DNA of 44,166 bases from Bacteroidia bacterium (GTDB taxonomy: Bacteria; Bacteroidota; Bacteroidia; Bacteroidales; VadinHA17). Under the pieces are notes generated by a model. It ran no database searches, was not told the origin of the DNA, and saw only the letters and a list, made by a program, of their open reading frames with translations. The position numbers were made by a program, and so were the translations under genes. Below are positions 1-44,166 of this stretch, one piece after another. How positions within the stretch are numbered: position 1 is the stretch's first letter; every line of letters starts with the position of its first letter. The stretch is taken from contig JAPLEC010000435.1 of the NCBI GenBank assembly GCA_026391515.1, positions 1-44,166 of the forward strand, read 5' to 3'.

Positions 1-609
1 TGGTCGTTTTTCTGGGGTAAATTCCTGACTGACGGTGTATGGTGGTTCTACCTTTTCTGGCTGCCGGATTACCTTATAAAGCAATTCGGTATGACAACCT
101 CCGAAGTAAGATGGCCTACGTTTATTGTCTATGGTGTGGCAATTGCCGGGAGCGTATTCGGTGGTAGTATTCCACTCTTCCTTATTAATAAAGGCCTGCC
201 AGTTTATAAAGCAAGAATGAGGGCTATGCTTATGATTGCAGTCCTTCCTTTAGCAGTACTTACCACCCAGTATTTTGGAAGTACCGAAAGGTTTGGAACC
301 TCTGCCATGTGGCTGGCTGTTGCGGTAATATGTATCGGAGCTGCTGCTCACCAGGCATGGTCGGCAAACCTTTTTACCACTGTTTCTGACATGTTCCCTA
401 AAAAAGCTGTCGGCTCAATTGTCGGAATCGGAACAATGGCCGGTGGCATAGGGGGTGTTATCATTCAGCAGCTTTCCGGCAGGCTTAATGATCATTTCCC
501 AAAGGTAGCTTACCTGATCATGTTCATTGTATGCGGCCTCTGTTATGTAACTGCGTGGGCTATTATCAAGACTTTAGTACCAAAACATAAGCCTATAACC
601 GACTTGTAA
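1..609 (+). CDS. exuT: MFS hexuronate transporter, 5'-truncated by window edge
   Basis: Frame is open from base 1 (WSFFWGKFLTDGVWWFYLFWLPDY); motif AAHQAWSANLFTTVSDMFPKKAVGS is typical of ExuT; next to uxaE. Confidence 0.9.
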   Translation, partial: WSFFWGKFLTDGVWWFYLFWLPDYLIKQFGMTTSEVRWPTFIVYGVAIAGSVFGGSIPLFLINKGLPVYKARMRAMLMIAVLPLAVLTTQYFGSTERFGTSAMWLAVAVICIGAAAHQAWSANLFTTVSDMFPKKAVGSIVGIGTMAGGIGGVIIQQLSGRLNDHFPKVAYLIMFIVCGLCYVTAWAIIKTLVPKHKPITDL

Positions 610-651
610 AAGTCTGTTCAGTTAATTAACCGGTATTGCTTATAATAGATT

Positions 652-1707
652 ATGCCGAAAAAGAAAGCCAGACTAAAAGATATAGCCAGCCTTTCGGGAG
701 TATCAATAGGTACAGTCGACAGAGTGTTACACGAAAGAGGTGAAGTTGCTGAAAAGACCCGTAAAAGAGTACTTAAAATAGCAAATGACCTGCGCTATAC
801 TCCAAATTTTATGGCGCAGGTGCTGAAAACCAAACGGCCTTTCAATATTGTATCGCTGCTTCCGGAATCGACAGAGGAAAATACTTTCTGGAGCAAGCAT
901 CCGCTGGGTATGAAAAGAGCTATGACCGAACTTGATCCTTTTCCCATAACACTGACACAGATCAATTTCGACATGCTCGATGAGAACGATTTTCTTGAAA
1001 AAACCAAAACAGTATTGAAACTGCATCCGGATGGAGTCGTACTTGCTCCAATATTTAAATCTGAGTCAATATCGTTTTGTTCAGGGTTGAAAAGGAATCA
1101 TATCCCGTTTGTCTTCGTCGATGGATATCTTACTGAGACTGAATTCCTTGCGTATATAGGTGAAGATGTATTTCAAAGCGGCAGGGTGGCAGGACAGTTA
1201 ATTAACATGGTAACTCCTGAACATAAGGATGTACTGATAGTCAACATCGCAAAGAACCTTCAGAATATTCATCATCTCGATAACAGGACAAAGGGATTCT
1301 TGAGCTATTTCCCTGAATCAGACCAGAATAATGGACGATTAATTAAATTGAACATACCTGATACAAAGTCTGAGACAATCAAAATCTCAATTGACAAAGC
1401 TTTCAGGAAAAACCCGGGAATAGCTTCAATACTTATAACAGGGTCAAAATCATATAAAATTGCATCCTATATTGAAGCTGCCGGGTTAAAATCCATCAAT
1501 GTAATCGGATATGATCTCCTTGATTCAAATATCGCGTTCCTTAAATCAGGGATAATAAAGTTTCTGATAGGCCAGCGACCTGAAGAACAAACTTACAAGG
1601 CCATTAAAAAAATGTTCGAGTATTTATCATTTAACAAAACACCCGAAAGGATGGAGTACCTGCCTGTGGATGTTGTCACATCTGAGAACGTTGATTTTTT
1701 TATTTAG
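652..1707 (+). CDS. LacI-family transcriptional regulator (probable hexuronate regulator)
   Basis: N-terminal HTH RLKDIASLSGVSIGTVDRVLH followed by a periplasmic-binding-protein-like effector domain. Confidence 0.92.
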   Translation: MPKKKARLKDIASLSGVSIGTVDRVLHERGEVAEKTRKRVLKIANDLRYTPNFMAQVLKTKRPFNIVSLLPESTEENTFWSKHPLGMKRAMTELDPFPITLTQINFDMLDENDFLEKTKTVLKLHPDGVVLAPIFKSESISFCSGLKRNHIPFVFVDGYLTETEFLAYIGEDVFQSGRVAGQLINMVTPEHKDVLIVNIAKNLQNIHHLDNRTKGFLSYFPESDQNNGRLIKLNIPDTKSETIKISIDKAFRKNPGIASILITGSKSYKIASYIEAAGLKSINVIGYDLLDSNIAFLKSGIIKFLIGQRPEEQTYKAIKKMFEYLSFNKTPERMEYLPVDVVTSENVDFFI

Positions 1708-1745
1708 ACTTTTACAGAAAGAAAAATTAAATAAATAAGTATAAT

Positions 1746-2999
1746 ATGAAAACAATTGGTAAAATTTCGATGGGACTTGGCGACAGATTCGGTCACCAGG
1801 GAAGCGCTCAGCTAAAAGCTATTATTGAAGCCGGTAAAAAAGGAATCGAGATCACACCCGTTTGGAATAAGTCGAACAGGGAGCATATGATAATCGGTAC
1901 ACAACCCGGTGATGTAAGAAAAGAAGCAGATTCTGTGACTGCAAAAGCAGTATTTAAGAAACCTTATTATGTTGATGCTGACCATATTAATTTAGATACA
2001 GTTGACAGATTCATAGAGAGCTCAGACTTTTTCACTATTGATGTAGCATCATATATAGGGAAAAAGGCCGGTGATTCTGAAATCAATGAATTTATAAAAG
2101 GAGCCGGCAAATACAGCGGAGAATTGAAGATACCTGGAATAAGAAAGCCTCTCAAAGTAACTAACCACCTTATCACAGAGATTGCAGAGAAATACCTGTT
2201 TGCAGCAATTAAAGCCTGGGAAATCTTCAGAAAAATAGAGAAGGCTAAAGGAAAAGGTAATTTCGTAACAGAAGTATCTATGGATGAAGTACCTAATCCT
2301 CAGACACCTGTCGAGCTTTTCTTCATCCTTAAAATGCTTGGTGAAGAAAATATACCGGTTCAAACTATTGCTCCGAAGTTTTCAGGAAGGTTCAACAAAG
2401 GGGTCGATTATGTTGGGGATCCTGATAAATTCGCCGAAGAATTTGAAGCCGATCTGATGGTAATTGATTTTGCTGTCAAAGAATTCGGTCTCCCCGCTAA
2501 TCTGAAGATGAGTGTCCATTCAGGTTCCGATAAGTTTACGATATATCCGTACATTGGATCAATAATAAAGAAACATAACAAGGGACTTCATCTGAAAACA
2601 GCCGGGACTACCTGGCTTGAGGAAGTCATCGGCCTTGCTGCTTCAGGTGGTAAAGCGCTCGATTTTGTAAAGGATATCTATTATAAATCCCTTGAAAAAA
2701 TAGAAGAGCTTTGTGCACCCTATGCTGATGTTATTGATATAAACATTTCAAAGTTGCCTTCCAAAGATGAAGTAGCAAAATGGAACAGCAAAAAGTTTGC
2801 AGATTCTCTGAGACATGTCCCGCGTAACAAAGATTTTAATCCTAACATGAGGCAGCTCATACATGTCGCTTACAAGCTGGCTGCTTTGAAAATGGATGAA
2901 TATTACCATCTTCTTGAAACTAATGAAAAGACAGTTTCATCTGCAGTTTATGAGAATATTTATAACAGGCATATCTGCAGGCTGTTTGACCTGAAGTGA
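1746..2999 (+). CDS. uxaE: Tagaturonate/fructuronate epimerase
   Basis: Motifs DADHI, EVSMDE, HSGSDKF, HLKTAGTTWLEE; hexuronate context. Confidence 0.88.
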   Translation: MKTIGKISMGLGDRFGHQGSAQLKAIIEAGKKGIEITPVWNKSNREHMIIGTQPGDVRKEADSVTAKAVFKKPYYVDADHINLDTVDRFIESSDFFTIDVASYIGKKAGDSEINEFIKGAGKYSGELKIPGIRKPLKVTNHLITEIAEKYLFAAIKAWEIFRKIEKAKGKGNFVTEVSMDEVPNPQTPVELFFILKMLGEENIPVQTIAPKFSGRFNKGVDYVGDPDKFAEEFEADLMVIDFAVKEFGLPANLKMSVHSGSDKFTIYPYIGSIIKKHNKGLHLKTAGTTWLEEVIGLAASGGKALDFVKDIYYKSLEKIEELCAPYADVIDINISKLPSKDEVAKWNSKKFADSLRHVPRNKDFNPNMRQLIHVAYKLAALKMDEYYHLLETNEKTVSSAVYENIYNRHICRLFDLK

Positions 3000-3039
3000 A
3001 TTCTGCTTTAAATTGATAGTGGAGTAACAAGATAAGGTA

Positions 3040-5031
3040 CTATTTCACAAGCCAGGGAGCTTCATAGCCTTCAGGTCTCTTCCTGACAACAGGTGTTTTT
3101 GGAATAAACTTAATATCAATTTGTTCTGCTTTCCCGTTTTCTATCTTAAAAAGCAGGGACTGATAAGGTTCAAATTTCAGAGTCAATGAAATCTCCTTTC
3201 CTTGCCAGTTGATAGCAATTCTGGTACTGCTGGTCTGATCATTCAATGACTGTCCGTATTCCAGAGGAAATTTGATTCTGTCTGATTTTGGGTCAGGAAA
3301 GAAGATATAAAGGGTTTCCTTATCTTCTCTGCACCAATGATGTGGTATCTCATTTCCCGTCAAAAACGGTTTCAGATTTAGCGGAATATCCGACGATATA
3401 TTTTCTGAATTACTTAATGTTTCGACCATTTTTAAATAGTCAGGATGTAATATTGCTCCGGGCTCTTCCGGTTTCTTTTTCATAATGATTTTTAAACCAT
3501 CCCCTGCCAGCTCCAGAAGCCGTTTGAGTACTTTGTAATCGAGATAATCAGAGTTTAGATATAGAGCTTTAAATTCAGCATTACCTACTTTTAATGATCC
3601 ATTCTTTACAGATGCTTTATTAAGAAATTCACCATTGATCCATGCAGGACTAAAACCATTCAATTCCTTCGGGAAATAAATATAGCGTATCTCGTAATAT
3701 CCCCAGGCCCAGATAAACTGCTTTTCCTTAGGCATTACTCCGGCACTCCATGCATCTTCAGTTGGAAGATAAACGGCAATATCGGAATAAGTATTTCCTC
3801 TGCTCATATAGTCAGAGACGAGTTCAAGGTATTTATTAAAAGATAATAATTCAGGCTCCAGATTGCCTTTATCGCCAATATGAGTAGTCGCATAAAAGTT
3901 GACTGTATCCTGATTTTTCGGATTATGAGCCTTACCGTGCCAGATAATATGATTGATACCATTTGAAAAAAGGGCATCGGCTACCAATTTCAGGTCGGCT
4001 GTCTGTTCCTCACGGATATAATCACGAGGCCATCCGTACAGACATGTAAAGGTCTCTGATGAAACATATTTTTTGCCCGATAGTAATGCAGCTGAAGCAG
4101 GTATAGCGCAAAATTCAGGTTCGAATAACATGGATTCACCCTCAGGAATATCCATCACAGCATATCCGGAGATAAGATCACAAGGAGCACCAGATACCTG
4201 ACCTCTCGAAAAGATACCGACCGAGTTAAGCGATGAATCAAATTTAGAATAAAAATCAAGCACTTTACCGGAAATGAGAGACATATAGTCGTAAAGGTAA
4301 CGATGGTTTTTCGGGACATATAATGAATCCATGAAAGGAGTGATATCATACCCAAATGCTGAAATAAAATCCCGGTCAAATCCATCGCACCATAGTTTTT
4401 CGGTTTCAACCTCCCAGCTGTCGATAAAATATGATTGAGCTAACTTGGTGGAGGGACGAGGAAATGAATCGATCAATCTGTTAAAATAGTGCAGGTAATT
4501 TTTTGGAGTAAGATGGTCAATCACATAACCTGGTTTAGGATGTTCCCATGACCGGGTTATTACCTGCCTCCATTGTGGCTCACCAAATTTTTGTGAAGCC
4601 TGATCAAAGGTCACGTAACTATCACCAAATGGCCATAAAGTTCCCAGTGTCAGATCGCAGCCAAGACCAATTGAATCAGCATAACTGATTGTGTATCTTA
4701 CAATACTCTGCCATTCAGGGCTAAGCCATTCCTGCCGGGGAGTATATGTAGTATCCTTAGGATTAAATCTGTTAAGGGGATAAACCCATGCAAGTTCAAC
4801 ACCTCCAAAATCATGAGATTTAAGCCAGTCTAAATTATATTTCACATCCTCTTTTTTTATTTCCGAGGCGAACCACCAATATCGGGTGTAGGGCTTTGAA
4901 TTCGTATAAACCGATTTATAATTGTTATGCAGTACAGTATGAACAGAATTATCACACCCAGTTGAAAAGACCAGTAAATAACCAGCTATAAGACTTAGTA
5001 ACAAATACTTATAATGTTTATTGTACCTCAT
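3040..5031 (-). CDS. GH106-like (alpha-L-rhamnosidase-related) glycoside hydrolase, lipoprotein
   Basis: KPYTRYWWF, GGVE, DLTLGTLWPFG, FIDSWE, SETFTCLYGW; start moved to ATG 5031 (MRYNKH...LVFSTGC lipobox) because the 5301 start overlaps the upstream gene. Confidence 0.7.
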   Translation of the reverse strand: MRYNKHYKYLLLSLIAGYLLVFSTGCDNSVHTVLHNNYKSVYTNSKPYTRYWWFASEIKKEDVKYNLDWLKSHDFGGVELAWVYPLNRFNPKDTTYTPRQEWLSPEWQSIVRYTISYADSIGLGCDLTLGTLWPFGDSYVTFDQASQKFGEPQWRQVITRSWEHPKPGYVIDHLTPKNYLHYFNRLIDSFPRPSTKLAQSYFIDSWEVETEKLWCDGFDRDFISAFGYDITPFMDSLYVPKNHRYLYDYMSLISGKVLDFYSKFDSSLNSVGIFSRGQVSGAPCDLISGYAVMDIPEGESMLFEPEFCAIPASAALLSGKKYVSSETFTCLYGWPRDYIREEQTADLKLVADALFSNGINHIIWHGKAHNPKNQDTVNFYATTHIGDKGNLEPELLSFNKYLELVSDYMSRGNTYSDIAVYLPTEDAWSAGVMPKEKQFIWAWGYYEIRYIYFPKELNGFSPAWINGEFLNKASVKNGSLKVGNAEFKALYLNSDYLDYKVLKRLLELAGDGLKIIMKKKPEEPGAILHPDYLKMVETLSNSENISSDIPLNLKPFLTGNEIPHHWCREDKETLYIFFPDPKSDRIKFPLEYGQSLNDQTSSTRIAINWQGKEISLTLKFEPYQSLLFKIENGKAEQIDIKFIPKTPVVRKRPEGYEAPWLVK

Positions 5032-5044
5032 TCTTACGATTTTT

Positions 5045-7090
5045 TTAGTTTTCATTCCATCCCGGCAATGATACAGTAGCCTGATAGTTGGAATAATTAT
5101 ATAGAGGATTACGGATTGGCTTATACAGTTTTCCGGATTTTGGATTATCGCTCTGCGTATAAACCCATAGCTCATTTGGGCTCCAGACAACAATTTCATC
5201 ACGGCAGTCGCCGGTGATATCAAGGACGGCATTGCACATGTCTGGATGCCCGTCATCAGGAAAAACAAGCACTCTCCTGCCCCATCCGTCAAAAACTCCA
5301 CCTTCTTTTATGTTCGGGTTGTGAACAAAATACTCTTCACCATCTCCTTTCCAGTTCAATGGCAGACACATGCTTCCATACTGATTGGGTTCAAAATCGT
5401 GATAGATATTCCCGTCAGCATCGTAAAGATGAATAATTCCCTGGCTTCCCCAGAAATCGATCGTAACAGTTTCAAGTCCCGGCATATCTGACCGGAAATT
5501 TGCAATTGCAGGATTCTGTACATGACCATTAAGGATATGCTTCAGAATTTTACCTTCCCCGCTGATCCGAAGGTAACCTGCATTGCTTGCCGAATACATA
5601 ATAACAGGCTTTGCGTCCGGATTGTCAGTATATTTTACAATTGCCACCCCATCGCAGTGATCATCTATTTCTTTATCGAGACACCATAGAAGCTTCCCGT
5701 TATCGTCGTACAATGAATAACCGATTGCCAGCTCATCCTTGCCGTCATTATCAATATCGTAAGCAAAAGGATAATGTCCTGTTTTACAGCTTCCTTCCCA
5801 GATCACTTTTAAATCATTATTCAAAACCCAGAAATTCGTATAGCGGTCTTTAATAAGGATATCAGCATCCCAGCCTTTACCTTCAGCATCGAAGAAGAAA
5901 AGGCAATCGCCAAGTATTTGAGGGAACTTATCATCCACAATCTTTGATTTTGGAGTCAGTGCCTTATAGAGAGTTTTTCCTGTCGCTGCATCTGCCACAA
6001 TAATCTCAAAATTCATGCAGTATATGACTTCATTCCTGCCATCATTGTTGATGTCATGTATCTGAAAGCCAACATCATTAGTAAGATTATTTTTCTCCGG
6101 ATCAGGCTTCCCTTTCTGCCAGAGAATATCACCGTCAAATGTCATAGCAGTAAGACAGCTTAATTCACTATGGCTGTCCCTCGGCCCGTGATGAACGACC
6201 TGGCCTATAAGAAGATCAATCTTCCCATCACCGTTCAAATCGCCAAATCTTATATTTCGGCCAACACCAAAGCCTTCGGTAATTATTTTCTTCCAGACCA
6301 CCATTTTAGGATTAGCATCCTGGAGCTTCAGCGACTCCAGCTCATAAGCAGCTTTTTTATTATTTAATGCTGTTATTTCTTCTGCTGAAGTAAGTACCTC
6401 AACACTTTTATATTCCGCTCTTGCATTTGATACCAGACCTATTTTACCACTTTTGTATGTACCATCAGTAACATTCAGTTTTACATTATCGTTAAGCCTG
6501 GCTTTGATCAAATCTCCTTTAACCGTCACAACAGCTTTTACTTCCTGCCCCTTGATCAGATTGAAAGGCTGCTCAGTCAGCCTGGTTTCTTTAAGTACAT
6601 TATAAGTATCTGAATGTCTGAATATTGAAATATATGCTGTCGAATCCTTAATACCAAAAAAATAGAAGCACCGGTCATTCTTATACCTGAAGGCCACTCC
6701 GGAATATTGTGAATCATTCTCCGGCATAAACCTGACTGTGAGCTTGTAATCTTGCCACAATGAGTCACCTGAAATTATCATGGGATGTGTCCATTTCTGC
6801 GATTTATTCTGGATTGTCTGACACATCACATGAGTACTTTCCTTCTCCTTCACCTGCCAGGCTTTTCCCCATGCATCTCCCGAAGCAAAGCTGGAAACGA
6901 CCCAGTTGCCCTTAGGTGCAGCTTCTGAAAGATAATGATACTCAGTGTGAGCGCCTACCGGTGCAGAGAAGAGGCCGGTATCGAGTTGAGAGAAATCATC
7001 TTTCAATAATACCTGGTTAAATTTATTTTGTTTGCAGCTAAAAAAGGCGATTACGGTTACAAAAAATAAAAGACAAAATTTATTGGACAT
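5045..7090 (-). CDS. Lipoprotein: lectin-like/DUF1080-like N-domain plus rhamnogalacturonan lyase PL11-like FG-GAP beta-propeller
   Basis: Lipobox FFSC; repeated Ca-binding motifs GDLNGDGKID, DINNDGRNE, DIDNDGKDE, DITGDCRDE; pectin locus. Confidence 0.6.
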   Translation of the reverse strand: MSNKFCLLFFVTVIAFFSCKQNKFNQVLLKDDFSQLDTGLFSAPVGAHTEYHYLSEAAPKGNWVVSSFASGDAWGKAWQVKEKESTHVMCQTIQNKSQKWTHPMIISGDSLWQDYKLTVRFMPENDSQYSGVAFRYKNDRCFYFFGIKDSTAYISIFRHSDTYNVLKETRLTEQPFNLIKGQEVKAVVTVKGDLIKARLNDNVKLNVTDGTYKSGKIGLVSNARAEYKSVEVLTSAEEITALNNKKAAYELESLKLQDANPKMVVWKKIITEGFGVGRNIRFGDLNGDGKIDLLIGQVVHHGPRDSHSELSCLTAMTFDGDILWQKGKPDPEKNNLTNDVGFQIHDINNDGRNEVIYCMNFEIIVADAATGKTLYKALTPKSKIVDDKFPQILGDCLFFFDAEGKGWDADILIKDRYTNFWVLNNDLKVIWEGSCKTGHYPFAYDIDNDGKDELAIGYSLYDDNGKLLWCLDKEIDDHCDGVAIVKYTDNPDAKPVIMYSASNAGYLRISGEGKILKHILNGHVQNPAIANFRSDMPGLETVTIDFWGSQGIIHLYDADGNIYHDFEPNQYGSMCLPLNWKGDGEEYFVHNPNIKEGGVFDGWGRRVLVFPDDGHPDMCNAVLDITGDCRDEIVVWSPNELWVYTQSDNPKSGKLYKPIRNPLYNYSNYQATVSLPGWNEN

Positions 7091-7164
7091 GATGGTTCTT
7101 GTTTTACGTTAATGATGAATCCATGCCATTATATCGACTGCAATCTGTAATTTCGTACTAACTC

Positions 7165-7261
7165 CCTTTGTGTTCCTTTGTGCTTTTGCCTTAGTGTTCT
7201 TTGTGGTTAAATAATTTTTTAAACCACGAAGGATTCAAAGTGCGCGCTAAGAGCACAAAGG
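7165..7261. repeat. Inverted pair of degenerate tandem-repeat arms (CTTTGTG / CACAAAG)
   Basis: cctttgtgttcctttgtg...ctttgtggtt, AT spacer, aaccacgaag...gagcacaaagg. Confidence 0.75.
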
Positions 7262-7274
7262 TCTTTTTATGTAA

Positions 7275-7336
7275 GTACCGATATGTAATCGGTACCAGCG
7301 GAATTCAAAGGCACGGATTACAAATCCGCGCCAGCG
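7275..7336. repeat. Two tandem 26-nt REP-like hairpins ending CCAGCG
   Basis: gtaccgatatgtaatcggtaccagcg (7275-7300) and gcacggattacaaatccgcgccagcg (7311-7336). Confidence 0.7.
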
Positions 7337-7354
7337 AACGTCGGGGGGTCCATG

Positions 7355-8548
7355 TTACCTGTTAAGTTCAATTGCAGCAAGGATGAAGGGCGCTACTCCT
7401 TTTGTATCGTTGTCGAACCGTTTTTCGTTGATGTAATATTCGTATGTTCCATCCCTGTAAGGATTACCGCCCAGGCCACATCCTCCGCAGATATTATGAA
7501 TCGTCACCATGCCTTTATTATCAACTGTGACAAGCTCTTTCAGATATCCGTCAAAAGCACTGCGAGCTATCTTTCTGTATTTCTTGTCGAGATACCCAAG
7601 CCTTGCCCCCTTTGCAAATACATATATATACATTGCTGATCCGGATCCTTCAAGGTAATTGCCTTCCCTGCCACCATAGTTAAGAACCTGGTACCATATT
7701 CCTGATTTTGGATCACGAACTTTCAGAAGGGCGTCGCAGGTTTTTTGAAGAATAGCTATCAGGTCATCCCTGTCAGGATGATTCGCCGGCAGATAATCGA
7801 GGATATCAGTTATCGCCAGGATATACCAGCCCATTGCACGGCTCCATGGATAATGAGACTGTCCAGTGGCCGGATCGCACCACTTCTGCTGATGGCTCTC
7901 ATCCCATGCGTGCATCAGCAAGCCAGTTTTCGGATCAAGAGTTTTCTCATATATCATTTTTGTCTGGGCAGTTGCAACATCGAACCATTCAGGTGCATTG
8001 AATTCTTTTGCATATTGAGCCATATATGTCGATGCCATGAAGATGCCGTCAAGCCACATTTGCCACGGATAGATATTTTTATGCCAGTAACCACCCGAGT
8101 TCGTTTTAGGATGTGTCTTAAGCTGCTCAATAAAATTATTAAGTGCAATTTTATACTTCTGATCCGGATTCCTTTTATAAACAGTAATGATATTTCTTCC
8201 TGGGAAAATTCTGTCGAGGTTATATTCTTTCAGCCTGTAATCTGTGACAGAACCATCAGGGTGGACAAAATAATTCACCCAGTTTTCCATATATTTTGAG
8301 TACTTCGGATCAATATTGCCAAGTCTGTCGATTGCCATGCCAAGAAAAGCAACATCATAAGCCCACTTAGGATTTCCTGCGACATAATGTATCAGACTGT
8401 CTGACTGTGTCATAACAGTGTTGGCCATACGAACAGACCACTTTTCTGAAACATTATTTTTGTTTCTCTGGCTAAAGCATGAAAATGATGTAAAAAGAAT
8501 GACCAATGAGGTAATAAATGCTGTAAAATGGAATTTCCGGCTTCTCAT
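7355..8548 (-). CDS. GH105 unsaturated rhamnogalacturonyl hydrolase (YteR/YesR-like)
   Basis: GGYWHK, MWLDGIFMA, HAWDE, WSRAMGW, YLEGSGSAM; signal peptide. Confidence 0.9.
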   Translation of the reverse strand: MRSRKFHFTAFITSLVILFTSFSCFSQRNKNNVSEKWSVRMANTVMTQSDSLIHYVAGNPKWAYDVAFLGMAIDRLGNIDPKYSKYMENWVNYFVHPDGSVTDYRLKEYNLDRIFPGRNIITVYKRNPDQKYKIALNNFIEQLKTHPKTNSGGYWHKNIYPWQMWLDGIFMASTYMAQYAKEFNAPEWFDVATAQTKMIYEKTLDPKTGLLMHAWDESHQQKWCDPATGQSHYPWSRAMGWYILAITDILDYLPANHPDRDDLIAILQKTCDALLKVRDPKSGIWYQVLNYGGREGNYLEGSGSAMYIYVFAKGARLGYLDKKYRKIARSAFDGYLKELVTVDNKGMVTIHNICGGCGLGGNPYRDGTYEYYINEKRFDNDTKGVAPFILAAIELNR

Positions 8549-8565
8549 AGTATTTATGTTTGAAT

Positions 8566-8665
8566 CCTCTGTGTACCTCTGTGATCCTCTGTGTAACTCT
8601 GTGTAAGTTCTTTATTTTCTTTTGTTACACAGAGAACCACAAAGAAGACACAGAGAGCCACAGAG
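8566..8665. repeat. Inverted pair of ~10-mer tandem-repeat arms (CCTCTGTGTA / CACAGAG)
   Basis: Four CTCTGTG units at 8566-8606 and four CACARAG units at 8625-8665. Confidence 0.85.
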
Positions 8666-8667
8666 TT

Positions 8668-10233
8668 TTATTTCTTCATTATATTGTTACTGGTTATTAT
8701 ATTCTTACCCTTATTATTTGTCAGCGATGTTGTGCCTGGGAAGATATTATTTGCTATAATGATATTTTCAGAAGTTTCATCTTCTCCGATAAGGAGAGGG
8801 AAAGCTTCCGGCTGATAACAGTTTGTATATGTCACACCATTGCAATTAGTAAGCTTCATAATTGGCAGATCGAGCAAAGGTGTAGTAACAGTGACCTTAT
8901 CCCAGCTTATCTTTTTAGAATTTTTAACTTCGATGGCATTACCTTCCTTTATTTCCATTTTAATATCGTGGAAGTTTATATCCGAACCGTTTTCAATGAG
9001 GATTCCTCTGCGGGTTGAAGATTCCATATTGCTGAATGAAACCTGATTTACCTCTCTCTCTTCAAGCCCGTAAATTGCCACAGGGCGTTGGCCTCCTCTT
9101 ACAATTATATTCGAAATACGGACATTGTTACAGGCAGGGGTACGTTCCGATAAAGGCTCAGGCTGGGTCTGCTGATACCTGAGTGTTATCAGTACCCCTT
9201 CATTTATCATGTTATTCATTACAATATTAGAGACAAGTAAATCTTCAATAACACCACCTCTGCCTCTCATTGTTTTAATCCTTATTCCACGATCGGTTCC
9301 TTCAAAAACACAATTAGTTATTGCTACCCGCTTAACATTACCGCTCATTTCGCTTCCTATTACAACACCTCCATGTCCCCTGAGCATCGTGCAATTTGTT
9401 ATAGTTATATCCTCAGTAGGCCTGGCAGCTTCTCTTCCATCTTCATCACGTCCTGATTTAATTACAATACAATCATCTCCAACAGTAATATGGCAATTTG
9501 AAATATGAACATATCTGCACGAAGAGGGATCAATGCCATCTGTGTTAGGAGAGCCTGCGGGATTTTCAATTGTAATACCGTTAATTGTAATGTTATCAGT
9601 AAATGCCGGCATTATAGTCCAGAATGGAGGATTCGAAAAGCTGACACCTTCAATTAACACGTTTTTACATTCATAGGTTGTCACCATTGGAGGTCTTAAA
9701 AAATTATTCTTAGCCCTTATATATGCGTTTTTTGCAAGAAGCTCTTCATTCTCTTTCTTAAAAGTCTCCTGCCATTTGCTTGGCTGTTGCTGCGAACCTA
9801 CAGTACGCATGAAATCCCACCATTTTTTTCCTTGTCCTTCAAAATGACCTCTGCCACGAATTGAAATATTCTCGCATTGATAGGCATATATCTGTGAAAC
9901 AAAGTTCTTTACTCTCACATCTTCCCATCGCGATTGAACCATAGGAAGATAATCATCAAAATCGTCCGAGAACTTTACTACTGCTCCTCCATCAAGCCAC
10001 AAGGTGATATTACTTTTCATTATTATGGGCCCTGTTAAAAACGTTCCTGCCGGAAAGTAAACCGTTCCACCTCCTTTAGCAGATAATTCACTGATTACAT
10101 CACTAATAATTTTTGTGCATTTTACATTCCCTGTGGGATCTGCTCCGCGTTCCTTAACATTCGTCCAAACCGACTGCGACTGTAATAAAATCGTACATGT
10201 GGTTAAAACAAAAACCAATAATACTCTTTTCAT
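8668..10233 (-). CDS. GH28 polygalacturonase
   Basis: Catalytic motifs NTDG, GDD, GHGG, RIKT; signal peptide. Confidence 0.93.
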   Translation of the reverse strand: MKRVLLVFVLTTCTILLQSQSVWTNVKERGADPTGNVKCTKIISDVISELSAKGGGTVYFPAGTFLTGPIIMKSNITLWLDGGAVVKFSDDFDDYLPMVQSRWEDVRVKNFVSQIYAYQCENISIRGRGHFEGQGKKWWDFMRTVGSQQQPSKWQETFKKENEELLAKNAYIRAKNNFLRPPMVTTYECKNVLIEGVSFSNPPFWTIMPAFTDNITINGITIENPAGSPNTDGIDPSSCRYVHISNCHITVGDDCIVIKSGRDEDGREAARPTEDITITNCTMLRGHGGVVIGSEMSGNVKRVAITNCVFEGTDRGIRIKTMRGRGGVIEDLLVSNIVMNNMINEGVLITLRYQQTQPEPLSERTPACNNVRISNIIVRGGQRPVAIYGLEEREVNQVSFSNMESSTRRGILIENGSDINFHDIKMEIKEGNAIEVKNSKKISWDKVTVTTPLLDLPIMKLTNCNGVTYTNCYQPEAFPLLIGEDETSENIIIANNIFPGTTSLTNNKGKNIITSNNIMKK

Positions 10234-10259
10234 AATATTTTTATTATTTAATTATGTGT

Positions 10260-10299
10260 CCTTAATTCCGTAACGCCGTTGAGCCATTGCACCGTTAAG
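10260..10299. repeat. Degenerate octamer tandem repeat
   Basis: ccttaatt ccgtaacg ccgttgag ccattgca ccgttaag. Confidence 0.5.
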
Positions 10300-10307
10300 T
10301 CTTGTTC

Positions 10308-12128
10308 TCATTCCATTGTCGTTGTTCCGGCAACAGGCTTCGGATCTTCCTGAAGGAGATCAAAAATTATTATTTCGTTCAGACCCAGTTTGAGAAACGA
10401 TGCAGGGCAATAAAGCCTCTTTTGAGGGCCAATATCCCAGTACCTGCCGAGATTATGACCATTCACCCATACAAATCCTTTCTTGTAACTTGAAAGATCA
10501 AAATATGTATCACCGGTTGACAGAATCGAAAAATTACCTTTAAAGAAGATACCTGGCTTATTAATAACCTTACCAGATGATCGCAAATCATATACAAATT
10601 TCCAATCCATCGGAAGCTTATATATTTTCCAATTCATTAAAGTCATTCCATTAAGAGTCACCCTCTCTGTAATGCCTTTTCTGTCAATCAGATACTGACC
10701 AAAATTAATTCGTCCCATACCTTCAACAAGAATTTCAAGCACCGGATTGGCGACTTTACTTTCGGGTAGATTAATGGAATTAATTCCTTCCCTGCGATCG
10801 AGACGGCCGATATATTCCCCATCGAGAAAAACAGTTGCAAAATCATGAATATCTGTAACAACCAGTTTTCCCTTTTTATGGCCGATAAGTTCTGTCCTGT
10901 ACATAATAAATCCATAATCCTGACCATACTCTTCAAATGTTTTTGGAGTAACTGAAGTTACTGGCTGTGGAAGGTTATCCCAGATTGATGTAAATCTTAC
11001 CGGGAAAATTAATGGTATTTCAATAGCAGGTACAGGATCAGGGATCTTTGGAAGTTTTTTCCCTTTAGGCAGATACGAATCAATTAATTCCCTGATAGCC
11101 ATGTATTTAGGTGTGGCCATACCCTGTTCATTTATTGGGGCATCATAATCATAGGATGTAACATCAGGTTCATAGCCCTTGTTGCCTGAGTTAGCTCCTG
11201 CAGTGAATCCAAAATTTGTTCCTCCGTGTACCACATACAGGTTAAATGATTTCTTATTTTCCATCAGGAACTTAACCTCTTTAAATAGTTCTACCGTATC
11301 AGGTCTGGCCCAGTTTTCACCCCAATGTGTAAGCCAGCCGGGATAAGTTTCACTGCTGAAGACTGGTACACCGGGATTCATTTTAGAAGCAAGTTCAAAG
11401 TCAGCAAGTGAGCTTCCTGAATCAAGTCCGACTGCGCTTCCGGGCAGCGATCCAGCTTCAAGCATATATGTTGTGGGTCCATCTCCGGTGAATGTTGGAA
11501 CATCAATTCCATTAGCAGCCCACACTTCTTTCAATCGTAACAAATAATTTCGGTCATTACCAAAGCTGCCATATTCATTTTCAATCTGTAACATTAATAT
11601 CGGACCACCTTTTGTGATAAGAAAAGGTCTGATCTCTTCAGCTAACCTTGCAATATATCGTTCAACTGCTGCCATATATCGAGGATCCATGCACCGGAGT
11701 CTTATATCAGGTATCCGAAGAAGGTAGGGCGGAATTCCTCCCAGCTCCCATTCAGCGCAAACATAGGGTCCAGGTCTGAGAATGAGCCACATATCTTCGT
11801 CCTGAACTGTTTTAATGAATTCAGCAATATTGTGGTTGCCTGTTGAAAAATCATATATTCCCTCTTCCGATTCATGGTAATTCCAGAAAATATATGCAGC
11901 AATTGTATTACATCCCATTGCTTTTGCCATCTGGATTCTTTGTCTCCAGTATTCAGCCGGAATTCTTGCAGGATGCATCTCTCCGCTGATTATCTGAAAG
12001 GGTTGATCGTCAAGAAGAAATTCTGTAGGACTGAATTTGAAGGAGTGCTTTGCTTTTTGAGCTTGCAGTGAAGCAGATGTTAAAACCAAGCTCAGCAATA
12101 ATAGAAAAATAGTACTTCGTCGAATCAT
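10308..12128 (-). CDS. GH35 beta-galactosidase
   Basis: RPGPYVCAEW, QIENEYG, HGGTNFG, TSYDYDAP, NLGRYW. Confidence 0.94.
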   Translation of the reverse strand: MIRRSTIFLLLLSLVLTSASLQAQKAKHSFKFSPTEFLLDDQPFQIISGEMHPARIPAEYWRQRIQMAKAMGCNTIAAYIFWNYHESEEGIYDFSTGNHNIAEFIKTVQDEDMWLILRPGPYVCAEWELGGIPPYLLRIPDIRLRCMDPRYMAAVERYIARLAEEIRPFLITKGGPILMLQIENEYGSFGNDRNYLLRLKEVWAANGIDVPTFTGDGPTTYMLEAGSLPGSAVGLDSGSSLADFELASKMNPGVPVFSSETYPGWLTHWGENWARPDTVELFKEVKFLMENKKSFNLYVVHGGTNFGFTAGANSGNKGYEPDVTSYDYDAPINEQGMATPKYMAIRELIDSYLPKGKKLPKIPDPVPAIEIPLIFPVRFTSIWDNLPQPVTSVTPKTFEEYGQDYGFIMYRTELIGHKKGKLVVTDIHDFATVFLDGEYIGRLDRREGINSINLPESKVANPVLEILVEGMGRINFGQYLIDRKGITERVTLNGMTLMNWKIYKLPMDWKFVYDLRSSGKVINKPGIFFKGNFSILSTGDTYFDLSSYKKGFVWVNGHNLGRYWDIGPQKRLYCPASFLKLGLNEIIIFDLLQEDPKPVAGTTTME

Positions 12129-12184
12129 ATTATGTTAATATTGTGTAATTAATTATAATTCAAATTAATAGCTTTATATTTAAT

Positions 12185-12213
12185 AACCCACCCCTCCCCC
12201 TCCAGGGAGGGGA
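12185..12213 (-). repeat. REP-like CCCCTCC-GGAGGGG hairpin element
   Basis: Reverse complement tcccctccctggagggggaggggtgggtt matches the copies at 39873, 39952 and 44114. Confidence 0.8.
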
Positions 12214-12248
12214 ACTTGCATGCAAACCTCTTCAACTTTCTTCAATGC

Positions 12249-14075
12249 TCATATTGCCTGATAACTATGCAGTTTTGCATAAAATCCGTCCTTCTTATTC
12301 ATCAGCTCGGTATGTGTTCCTTTTTCAACAATCATGCCATCATCGATAACTACAATCAGATCAGCATGTTGTATAGTTGAAAGTCTGTGGGCAATCACAA
12401 GAGATGTCCGGTTTTGCATCAGCTTTAATATAGCATCCTGAACGAGACGTTCTGACTCAGTATCCAGAGCTGATGTTGCTTCATCAAGAATAAGTACTGG
12501 CGGATTGGCCATTATTGCTCTTGCAATGCTTACCCTTTGTCTTTGTCCCCCGCTCAGTTTATTTCCTGATTCTCCGACAGAGTTTTCATAGCCCTCTTCT
12601 GTTTCCATGATAAAATCATGTGCATTAGCGTTATGGGCAGCACTTATAACTTTATCCATATCAGGGACATCGACACCAAAAGCAATATTTTCGGTAAAAG
12701 AGGTATTGAAAAGGATAGGGTGCTGACTGACGATACCCATAAGATAACGCAGATCGGTGGTTTTCAAATCCCTGACATCCACTCCATCGATCAGCACACT
12801 TCCTTTGTCAGCATCGATAAACCTGGGGAGAAGATCGGCAAGGGTAGACTTTCCCGCACCTGATTTTCCTACAATGGCAACGGTTTGTCCCTTATTAATT
12901 TTGAGATTAATATCCTTAAGTACCGGTTCGCTGTTATAAGCATACCAGACACCTTTAAATTCAATCGAATCCTTAAATTCTTTTATCGGAAGTGCGTTCT
13001 CCTTTTCGGTTATTTTTTCTTCAGCTTCAAGAATCTGTTCAATCCTGTCTATGGATGCCATTCCCTTCTGAATGCTGAACCAGGCAGTAGTTATATTCTT
13101 TGCAGGCTGTATAATTTGTGAAAAGACAACCAGGAAAGCAATAAGTTTTTCAGAAGTCATATGCCCTTTAAGAGCAAGCATTCCACCGGCAAATAAGAGC
13201 AACATTACCACAAAGGTTGAAAGGACTTCACTCAGCGGTGAGGCAAGATAAGATTTCCGGATCACTCTTTTAAATATCTTGGAATAATGATCGTTCACAG
13301 TCCCAAACTGATCCTTCATCTTTTTTTCAGCATTGAATCCTTTGACAATTCTCAGACCCGTAAGAGTCTCTTCCACTATTGACAGAAGTCGTCCCAGTTT
13401 TTGCTGACCAAGCAATGATGAAGAACGCAATGTTCTGCTTGCCTGTCCGATAAGCCACCCGCTGAGCGGCAATAGTGCGAGCGCAAACAGAGTCAGCTGA
13501 TAGCTTGTGATAAAAAGGTAAATGACGAAAATAAGAATATACATTGGATCTCTGAACATCATTGTCAATGATGACATTACAGAGATTTCTATCTCCTGGA
13601 CATCATTGGAGATCCTTGTCATAAGATCGCCTTTCCTGGCATCGGTGAAAAATGACAATGGGAGCCTGAGCACCTTATGATACATTTTTTTTCTAAGGTC
13701 GCGGACAGTGCAGGAACGGATATATGCCATACTGTTATTTGCAAGGAAAATGAATCCGTTTTTAAAAATGGAGGCTATAATAAAAACTATGCTTATCATC
13801 AGCAATGCTACCACCGGACCATTCGGACCAATCTTTTCGATAAAAAATGATAAGTAGTATTTTGCAAATGCCTGCATGTACTCAAGATTGAACTGGAATT
13901 TACCGGGTGATGATAAATGTAGCTTGACCCTTTCAAAAAGTATGTTTAAAAAAGGTATTACAAGTGTATATGAAAAGAGAGCAAAAATAGCACTCAGAAT
14001 GTTATACAGAATATTTTTTATTGCTGACCATTTATATGGCGATATATATTTCAGCAGAAGCCTTAACTTGCTCAT
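12249..14075 (-). CDS. ABC exporter, fused permease/ATPase (MsbA-like)
   Basis: TM domain, Walker A GKSGAGKST, LSGGQRQR, ILDEATSALD, IAHRLST. Confidence 0.92.
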   Translation of the reverse strand: MSKLRLLLKYISPYKWSAIKNILYNILSAIFALFSYTLVIPFLNILFERVKLHLSSPGKFQFNLEYMQAFAKYYLSFFIEKIGPNGPVVALLMISIVFIIASIFKNGFIFLANNSMAYIRSCTVRDLRKKMYHKVLRLPLSFFTDARKGDLMTRISNDVQEIEISVMSSLTMMFRDPMYILIFVIYLFITSYQLTLFALALLPLSGWLIGQASRTLRSSSLLGQQKLGRLLSIVEETLTGLRIVKGFNAEKKMKDQFGTVNDHYSKIFKRVIRKSYLASPLSEVLSTFVVMLLLFAGGMLALKGHMTSEKLIAFLVVFSQIIQPAKNITTAWFSIQKGMASIDRIEQILEAEEKITEKENALPIKEFKDSIEFKGVWYAYNSEPVLKDINLKINKGQTVAIVGKSGAGKSTLADLLPRFIDADKGSVLIDGVDVRDLKTTDLRYLMGIVSQHPILFNTSFTENIAFGVDVPDMDKVISAAHNANAHDFIMETEEGYENSVGESGNKLSGGQRQRVSIARAIMANPPVLILDEATSALDTESERLVQDAILKLMQNRTSLVIAHRLSTIQHADLIVVIDDGMIVEKGTHTELMNKKDGFYAKLHSYQAI

Positions 14076-14090
14076 CTTGTGAAATTAGGA

Positions 14091-15434
14091 TTAGAAACCC
14101 GTAAAGTTAAATGGTGTGATTGCTCTTAATTCAGCTTTTACCGTTTCGCTGATATCAAGGTTGTCTATGAAAGAACGAATCGATTCACTTGTGATTTTCT
14201 GATTTGTCCTTGTCAGTTCGAGAAGGGCTTCATAAGGTTTGGGATAACCTTCTCTCCTCAGAATAGTCTGGATTGCTTCTCCGATAACTGCCCAGTTATT
14301 TTCCAGATCGCTCTTTATTTTATCAGTATTGACAATAAGCTTATTCAGCCCTTTAAGAATTGAATTAAATGCAAGTATTGAATGTCCAATCGGGACTCCA
14401 ATATTTCTAAGTACTGTCGAATCAGTAAGGTCGCGCTGAAGTCTTGACACCGGAAGCTTCTCAGAAAAATGCCCGAATATTGCATTGGCATAACCCAGGT
14501 TACCCTCTCCATTCTCAAAATCAATCGGATTTATCTTATGCGGCATTGCTGATGATCCTATTTCACCCTTCTTGATTTTTTGTCTGAAATAGTCCATCGA
14601 TATATAGGTCCAGATATCACGCGCCAGGTCTATCAGTATCACATTGATTCTGCGCATATTATCAAATAATGCTGCAAGATTATCATAGTGTTCGATCTGC
14701 GTCGTAGGTTTTGATCGTTGCAATCCTAGCTCCTCGTTGACAAAATTGTCTGCAAATGATATCCAGTCTATATCGGGATAGGCTACTTTGTGCGCATTAA
14801 AATTACCTGTAGCCCCTCCGAATTTTGCTGAATATGGTATCTGTCCGAAGTATTTTTGCTGTTCATCTATTCTTGCAATGAACACTGCGATTTCTTTACC
14901 CAGCTTTGTTGGGGATGCAGGCTGTCCATGTGTCCTGGCTAACATAGGAATATCCTTCCACTCATCAGCAAAAGTTGCAAGAATCTCCCTGAGTTCAAAC
15001 AGAAGCGGGAAATAGATATTAATAAGGCCATCTTTTATTGATAATGGAATCGCGGTATTATTAAGATCCTGTGAAGTAAGACCGAAATGAATAAACTCGC
15101 TCCACTTACCCCAGCCCGAATGAAAAAATCTTTCTTTAAGATAATATTCTATTGCCTTAACATCGTGATTGGTAATTTTCTCCCTTTCCTTAATTTTTTC
15201 AGCATCTTCAATCCCAAAATCCTCATATATTGAACGCAGTACCTTGTAATTATCTCTCTTGAAATCACTCAGCTGAGGTAAAGGAATATCGCAAAGGGCG
15301 ATAAAATATTCTATTTCCACCATCAGACGATATTTTATAAGCCCGAATTCCGAGAAGTAAAGATCAAGCTCATTCACCTTGTGTCTGTACCTTCCATCGA
15401 GTGGAGAGATGGCAGTAAGAGAATTTAATTCCAT
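14091..15434 (-). CDS. purB: Adenylosuccinate lyase
   Basis: AISPLDGRY, TNHDVKA, ARTHGQPA, GSSAMPHKINPIDFEN. Confidence 0.97.
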   Translation of the reverse strand: MELNSLTAISPLDGRYRHKVNELDLYFSEFGLIKYRLMVEIEYFIALCDIPLPQLSDFKRDNYKVLRSIYEDFGIEDAEKIKEREKITNHDVKAIEYYLKERFFHSGWGKWSEFIHFGLTSQDLNNTAIPLSIKDGLINIYFPLLFELREILATFADEWKDIPMLARTHGQPASPTKLGKEIAVFIARIDEQQKYFGQIPYSAKFGGATGNFNAHKVAYPDIDWISFADNFVNEELGLQRSKPTTQIEHYDNLAALFDNMRRINVILIDLARDIWTYISMDYFRQKIKKGEIGSSAMPHKINPIDFENGEGNLGYANAIFGHFSEKLPVSRLQRDLTDSTVLRNIGVPIGHSILAFNSILKGLNKLIVNTDKIKSDLENNWAVIGEAIQTILRREGYPKPYEALLELTRTNQKITSESIRSFIDNLDISETVKAELRAITPFNFTGF

Positions 15435-15475
15435 TATATTTTTATTTGTGTTACTGGTTATAACAACGATATATA

Positions 15476-15483
15476 CAAAAATA
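15476..15483 (-). promoter_or_regulatory. Possible Bacteroidota -7 promoter box for purB
   Basis: TATTTTTG matches TAnnTTTG about 40 nt upstream of the start; no clear -33 box. Confidence 0.3.
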
Positions 15484-15546
15484 GTATTTTAGAAGTTGTA
15501 AAAAAATTGAATTTTATGTTATTATTATATTCTGAAATAAAACTAT

Positions 15547-16308
15547 ATGTCTATAAAAAAAGTAAGAATTTCGGCAGTAAAATATGCAAATACGTATCCA
15601 TTCATCTTCGGTTTGACAGAAACCGGATTTGATAAAAAGGTAATTCTTACAACCGATCATCCGGCTGATTGTGCAGAAAAACTTATCAGCGGAAAGGTTG
15701 ATATCGGCCTTATTCCTGTTGCAGCACTCCCCTTGATGAAGGAATCTCACATCATTACAGATTACTGCCTGGGTGCATACGGTAAAGTCAGGACTGTTAT
15801 GCTATTAAGCAACTGCTCTTTTAAAAAGATTAAGACAATTAATCTCGACTACAGGTCTCGTTCATCAGTGAACCTTGCAAAAATTTTGGCCAAAAATTCA
15901 TGGAAACGGAAATTCCGGTGGAATAATACATCTGAAAAATTCGATTTTATGAATATACCTGTAAATGAGGCAGTTGTTTTAATTGGAGATCAATGTTTTG
16001 AATTTGAGGACAAGTTTAAATACAGAATTGATCTGGCAGAGGAATGGTATAATTTTACAGGGCTCCCCTTTGCATTTGCATGCTGGACCTCAAACAGGAA
16101 ACTCGATAAAAAATTCCTTCATGAGTTTAATGACGCTCTGGGAACGGGTGTCAGGAATATCCCGGCTGTTGTTAAAAAGTATGGCAGGTCAGGAACTATA
16201 AAAGGTAATGACCTTTTGATCTATCTTACTAAAAACATGGATTTCGATCTGAATGACGATAAAAGAAAAGCAATAAAGCTGTTTTTGGAATTGATGAGTC
16301 AACTTTAG
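15547..16308 (+). CDS. mqnA: Chorismate dehydratase (futalosine menaquinone pathway), MqnA-like
   Basis: YANTYPF, PADCAEKL, SRSSVNL, LIGD, DLAEEW, TGLPFAFACW. Confidence 0.85.
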   Translation: MSIKKVRISAVKYANTYPFIFGLTETGFDKKVILTTDHPADCAEKLISGKVDIGLIPVAALPLMKESHIITDYCLGAYGKVRTVMLLSNCSFKKIKTINLDYRSRSSVNLAKILAKNSWKRKFRWNNTSEKFDFMNIPVNEAVVLIGDQCFEFEDKFKYRIDLAEEWYNFTGLPFAFACWTSNRKLDKKFLHEFNDALGTGVRNIPAVVKKYGRSGTIKGNDLLIYLTKNMDFDLNDDKRKAIKLFLELMSQL

Positions 16309-16333
16309 CCCTCTTTAGGGGGGTAAAGGGGGG
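16309..16333 (+). repeat. REP-like C/G-run hairpin directly after mqnA stop
   Basis: ccctctttaggggggtaaagggggg, related to the copies at 16814-16913. Confidence 0.65.
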
Positions 16334-16347
16334 AAGATTAAAGATAA

Positions 16348-16809
16348 ATGAAGAAAAGAATAGATCATAACAAATTCATTATCAGAGAGTATCGTAAAGG
16401 TGATTTTAATGCGATATCTCATCTCTGGGCTGTAACCGGTATGGGCAACCCGAAAAGGGGCGATAATGCTAAGATCATTGAAGACAGCATCGGAATCGGC
16501 GGCGAGCTTCTTGTGCTGGAAGAAAAAACCAGTGCCAAGATATGCGGTACTTCATGGATGACCTTCGACGGACGAAGAATCCATCTTCATCATTTCGGAA
16601 TACTGCCAGAATTTCAGGGGAAAGGTCTTTCAAAAATGCTGCTGGACGAATCTTTGAAGTTCGTTAAAAAGAAAGGGTTCCAGGTGAAGCTTGAAGTGCA
16701 AAAGACTAATACTAAAGCAATTAACCTTTATAAAAAGGCAGGATTTGAATATCTTGGAGATTATGATGTTTATATAATTCGTAATTTGCCCCCCGACCTT
16801 CTAAAGTGA
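16348..16809 (+). CDS. GNAT-family N-acetyltransferase
   Basis: PEFQGKGLS acetyl-CoA motif, NTKAINLYKKAGF. Confidence 0.9.
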   Translation: MKKRIDHNKFIIREYRKGDFNAISHLWAVTGMGNPKRGDNAKIIEDSIGIGGELLVLEEKTSAKICGTSWMTFDGRRIHLHHFGILPEFQGKGLSKMLLDESLKFVKKKGFQVKLEVQKTNTKAINLYKKAGFEYLGDYDVYIIRNLPPDLLK

Positions 16810-16813
16810 AGTT

Positions 16814-16913
16814 TGCCCCCCATCCCCTCTAAAGGGGGTTTAACTTTCAGATATATGAGATGTTTATAGTAAAAGAGCGAGATTTAACCCCCCTTCAGGG
16901 GGGCAGGGGGGCA
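16814..16913. repeat. REPIN-like inverted doublet of C/G-run hairpins
   Basis: tgccccccatcccctctaaagggggtttaa, 40-nt spacer, ttaaccccccttcaggggggcaggggggca. Confidence 0.75.
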
Positions 16914-16958
16914 GAGAAATTGCAGGAGGGTCAAGTTTTTAAGTTAAAAATTAATGTT

Positions 16959-16966
16959 TATCTTTG
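16959..16966 (+). promoter_or_regulatory. Possible Bacteroidota -7 promoter box
   Basis: TATCTTTG 44 nt upstream of ATG 17011. Confidence 0.35.
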
Positions 16967-17010
16967 GATTTGATGTGGACTATAATAATAATGTATAAAA
17001 AGATAAAACC

Positions 17011-17256
17011 ATGGCAAAGACAATCACTTTCAATGAACTTCGGAAGATCAAAGATCAGCTGCCCTCCGGAAGTATGAAAAAAATTGCAGAAAAGCTGGAT
17101 CTGAATGAAGAAACAGTAAGAAACTACTTCGGAGGGAGAAATTTTGACTTGGGACAAAGCGTAGGTATTCATTTTGAGCAGGGCCCCGGTGGGGGAATAG
17201 TTACATTTGACGATACTACCATCCTGGATATGGCTCAGAATATGATCAAGGACTGA
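17011..17256 (+). CDS. Small conserved putative DNA-binding (HTH-like) protein
   Basis: MKKIAEKLDLNEETVRNYF helix-turn-helix-like segment; followed by a terminator. Confidence 0.7.
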   Translation: MAKTITFNELRKIKDQLPSGSMKKIAEKLDLNEETVRNYFGGRNFDLGQSVGIHFEQGPGGGIVTFDDTTILDMAQNMIKD

Positions 17257-17279
17257 TTTAAAACTATTAAAGCCTGTTC

Positions 17280-17311
17280 AAAAGCAAAAGGCTTCGTCTT
17301 TTGCTTTTTTT
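17280..17311 (+). terminator. Intrinsic terminator
   Basis: aaaagcaaaaggc-ttc-gtcttttgctttt followed by T run. Confidence 0.75.
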
Positions 17312-17349
17312 GTTTTATGACATATTTGACCACAAAGGAGAAACAAAGA

Positions 17350-17994
17350 ATGAACCTATCAGAACTACTAATCATTATAGAAGAAAAATATCTTCGCTTA
17401 CTTGAAGATTATTTTAATGATACATGGGGTGATACAAAACTCTGGTCACATGATCTCAGTCATCACCGGCGCGTTTGGAATTATGCGAAGGAAATACTGT
17501 TGTATACTGATGATCAGGATGTTATGGAGCAGAAAGGTTTTTGCGACAAATTAATTATAGCATGTTATCTGCATGATTTAGGAATGGCAGTCGATACGGG
17601 ATTAAATCATGGACATCTCGGCCGGGAGCTCTGTCAAAAATTTATTCAGCAAAATAACTATGATATTTCTGATTTTCAGGATGTACTATTTGCAATTGAA
17701 AATCACGATGATAAAAATTACACTTTACAGGATAACAATAATAAACTCCTTTTGATACTCAATGCTGCCGATGACCTGGATGCAATCGGTTACACCGGAA
17801 TCTTAAGATATGCAGATATCTACCTCAAACGTGGTACTACTCTTGAAGATATCGGCAAAATGGTTCTCGAAAACGCAGGCAAAAGATTCGAAAATTTTGA
17901 AACCACCTTTCATAAATATCCTGCTTTAATCGAGAAACACCGTAAAAGGTACTTGGTTATCAGTGAATTCTATACAGCCTATAACCGGCAATAA
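17350..17994 (+). CDS. HD-domain metal-dependent phosphohydrolase
   Basis: SHDLSHHRRV, YLHDLG, NHD, ADDLDAIG; start is 17350 or 17317. Confidence 0.8.
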   Translation: MNLSELLIIIEEKYLRLLEDYFNDTWGDTKLWSHDLSHHRRVWNYAKEILLYTDDQDVMEQKGFCDKLIIACYLHDLGMAVDTGLNHGHLGRELCQKFIQQNNYDISDFQDVLFAIENHDDKNYTLQDNNNKLLLILNAADDLDAIGYTGILRYADIYLKRGTTLEDIGKMVLENAGKRFENFETTFHKYPALIEKHRKRYLVISEFYTAYNRQ

Positions 17995-18129
17995 ATAAAA
18001 AGCCTATTTATTCATAGTGCTATTTACATATAATAAATATGTATAAATACCATCATGATTATCGTACTATTGCTAATAAGCTCATCTGAGCCGGTGCTTA
18101 CATTCGCTCATAAATGTAAAAACCGGAAT

Positions 18130-18453
18130 ATGCTTGATGTACTCATAAACAGGCCTGAAGATAAAACTCCCAGGAAAGGAGTATTTAAATTCAGCGACAG
18201 GGCTGACAAACCTGTAAAAAGTGTCATAAAAGCTGTATCATGGCGGATTGTCGGAACTATCGACACCATGTTAATAAGTTACTTTATTACCGGCAGGGTA
18301 ACAGTAGCTCTTTCTATCGGAAGTGTGGAAGTCCTTACAAAAACCATACTCTATTATTTTCATGAAAGAGTCTGGGCACATATTCACAGAATAAGACTAA
18401 AAATTTTGAAAAAATCAAATGGAAGCAGATTTGAAGTTAAACGAGCTGGGTAA
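18130..18453 (+). CDS. DUF2061 membrane protein
   Basis: KAVSWRIVGTIDT and LYYFHERVW; commonly beside cys genes; start at ATG 18130 preferred. Confidence 0.8.
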   Translation: MLDVLINRPEDKTPRKGVFKFSDRADKPVKSVIKAVSWRIVGTIDTMLISYFITGRVTVALSIGSVEVLTKTILYYFHERVWAHIHRIRLKILKKSNGSRFEVKRAG

Positions 18454-19141
18454 TATTTTAAGAGGAAAAACCATTGAGGATTTTATTGAAACTCTTGTTT
18501 CATTATGGCCCGGGGAAATAGTTTTTACGACAAGCTTCGGATTTGAAGATCAGGTACTTACTCATAAAGTTTTCAAAAATAATATCCCAGTCGAGGTTGT
18601 GACACTTGATACAGGGAGACTTTTTCCTGAAACTTACAAAGTTTTCTCTGAGACTATCAAAAGGTACAACAAAAAGATAAACATGTTTTTTCCTGATCAT
18701 GATGATGTTGAGAAAATGGTCAGTGACAAAGGTCCATTCAGTTTTTATGATTCAAAGGAGAACAGGCTGGAATGCTGTAGGATCAGGAAAGTTATACCCC
18801 TCGACAGAGTATTGAAAGGGAAAAAATGCTGGATATCAGGTATAAGGGCAGAACAATCGGAAAACAGAGGTAAAATGGCAGAACTGGAATATGATGAAGA
18901 TAGAAAACTGTTTAAATATTATCCGCTCTTCTTATGGTCTTTTGAGGAGGTCGAAAAATTCATAAGAGAAAATAATGTACCCTATAATAAATTACACGAC
19001 AAGGGATATGTAAGCATAGGGTGTGAACCATGCACACGGGCAATTATTAAAGGTCAGGATTTCCGTGCCGGCAGGTGGTGGTGGGAAAATGACGGACCCA
19101 AGGAGTGTGGGTGCCATTTAAAGTCAAAAGTCGAAAGTTAA
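18419..19141 (+). CDS. cysH: Assimilatory APS/PAPS reductase ([4Fe-4S] APS-reductase type)
   Basis: LDTGRLFPETY, ECCRIRK, SIGCEPCT, RAGRWWWE, KECGCH. Confidence 0.93.
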   Translation: MEADLKLNELGNILRGKTIEDFIETLVSLWPGEIVFTTSFGFEDQVLTHKVFKNNIPVEVVTLDTGRLFPETYKVFSETIKRYNKKINMFFPDHDDVEKMVSDKGPFSFYDSKENRLECCRIRKVIPLDRVLKGKKCWISGIRAEQSENRGKMAELEYDEDRKLFKYYPLFLWSFEEVEKFIRENNVPYNKLHDKGYVSIGCEPCTRAIIKGQDFRAGRWWWENDGPKECGCHLKSKVES

Positions 19142-19154
19142 AAGTCAAAAGTTT
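19120..19154 (+). repeat. Heptamer tandem repeat AAAGTYN x5 spanning the cysH stop
   Basis: aaagtca aaagtcg aaagtta aaagtca aaagttt. Confidence 0.8.
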
Positions 19155-19171
19155 ATAGCAGAAAATTATAG

Positions 19172-20074
19172 ATGATAATAAACGACGAACATATTAAAGA
19201 GCTGGAGGATGAAGCAATTTATGTAATGCGTGAGGTGGCAGCTCAGTTTGAAAAAAAAGTGATTCTTTTTTCGGGAGGTAAAGACTCAATAGTGCTGGTG
19301 CATTTAGCAAAAAAGGCCTTCTGGCCTGCAAAAATGCCTTTCAGCCTTATGCATATCGACACCGGACATAACTTTGAAGAGACGCTAAAATTCAGGGATG
19401 ACCTCGCAGCAGAACTTGGTGTTGAACTTATTGTAAGGCTCGTGCAGGATTCAATCGACCAGGGAAAAGTTATCGAAGAAACAGGAATAAATGCAATCCG
19501 AAATAAAGCTCAGTCAGTGACTCTACTCGATGCTATTGAGGAACTGAAAATTGATGTTGCGGTCGGCGGAGGACGCCGTGATGAGGAGAAGGCAAGAGCT
19601 AAAGAACGTTTCTTCTCCCACAGGAATGAATTTGGTCAGTGGGACCCGAAAAACCAGAGGCCGGAACTCTGGAATATCTTTAACGGCCATAAAAACTTTG
19701 GCGAGCATTTCAGAGTATTTCCTATCAGCAACTGGACGGAACTTGATGTCTGGCAATACATTATGCTTGAAAAGATAAAACTCCCGGAGCTTTACTACAC
19801 ACATCGGCGGAAGATATTTCAGCGAAATGGAGTCTACCTTGCATGGGCTCCCTTTATGCTGCTCAAACCTTCAGAAAAAGTTTTTGAAACTGATGTCAGA
19901 TGCCGGACAATTGGTGACATAACCTGCACAGGAGTCACACTCTCAAAGGCAGATTCGCTGGAAGAAATCGTCACTGAGATAGCAGCTACCAGAGTTACTG
20001 AACGGGGTGGAAGGTACGACGACAAAAGGTCGGAAGCAGCTATGGAAGACCGGAAAAAAGAAGGATATTTTTGA
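19172..20074 (+). CDS. cysD: Sulfate adenylyltransferase subunit 2
   Basis: FSGGKDS, HIDTGHNF, RRDEEKARAKER, WDPKNQRPELW, MEDRKKEGYF. Confidence 0.97.
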   Translation: MIINDEHIKELEDEAIYVMREVAAQFEKKVILFSGGKDSIVLVHLAKKAFWPAKMPFSLMHIDTGHNFEETLKFRDDLAAELGVELIVRLVQDSIDQGKVIEETGINAIRNKAQSVTLLDAIEELKIDVAVGGGRRDEEKARAKERFFSHRNEFGQWDPKNQRPELWNIFNGHKNFGEHFRVFPISNWTELDVWQYIMLEKIKLPELYYTHRRKIFQRNGVYLAWAPFMLLKPSEKVFETDVRCRTIGDITCTGVTLSKADSLEEIVTEIAATRVTERGGRYDDKRSEAAMEDRKKEGYF

Positions 20075-20075
20075 A

Positions 20076-20136
20076 GTTGAGAGTTCAGGGTTCAAATATT
20101 TGACAACGCTGAACTCGGAACACGGAACACGGAACA
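20076..20136. repeat. Inverted heptamer repeat arms (GTTC / GAAC)
   Basis: gttgaga gttcagg gttcaaa ... gaactcg gaacacg gaacacg gaaca. Confidence 0.7.
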
Positions 20137-20156
20137 TAAAAAGCAATCAGTTCAAA

Positions 20157-21425
20157 ATGAAAATCAACGGAGAAAGTAAATATAAAAGCTTACTGAGATT
20201 TACAACAGCAGGAAGTGTGGATGATGGCAAGAGCACTCTGATCGGAAGGCTCCTTTACGACAGCAAATCGATATTCGAGGATCAGATGGATCATATTGTC
20301 GAGTCGAGTAAAAGGCTCGGAAAAAAGGATATAGACCTGTCGCTGCTGACAGACGGCCTGAGGGCTGAGAGAGAACAGGGGATTACAATTGACGTGGCAT
20401 ACAGATATTTTTCAACACCCACAAGGAAGTTCATCATTGCTGATACTCCCGGGCATATTCAGTATACGAGAAATATGGTCACCGGCGCAAGTACTGCCGA
20501 TCTTGCAGTGATACTTATCGATGCACGGAAAGGTGTTCTTGAACAGACCATGAGACACTCGTATATTGCAACTCTGCTTGATATCAGGCATCTTGTATTC
20601 TGCATCAATAAGATGGATATGACAGGCTATTCTGAAGATTGCTTTCTCAATATCAAAAAAACACTGGCCGGTCTTGTTAAAAAACTCAATATTGAAGATG
20701 CACATTATATACCAATAAGTGCAAAATACGGCGACAATGTTGTGGAACCATCCACAAATATGCCATGGTATACCGGAAATACATTCCTTCACCTGATTGA
20801 AACCATCGAAATAAAGAAAAATAAAAATTCATCTGATGCACGGTTTCCGGTCCAGACTATTATTCGACCCGATTCTAAGGAATTTCATGATTACCGTGGT
20901 TACTCAGGCAGAGTTGCCGGCGGAGCATTTCATATTGGCGATGAGGTAACTGTCCTCCCCTCTTTTTTGAAATCAAAAATTAAAAGCATTGATTCCCTCG
21001 AAAAACAATTTAAATCAGCCACCGCAGGTGATTCTGTCTCTCTGACCCTTGAAGATCAGATAGATATCGGCCGCGGCGACATGATTGTAAAGCCGGGTGA
21101 ATTACCTCAATCAGGTAATGACATTACCCTGACAACCTGCTGGTTCAATGAAAAGCCTTTAAAATCGGGAGGCAGGTATATCGTGAGGAATTATACAAAT
21201 GAAACAAGTTGTGTGATTAAATCAGTCAATTACAAAATGAACATCAATAATCTTGAAAAGGTGACTGATGATCTTTCCATTAATATGAATGATATCGCAA
21301 ATATTAGCATCCTGACAGCAAAACGATTATTCTTTGATAGTTACAGAAAAAACAATATCACCGGCAGCCTGATATTTATTGAGGAGGGGACTAACGAAAC
21401 TGTTGCCGTAGGTATGATTGAATAA
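20157..21425 (+). CDS. cysN: Sulfate adenylyltransferase subunit 1 (GTPase), no APS-kinase domain
   Basis: LRFTTAGSVDDGKSTLIGRLL, EREQGITIDVAY, DTPGH, NKMD; start at ATG 20157. Confidence 0.95.
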   Translation: MKINGESKYKSLLRFTTAGSVDDGKSTLIGRLLYDSKSIFEDQMDHIVESSKRLGKKDIDLSLLTDGLRAEREQGITIDVAYRYFSTPTRKFIIADTPGHIQYTRNMVTGASTADLAVILIDARKGVLEQTMRHSYIATLLDIRHLVFCINKMDMTGYSEDCFLNIKKTLAGLVKKLNIEDAHYIPISAKYGDNVVEPSTNMPWYTGNTFLHLIETIEIKKNKNSSDARFPVQTIIRPDSKEFHDYRGYSGRVAGGAFHIGDEVTVLPSFLKSKIKSIDSLEKQFKSATAGDSVSLTLEDQIDIGRGDMIVKPGELPQSGNDITLTTCWFNEKPLKSGGRYIVRNYTNETSCVIKSVNYKMNINNLEKVTDDLSINMNDIANISILTAKRLFFDSYRKNNITGSLIFIEEGTNETVAVGMIE

Positions 21426-21433
21426 TTGTCGTT

Positions 21434-21460
21434 CAGTCTTGCGGTCTTGCAGTCTTGCAG
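21434..21460 (+). repeat. Octamer tandem repeat CRGTCTTG
   Basis: cagtcttg cggtcttg cagtcttg cag; related reverse-strand copies at 23773-23791 and 24320-24337. Confidence 0.7.
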
Positions 21461-21523
21461 ACGAGATAAAGATTGTTGAAGGTTCAGTCAAATAAACTCC
21501 TCACTGTTAATTAATTAACAATA

Positions 21524-21606
21524 AGATTCCTCGCTGACGCCCGGAATAATAATCCGGCCAGGGGAGAAATTAATGAAGAGATTCCTCGTATATGCGCGGA
21601 ATGACA
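21524..21606. repeat. Two direct REP-like AGATTCCTCG...CGGAAT elements
   Basis: agattcctcgctgacgcccggaataat (21524-21550) and agattcctcgtatatgcgcggaatgaca (21579-21606). Confidence 0.7.
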
Positions 21607-21668
21607 TAATAAGGAATGATATTGCGTGAAGCATTGGCCTATATTAGTAAACCGAAGGTAGTGTAATC

Positions 21669-21706
21669 GACTGAAAATATAAAAAATTATATTTTCGTTT
21701 TCAGTC
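21669..21706. terminator. Hairpin between convergent cysN and dinB
   Basis: gactgaaaa ... ttttcagtc inverted repeat. Confidence 0.35.
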
Positions 21707-21774
21707 AATTTTGAAAATACAGAAATTTATATTTTCATTTTATGACGATTTTGAAAATATGATTGATTCTATCC

Positions 21775-21819
21775 CTCTCCCGCTCTCCCGCTCTCCCGCT
21801 CTCCCGCCCTCTCGCCCTC
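21775..21819 (+). repeat. Octamer tandem repeat CTCTCCCG x4 plus degenerate units
   Basis: Visible directly just beyond the dinB stop. Confidence 0.9.
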
Positions 21820-21826
21820 ATTTTTT

Positions 21827-22894
21827 TCATCGCTTATCAAACAGATCCAGCTGCCTCTCCCCGCTATCCTCCGACTCAAGATTTGAGATGCTTACACCCA
21901 GCAGCCTGATCTTAGTTCCGGGAAGTTCAAGAGATTTTCTGATTTCTGCTACCTCTCTATGAAGTGTCTCAAAATCACGTATATAGGTTTGAAGTGTCTT
22001 ACTTCGGGTGATCTGCCGGAAATCTGAAAATTTAACTTTCATAGTAACGGTTCGTCCGGTTGTCCCTGCATGTTCGAGACGTTCCATCAACTCTTTTTCC
22101 ACTTTATATAACTCAGCAATTATCTCAAATTCTTTGGTGAGGTCTTTTTCATAAGTAAGCTCGGTACCTATCGATTTGCGCTCAGATTCAGTCTCCACAA
22201 CACGGTCATCAATTCCCCTCACGATATCGAAATAAAACTTACCTGCCTTTCCAAAATTTCTTATCAGATCCTGTAAATCAAGCTTTTTAAGATCAGCGCC
22301 TTTATGAATACCCAGCTTATGCATTTTTCCGGATGTTACCTTTCCGATACCATAAAATTTTTCTACAGGAAGCTCGCAAATAAAACTCTCTGCCTCTTCT
22401 GGTTTTATTACGAACAGACCATCAGGTTTTTTTATGTCTGAAGCTATCTTAGCAAGGAACTTATTGTATGAAATCCCTGCGGAAGCAGTAAGACCAGTCC
22501 GCTTTCTGACTTCAGCTTTAATTTCTTTCGCTATTAAAGTCGCAGAACCTATATTCTTTTTATCATTTGTAACATCAAGAAATGCTTCATCAATTGAAAG
22601 AGGTTCGACAATATCGGTATATTCATAAAAAATTTCAAACACCTTTTTTGACATCTCTTCGTATCGATCAAAATGGTGCCTCACAAATATCAGGTCAGGG
22701 CATAATCTTTTTGCAGTTACAGATGGCATTGCTGATCTCACACCGAATTTTCTGGCTTCATAGCTGGCAGCAGCAACAACATGTCTTTCTCCGCTTCCCC
22801 CAACTGCCACAGGCTTACCTTTCAGCTCCGGATTATCGAGCTGCTCTACAGAAGCAAAAAAAGCATCCATGTCGATGTGTATGATCTTTCTCAT
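21827..22894 (-). CDS. dinB: DNA polymerase IV
   Basis: HIDMDAFFASVE, ASYEARKFGV, SIDEAFLD, LAKIASD..KPDG. Confidence 0.97.
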   Translation of the reverse strand: MRKIIHIDMDAFFASVEQLDNPELKGKPVAVGGSGERHVVAAASYEARKFGVRSAMPSVTAKRLCPDLIFVRHHFDRYEEMSKKVFEIFYEYTDIVEPLSIDEAFLDVTNDKKNIGSATLIAKEIKAEVRKRTGLTASAGISYNKFLAKIASDIKKPDGLFVIKPEEAESFICELPVEKFYGIGKVTSGKMHKLGIHKGADLKKLDLQDLIRNFGKAGKFYFDIVRGIDDRVVETESERKSIGTELTYEKDLTKEFEIIAELYKVEKELMERLEHAGTTGRTVTMKVKFSDFRQITRSKTLQTYIRDFETLHREVAEIRKSLELPGTKIRLLGVSISNLESEDSGERQLDLFDKR

Positions 22895-22912
22895 GAAAAA
22901 GTGCCTACCTTG

Positions 22913-22938
22913 TACACCGAAGCCTTGGCGTAGGTGTA
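22913..22938. repeat. Mini-palindrome CGAAG-CCTTGG-CGTAG nested in a nonamer repeat
   Basis: tacac-cgaagccttggcgtag-gtgta between aaagtgcct and aaagtactt agagtactt. Confidence 0.6.
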
Positions 22939-22993
22939 AAGTACTTAGAGTACTTAAAGTTGGAAAGATAAAGATAGTTAATAAGACTGACCG

Positions 22994-23065
22994 GAATGAA
23001 GAACGAAGGACAAACGAATGTTGAATTAAGAAGTTCTTACTTCGCTGATCGATTGTTCTTCATTC
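22994..23065. repeat. Imperfect inverted repeat of heptamer-like units
   Basis: gaatgaagaac ... gttcttcattc, perfect 11-bp outer arms. Confidence 0.6.
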
Positions 23066-23151
23066 TTACTTTAAAATCTATTATTAAAATCTAATTCAAC
23101 TTATTATACACCCGGCTCTATTTTTCTTTATTTTCGCAAAAAAGTCTGACA

Positions 23152-23772
23152 ATGAAAGCAATTGGAATAAACTGCAGTCCCAGGAAGGGAGGAAATACTG
23201 AAATCCTTATAAAAGAAGTTCTGAATGTCCTTGAAGAGAACGGAATAAAAACTGAGTTTATCCAGCTTGGAGGTAAAAAGGTAGCAGGATGCATTGCCTG
23301 TATGAAATGCAGGAAAGCAAAAGATGGCAGATGCCATCAGGACAATGTTGTTTTAAACAAATTCATTGAAAAAATGGTGGAGGCTGATGCTATTATTATA
23401 GGTTCGCCGACATATTTTTCAGATATTTCAGCTGAAGCCAAAGCACTTATTGATGTCGCCGGTTATTCACTTCGCGGAGCCGGCAATCCACTAAAGAAGA
23501 AGATCGGAGCAGCTGTTATTTCTGTAAGACGAGCCGGTGCAATTCATGCTTTCGACAGTATTAATCATTTCTTTTTAATAAATGAAATGATCATTCCGGG
23601 TTCATCATACTGGAATATCGGTATTGGCAGAGAGAAAGGTGAAGTAATTAAAGATGAGGAAGGTATGCAGGTAATGAAGACGCTTGGGGAGAATATGGCA
23701 TGGCTGCTTAAGAAGATAAAAGACAAAAGATCAAAGATAAAAGACAAAAGAAAAATAAAGAAGGCTGAATAA
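23152..23772 (+). CDS. Iron-sulfur flavoprotein (Isf / NADPH-dependent FMN reductase family)
   Basis: SPRKGGNT, CIACMKC(x7)C cluster motif, GSPTYF, GSSYWN. Confidence 0.88.
   Translation: MKAIGINCSPRKGGNTEILIKEVLNVLEENGIKTEFIQLGGKKVAGCIACMKCRKAKDGRCHQDNVVLNKFIEKMVEADAIIIGSPTYFSDISAEAKALIDVAGYSLRGAGNPLKKKIGAAVISVRRAGAIHAFDSINHFFLINEMIIPGSSYWNIGIGREKGEVIKDEEGMQVMKTLGENMAWLLKKIKDKRSKIKDKRKIKKAE
23712..23753 (+). repeat. Heptamer AAAGAYA tandem repeat inside the 3' end of the isf-like CDS
   Basis: gaagata aaagaca aaagatc aaagata aaagaca aaagaaa. Confidence 0.85.
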
Positions 23773-23793
23773 CTGCAAGACTTGCATGACCTG

Positions 23794-24258
23794 CTAGGTT
23801 GCTGCAGCAGCTGCAGCTGCTCTTTGTTTGAAATAATTCTTTATAAACAAACCTGTCAGGATAAGAACTTCATCTCCGGTGTATGAAGTTATTTCTCCGC
23901 TGGAAAAACTTGACTGATACCTGATCATAACTCCGTTTTCATTGCTGATGCTCCATTTCGTATTCCAGAAATTATCATATTGCCACTGGTAATCTTTATT
24001 ATCATATCTGATCGTTGTTTTCGTTTTCCAGATATTAAAAATGATCTGAATAATAACTGAATTATCCTTCTGATCAATAATCCTATGCTCCTGTTTGAAA
24101 AAACCTTTGGTCTCAAACATCAGCTTACGTCCATTCAGCTCTCCGGAAGTTTTCCGTTCAAAACTTTTATTTTTTAATTCTCCGACAAGGTTTTCGTACT
24201 GGTATATTTCAAATCCTCTTCTGAAAAACTTGGATTTCCAGGTATAATGGGTTTCCAT
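23794..24258 (-). CDS. Hypothetical protein, beta-rich, Ala-rich C-terminus
   Basis: 154-aa ORF filling the gap with ATG start; no recognised motif. Confidence 0.7.
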   Translation of the reverse strand: METHYTWKSKFFRRGFEIYQYENLVGELKNKSFERKTSGELNGRKLMFETKGFFKQEHRIIDQKDNSVIIQIIFNIWKTKTTIRYDNKDYQWQYDNFWNTKWSISNENGVMIRYQSSFSSGEITSYTGDEVLILTGLFIKNYFKQRAAAAAAAT

Positions 24259-24337
24259 AATTCTGATTTTTAAGAAAATTTACTTCCTCCAAGATATAAT
24301 TTATTATTCAATTTACTATTTGCAAGACTTGCAAGAC

Positions 24338-24372
24338 AAAAAAACCGCCCTTCGCTCAGGGCGGTTTTTTTT
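24338..24372 (-). terminator. Intrinsic (bidirectional-type) terminator of the hyd operon
   Basis: A7-ccgccct-tcgctc-agggcgg-T8 immediately after the hydA stop. Confidence 0.85.
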
Positions 24373-24374
24373 AT

Positions 24375-26156
24375 TTAGTAGCTTTCCCGTTCCACATAAT
24401 GTGTATGGAGAAGCTCATGTGATGCATGGCTGTTTGGATTGCCAAGGAATTCTTTGTAAATGGCAATCACATCAGGATTCTCATGGGATTTGCGAAGTAC
24501 CATGTGCTCATCTTCTGAATATATAGCTTTCATACGATTCTTTCTGATCTCCATGCTGGTTGGTATCGGCTGTCCGCCGCCGCCAATGCATCCACCGGGG
24601 CATGCCATTATTTCAACAAAATGGTATGGCGATTTTCCTTTTCTGACCTGCCTCATAATCTTGTTCGCATTTACAAGTCCATGAGCTATTGCGACTTTCA
24701 GTTCGACACCTTCAAGGAATTTCCAGTCGTTTGTACAGCCTTCGATTTTTATTGTTGCCTCTTTGACCCCTTCCATTCCGCGAACCGGCGTAATATTGAG
24801 GTTTGCAAAAGGAACTTCCCTTCCGGTTACAATCTCATAAGCAGTACGAAGAGCTGCTTCCATTACACCTCCTGTCGCACCGAAGATAACTGCTGCACCT
24901 GTCGAATCGCCCATAATTGAATCATAATGAGACGATTCAAGATTTCTGAAATCGATTCCTGCCTGTTTTATCATTACTGCCAGCTCTCTGGTTGTGAGAA
25001 CAAAATCAATATCCTTGTATCCGCTGGATCTCATTTCAGGTCTGTCGGCTTCATATTTTTTTGCCGTACATGGCATTATTGAAACTGATACAATCTTTGA
25101 AGGATCAAGTTTCATTTTCGATGCATAAAATGTTTTTGCAAGTGCACCGAACATCTGCTGCGGCGATTTGCATGTCGACAGATTTGAAAGGAACTCAGGA
25201 TATTTATGTTCGATGAACTTTATCCATCCTGGTGAACATGATGTAAACATCGGAAGTGATAGTTTCTTATCACCATCGACAAGAATTTTCTTCAGTCTTG
25301 TGAGAAGCTCTGTTCCTTCTTCCATAATCGTAAGATCAGCTGTGAAGTCGGTATCAAGAATAGAATCAAAACCAAGCTGTCTGAGAGCAGTAACCATTTT
25401 CCCTGTTACTCTTTCTCCCGGATTATAGCCAAGATCTTCACCAAGTGCCACTCTGACAGCCGGTGCTGTCTGAACAACTACATGTTTTTCCTTATCATAA
25501 ATAGCATCCCAGACCTGGTCGATATATGTTTTTTCAACCAGTGCACCGGTGGGACAACGGTTAACACACTGCCCGCAGTTGGTACATACAACATGACTCA
25601 TTGGCCTGTCGTGAAATGAAGATATTTTCTGATGAGCGCCTTTGTTGGCAACTGCAATTGCTGAAATATACTGCAACTCGGTACATGTTCTGACACAACG
25701 CTGACAATGGATACATTTGCTATCGTCCTTCATGAATGATGGTGATGACCTGTCAATGGTATATTGATGATCTTCGATGAGATCAAGGAAAATTGTATCT
25801 CCGAATGCAAATTCATTTGCCAGAGCCTGGAGTTCACATTTCTGGTTTTTATAACATTTTGTGCAATCAGACCTGTGTTCAGAAAGGAGAAGCTCTACAA
25901 TATGCTTTCGGGCATTTCTTACTTTTAATGTGTTGGTGTGGATATCCATACCTTCTGCAACCGGCATTGCGCATGCTGCTATGAGAGTCCTTGCTCCTGT
26001 CTGTTCAACAACACAAACCCTGCAGTTTCCTGCCACACATAAATCGGGATGATTACATAATGTCGGGATATTTATTTTCAGTTTTCTTGCAGCATCAAGA
26101 ACTGTTGTCCCCGGCTGAACTGAAATTTTCTGATGATTTATACTAAGACTTATCAT
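24375..26156 (-). CDS. hydA: Group A [FeFe]-hydrogenase catalytic subunit (HydA/HndD-like)
   Basis: H-cluster motifs TSCSPGW, MPCTAKKYE, EIMACPGGCIGGGGQP; N-terminal 2Fe-2S, His-ligated 4Fe-4S and 2x4Fe-4S motifs. Confidence 0.97.
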   Translation of the reverse strand: MISLSINHQKISVQPGTTVLDAARKLKINIPTLCNHPDLCVAGNCRVCVVEQTGARTLIAACAMPVAEGMDIHTNTLKVRNARKHIVELLLSEHRSDCTKCYKNQKCELQALANEFAFGDTIFLDLIEDHQYTIDRSSPSFMKDDSKCIHCQRCVRTCTELQYISAIAVANKGAHQKISSFHDRPMSHVVCTNCGQCVNRCPTGALVEKTYIDQVWDAIYDKEKHVVVQTAPAVRVALGEDLGYNPGERVTGKMVTALRQLGFDSILDTDFTADLTIMEEGTELLTRLKKILVDGDKKLSLPMFTSCSPGWIKFIEHKYPEFLSNLSTCKSPQQMFGALAKTFYASKMKLDPSKIVSVSIMPCTAKKYEADRPEMRSSGYKDIDFVLTTRELAVMIKQAGIDFRNLESSHYDSIMGDSTGAAVIFGATGGVMEAALRTAYEIVTGREVPFANLNITPVRGMEGVKEATIKIEGCTNDWKFLEGVELKVAIAHGLVNANKIMRQVRKGKSPYHFVEIMACPGGCIGGGGQPIPTSMEIRKNRMKAIYSEDEHMVLRKSHENPDVIAIYKEFLGNPNSHASHELLHTHYVERESY

Positions 26157-26176
26157 TATTTCTGTACATTATTATA

Positions 26177-27337
26177 TTAGTAAATGATTTCTTCCCTGAA
26201 GTTTTCAACAATAGTTCTAAAGGCGTTACCCACTGATTGTCCGAGACCACATTTTGATGCAACTTTCATTGTATCAGCAAGTTTTATCAGTTCATTCAGA
26301 TATGTTGTTTTCACTTCTCCTTTCTTGACTTTCTGTACACCTTTAAGCAGCTGCTGGCATCCGACCCGGCAAGGTGTGCACTGCCCACATGACTCTTCTG
26401 CAAAGAAATCAAGATAGTTGTGAAGAACATTGTACATCGATCTTGAGCTGTTGAACAGCTTCATTGAACCGCCTGTAGGGACACCTTCAAAACCTATGAT
26501 GGTACTTCCAAATTTTTTCCTTGGTACACAGAAACCCGATGCACCTCCTACCTGTACCGCTTTTGTGTCGCCGTCACCAAATTCATTTACAAACTCCTGC
26601 ACTGACATACCGAGTTCAAGCTCAAAAATACCGGGTGTTGGAGTATCGCCAGATACTGAGAATACTTTCGAACCACGTGAATCTTTAGTTCCAAGATGGC
26701 TGTAAGATTCTGGTCCATGTGTTATTATCATCATTGCTGTGACTAATGTCTCAACATTATTGATTGCGGTTGGCTTATTAAAAACACCGGAAGTTGTCGG
26801 GTAAGGAGGTTTGTTGCGAGGTTCCCCACGCCCGCCTTCAACTGATTCAAAAAGTGCGCTCTCTTCTCCGCAGATATACGCCCCACTTCCAAGACAATAG
26901 TTTATTTTAAACTCGAATCCGATCTGTTTAATTAATTTGTGGAACGATTCGAGCTCAATCATCAGCTGAGGAAGCATAAATCTGTATTCGCCCCTGAGAT
27001 AAACGATACCTTTTTTTGCACCAATTGCTTTACCGGCAATTACCATTCCTCCATATACTTTGTAAGCTACTTTGTCGAGTATCTCCCGGTCCTTAAATGT
27101 TCCGGGCTCACCCTCATCGGCATTACATACAATATATTTTTCAGATTCTTTAACTGCTGCCGTATATTTCCATTTAAGACCAGTCGGGAATCCGGCACCT
27201 CCGCGTCCTTTAAGGCCTGAATCAAGTACCTGCTGAATGATCTTTTCCGGAGACATCTTAAAAACTTTAGTAAGAACCTCTTTTGCGTCTATTTTTTCGA
27301 AGATAAGATCTACCTTATTTAATCCTCTTTTTTCCAT
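26177..27337 (-). CDS. hydB: NADH/FMN-binding hydrogenase subunit (short NuoF-like HydB)
   Basis: GRGGAGFPTG, NADEGEPGTFKDR, GAYICGEE, ESCGQCTPCR; start at ATG 27337 (386 aa). Confidence 0.92.
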   Translation of the reverse strand: MEKRGLNKVDLIFEKIDAKEVLTKVFKMSPEKIIQQVLDSGLKGRGGAGFPTGLKWKYTAAVKESEKYIVCNADEGEPGTFKDREILDKVAYKVYGGMVIAGKAIGAKKGIVYLRGEYRFMLPQLMIELESFHKLIKQIGFEFKINYCLGSGAYICGEESALFESVEGGRGEPRNKPPYPTTSGVFNKPTAINNVETLVTAMMIITHGPESYSHLGTKDSRGSKVFSVSGDTPTPGIFELELGMSVQEFVNEFGDGDTKAVQVGGASGFCVPRKKFGSTIIGFEGVPTGGSMKLFNSSRSMYNVLHNYLDFFAEESCGQCTPCRVGCQQLLKGVQKVKKGEVKTTYLNELIKLADTMKVASKCGLGQSVGNAFRTIVENFREEIIY

Positions 27338-27350
27338 TTTGCACAGGGTA

Positions 27351-27818
27351 TTATTTCTTTTGCATATAACCTTTAATAATCTCAACAATCTTTTCAGGAG
27401 TAAGCTCCGTATAAGGCATTTCATTAATCAGTATTGCAGGAGCTTTATGGCACCAGCCTATGCAGTTTGTTTCAATCAGGCTGAATTGCTTGTCAGAAGT
27501 TGTTTCGCCAACCGTGATTTTAAGAATATCTTCAAGGGTTTGAATGATTTCACCTTTGCCCTTCATCGAGCATGTTATTGTTTTACAAACTCTTATCACA
27601 TATTTTCCTCTGACATTTGTATCGAGAAAAGTATAAAATGATGCTGTTCCATAAACTTCAGCAGCTGAAATATCCAGCTCCTTCGCTACTTCAACCATGG
27701 CTTCATCGGTAAGATAATTATGTCTTTCGACTATACCCTGGAGTATAGGCATAAGACTCTCCCTTGCACGGCCATGCTTGTCGGATAGCTCCTTTACAAG
27801 ATTTCCTAGGTGGTACAT
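27351..27818 (-). CDS. hydC: [2Fe-2S] thioredoxin-like hydrogenase subunit (NuoE-like HydC)
   Basis: VYGTASFY, CKTITC, CIGWCHKAP. Confidence 0.92.
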   Translation of the reverse strand: MYHLGNLVKELSDKHGRARESLMPILQGIVERHNYLTDEAMVEVAKELDISAAEVYGTASFYTFLDTNVRGKYVIRVCKTITCSMKGKGEIIQTLEDILKITVGETTSDKQFSLIETNCIGWCHKAPAILINEMPYTELTPEKIVEIIKGYMQKK

Positions 27819-27881
27819 TTCTATCTGATTTTTAAGTAATTAATTAATATTTGGTCAACAATTAATAGCTTTTAAAAAGCG

Positions 27882-27899
27882 CCGTTAATTTAATAACAA
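27882..27899 (-). promoter_or_regulatory. Possible degenerate Rex operator upstream of hydC
   Basis: Minus strand TTGTTAT-TAAA-TTAACGG versus TTGTKAA-N4-TTMACAA, 63 nt before the ATG. Confidence 0.4.
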
Positions 27900-27958
27900 T
27901 ACTCCTGAAAAAAAACTTACAAATGTCATACTTTCTAATTTAGAATCAAACTAAACAA

Positions 27959-28101
27959 GTCTTGCTCCCTTTGGTCGCTGTCTGGCTCCTTTCAGTCGCC
28001 ATCTTACGCGCTTCGCTCATCGTCTTTATGTCCGCCAAATGGCGGACTGTCTTGCTCACGGAGTTTATCCCGCCCTAAGCGGGACGACAGACTTAAGACT
28101 T
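27959..28101. repeat. Cluster of GC-rich mini-palindromes in a GTCTT/AAGAC repeat backbone
   Basis: gtccgcca-aa-tggcggac (28030-28047), tcccgc-cctaa-gcggga (28068-28084), gctccctttggtcgc and ggctcctttcagtcgcc. Confidence 0.65.
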
Positions 28102-28156
28102 AATCAATTACATTCATTTCAGATGAATTGTTTATATTTAAGGATATTTTTCAACC

Positions 28157-29041
28157 ATGGATTACCAGTCAGTACTCAAAAACCTGAAACCGAATCATGA
28201 TTTCTTTATCGGGATCGATTCCGACGGTTGTGTCTTTGATTCCATGGAGGTAAAACAAAAAGAATTCTTTATTCCAAATGCGCTTAAATTCTTCAACCTT
28301 TTTCCAGTTTCAAAACCGCTTCGCGAAACATGGGAATTCGTAAACCTCTATTCCGTTTATCGCGGAGGCAACAGGTTCCCTGCAATGATCAAAGTTTTTG
28401 ATCTTCTTAGTGATCGGGATGAGATTAAAGAAACCGGATTTAAGCTCCCCGATTTGAGTGCATTAAAAGAATGGATAAGTATCGAAACTAAACTCGGGAA
28501 TTCAAATCTTAGGAAATATTTTGAGGAGAAAAATGTCAAATCACTGGAAGTTGTTCTGAAATGGTCCGAGTCCGTAAACAGGGATATAAGCGAATGGCTT
28601 CACGACATCCCTCCATTTTTTCATGCAATAAAAGCTATTGAAAGAATTTCTCAGATTGCAGACATTATTGTTGTATCCCAGACTCCGCTTGAAGCTCTCG
28701 ATCGCGAATGGCTTGAAAATGATATCAAAAAATATGTCAGGATGATAGCAGCACAGGAGCATGGAACAAAAGCAGAACATATAGCGGTTGCTGCTAAAGG
28801 CAAATATCCTGACGATAAAATTCTGCTAATAGGCGATGCATTTGGCGACATGTTAGCAGCACAAACCAACAATGTACTTTTCTATCCAGTAGTCCCGGGG
28901 CAAGAGGATCAGTCGTGGAAAAAGCTTCTGAATGAAGGACTTGAAAGGTTTCTCAATGGAACATTTGCAGGTTCTTATGAAGAGTCTTTAATGGCAGAGT
29001 TCAGAAAGGTTTTACCTATTACACCTCCGTGGAAGAGGTAG
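28157..29041 (+). CDS. HAD-superfamily hydrolase
   Basis: Motif I GIDSDGCVFD, VVSQT, GTK, IGDAFGD. Confidence 0.85.
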   Translation: MDYQSVLKNLKPNHDFFIGIDSDGCVFDSMEVKQKEFFIPNALKFFNLFPVSKPLRETWEFVNLYSVYRGGNRFPAMIKVFDLLSDRDEIKETGFKLPDLSALKEWISIETKLGNSNLRKYFEEKNVKSLEVVLKWSESVNRDISEWLHDIPPFFHAIKAIERISQIADIIVVSQTPLEALDREWLENDIKKYVRMIAAQEHGTKAEHIAVAAKGKYPDDKILLIGDAFGDMLAAQTNNVLFYPVVPGQEDQSWKKLLNEGLERFLNGTFAGSYEESLMAEFRKVLPITPPWKR

Positions 29042-29684
29042 AAAGAATCTGCTTACTTATCCATTTTATCCATTCTTTCAATCCGTTTCCCCTTGTGCAG
29101 GAAATCTCAAATAAGGGGACTTGTCCATTAATATTCTTTAAATCAGAATTAAAAGTCTCCCTTTTAAAATTTGTATATGGTATCAGGTCAATCTTATTTA
29201 ACAGAACTGCTTTCGCTTCTCTGAAAAGCATTGGATATTTGCCAGGTTTATCATCGCCTTCAGTGGTGCTGACTATTGCCAGTTTGAACGTTTCACCCAG
29301 ATCAAATTGAGACGGGCAGATGAGGTTGCCGACATTCTCTACAAACAAGACATCAAGGTCGTCAAGGTCAAATGAGTCAAGGACTTTTGAGATGCTGTGC
29401 GAATCAAGATGACAGCCGCCCTCAGTATTGATTACCACTATCGGGATGTTGTATTTCTTCAAACGCTGAGCATCCCTATCAGTTGTTATATCGCCTTCAA
29501 TTATCCCAATCCGGAATTTCTTATTCAATTCTTCACAGGTGCGTTCAAGCAAAGTTGTTTTCCCTGCGCCGGGTGAGCTTATTAAATTTACCATCAACAC
29601 TTTTTTAGCTACAAGTAAATTCCTCACTTCTCCTGCTTTGTTCTGGTTTCTGTCCAGAATATTCTTCATTATCTTGATTTCCAT
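29019..29684 (-). CDS. hypB: Hydrogenase nickel-insertion GTPase
   Basis: SSPGAGKTTL, GCHLD, ENVGNLICP, EGDDKPGKYP, NKID. Confidence 0.96.
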   Translation of the reverse strand: MEIKIMKNILDRNQNKAGEVRNLLVAKKVLMVNLISSPGAGKTTLLERTCEELNKKFRIGIIEGDITTDRDAQRLKKYNIPIVVINTEGGCHLDSHSISKVLDSFDLDDLDVLFVENVGNLICPSQFDLGETFKLAIVSTTEGDDKPGKYPMLFREAKAVLLNKIDLIPYTNFKRETFNSDLKNINGQVPLFEISCTRGNGLKEWIKWISKQILSTSSTEV

Positions 29685-29686
29685 TG

Positions 29687-30028
29687 CTACTCTCCTTCTA
29701 TACTTTTTATAAATAATTCTTTTCCATGAATGATTTCCAGGTCAGTTGACCTGCAATTAGCGCATACAAACCTATTTTCTTCCACCCCGAAATCGTTTCC
29801 GCACTTTTTGCAAATCATCTTTACAGAAACTATTTCAATATTTACTTCAGCATCCTGTGCGATTGTATTTCTTACTGTTTCGCTGAAAGCAAAAATAAAA
29901 ATATCAGGAACAATCTGCACCAGCACTCCAAAGCTGATATTCACCTTTGTCACCTTCGAAAGTTTCTCACGTTTCGCTGTTTCAAGCACGATGGCCGAGA
30001 GATCTTCTGCTATTCTTATTTCGTGCAT
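29687..30028 (-). CDS. hypA: Hydrogenase nickel metallochaperone
   Basis: N-terminal MHE, CKKC...CANC. Confidence 0.95.
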   Translation of the reverse strand: MHEIRIAEDLSAIVLETAKREKLSKVTKVNISFGVLVQIVPDIFIFAFSETVRNTIAQDAEVNIEIVSVKMICKKCGNDFGVEENRFVCANCRSTDLEIIHGKELFIKSIEGE

Positions 30029-30038
30029 AACTTATTTA

Positions 30039-31046
30039 TTAACAGATTCTTGGAAGCTGCGCTCCTGAAGGCATATCAAGAATACGTTTTCCTCCAACGG
30101 ATGTATTTAGCACTACAAGGTTTCTTTTATCCGGTACTATTTCTCCAAATATAGAAGAGAATGCTCCCAATGCATCAGACCTGAGAATTTCAAGCACTTT
30201 TTCTGCCTCCTCTGCACTAGTAACAATTAATAGCTTCCCTTCATTTGCAAGATAGAGTGGATCAAATCCAAGTATTTCACATACTCCTCTAACCGGATCA
30301 TCAACAGGTATTGACGCCTCATCAGCGATAATACCTGAATTTATCATCCCAGCCAGCTCATTCATAACACCAGCAAGACCTCCCCTGGTCAGGTCGCGCA
30401 TAAAATGAATCTCTTTGCAGCTTTTCAGAACACCCTCTATAAGATGGTTCAGCGATGCACAATCAGAAGTTACAGGAGTGGTGAAGCTGAGCTTGTTACG
30501 GGCCCCGGCGACAGCGATGGAATGATTCCCCAGCGGACCATTAATAATCAGCTTATCACCCGGTTTAATGCGTTTGCCGGTACTGATATGCTCCTGACTG
30601 TAATCAAGGATTCCTGTTCCGGAAGTCGTAATGAAAAGTCTGTCGCATTTTCCCTTTTCCACAACTTTCGTATCTCCTGTCACTATTTTCACTCCTGCGT
30701 TCGTTGCTTCATCAGCCATTGATTCTGCAATTGTGACAAGATCGTTTACAGGAAAACCCTCTTCAATAATAAATGAAGCTGCGATATATTTTGGTTCTGC
30801 ACCCGAAACTGCCAGGTCATTCACTGTACCACAGATGGCAAGCTTCCCAATGTTGCCACCGGGGAAAAATAGTGGATCAATAACATAGGAATCCGTAGTA
30901 AAAACCAGAGTTTTTCCCATCTCTTTAAGAATAGCAGAATCGGTTAAAGGCTCAGTCATTCCGAATTTCTTCACAAACACTTTTTTAATCAGTTCATGTG
31001 TCTGCTTGCCACCGCTTCCATGATTTAAAGAGATAAGATCATTCAT
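30039..31046 (-). CDS. hypE: Carbamoyl dehydratase
   Basis: HGSGG, TTDSY, GDTKVV, MRDLTRGG, C-terminal PRIC. Confidence 0.96.
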   Translation of the reverse strand: MNDLISLNHGSGGKQTHELIKKVFVKKFGMTEPLTDSAILKEMGKTLVFTTDSYVIDPLFFPGGNIGKLAICGTVNDLAVSGAEPKYIAASFIIEEGFPVNDLVTIAESMADEATNAGVKIVTGDTKVVEKGKCDRLFITTSGTGILDYSQEHISTGKRIKPGDKLIINGPLGNHSIAVAGARNKLSFTTPVTSDCASLNHLIEGVLKSCKEIHFMRDLTRGGLAGVMNELAGMINSGIIADEASIPVDDPVRGVCEILGFDPLYLANEGKLLIVTSAEEAEKVLEILRSDALGAFSSIFGEIVPDKRNLVVLNTSVGGKRILDMPSGAQLPRIC

Positions 31047-32128
31047 CTGACTATTTTGTATTTATACCATGTATTGCATGAACCTTCATTAGAAACCATA
31101 CATGCTCCTACAGGGTTTTCAGGGACACAAATATTTGCAAAGAGAGGACACTGCTCAGGTGTTTTCATTCCTCTCAGTATCTCCCCGCAGATGCACCGGC
31201 TGTCATCCTCCTTATAATCGATTGAAACAGGCACCTGAATATCAGCATTGAACTTTCCATAATTATTCTGCAAACGGAGTCCGCTGGATGGGATCACTCC
31301 AAATCCTCTCCAGATTGCATCACAAGGTTCGAAAACTTCTTTTAAATCTTTCTGAGCTATGGTATTCCCTTTCACTGTGACTGCACGTTTGTATTGTATC
31401 TCAACGAAAGGGGAACTGTTATTTACCTGGGTTATCAGCATCAGAATTGACTGCAATAAATCTGTCGGTTCAAAGCCGGTTATAACACAACCTATTTTAT
31501 ATTTCTCAGGGATGAAGCCGAAAATTGAAGAGCCTGTTATGGCAGCAACATGTCCCGGACAAATAAATCCATCAATATTAACTCCTTCACTTACAATAGC
31601 TTCCATTGCAGGAGGCATAATTTTATGAGCGCTAAGTACAAAGAAATTATTAATGTCCTCTTTATCAGCCTGCTTAACAGTGACTGCAGTTCCGGGAGCT
31701 GTTGTTTCAAAACCTATTGCCAGGAAGATAATTTTCTTATCTGGATTTGCTCTTGCGATCTCCAGCGCTTCAAGACCCGAAAAAACAACTCTTATATCTG
31801 CTCCTTTCACTCTCTTTTTTTCAAGTGAAGAAGCTGATCCGGGAACTCTTACCAGGTCTCCGAAAGTGGTTATGATCACATCCTCCATCTCAGAATAAGT
31901 AACAGCCTTATCAATGAAATCAGTACCTGTGACACAGACAGGGCAGCCAGGGCCTGAGATCAGCCTGATCTTTTCTGAAAGCAATGATGGAATGCCGAAT
32001 CTGTGTATCGCGGCCGTATGACCACCGCACACTTCCATAAAGGTATAATCGTGTATGACTGACTTATTTATCTGACTCGACAGATTCTCTATCAGATCCT
32101 TATCCCTGTATTCATCTATAAACTTCAT
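31043..32128 (-). CDS. hypD: Hydrogenase Fe(CN)2CO scaffold
   Basis: EVCGGH, GPGCPVC, GFETT, PGHV, GACMVS. Confidence 0.97.
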   Translation of the reverse strand: MKFIDEYRDKDLIENLSSQINKSVIHDYTFMEVCGGHTAAIHRFGIPSLLSEKIRLISGPGCPVCVTGTDFIDKAVTYSEMEDVIITTFGDLVRVPGSASSLEKKRVKGADIRVVFSGLEALEIARANPDKKIIFLAIGFETTAPGTAVTVKQADKEDINNFFVLSAHKIMPPAMEAIVSEGVNIDGFICPGHVAAITGSSIFGFIPEKYKIGCVITGFEPTDLLQSILMLITQVNNSSPFVEIQYKRAVTVKGNTIAQKDLKEVFEPCDAIWRGFGVIPSSGLRLQNNYGKFNADIQVPVSIDYKEDDSRCICGEILRGMKTPEQCPLFANICVPENPVGACMVSNEGSCNTWYKYKIVR

Positions 32129-32130
32129 AC

Positions 32131-32355
32131 TTATTCATTCAGGGTATCACTAATTTCTTTCAGTATCTTAAGTGTTTCAGCTGCCTCTTCTTCACTGATT
32201 TTCTGAATCGCAAATCCGGCATGGAGCAGTATATAATCTCCGACTTTTGCATTTTCGATCATATGCAAGCCTGCTTTAAATAAGCTTCCTCCGACAGAAA
32301 CTTCTGCCATGCTGCCATCGATCGACACAATCTTTGCTGGAATACTCAGACACAT
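32131..32355 (-). CDS. hypC: Hydrogenase maturation chaperone
   Basis: MCLSIP N-terminus, VGDYILLHAGFA. Confidence 0.96.
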   Translation of the reverse strand: MCLSIPAKIVSIDGSMAEVSVGGSLFKAGLHMIENAKVGDYILLHAGFAIQKISEEEAAETLKILKEISDTLNE

Positions 32356-34589
32356 TATCTTATTCGTTTTGAAGCGATTACAAGCTGACCAAGGGATATT
32401 CCTCCGTCATTTGGCGGCACCAGGCGATTAGTAAAAACTTTAAACTTGTTCCGGGTTAAAAGATATAAAGATTTTTCCAGAAGATATTTATTCTGAAAGA
32501 CCCCTCCTGAAAGAATTACTTTTTTGAGAGATGTCTCTGCTCTTATTTGCCTGGCCACTTCCAGAATTACCTGCGCAACAGTGTTATGAAATTTTGCTGA
32601 TATTATGGAGATCGTCTGTACTGGCAAATCATTTATAATTGCTTTCAGAGTTTCCGAAAATTCAATAGGTTTTTCTGCAATGAACGGATATATATCATCT
32701 GTTTTATCATTGATTGCCGACTCTAGCCTCATGGGAGCTTCAGAATCAAATGTGGCAACACTGCAAAGCCCGAGAATTGATGATACCGCATCAAAAAGAC
32801 GTCCCGCACCGGAAGACACTGGTGAATTCATTTTCATTTCCAGCATCTCCTTAACCATTTGTAGTTTCTTTTCATCAATTGAATTAAAAAGTGAAATTGA
32901 TTTAAAGTTAAAACTATTCTCAAAGTATTTATAAATATATGAAAAAGCTGTTCTCCATGGTTCATCAATTGCTTTATCACCACCGGGTAAAGCAATATTG
33001 TCGAAATGCGTGAAACGGCTGAAATCTTTCAGATCAGCAATAATAAACTCACCGCCCCATATATTTCCGTCTGAACCATAACCTGTTCCATCCAGACTGA
33101 TTCCAATAACTTTTTCATCGATCCCGAGTTCAGCCATGCATGATGCGATATGAGCATGATGGTGCTGAATCCTGAAAAGAGGTATTTTCAGTTCTTTTTC
33201 AAGAGCTTCAGCATATTGACCAGAAAGATAGTCAGGATGAAGATCACATGCAATGTATTTCGGCTTAAATCTGAAGAGTTTTGAAAACCGGTCAATTGCT
33301 TCGCTGAAGAAATCGTAGGTAGCAAGATTTTTCAGATCGCCTATGAACTGGCTCATTACAGCCTGGTTTCCTTTTCCGATGCAAAAGCTGTTTTTCTGTT
33401 CTGATCCAACTGCAAGTATACCTTCGACATTGCACTTAACTTCTACAGGACGTGGTACAAATCCTCTCGATCGACGTATCAGACTTTCTTTGTTGTTAAT
33501 TATTCTGATTACGGAATCATCAGTTCTGTTGAGTATCTGTCTGTTATAGCTCAGCAGAGAATCAGCAATCGGCATTAACTTTTTTTCAGCAAGCAGGTCA
33601 TCTGTAATTATCGGTTCATCCGAGATGTTGCCGCTGGTCAAAACAACTACTGGAGTTTTGAGCATCCTGAAAAGCATGTAATGGACAGGCATATAGGGAA
33701 GCATCGCTCCTATTGTGGTAAGTCCGTTGCTTACCTGCTCAGCTAATAATTTTTTCTGTCTAAGGATTAATATTGGTCTTCGCCATGATTTCAGCGCTTT
33801 TTCCTCTTCATCTTCAATGTAACAATACTTTTTGGCAGCATTTATACCTCTGAACATGACGGCAAAAGGCTTAGAATCTCTTTGTTTCTTTTGTCTTAGA
33901 TTTCTTACAGCATCGTTATTTAAAGCATCGCACATAAGATGATAACCTCCCAGACCTTTAATTGCTACTGTTTTTCCTGAAGATATCTGGACAGAAACCT
34001 CTTCGAGTATCTCCTTTATATTACTGAGGTTTTTCACAGGATCTTTATAACTGTAAACCGGTCCGCAGGAATTGCAGGCTATAGGCTGCGCGTGAAAGCG
34101 CCGGTCAAGGATGTCGTTATATTCCACGCTGCAGCTTTTACACATCCTGAAGCTTTTCATGGTAGTTTTTTGCCGGTCAAAAGGTAATTCTTCAATGATT
34201 GTAAAGCGAGGGCCGCAATTTGTACAATTAACAAAAGGGTAATCAATTCTTTCAGGATCTTTCTCCAGGTCATCAAGACAGTCCTGGCAGACAGCAATAT
34301 CTGGGCTCACTTCAGTAATCTGATTATCAAGTATTTTGCTTGCAACAATTTTGAAGCTATTAAATGCGGCTGATTGTATTTCGTTAATTTCTATCGATTT
34401 GATCTGTGATGCAGGAGGGGCATTCCGGAGAATATCATTGCTGAATTTATCGATCGTCTTAATATCGCCATTAACTATCACTCGAACACCATCGGTTCTG
34501 TTATCTACTTCTCCAAAGAGATCATATTTTGCGGCCATTCTGCAGATAAAAGGGCGGAATCCAACACCCTGAACCAGCCCTTTGATCAA
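32355..34589 (-). CDS. hypF: Carbamoyltransferase (5' end uncertain, see findings)
   Basis: GLVQGVGFRPF, zinc fingers CQDC/CTNCGPR/CKSC/CNSCGP, QHHHAH, DGTGYG, NDGGISLGQ. Confidence 0.95.
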   Translation of the reverse strand: MIKGLVQGVGFRPFICRMAAKYDLFGEVDNRTDGVRVIVNGDIKTIDKFSNDILRNAPPASQIKSIEINEIQSAAFNSFKIVASKILDNQITEVSPDIAVCQDCLDDLEKDPERIDYPFVNCTNCGPRFTIIEELPFDRQKTTMKSFRMCKSCSVEYNDILDRRFHAQPIACNSCGPVYSYKDPVKNLSNIKEILEEVSVQISSGKTVAIKGLGGYHLMCDALNNDAVRNLRQKKQRDSKPFAVMFRGINAAKKYCYIEDEEEKALKSWRRPILILRQKKLLAEQVSNGLTTIGAMLPYMPVHYMLFRMLKTPVVVLTSGNISDEPIITDDLLAEKKLMPIADSLLSYNRQILNRTDDSVIRIINNKESLIRRSRGFVPRPVEVKCNVEGILAVGSEQKNSFCIGKGNQAVMSQFIGDLKNLATYDFFSEAIDRFSKLFRFKPKYIACDLHPDYLSGQYAEALEKELKIPLFRIQHHHAHIASCMAELGIDEKVIGISLDGTGYGSDGNIWGGEFIIADLKDFSRFTHFDNIALPGGDKAIDEPWRTAFSYIYKYFENSFNFKSISLFNSIDEKKLQMVKEMLEMKMNSPVSSGAGRLFDAVSSILGLCSVATFDSEAPMRLESAINDKTDDIYPFIAEKPIEFSETLKAIINDLPVQTISIISAKFHNTVAQVILEVARQIRAETSLKKVILSGGVFQNKYLLEKSLYLLTRNKFKVFTNRLVPPNDGGISLGQLVIASKRIR

Positions 34590-35269
34590 TATTTCATATC
34601 CTTGTATAATAGCTCGAGGTTTTTAAGTCCGTCAACTTTTATCTGTTTGTGAACATAATAGATAACGCTTTCAAGCTCATCGCATAGATTCACATTACTA
34701 ATAATAACATCCTGCGGTACTTTCAGAAGAACAGGAGCAAAATTCACAATACCTTTAATTCCATGTCTTATAAGCTTATCAGCGACCTCCTGCGCAGATA
34801 TTTCGGGGACAGCCAGGATTGCCACTTTTACTCTGAACCTGTCGACAATTTCCTTTAACCGGTCCATGGAATATACCGGGATATCAGACCTTTGCTTTTG
34901 TTTGAAAGGATCAATGTCGAAAGTCGCAACAATATTCATATTGCGTTGAACAAACTTACTGTATTTCGACAGGGCAAGACCAAGGTTACCCATTCCTATA
35001 AGAACTAAATTGTGATCTTTGTTGCGATGGAAAATTTTTTCCATCTTTTCAAGAAGATCATTAATATCATATCCTCCCCGTTTATTCCCTTTTATGCCGA
35101 ACTCTGAAAAATCTTTTCTGACCTGTTCGGATGTCACACCGGTCTCATTTGCAAGCGTGTATGAGAAGACCTTTTCGACTCCCATAAGCCTTAGTCTGAC
35201 CAGGCATGCCCGGTAAAGAAAAATTCTTTTCAGGCTGTTTTTTATTATATATTTTGTGATTTGTTTCAC
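34586..35269 (-). CDS. rex: Redox-sensing transcriptional repressor
   Basis: SEQVRKDFSEFG..G..GGY DNA-binding segment, GMGNLG Rossmann motif, IVNFAP. Confidence 0.93.
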   Translation of the reverse strand: MKQITKYIIKNSLKRIFLYRACLVRLRLMGVEKVFSYTLANETGVTSEQVRKDFSEFGIKGNKRGGYDINDLLEKMEKIFHRNKDHNLVLIGMGNLGLALSKYSKFVQRNMNIVATFDIDPFKQKQRSDIPVYSMDRLKEIVDRFRVKVAILAVPEISAQEVADKLIRHGIKGIVNFAPVLLKVPQDVIISNVNLCDELESVIYYVHKQIKVDGLKNLELLYKDMKY

Positions 35270-35271
35270 AT
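35254..35271. promoter_or_regulatory. Rex operator overlapping the rex GTG start
   Basis: TTGTGAT-TTGT-TTCACAT, 12/14 match to TTGTGAA-N4-TTCACAA. Confidence 0.75.
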
Positions 35272-35436
35272 CAATTTCTATTAATATAAATTTTTATGCA
35301 AGTTAGTTATTTATTATTTAATAGAAAATACATTGTATGTACTTGATATATAATAATTTAATAAGCTTATTATTTTAATCGTGAATAAAATATGAGGGAT
35401 TATATTGTTATTTATTTATTATGATATTATATTTAT

Positions 35437-35454
35437 ATGTGAATCTTCTCACAT
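35437..35454. promoter_or_regulatory. Rex operator 2 nt upstream of the hydrogenase operon ATG
   Basis: ATGTGAA-TCTT-CTCACAT, palindromic, 11/14 match to consensus. Confidence 0.75.
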
Positions 35455-35456
35455 AA

Positions 35457-36446
35457 ATGCAATATAAAAGCATAAGAAAAGAAGAGTGGGACAAAGCCTT
35501 AGAGGAGCTTTCCGAATCCCATACTATTTTTGCAAACGTCAGCAATGATTTCGGGCAGGACTATGAACTGATGAGACCTGCTGATATTATAAGAATCATA
35601 TATAACAAACCTAAACCTGCAACATCTCTTAAGAGTTTCTTCCTGCCTGTCAAAGAAAATGTAACTTCAGACAGAAAAGGTGGAAAGCCAAGAATTATTA
35701 TCGGAGTGCCAAACTGCGATATCGAAGGAATATGTTTGCTGGATGAGATATATCTCGATAAGGATTTTAATGATATTTTTTACAGGAAGCGCCGTGAGGA
35801 AACACTGTTGATTTCATCAGATTGTTTTGGTATTCAGGAGCATTGTCATTGTCTTTCTTATGGCTTTAAGCCTTATTCAACAAGTAATGCTGACCTGGCA
35901 ATAATCCACCTTAATGAATTGATTATCTTCAGGATAATAACCGAAAAGGGGTCCGATTTCATTAATAAAATCCCGTCAGCAACACCACTTGACGATAAAG
36001 AAATTCTATCGGCTATTGAAAAAGAGCATCTTGCAACTGAATCGTTGCTTTCAACAGCAAACAAAGGATTACCGGATTATAAGACGACCGGTAAGATCGT
36101 CGCTGAAGCAAAAAATGAAACCTGGAATAAGTATTCTTCCCATTGTGTTTCATGTGGTGCCTGTGCAACTATCTGTCCGACATGCACCTGCTTTCTTTTG
36201 ATTGATAAGCCGGGATTTGAAAAAGTAAAACAGCTGGATGCCTGCCAATACCCTGGTTTTGAAAGGGTTGCGGGAGGAGAAGATGCTTTGTTCGAACTTC
36301 AGAACCGCTTCAGAAACAGGTATATGTGTAAATATGTATGGAAGCCTGAAAAATTTAAATCGCTTGCCTGTACAGGTTGCGGACGATGTATCGAAGCATG
36401 TATAGGTAAAATAAACAAGAACGAACTTTTTATGGAATTTGCTTAA
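35457..36446 (+). CDS. AsrA / sulfhydrogenase beta-like 4Fe-4S dicluster protein
   Basis: GVPNCD, HCHC, CVSCGACATICPTCTCF, CTGCGRCIEAC. Confidence 0.88.
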   Translation: MQYKSIRKEEWDKALEELSESHTIFANVSNDFGQDYELMRPADIIRIIYNKPKPATSLKSFFLPVKENVTSDRKGGKPRIIIGVPNCDIEGICLLDEIYLDKDFNDIFYRKRREETLLISSDCFGIQEHCHCLSYGFKPYSTSNADLAIIHLNELIIFRIITEKGSDFINKIPSATPLDDKEILSAIEKEHLATESLLSTANKGLPDYKTTGKIVAEAKNETWNKYSSHCVSCGACATICPTCTCFLLIDKPGFEKVKQLDACQYPGFERVAGGEDALFELQNRFRNRYMCKYVWKPEKFKSLACTGCGRCIEACIGKINKNELFMEFA

Positions 36447-36454
36447 CAATTTGT

Positions 36455-37279
36455 ATGGCAAATAACCAGAACATATATAAACCCATAAAGGCAAAACTGA
36501 CAGATGTCATTGAGGAATCGCCTCTGATAAAGACATTTGTTCTTATTCCTGAAGAAGAGTTCTCGTTCAAAACAGGCCAATTCATTGAATTGTCTGTTGA
36601 CGGGATCGGGGAAGCTCCTTTTACCCCTTCTTCTTCCCCTCATGTTACGGATAAACTTGAAGTGACAATTATGAAAACAGGTTATGTAACTGAATACATG
36701 CATAATCTGAAGCCGGGAGGATACATGGGAATAAGGGGACCATACGGGCGAGGGTATCCTGTTGAAACTTTTTTCGGCAAGGAGGTGCTGATCCTTGGAG
36801 GCGGCTGCGGCCTTGCTCCCATCAGATCGTTATTGTATGCATTGGAACATGTGAAGGACAAACTAAAAAAAGTCATTCTTTGCTACGGATCGAAAACTCC
36901 GTCAGACTGTATTTATAAACCTCTTTTTGCCAGGCTGAACCAGATAGAAAAATTTGAAGCTTACCGAACTGTTGATAAAGCTGACGAAGAGTGGGATGGC
37001 TCAGTCGGTGTCGCTACCACATTGCTGAATACTATAAAAGTCGATATAAAGAATTCCGTAGCAGTTGTTTGCGGACCTCCGATCATGATGAAATTCGGAA
37101 CCATACGGATTATAGAAATGGGATACACCGATGATCAGATATACCTTTCTATGGAAAAAAATATGTCATGCGGTCTAGGTAAATGCGGTCATTGTATGAT
37201 GGGTGAATTCTTTGTCTGCAAAGATGGTCCGGTCTTTACATACAAAGAATTAAAAAATACCCCTGATATCTGGAAATAA
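36455..37279 (+). CDS. AsrB / sulfhydrogenase gamma-like FAD/NAD(P)H oxidoreductase with 2Fe-2S
   Basis: GQF, GEAPF, RGPYGRGY, GGGCGLAP, CGPPIMM, MSCGLGKCGHC..CKDGPVF. Confidence 0.9.
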   Translation: MANNQNIYKPIKAKLTDVIEESPLIKTFVLIPEEEFSFKTGQFIELSVDGIGEAPFTPSSSPHVTDKLEVTIMKTGYVTEYMHNLKPGGYMGIRGPYGRGYPVETFFGKEVLILGGGCGLAPIRSLLYALEHVKDKLKKVILCYGSKTPSDCIYKPLFARLNQIEKFEAYRTVDKADEEWDGSVGVATTLLNTIKVDIKNSVAVVCGPPIMMKFGTIRIIEMGYTDDQIYLSMEKNMSCGLGKCGHCMMGEFFVCKDGPVFTYKELKNTPDIWK

Positions 37280-37313
37280 AAATCCAGGGAAAATTTTAAT
37301 TAGTTGACGACAA

Positions 37314-37784
37314 ATGAAAACTGAGAGCAATAAAGTAATAATAGAAGACCTGAAAAAAATAAGGTTTTTCGAAGGATACAGCGATAAGCAACTGACTGCA
37401 ATTGTGGAGATGAGTTCTGTTAAAGAGTTCAAGGTTAAGGAAATACTTTTTGAACAATACGATGAACTCCATGATGTTGATATACTTCTTGAAGGTTCAT
37501 TATCGCTTGGAATAAGCCTGGCTCATGAAAAAAGAATTCACCTTGGTACTATTGAAGAAGGTCAGCTTTTTTCATGGTCGGCTGTATTCAGTCCTTATAT
37601 ATCAACTGCATGGGTAATGGCAATGAAACCGGCAAAAGTAATATCAATAAATGCAAAGCAGCTGAATAAAAAGATTGAAGAGGATTGCGATTTCGGATTT
37701 AAAACAATGTCAAAAATTGCCCAGACTATTTCGCACAGGTTAAGCGACACAAGATTCCAGCTTATGAACCAGATGACAATTTAA
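37314..37784 (+). CDS. Stand-alone cyclic-nucleotide-binding domain protein
   Basis: Crp-like beta-roll pattern (FFEG, ILFEQ, LLEGSLSL, GQLFSWSA); 156 aa, no C-terminal HTH. Confidence 0.8.
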   Translation: MKTESNKVIIEDLKKIRFFEGYSDKQLTAIVEMSSVKEFKVKEILFEQYDELHDVDILLEGSLSLGISLAHEKRIHLGTIEEGQLFSWSAVFSPYISTAWVMAMKPAKVISINAKQLNKKIEEDCDFGFKTMSKIAQTISHRLSDTRFQLMNQMTI

Positions 37785-37791
37785 AAAATAA

Positions 37792-37871
37792 ACCCCCTTC
37801 CCTGCTTTCCCCGCCAGCTGGCGGGGGAAGGAGTGAAAAGCATCCCGCTTAGGCGGGACGGGAAAGGGGGT
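37792..37871. repeat. REP-like inverted element with nested mini-palindromes
   Basis: accccc-ttccc...gggaaa-gggggt enclosing ccccgccagctggcgggg and tcccgcttaggcggga. Confidence 0.7.
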
Positions 37872-37905
37872 AAAAAAGAAAGAGTTAAAGTAAAAAAGAG
37901 TGATA

Positions 37906-38397
37906 ATGAAGATACTGATAGATATGATAAAGCTTCGTGCTGCCATGATTGAAAATTCAACCATGACATTGCCTGAAGCTTATTTCTATCCGTCAGCCAA
38001 TACTAATGGTCTTAAGACAATCCGTGAGCTTGCCACATTCAGGTTCACCTGCAGGAAATGCGAGGATGCTCCATGTATCAGCGTTTGTCCGGCAGAAGCT
38101 CTTGAAAAAGATGAAGATGGTATTATTACACGGTTTACCAATCTTTGTGTATCATGCAAATCGTGTGTTACAATCTGTCCGTTCGGCACAATGATGACCG
38201 ATTTTTTCAAGCATCACAGGAACAGGGATATTTTATATGATCTCAAAGATGGCAATGCTGTTGAAAAATTCATCAAAGCCTGTCCGGCAGGAACAGTAAC
38301 ACTTACCGATGAAGATGAGTCGCCTGCAAAGAATATTTACAGGCTCAATGATAAAGTACTGATAAAAGATTATTTATATATAACTGAAAAACAGTAA
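37906..38397 (+). CDS. HycB/CooF/DmsB-like Fe-S protein retaining two 4Fe-4S motifs
   Basis: CRKCEDAPCISVCP and CVSCKSCVTICPFG; ATG 37906 gives the family-like start MKILID. Confidence 0.8.
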   Translation: MKILIDMIKLRAAMIENSTMTLPEAYFYPSANTNGLKTIRELATFRFTCRKCEDAPCISVCPAEALEKDEDGIITRFTNLCVSCKSCVTICPFGTMMTDFFKHHRNRDILYDLKDGNAVEKFIKACPAGTVTLTDEDESPAKNIYRLNDKVLIKDYLYITEKQ

Positions 38398-38407
38398 ATT
38401 ACGACCT

Positions 38408-39340
38408 ATGGCAGTTAATTTGTTTTATTTTCTTGTCTTCCCCGGCCTGCTGTTTGCAGGAGTTGTCGGAGCCTTTCTTTCGTGGTTCGACAGGAAGATT
38501 TCTGCCAGGGTCCAGTTCCGCAAAGGGCCTCCACTGCTTCAACCTTTTTACGACTTCTTCAAATTACTATTGGTCAAGGAAACAATACTTCCAAAGCACG
38601 GATCTCCGTTGGTATTTCTGATAGCACCCATCTTTGCGGTTTTTGGTGCGACAATGGCTGGAGTTTTCATTCTTCTACCTTTATTTAATATAACTACCGG
38701 CTTCAGGGGCGATCTGCTTGTCATATTCTACTTGCTGACAATCCCTTCATTTTCGTATATCATCGGAGCACTTGCTTCGGGTAATCCGCTTGCAGCTGTC
38801 GGTGGTTCAAGGGAGATGAAGCTTATAATCAGCTACGAGCTTACCTTCCTTCTGGTTATTGCCGGCGTTATAATGAAATGTGGACAGAAATTTGATCTCG
38901 ACTCAATAATTCAAACACAGCAGGCAGGATCTCCGTTTATCGGAAGCATTTCAGGTGTCCTGTTATTTATTGCAGGTATATTTTGCATCCAGGCTAAGCT
39001 GGCGCTCGTTCCATTCGACATGCCTGAAGCGGAAGCTGAAATAACTGAAGGAATTTTTATTGAATATTCCGGAGCCGCTTATGCGATGATAAAGCTTACA
39101 AAATATATTATGTTTTTCATATTGCCGGCTTTTCTTATTGCACTGTTAATGAACGGATTCAAATTGGAAGGGATCGGTATTTTGTGGGCAGTGCTTAAAG
39201 TTCTGGCAGTTGTTCTGGCTCTCACTTTAATAAAGAACACAAATCCGAGGATAAAGATCAAGCAGGCTATAAGCTTCTTCTTAATCTGGATGAATCTGTT
39301 GGTAGTTATTGCCCTGGTACTAATTGCATTTGGTTATTAA
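38408..39340 (+). CDS. Group 4 hydrogenase membrane subunit (NuoH/MbhM/EchB-like)
   Basis: DRKISARVQFRKGPP, QPFYDFFKLL, PFDMPEAE, IEYSG, NPR. Confidence 0.92.
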   Translation: MAVNLFYFLVFPGLLFAGVVGAFLSWFDRKISARVQFRKGPPLLQPFYDFFKLLLVKETILPKHGSPLVFLIAPIFAVFGATMAGVFILLPLFNITTGFRGDLLVIFYLLTIPSFSYIIGALASGNPLAAVGGSREMKLIISYELTFLLVIAGVIMKCGQKFDLDSIIQTQQAGSPFIGSISGVLLFIAGIFCIQAKLALVPFDMPEAEAEITEGIFIEYSGAAYAMIKLTKYIMFFILPAFLIALLMNGFKLEGIGILWAVLKVLAVVLALTLIKNTNPRIKIKQAISFFLIWMNLLVVIALVLIAFGY

Positions 39341-39439
39341 GAGCGTGTAATAAATGTTTAAATGAATATTATAAATCGTAAATTGATAATTTGATTAAGT
39401 ATTAATAAAGTGTTGTAATATTTTTCTTATTACACACTC
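39341..39439. mobile_element. 99-bp MITE-like element with 13-bp terminal inverted repeats and TAA target duplication
   Basis: TAA|GAGCGTGTAATAA...TTATTACACACTC|TAA; 12/13 IR match; very AT-rich interior. Confidence 0.65.
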
Positions 39440-39453
39440 TAAATATAATAGTT

Positions 39454-39864
39454 GTGGGTTTTAAAAATTATTGCTTCAAAAAATCGCTCTGGGTCTTCCA
39501 TTTCGGAGGAGCCTCCTGCAATAATTGTGATATTGAGATTCTGGATTGTCTGACACCGAGACATGACCTTGAACGATTTGGAATTCTTCTGGTGGGAAGC
39601 ATAAGGCATGCCGATGTTCTGCTTGTAAACGGGTCTATAAACATGCATGATAAAGAGCGACTTATTGAGGTTTATAACCAGGCTCCGAAACCGATACTTG
39701 TTATTGCTATTGGTGCGTGCGGATGTACAGGAGGATTTTTCACCGAGAGTTATACATTTGCAGGACCAGTTGATAAAATCATCCCGGTCGATGCGTACGT
39801 TCCGGGGTGTCCTCCAAAACCGGAAGCGATTATAGCGGGGATTGTGAAGCTGTTGAATAAATAG
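39454..39864 (+). CDS. Group 4 [NiFe]-hydrogenase small subunit (NuoB/MbhJ/EchC-like)
   Basis: SCNNCDIE, RHADVL, GACGCTGG, PGCPPKPE. Confidence 0.93.
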   Translation: MGFKNYCFKKSLWVFHFGGASCNNCDIEILDCLTPRHDLERFGILLVGSIRHADVLLVNGSINMHDKERLIEVYNQAPKPILVIAIGACGCTGGFFTESYTFAGPVDKIIPVDAYVPGCPPKPEAIIAGIVKLLNK

Positions 39865-39872
39865 CACCCATA

Positions 39873-40013
39873 GATCCCCTCCTAGGAGGGGCAAGGGGTG
39901 GGTTTTAAAAGATAAAAGACAAAAGATAAAAGAAAAAAGAAAAAAACAAAAGATCCCCTCCTAGGAGAGCCTGTCCCGCGTAGCTTTAGCGAAGTGGGGG
40001 CAAGGGGTTGGTT
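39873..40013 (+). repeat. Two REP-like CCCCTCC hairpins separated by AAAGAYA heptamers; second copy has a 30-bp insert
   Basis: gatcccctcctaggaggggcaaggggtgggtt at 39873; same element at 39952 interrupted at 39968-39997. Confidence 0.85.
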
Positions 40014-40035
40014 AAAAAAACTGAATATCAGTTAA

Positions 40036-40479
40036 ATGGATACAAAAACGATCATAGGAGAATTTAAAGAGAAATTTAAATCTGCTATTCTTGGTGAAGT
40101 AGCTAAGAATGAGAAGCGTGTGATCATTTCTATAAAACCTGATTCCATTTTGAAGGTTGCGGATTATTTATATAAAACTGATGGTTTCAGGTTTATTATT
40201 GCTTCAGCATTACATACAAAAGAAGGATTTGAGATCCATTACCATTTCAGTAAAGATGAAATCGGACTTATTCTCAACATACATGTCCTCCTCGATAAGA
40301 ATAAGCCGGAAATTGAATCACTATCGAACATGTTCAATGCTTCGAACTGGATAGAACGGGAGATGCATGAACTGTTAGGCATCAATTTTCTGAATCATCC
40401 GAATCAGGAGAAGCTGATTTCGGAAGGTAACTGGGCTGAAGGAATTTATCCATTACGAAAGGAATTTAAAAACTCGTAA
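40036..40479 (+). CDS. Group 4 hydrogenase NuoC/MbhK/EchD-like subunit
   Basis: YHFS, WIEREMHELLGINFLNHP, YPLRK. Confidence 0.9.
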   Translation: MDTKTIIGEFKEKFKSAILGEVAKNEKRVIISIKPDSILKVADYLYKTDGFRFIIASALHTKEGFEIHYHFSKDEIGLILNIHVLLDKNKPEIESLSNMFNASNWIEREMHELLGINFLNHPNQEKLISEGNWAEGIYPLRKEFKNS

Positions 40480-40487
40480 AAGAGACA

Positions 40488-41696
40488 ATGAGTAAGAAGA
40501 CACTTATACCGATCGGACCTTATCACCCATTGCAGGAAGAGCCTGAATTATTCAAGCTCTATTGTGACGGAGAGATTGTCAAGGACATTAAATGGGAAAC
40601 CGGGTATAACCACAGGGGAATTGAAAAACTCAGTGAATCAAAGACTTATGAGCAGATATTCTTCCTTGTTGAACGTATTTGCGGTATATGCTCAAATTCT
40701 CACCCGTTTGCTTTTGCCAACGCAGTTGAAGAGATAGCTGACATTGAACTTACAAACAGGGCAAAATATATCAGAACAATAATTGCAGAGCTTGAGCGGA
40801 TACACAGCCATTTGTTATGGGTCGGTCTTGCCGGGCACTTTCTGGGCTATAATACTGTTTTCATGTGGGCATGGAAATACCGCGAGCCTACTCTCGATCT
40901 TTTTGAAATGATCTCAGGAAACAGGAACAGCTATGCAATGTTTAAAGTGGGCGGTGTAAGAAGAGATATTGAAGAAGCAAAAATCCCTGTTATACAGAAA
41001 GTTCTGGATGATATTAAGAAGAAGACCGATCTGCTGACAGGTGCTGTGATGGATGATCCTGTCATTCACGCAAGAACAAAAGGAGTTGGCATTCTGACCA
41101 AGCAGGATGTCATTGATTATGGAGCTGTAGGCCCGACAGCAAGAGCTTCTGGTCTGGCAATCGATGTACGAAAGGATGATCCTTATGCAGCTTACCCGCT
41201 GGTTAACTGGAAAGTGATTACCGCAGAAGCCGGTGATGTATTCGCTAAAGCCCAGGTCAGATTACTCGAGATGTACGAATCAATATCAATTATTGAACAA
41301 TGTCTCGATGGTCTTAAAAAGGAAAAAGAGGGAGCCATTGAGGTAAAAGTCAAGGAGATTCCCGAGGGAATTGGCAATGGCCGGGCAGAAGCACCACGCG
41401 GCGAAGTGTTCCACTTTGTGCAGTCGGATGGATCTAATTCACCCGTCAGGCATAAGATACGGGCTCCAAGCTATGTAAATATTGCGACCTTCAGAAAATC
41501 GTGTGTAGGACAGACTATTGCCGACGCAACAATTTCATTGGCTGCAGTTGATCCATGTTATTGCTGCACTGAACGTATGGCAGTCGCTTATGACAATAGT
41601 TCAGGTAAAAAGATCCTGAACGCAAAGGAATTAATTGATCTTTCAATATTGAAAACAGCGGAAATAAAGAAAACTTTATCAGGACGGAATGAATGA
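40488..41696 (+). CDS. Group 4 [NiFe]-hydrogenase large subunit
   Basis: GPYHP, HRGIEK, L1 ERICGICSNSH, EAPRGE, RAPS, L2 DPCYCCTER. Confidence 0.95.
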   Translation: MSKKTLIPIGPYHPLQEEPELFKLYCDGEIVKDIKWETGYNHRGIEKLSESKTYEQIFFLVERICGICSNSHPFAFANAVEEIADIELTNRAKYIRTIIAELERIHSHLLWVGLAGHFLGYNTVFMWAWKYREPTLDLFEMISGNRNSYAMFKVGGVRRDIEEAKIPVIQKVLDDIKKKTDLLTGAVMDDPVIHARTKGVGILTKQDVIDYGAVGPTARASGLAIDVRKDDPYAAYPLVNWKVITAEAGDVFAKAQVRLLEMYESISIIEQCLDGLKKEKEGAIEVKVKEIPEGIGNGRAEAPRGEVFHFVQSDGSNSPVRHKIRAPSYVNIATFRKSCVGQTIADATISLAAVDPCYCCTERMAVAYDNSSGKKILNAKELIDLSILKTAEIKKTLSGRNE

Positions 41697-43563
41697 GTTT
41701 ATCTCCATATTTACACGACCTGTTGACAGCCAGGTTCTGCAATTCATTATCTTATTGCCCATCCTTGGGGGGTTATTACTTCTTTTCATTCCTGAGAAAT
41801 TCAGAACTTATAAAGGGCTGATTGCTATTCTGATAAGTGTCATTACAGGTTATTTGACAATTGTTATTTATCGTTCAGAAAACCAGATGCTGAGCCAGGA
41901 TCAGTTGTTTTCAGGATCACTCCTGCTTCATGGTTTTGGCAGGTTTCTGACATTCAACATCGATAATCTGAGTAAGCTGATTATTTTGTTTATCAGTCTC
42001 TTTGCTCTCTTAATTCTTGTATACTCAATTGTTTATATTAAAGAAGGAAGAGTTAAGAATTATTATCCTTATTTCCTGATTACCCTTGGCTGTTCATACG
42101 GAGCCATTTTGTCTGATAATCTTCTTCTGTTTCTGTTCTTCTGGGGAATCCTCGGACTGACATTATATAAGCTTATCCATGGTCATGATGAAGAGAGCTC
42201 GGCAACAGCCAAGAAAACTCTTATTCTGATTGGTGCGTCCGATAGCATTATGATTATAGGAATAGCCATAATCTGGAAAATTACAGGTTCGCTGAGCATG
42301 GGTGGAGTAAAAGTGCCGACCACGAATATTGTTTCAGTGGTTGCTTTCCTGGCTTTGCTGACAGGCAGTTTTACCAAGGCAGGTGCCTTCCCTTTCCATA
42401 CCTGGGTCCCTGATTATGCAAAGAGTGCTCCTGCTTCTTCATCGGCTTACCTTCCGGCATCACTTGATAAGCTCCTTGGGATATATTTTCTTGCGAGGAT
42501 TACCACTGATATGTTTGTGCTTAATGGATTCCTGACTTTTCTGCTTCTCTTAACAGGCGTCATAACGATTATTATTGCCGTTATGATGGCCCTTATTCAA
42601 CATAATTACAAAAGATTGCTTGGATTCCATGCCGTGTCCCAGGTTGGATATATGATCCTTGGACTTGGCCTTGGATCAACGATTGGTGTTGCAGCCGGTC
42701 TTTTCCATATGGTTAACCATGCTCTCTATAAGAGTGGACTTTTTCTGTCTGCCGGAAGTATTGAATATCGTACTGGAAAAGAAGAAATTGAAGATCTGGG
42801 TGGCTTGTCAAAAGCAATGCCGATTACCTTCTTTGCATCTCTCGTCTTTGCCATGTCGATTTCAGGAGTGCCTCCATTCAACGGGTTTGCTTCCAAATGG
42901 ATGATCTACCAGGGAATAATTGATTTTGGTTCAGGTACCGGAATTGCAAACAAGTTATGGATATTATGGCTTGGTCTGGCAGTACTTGGATCGGCTCTTA
43001 CGCTGGCAAGTTTCATTAAACTTATTGGAGGAATCTTCCTGAGCAGAAGGAAAGCAGAGTTTGAAAATATAAAGGAAGTTCCCGTGATAATGTGGTTACC
43101 ATTGGTTATTCTCTCTGTATTTTGTATCCTGTTTGGTGTATTTGCGACAAAAGTTGTATCTAAATTATTCATGCCGATAACTGGTCCATTTAAATTCACA
43201 GGGTTCTGGGATTCTTCATTTGTTTCACTACTTGTTATTATCTCACTGATTCTTGGAATAATACTTTATCTTGCTCTTAATATTAAAAAATTCAGGACTG
43301 AAGATAGCTTTATAGGCGGTGAAAGAATTCAGGACCGGACCAGTTATGCAACAACGGAGTTCTATAAGACTATTGGGGAATTTAAATTTTTCTCCTGGAT
43401 ATATAAAAAAGCTGAAGAGCGGTGGTTCGATTTATATGATTTATGCAAACAATTTGTGCTCTGGCTGAGCCACCAATTGAGTGAAGCTCATTCAGGTGTG
43501 TTAACGGGGTATATTATCTGGGTCTGTGCCGGACTGATTATTATGTTGCTCATTATGATATAA
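41689..43563 (+). CDS. Antiporter-like membrane subunit (NuoL/MrpA/HyfB-like)
   Basis: KAGAFPFHTWVP, KRLLGFHAVSQVGY, NHALYKSGLFL, SGVPPFNGFASKW, FIGGE. Confidence 0.9.
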   Translation: MNEFISIFTRPVDSQVLQFIILLPILGGLLLLFIPEKFRTYKGLIAILISVITGYLTIVIYRSENQMLSQDQLFSGSLLLHGFGRFLTFNIDNLSKLIILFISLFALLILVYSIVYIKEGRVKNYYPYFLITLGCSYGAILSDNLLLFLFFWGILGLTLYKLIHGHDEESSATAKKTLILIGASDSIMIIGIAIIWKITGSLSMGGVKVPTTNIVSVVAFLALLTGSFTKAGAFPFHTWVPDYAKSAPASSSAYLPASLDKLLGIYFLARITTDMFVLNGFLTFLLLLTGVITIIIAVMMALIQHNYKRLLGFHAVSQVGYMILGLGLGSTIGVAAGLFHMVNHALYKSGLFLSAGSIEYRTGKEEIEDLGGLSKAMPITFFASLVFAMSISGVPPFNGFASKWMIYQGIIDFGSGTGIANKLWILWLGLAVLGSALTLASFIKLIGGIFLSRRKAEFENIKEVPVIMWLPLVILSVFCILFGVFATKVVSKLFMPITGPFKFTGFWDSSFVSLLVIISLILGIILYLALNIKKFRTEDSFIGGERIQDRTSYATTEFYKTIGEFKFFSWIYKKAEERWFDLYDLCKQFVLWLSHQLSEAHSGVLTGYIIWVCAGLIIMLLIMI

Positions 43564-43577
43564 ATAACTCAAGCTAA

Positions 43578-44105
43578 ATGGAAATTGCCATATCCATAAT
43601 AACCGGGTTGATGATCTTGGGAGCGTTGTACGCCATTCATGCAAAAGATCTGCTTTCAGCTGTGATAGCTTGCGGCATTGTCGGCTATGGTCTGGTGATA
43701 TGTTTCCTTCTTCTTAAAGCTCCTGACCTTGCAATTGTTCAAATTGTTGTGGAGACAATCACTCTTATTATTATGGTTGCCGTTGTTCTTGACAGCTCAA
43801 GGGAAGAAAAATTCTCAAAACCCGATCCACAGGAATATATTTCAATTGTAACGAGCATATTTTTTATTGTGATATTGTTCTACTTCTTTAAGATAGCTAT
43901 AGGTAGTCTTGATGCATTTGGTGAAAGCACACTGCGTATGGCAGGTCCTTATATTGAAGGAGCGACTGCAAAAACAGGCAGCGCTAATCTTGTTACAGGT
44001 GTCGTTTTTGATTTCAGAGGATATGACACCATGGGTGAAGCAACGGTTCTGGTAACTGCAGTGCTGGGGGTATTGACAATCTTACGCATTAAAGGAAAAA
44101 AATAA
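43578..44105 (+). CDS. Fused MbhD/MbhE-like (DUF4040 + MnhB-type) Mrp-module subunit
   Basis: [10 protein letters not shown] and [18 protein letters not shown]. Confidence 0.85.
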
Positions 44106-44113
44106 AATACAAG

Positions 44114-44166
44114 GATTCCCTCCCAGGAGAGGCAAGGGGTGGGTTTTAAAAGACAAAAGACAAAAG
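44114..44166 (+). repeat. REP-like hairpin plus AAAGAYA heptamers (runs off window)
   Basis: 49/53 identical to 39873-39925. Confidence 0.85.

What the first reader, a model, noticed from the sequence alone, without database searches (positions are those of the whole stretch)
35457..44105. Hybrid energy-converting hydrogenase: group 3b/AsrAB-type NAD(P)H module joined to a group 4 Mrp-linked [NiFe] complex
Seen: one co-oriented run of AsrA/beta-like, AsrB/gamma-like (FAD, NAD(P)H, 2Fe-2S), cNMP-binding, polyferredoxin, NuoH-, NuoB-, NuoC-like, Ni-binding large subunit, NuoL-like and MbhDE-like genes. Known: beta/gamma pairs normally serve soluble group 3b hydrogenases or AsrC, and group 4 enzymes normally take electrons from ferredoxin, formate or CO. 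Neither AsrC nor group 3b delta/alpha subunits are in view. Inference: an ion-translocating NAD(P)H:H+ oxidoreductase, i.e. a complex-I-like machine with a non-NuoEFG input module and H2 in place of quinone. I know of no biochemically characterised example, but cannot confirm novelty without a search.
Basis: partly seen in the sequence, partly recalled or inferred. Interest (0 to 1): 0.88.

Follow-up and report, generated by a model that had tools for sequence, protein, structure and literature searches.

The report
Rex-controlled Hun membrane hydrogenase operon
This is a Bacteroidales copy of the already named but never purified "Hun" complex, a membrane-bound nickel-iron hydrogenase fused to a sodium/proton antiporter and to a flavoprotein that probably handles NAD(P)H, here placed under an NADH-sensing repressor.

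Summary
Window 35457-44105 holds ten co-oriented genes with the stated domains, and the large subunit keeps both Ni-binding Cys pairs. The contig ends inside the operon. The rest lies on contig C232 and is complete in relatives: MnhB-G, a NuoI-like protein and a HycI protease. No asrC or group 3b genes follow it.

The arrangement is not new. It matches the 16-subunit "Hun" supercomplex of Glass et al. (bioRxiv 10.1101/536078), including the HunG signature CGIC...CYCC. That paper lists Bacteroidetes MAGs and Kosmotoga and proposes ferredoxin as donor.

HunA+HunB precede the hydrogenase in 56 of 57 genome loci and 30 of 30 metagenome loci with enough upstream sequence. HunB keeps invariant FAD, NAD(P) and 2Fe-2S motifs.

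Not mentioned in that text: a divergent rex gene and two Rex-box palindromes sit directly upstream. rex is adjacent in 58 of 64 loci and a box is present in 62 of 64.

My reading is an NAD(P)(H)-linked, ion-coupled, Rex-controlled hydrogenase. The donor and the direction are inferred, not shown.

The parts
29019..34589 (-). hypB (29019-29684), hypA (29687-30028), hypE (30039-31046), hypD (31043-32128), hypC (32131-32355), hypF (32355-34589): [NiFe] maturation genes, downstream of rex on the minus strand
   Evidence: NCBIfam equivalog hits. All are above their cut-offs except hypA (80.4 vs 88.1 bits).
34586..35269 (-). rex, redox-sensing (NADH/NAD+) transcriptional repressor, divergent from the hydrogenase operon
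   Evidence: NF003996 Rex, 215.8 bits against a cut-off of 138. Adjacent and divergent in 58 of 64 related loci.
35255..35270 (.). Rex-box-like palindrome TGTGA-N6-TCACA, overlapping the annotated start of rex
   Evidence: Exact match. Conserved in relatives. The consensus TTGTGAANNNNTTCACAA comes from passages of PMC6391272.
35438..35453 (.). Second Rex-box-like palindrome, ending 4 nt before the hunA ATG
   Evidence: Exact match. These are the only two exact matches in the 44-kb window, and both lie in this 187-nt spacer. Conserved in relatives.
35457..36446 (+). HunA: AsrA / sulfhydrogenase-beta-like iron-sulfur subunit
   Evidence: Fer4_22 7.5e-22. P. furiosus SH1 beta, 9nez_B, 2.7e-30, with shared Cys clusters. 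14 invariant Cys in 22 orthologues.
36455..37279 (+). HunB: AsrB / sulfhydrogenase-gamma-like flavoprotein (FAD, NAD(P)-binding, [2Fe-2S])
   Evidence: Pfam domains. SH1 gamma, 9nez_C, 2e-49. Cofactor motifs invariant in 70 sequences.
37314..37784 (+). Accessory stand-alone cNMP-fold protein without a DNA-binding domain
   Evidence: PF00027 at 35 bits. Model pLDDT 80. Best fold match is 3mdp, a stand-alone putative cNMP-binding protein, then CRP/FNR sensor domains. Present in 28 of 57 loci and truly absent from the rest.
37900..38397 (+). HunC: 2x[4Fe-4S] HydN/HycB-like connector protein
   Evidence: Fer4_11. 8 invariant Cys in 21 orthologues.
38408..39340 (+). NuoH / MbhM-like membrane anchor (HunD by gene order)
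   Evidence: PF00146, 7.9e-63.
39454..39864 (+). NuoB-like small subunit (HunE by gene order)
   Evidence: PF01058, 2.5e-30.
39865..40035 (.). 171-nt gap holding GC-rich palindromic REP-like repeats. The same element ends the contig at about 44110-44166, and a similar one lies at about 37790-37875.
   Evidence: The same gap is 28 nt in relative G004.
40036..40479 (+). NuoC-like subunit (HunF by gene order)
   Evidence: PF00329, 3.2e-23.
40488..41696 (+). HunG: [NiFe] large subunit with the CGIC...CYCC signature and a 39-residue C-terminal extension
   Evidence: MbhL, 6cfw, 2.7e-86 and HycE, 7z0s, 1.2e-77. 120 of 120 close homologues share the signature.
41689..43563 (+). NuoL / MrpA-N-like antiporter subunit (HunH by gene order)
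   Evidence: PF00361, 5.1e-57. Matches positions 2-524 of MrpA model PRK12648.
43578..44105 (+). MbhD+MbhE, the MrpA C-terminal equivalent (HunI by gene order). The operon continues on contig C232.
   Evidence: C232:15-4105 carries MnhD, E, F, G, a NuoI-like protein, HycI and a 139-aa protein.

Best explanation
The locus is a Bacteroidales member of the Hun family. Hun is an Mbh/Mrp-type group 4 [NiFe] hydrogenase: a NuoH/B/C/D/I-like core plus a complete Mrp antiporter set. Its peripheral arm is extended by HunC (2x[4Fe-4S]), HunA (a multi-cluster FeS protein) and HunB (FAD, an NAD(P)-binding site and a [2Fe-2S] cluster).

Proposed path, all inferred: NAD(P)H reduces the HunB flavin. Electrons then pass through the HunB [2Fe-2S], the HunA clusters, HunC, the NuoI-like subunit and the NuoB-like subunit to the Ni-Fe site, where protons become H2.

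NADH to H2 is endergonic under standard conditions. The Mrp module therefore most likely couples the reaction reversibly to the Na+/H+ gradient. Ion influx would drive NADH-dependent H2 release when H2 is not very low. In reverse, H2 oxidation to NAD(P)H would export ions.

Rex, encoded divergently with two operator-like boxes over the promoter region, would release the operon when NADH/NAD+ rises. That fits a role as a valve for NADH.

Shown: gene content, motifs, conservation, and the rex and box linkage. Inferred: complex formation, NAD(P)H use, direction, and the ion coupled.
For: 1. Membership of Hun. The gene order and content match the published description. The full set is present in relatives and on C232. 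The HunG CGIC...CYCC signature is present. The nearest named relative is Kosmotoga at 60% identity, and the paper lists Kosmotoga as hun-bearing.

2. The hydrogenase looks functional. Both Ni-binding motifs are present, hypFCDEAB lie adjacent, and a HycI protease is in the operon.

3. HunAB is a fixed part of the operon. It is present in 56 of 57 genome loci, in G352 from another class, and in 30 of 30 metagenome loci spanning 55-90% HunG identity. Gaps between genes are 8-34 nt, or the genes overlap.

4. The nucleotide site is under selection. The FAD motif, the GGGCGxAPIRS NAD(P) motif and the [2Fe-2S] Cys motif are invariant in 70 sequences. The closest solved relative is the FAD/NADPH subunit of SH1.

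5. No other client enzyme was found. AsrC is over its cut-off in 0 of 5 genomes. G004 (100% complete) and G001 (99%) have no second PF00374 hit.

6. Rex linkage. rex is adjacent in 58 of 64 loci, and at least one box is present in 62 of 64. A second, divergent clade has rex co-directional directly upstream in 6 of 7 loci.
Against: - No biochemical, structural or expression data exist for any Hun complex in the library searched.
- The only published proposal names ferredoxin as donor.
- Rex also controls ferredoxin-dependent Ech in C. bescii and CODH/ECH in Parageobacillus. The Rex link therefore does not prove direct NADH use.
- rex is not adjacent in 0 of 18 loci of the largest metagenome clade.
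- The window already encodes a trimeric HydABC-type [FeFe] hydrogenase with a NuoF-like NADH subunit. An NADH-to-H2 route may therefore already exist.
- NADH versus NADPH could not be told apart.
- MnhB and MnhC are missing from this assembly (genome 92% complete).
Confidence: 0.55

Rival explanations
1. Ferredoxin-driven Hun, as published. HunABC accept electrons from reduced ferredoxin and pass them to the Ni-Fe site. H2 evolution pumps H+/Na+ outward as in Pyrococcus MBH. The HunB nucleotide site would be vestigial or regulatory.
For: Proposed by Glass et al.. The closest solved enzyme, MBH, is ferredoxin-dependent (and passages of PMC8165549). Ferredoxin to H2 leaves free energy for outward pumping. 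Rex control is also known for ferredoxin-dependent Ech.
Against: MBH takes ferredoxin without any such module. Three extra subunits with an invariant FAD/NAD(P) site, kept in 86 of 87 loci, are hard to explain as a mere ferredoxin adaptor.
Confidence: 0.25
2. Uptake direction as the physiological role. This would be an H2:NAD(P)+ oxidoreductase that conserves the roughly 18 kJ/mol as an ion gradient, or a redox hub that can send ferredoxin or H2 electrons to NAD(P)+.
For: The direction is exergonic under standard conditions (listing abstract of PMC7064455). The full Mrp set includes two antiporter-like subunits. SH1-type beta/gamma modules work reversibly with NADP(H); this last point is recalled, not from a call.
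Against: By the usual model, Rex derepresses when NADH is high (passages). That fits an NADH consumer, not a producer. These genomes are fermenter-like, with Rnf and several [FeFe] hydrogenases.
Confidence: 0.13
3. HunAB is a separate soluble oxidoreductase that is merely co-transcribed and does not dock on the membrane complex.
Against: The order hunA-hunB-hunC-core is fixed across clades that share only 55-60% HunG identity. No alternative catalytic partner was found in complete relatives.
Confidence: 0.05

Closest known systems
Hun supercomplex (Glass et al., bioRxiv 10.1101/536078; Atribacteria, Firmicutes, Omnitrophica, Elusimicrobia and Bacteroidetes MAGs, and Kosmotoga isolates)
   Same: AsrAB-like HunAB without AsrC. 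An FeS protein, HunC. A NuoH/B/C/D-like hydrogenase core. An Mrp set. A NuoI-like last subunit. The HunG signature CGIC...CYCC.
   Different: This lineage adds several features the paper's text does not mention: a divergent rex-hypFCDEAB unit with Rex boxes, an optional cNMP-fold gene between hunB and hunC, and HycI plus a 139-aa Cys-rich protein after the last subunit. My donor reading is NAD(P)H, theirs is ferredoxin. Their Fig. 3 and Table S5 could not be seen.
Pyrococcus furiosus MBH (PDB 6cfw), HydDB group 4d
   Same: It is the best solved match of the large subunit (2.7e-86). It shares the Mrp-derived membrane arm and the NuoB/C/D/H/I-like core.
   Different: MBH takes ferredoxin directly and has no HunABC (passages of PMC8165549). 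Hun keeps both MrpA- and MrpD-like subunits.
E. coli formate hydrogenlyase (PDB 7z0s), group 4a
   Same: It is the second-best solved match (1.2e-77). An input enzyme is wired through a HycB-type FeS protein. The large subunit has a C-terminal extension, and there is a HycI protease (HycE processing is recalled, not from a call).
   Different: The input in FHL is formate dehydrogenase, not a flavoprotein. FHL has no full Mrp Na+ module.
P. furiosus sulfhydrogenase I beta/gamma (PDB 9nez), group 3b, and Salmonella AsrAB
   Same: HunA and HunB share fold family, Cys clusters, and FAD/NAD(P)/[2Fe-2S] motifs with these proteins.
   Different: Scores fall below every equivalog cut-off. There are no delta/alpha or AsrC partners.
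Saganbacteria RX5A group 4 cluster (Matheus Carnevali et al. 2019, PMC6349859)
   Same: asrA, asrB and a cooF-like gene lie beside an Mrp-linked group 4 hydrogenase (passages).
   Different: That cluster also carries a molybdopterin oxidoreductase. None is present here.

Membership tests
Hun supercomplex | Gene order: AsrA-like, AsrB-like, FeS protein, NuoH-, NuoB-, NuoC-like, large subunit, Mrp set, NuoI-like (16 subunits) | tested here: met
   The window holds the first nine, plus one accessory gene. MnhD-G and the NuoI-like gene lie on C232. The full order is seen in G004 and in 58 of 59 loci with enough downstream sequence. MnhB and MnhC are not assembled in this genome. The letter-to-gene mapping is my inference from the paper's text.
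Hun supercomplex | HunG metal-site signature CGIC...CYCC | tested here: met
   120 of 120 close homologues carry it. Only 4 of 150 50%-identity representatives carry CYCC.
Hun supercomplex | AsrC absent | tested here: met
   TIGR02912 is over its cut-off in 0 of 5 genomes. The best hit is 31 bits against a cut-off of 324.
Hun supercomplex | HydDB class 4g, but a separate cluster in the sequence similarity network | not testable with these tools
   HydDB is not on hand. Indirectly, the nearest 50%-identity clusters are at 60% identity (Kosmotoga and one unnamed), and the next are at or below 48%.
Group 4 [NiFe] hydrogenase, Mrp-linked | L1 RxCGxCxxxH and L2 DPCxxCxxR motifs in a NuoD-like subunit | tested here: met
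   PF00346 and PF00374 hits.
Group 4 [NiFe] hydrogenase, Mrp-linked | NuoB/C/H/I-like partners and MrpA-G equivalents in one operon | tested here: met
Group 4 [NiFe] hydrogenase, Mrp-linked | H2 turnover coupled to ion translocation | not testable with these tools
   This needs biochemistry.
Anaerobic sulfite reductase AsrAB | Score at or above the equivalog cut-off | tested here: not met
   AsrA 116.3 against 323.15 bits. AsrB 204.1 against 288.6 bits.
Anaerobic sulfite reductase AsrAB | Siroheme subunit AsrC encoded alongside | tested here: not met
Group 3b sulfhydrogenase beta/gamma | Equivalog score, and adjacent delta and alpha subunits | tested here: not met
   ShyB 129 against 690, HydB 108 against 750, HydG 172 against 650. 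No delta or alpha gene is in or after the operon. A 3b-like alpha fragment does exist elsewhere, on the 1963-b contig C230.
Rex regulon | rex gene present, and operators matching TTGTGAANNNNTTCACAA in the promoter region | tested here: met
   Consensus. Actual binding was not tested.
Complex I with NuoEFG N-module | NuoE/F/G-type NADH input in the operon | tested here: not met
   No such domains occur in the ten genes or in the downstream genes. The NuoE- and NuoF-like genes at 26177-27818 belong to the [FeFe] hydrogenase cluster.

The most novel reading that the evidence does not exclude
Hun is a membrane-bound hydrogenase that lets fermenters dispose of NAD(P)H as H2 without electron confurcation. 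It would pay the roughly 18 kJ/mol uphill step with Na+/H+ influx through its Mrp module, and run backwards as an energy-conserving H2:NAD(P)+ oxidoreductase. In Bacteroidales it would be switched on by Rex when NADH accumulates. That would be a new bioenergetic enzyme class: the NAD(P)H counterpart of MBH and Ech.
Probability: 0.4. Interest if true: 0.8.

Novelty: new member of a known kind. Interest (0 to 1): 0.5.

Why it matters
HunG-type genes are abundant in public data. All 120 listed hits of the large subunit are 85-89% identical. More than 500 matching stretches were found in species-representative genomes and more than 570 in JGI metagenomes. The record titles name sources such as peat, fen, lake sediment and wastewater.

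Yet the enzyme has only a gene-cluster description and a guessed donor. If the flavoprotein really couples NAD(P)H to H2 through an ion gradient, H2 budgets and energy models for anoxic fermenters would need a new term, and complex-I evolution would gain an alternative NADH input module.

The Rex linkage and the cultured carrier Kosmotoga make the question directly testable.

Tried and rejected
- Complex prediction of HunA (alignment A1) with HunC (alignment A2): verdict 'no answer', score 0.00. This is no evidence either way.
- The look-up of sequencing runs for RNA holders of window 35200-41700: none was listed. Co-transcription could therefore not be examined, and read laying was not used.
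The Kosmotoga locus itself could therefore not be read.
- HydDB is not available.
Table S5 and Fig. 3 of Glass et al., which list the Bacteroidetes MAGs and the gene maps, were not seen. Supplementary Fig. 3e of PMC6349859 was not seen either.
- I considered that the beta/gamma-like pair serves a soluble group 3b enzyme, and rejected it. G004 and G001 lack any other [NiFe] large subunit. G352 has a separate Fer4_22 gene about 3 kb upstream of its own second large subunit.
- I considered that the second AsrAB-like pair on C238 is the true partner, and rejected it. It sits in an HdrA-MvhD cluster.
- The window-wide count of Rex-box matches with up to 1 mismatch is not by itself significant: 4 found, 1.7 expected, and 9 of 100 shuffles reach 4. 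The case rests on two exact matches in one 187-nt spacer and on their conservation.
- Literature searches for a characterised NAD(P)H-linked Mbh, or for follow-ups of Hun, found none in the held library.
- Counting caveats. Locus L030 lacks hits for several genes and was not examined further. L054 had no qualifying large-subunit hit. At least two loci duplicate others: L022 is the same contig as L028, and L023 the same as L063. The clades were set by me, from HunG identity and the L2 motif.

Full report
**What is there.** The flagged stretch holds ten co-oriented ORFs on the + strand.
- an AsrA / sulfhydrogenase-beta-like FeS protein (35457-36446);
- an AsrB / gamma-like FAD/NAD(P)/[2Fe-2S] flavoprotein (36455-37279);
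- a small cNMP-fold protein (37314-37784);
- a two-cluster HydN/HycB-like FeS protein (37900-38397);
- NuoH-, NuoB- and NuoC-like subunits;
- a NuoD-like large subunit (40488-41696);
- a NuoL / MrpA-N-like subunit;
- an MbhD+MbhE protein equivalent to the C-terminus of MrpA.

The large subunit keeps RICGICSNSH and DPCYCCTER, followed by a 39-residue C-terminal tail. It is therefore a true [NiFe] hydrogenase subunit and not an Mbx/Ehr-type relic. Its best solved relatives are MbhL of Pyrococcus MBH (2.7e-86) and HycE of E. coli FHL (1.2e-77).

**The operon is cut by the assembly.** The window is the whole contig C423. It ends in a roughly 50-nt repeated intergenic element that also lies between the NuoB- and NuoC-like genes. 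In the same-genus genome G004 (5 contigs) the ten genes are followed by nine more:
- MnhB, MnhC (NuoK-like), MnhD, MnhE, MnhF and MnhG;
- a 206-aa NuoI-like 2x[4Fe-4S] protein;
- a HycI-type endopeptidase;
- a 137-aa protein of no family.

Transketolase comes next. In the window's own genome, MnhD through the 139-aa protein lie at the start of contig C232. MnhB and MnhC are not assembled (genome 92% complete). Nothing resembling asrC or group 3b delta/alpha follows the operon.

**Conservation.** A scan of species-representative genomes returned 80 loci. All are uncultured Bacteroidales or Bacteroidia MAGs by their record titles, with the large subunit 82-98% identical.
- 57 loci have at least 5300 b upstream. 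56 of them carry the AsrA- and AsrB-like genes directly upstream. The exception, L030, lacks hits for several genes and was not examined further.
- 59 loci have at least 8700 b downstream. 58 of them carry the full downstream set through HycI.
- The cNMP-fold gene is present in 28 of 57 loci. Where it is absent the gap between the neighbouring genes is 85 nt or less, so it is a true presence/absence polymorphism.

Orthologues occur in 12 of 24 same-genus genomes and in 1 of 16 other genomes of the order. In an even sample of the phylum they occur in only 1 of 400 genomes. That one genome, G352, belongs to another class. It has the same operon with HunG 76%, AsrB-like 68% and AsrA-like 50% identical.

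**This is the published Hun complex.** Glass et al. (bioRxiv 10.1101/536078; section 8 read in full) describe a 16-subunit 'Hun' Ni-Fe hydrogenase / Na+/H+ antiporter supercomplex.
- HunAB resemble AsrAB, with AsrC missing. HunC is an FeS protein. HunEFGP form the hydrogenase. The remaining subunits are Mrp-like.
- HunG has a CGIC...CYCC signature. HydDB classes it as 4g, but it is distant from other 4g enzymes.
- The paper lists Atribacteria, Firmicutes, Omnitrophica, Elusimicrobia and Bacteroidetes MAGs, and Kosmotoga isolates.

The window's large subunit has exactly this signature. So do 120 of 120 close homologues, while only 4 of 150 50%-identity representatives of the wider family carry CYCC. 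The nearest named relative, at 60% identity, is the large subunit of Kosmotoga olearia / Kosmotoga sp..

A metagenome scan with a HunG alignment led by the Kosmotoga sequence gave 80 further loci with 55-90% identity to the window's HunG. All 30 loci with at least 5600 b upstream carry HunA+HunB.

An asrA/asrB/cooF module beside an Mrp-linked group 4 hydrogenase was also noted in Saganbacteria (passages of PMC6349859). The hybrid is therefore real and ancient, but it is not undescribed.

**Donor: NAD(P)H or ferredoxin?** Glass et al. propose ferredoxin. The words NADPH, FAD and Rex do not occur in their text. Four lines of evidence lead me to favour NAD(P)(H).
- HunB aligns over 241 residues with the FAD/NADPH gamma subunit of P. 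furiosus SH1 (2e-49).
- In 70 orthologues, HunB keeps the flavin motif, the GGGCGxAPIRS nucleotide motif, the CYGSxT and VCGPP motifs, and the four-Cys [2Fe-2S] motif invariant.
- HunA shares the Cys clusters of SH1 beta and has 14 invariant Cys.
- MBH needs no such module to take ferredoxin.

A flavoprotein with a conserved nucleotide pocket, kept in 86 of 87 loci, most simply means that NAD(P)(H) is a substrate. NADH and NADPH could not be told apart. HunA and HunB fall below every equivalog cut-off, so they are neither AsrAB nor ShyBC proper.

**No other client for the module.** AsrC is over its cut-off in 0 of 5 genomes. G004 (100% complete) and G001 (99%) have no [NiFe] large subunit other than HunG.

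The window's own genome does hold a 3b-like alpha fragment on the 1963-b contig C230. It also holds a second AsrAB-like pair on C238. That pair lies in an HdrA-MvhD cluster and shares only 28% and 36% identity.

**Rex.** Immediately upstream and divergent lies rex (216 bits against a cut-off of 138), followed by hypF, hypC, hypD, hypE, hypA and hypB.

The 187-nt spacer holds the only two exact TGTGA-N6-TCACA palindromes in the 44-kb window. They lie at 35255-35270 and 35438-35453, and the second ends 4 nt before the hunA start. They fit the Rex consensus TTGTGAANNNNTTCACAA (passages of PMC6391272).

Among 64 related loci with an upstream region, rex is adjacent and divergent in 58. At least one box (up to 1 mismatch) lies within 390 nt in 62, and most have two. 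The background is 219 sites in 1.47 Mb, a figure that includes these upstream sites. At least two of the 64 are duplicate contigs.

In the metagenome set:
- a divergent clade with a CYSC variant has rex co-directional directly upstream in 6 of 7 loci;
- the clade closest to the window has rex divergent in 3 of 6;
- the largest clade has rex adjacent in 0 of 18.

One caveat applies. Rex also controls ferredoxin-dependent Ech in C. bescii and CODH/ECH in Parageobacillus. The link shows control by redox state, not the donor.

**Mechanism and energetics.** NADH to H2 is endergonic by about 18 kJ/mol under standard conditions (listing abstract of PMC7064455). A forward-pumping 'complex I with H2 in place of quinone' is therefore unlikely.

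The complex carries a complete Mrp set with both MrpA- and MrpD-like subunits. I therefore propose reversible coupling. Ion influx would drive NAD(P)H-dependent H2 release, or the reaction would run near equilibrium at very low H2. In the other direction, H2 oxidation to NAD(P)H would export ions.

Derepression by Rex at high NADH favours the H2-evolving, NADH-consuming direction. These steps are inferred. Complex formation was not supported or refuted by the one docking job, and no RNA data were available.

The same window encodes a trimeric HydCBA [FeFe] hydrogenase (24375-27818) and the genome encodes Rnf. Hun would therefore be one of several redox valves.

**Accessory parts.** The cNMP-fold protein folds with confidence (pLDDT 80). 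It matches a stand-alone putative cNMP-binding protein (3mdp, 28% identity) and CRP/FNR sensor domains, without a DNA-binding domain. By my reading it lacks the canonical Glu/Arg of the phosphate-binding cassette, so its ligand is open. That motif is recalled, not taken from a call.

The last gene of the operon encodes a 139-aa protein with two CxxC pairs. It is known only as a Bacteroidota hypothetical protein.

**Verdict.** Novelty is a new member of a known but biochemically uncharacterised kind. The Rex linkage, the accessory genes and the NAD(P)H reading are additions to what is in print.

Noticed in passing
window 24375-27818 (- strand): A trimeric HydC (NuoE-like, 27351-27818), HydB (NuoF-like, 26177-27424) and HydA ([FeFe] hydrogenase, 24375-26156) cluster lies about 8 kb from the Hun operon. 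The same neighbourhood is seen in G004 and G001. No Rex-box match was found just upstream of it.
   Followed up: partly
window 37790-37875, 39865-40035, 44110-44166: GC-rich palindromic REP-like elements sit in three intergenic gaps of the operon, and one ends the contig. About a dozen related copies lie on other contigs. The NuoB/NuoC gap is 171 nt here and 28 nt in G004.
   Followed up: partly
G000 contig C238 (locus L108) 2-4966: A second AsrA/AsrB-like pair (28% and 36% identical) follows an HdrA-like protein, an MvhD/FlpD protein and a 266-aa protein of no family. This looks like a Flx/Hdr-type soluble cluster. The same kind of paralogue is present in G004 and G010.
   Followed up: partly
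G000 contig C230 (locus L007) 1323-1961: The C-terminal 212 residues of a group 3b-like [NiFe] large subunit (HydA model, 9.6e-39) run off a 1963-b contig. Its partner subunits were not found in the assembly.
   Followed up: partly
G000 contig C232 (locus L109) 3689-4105; L020 14527-14940: The last operon gene encodes a 137-139-aa protein with two CxxC pairs and no Pfam or NCBIfam family. By blastp it is present in nearly all related Bacteroidales loci with enough downstream sequence, and the protein atlas knows it only as a Bacteroidota hypothetical protein.
   Followed up: partly
loci L129, L132, L137, L139, L141, L149, L154, L156, L157, L159, L163, L164, L168, L169, L172, L181, L189: A HunG clade carries CYSC instead of CYCC in the L2 motif. 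In 6 of 7 of its loci with enough upstream sequence, rex lies co-directionally just before hunA. Several also carry a box upstream of rex.
   Followed up: partly
G352:C2:2001000-2020999 (locus L106): A genome of another class of the phylum carries a hun operon with HunG 76% identical, while 399 of 400 sampled phylum genomes have none. This hints at lateral transfer.
   Followed up: no
G000 contig C170 (locus L107): A separate NuoB/C/D/H...K-like cluster (NuoD-like 37% identical to HunG) is probably the 11-subunit complex-I-like enzyme. A copy of the REP-like element lies just after its NuoD-like gene.
   Followed up: no
window 21827-22894 (-), 23152-23772 (+): A DinB/IMS-family polymerase and an NADPH-dependent FMN reductase lie next to the [FeFe] hydrogenase cluster.
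   Followed up: no
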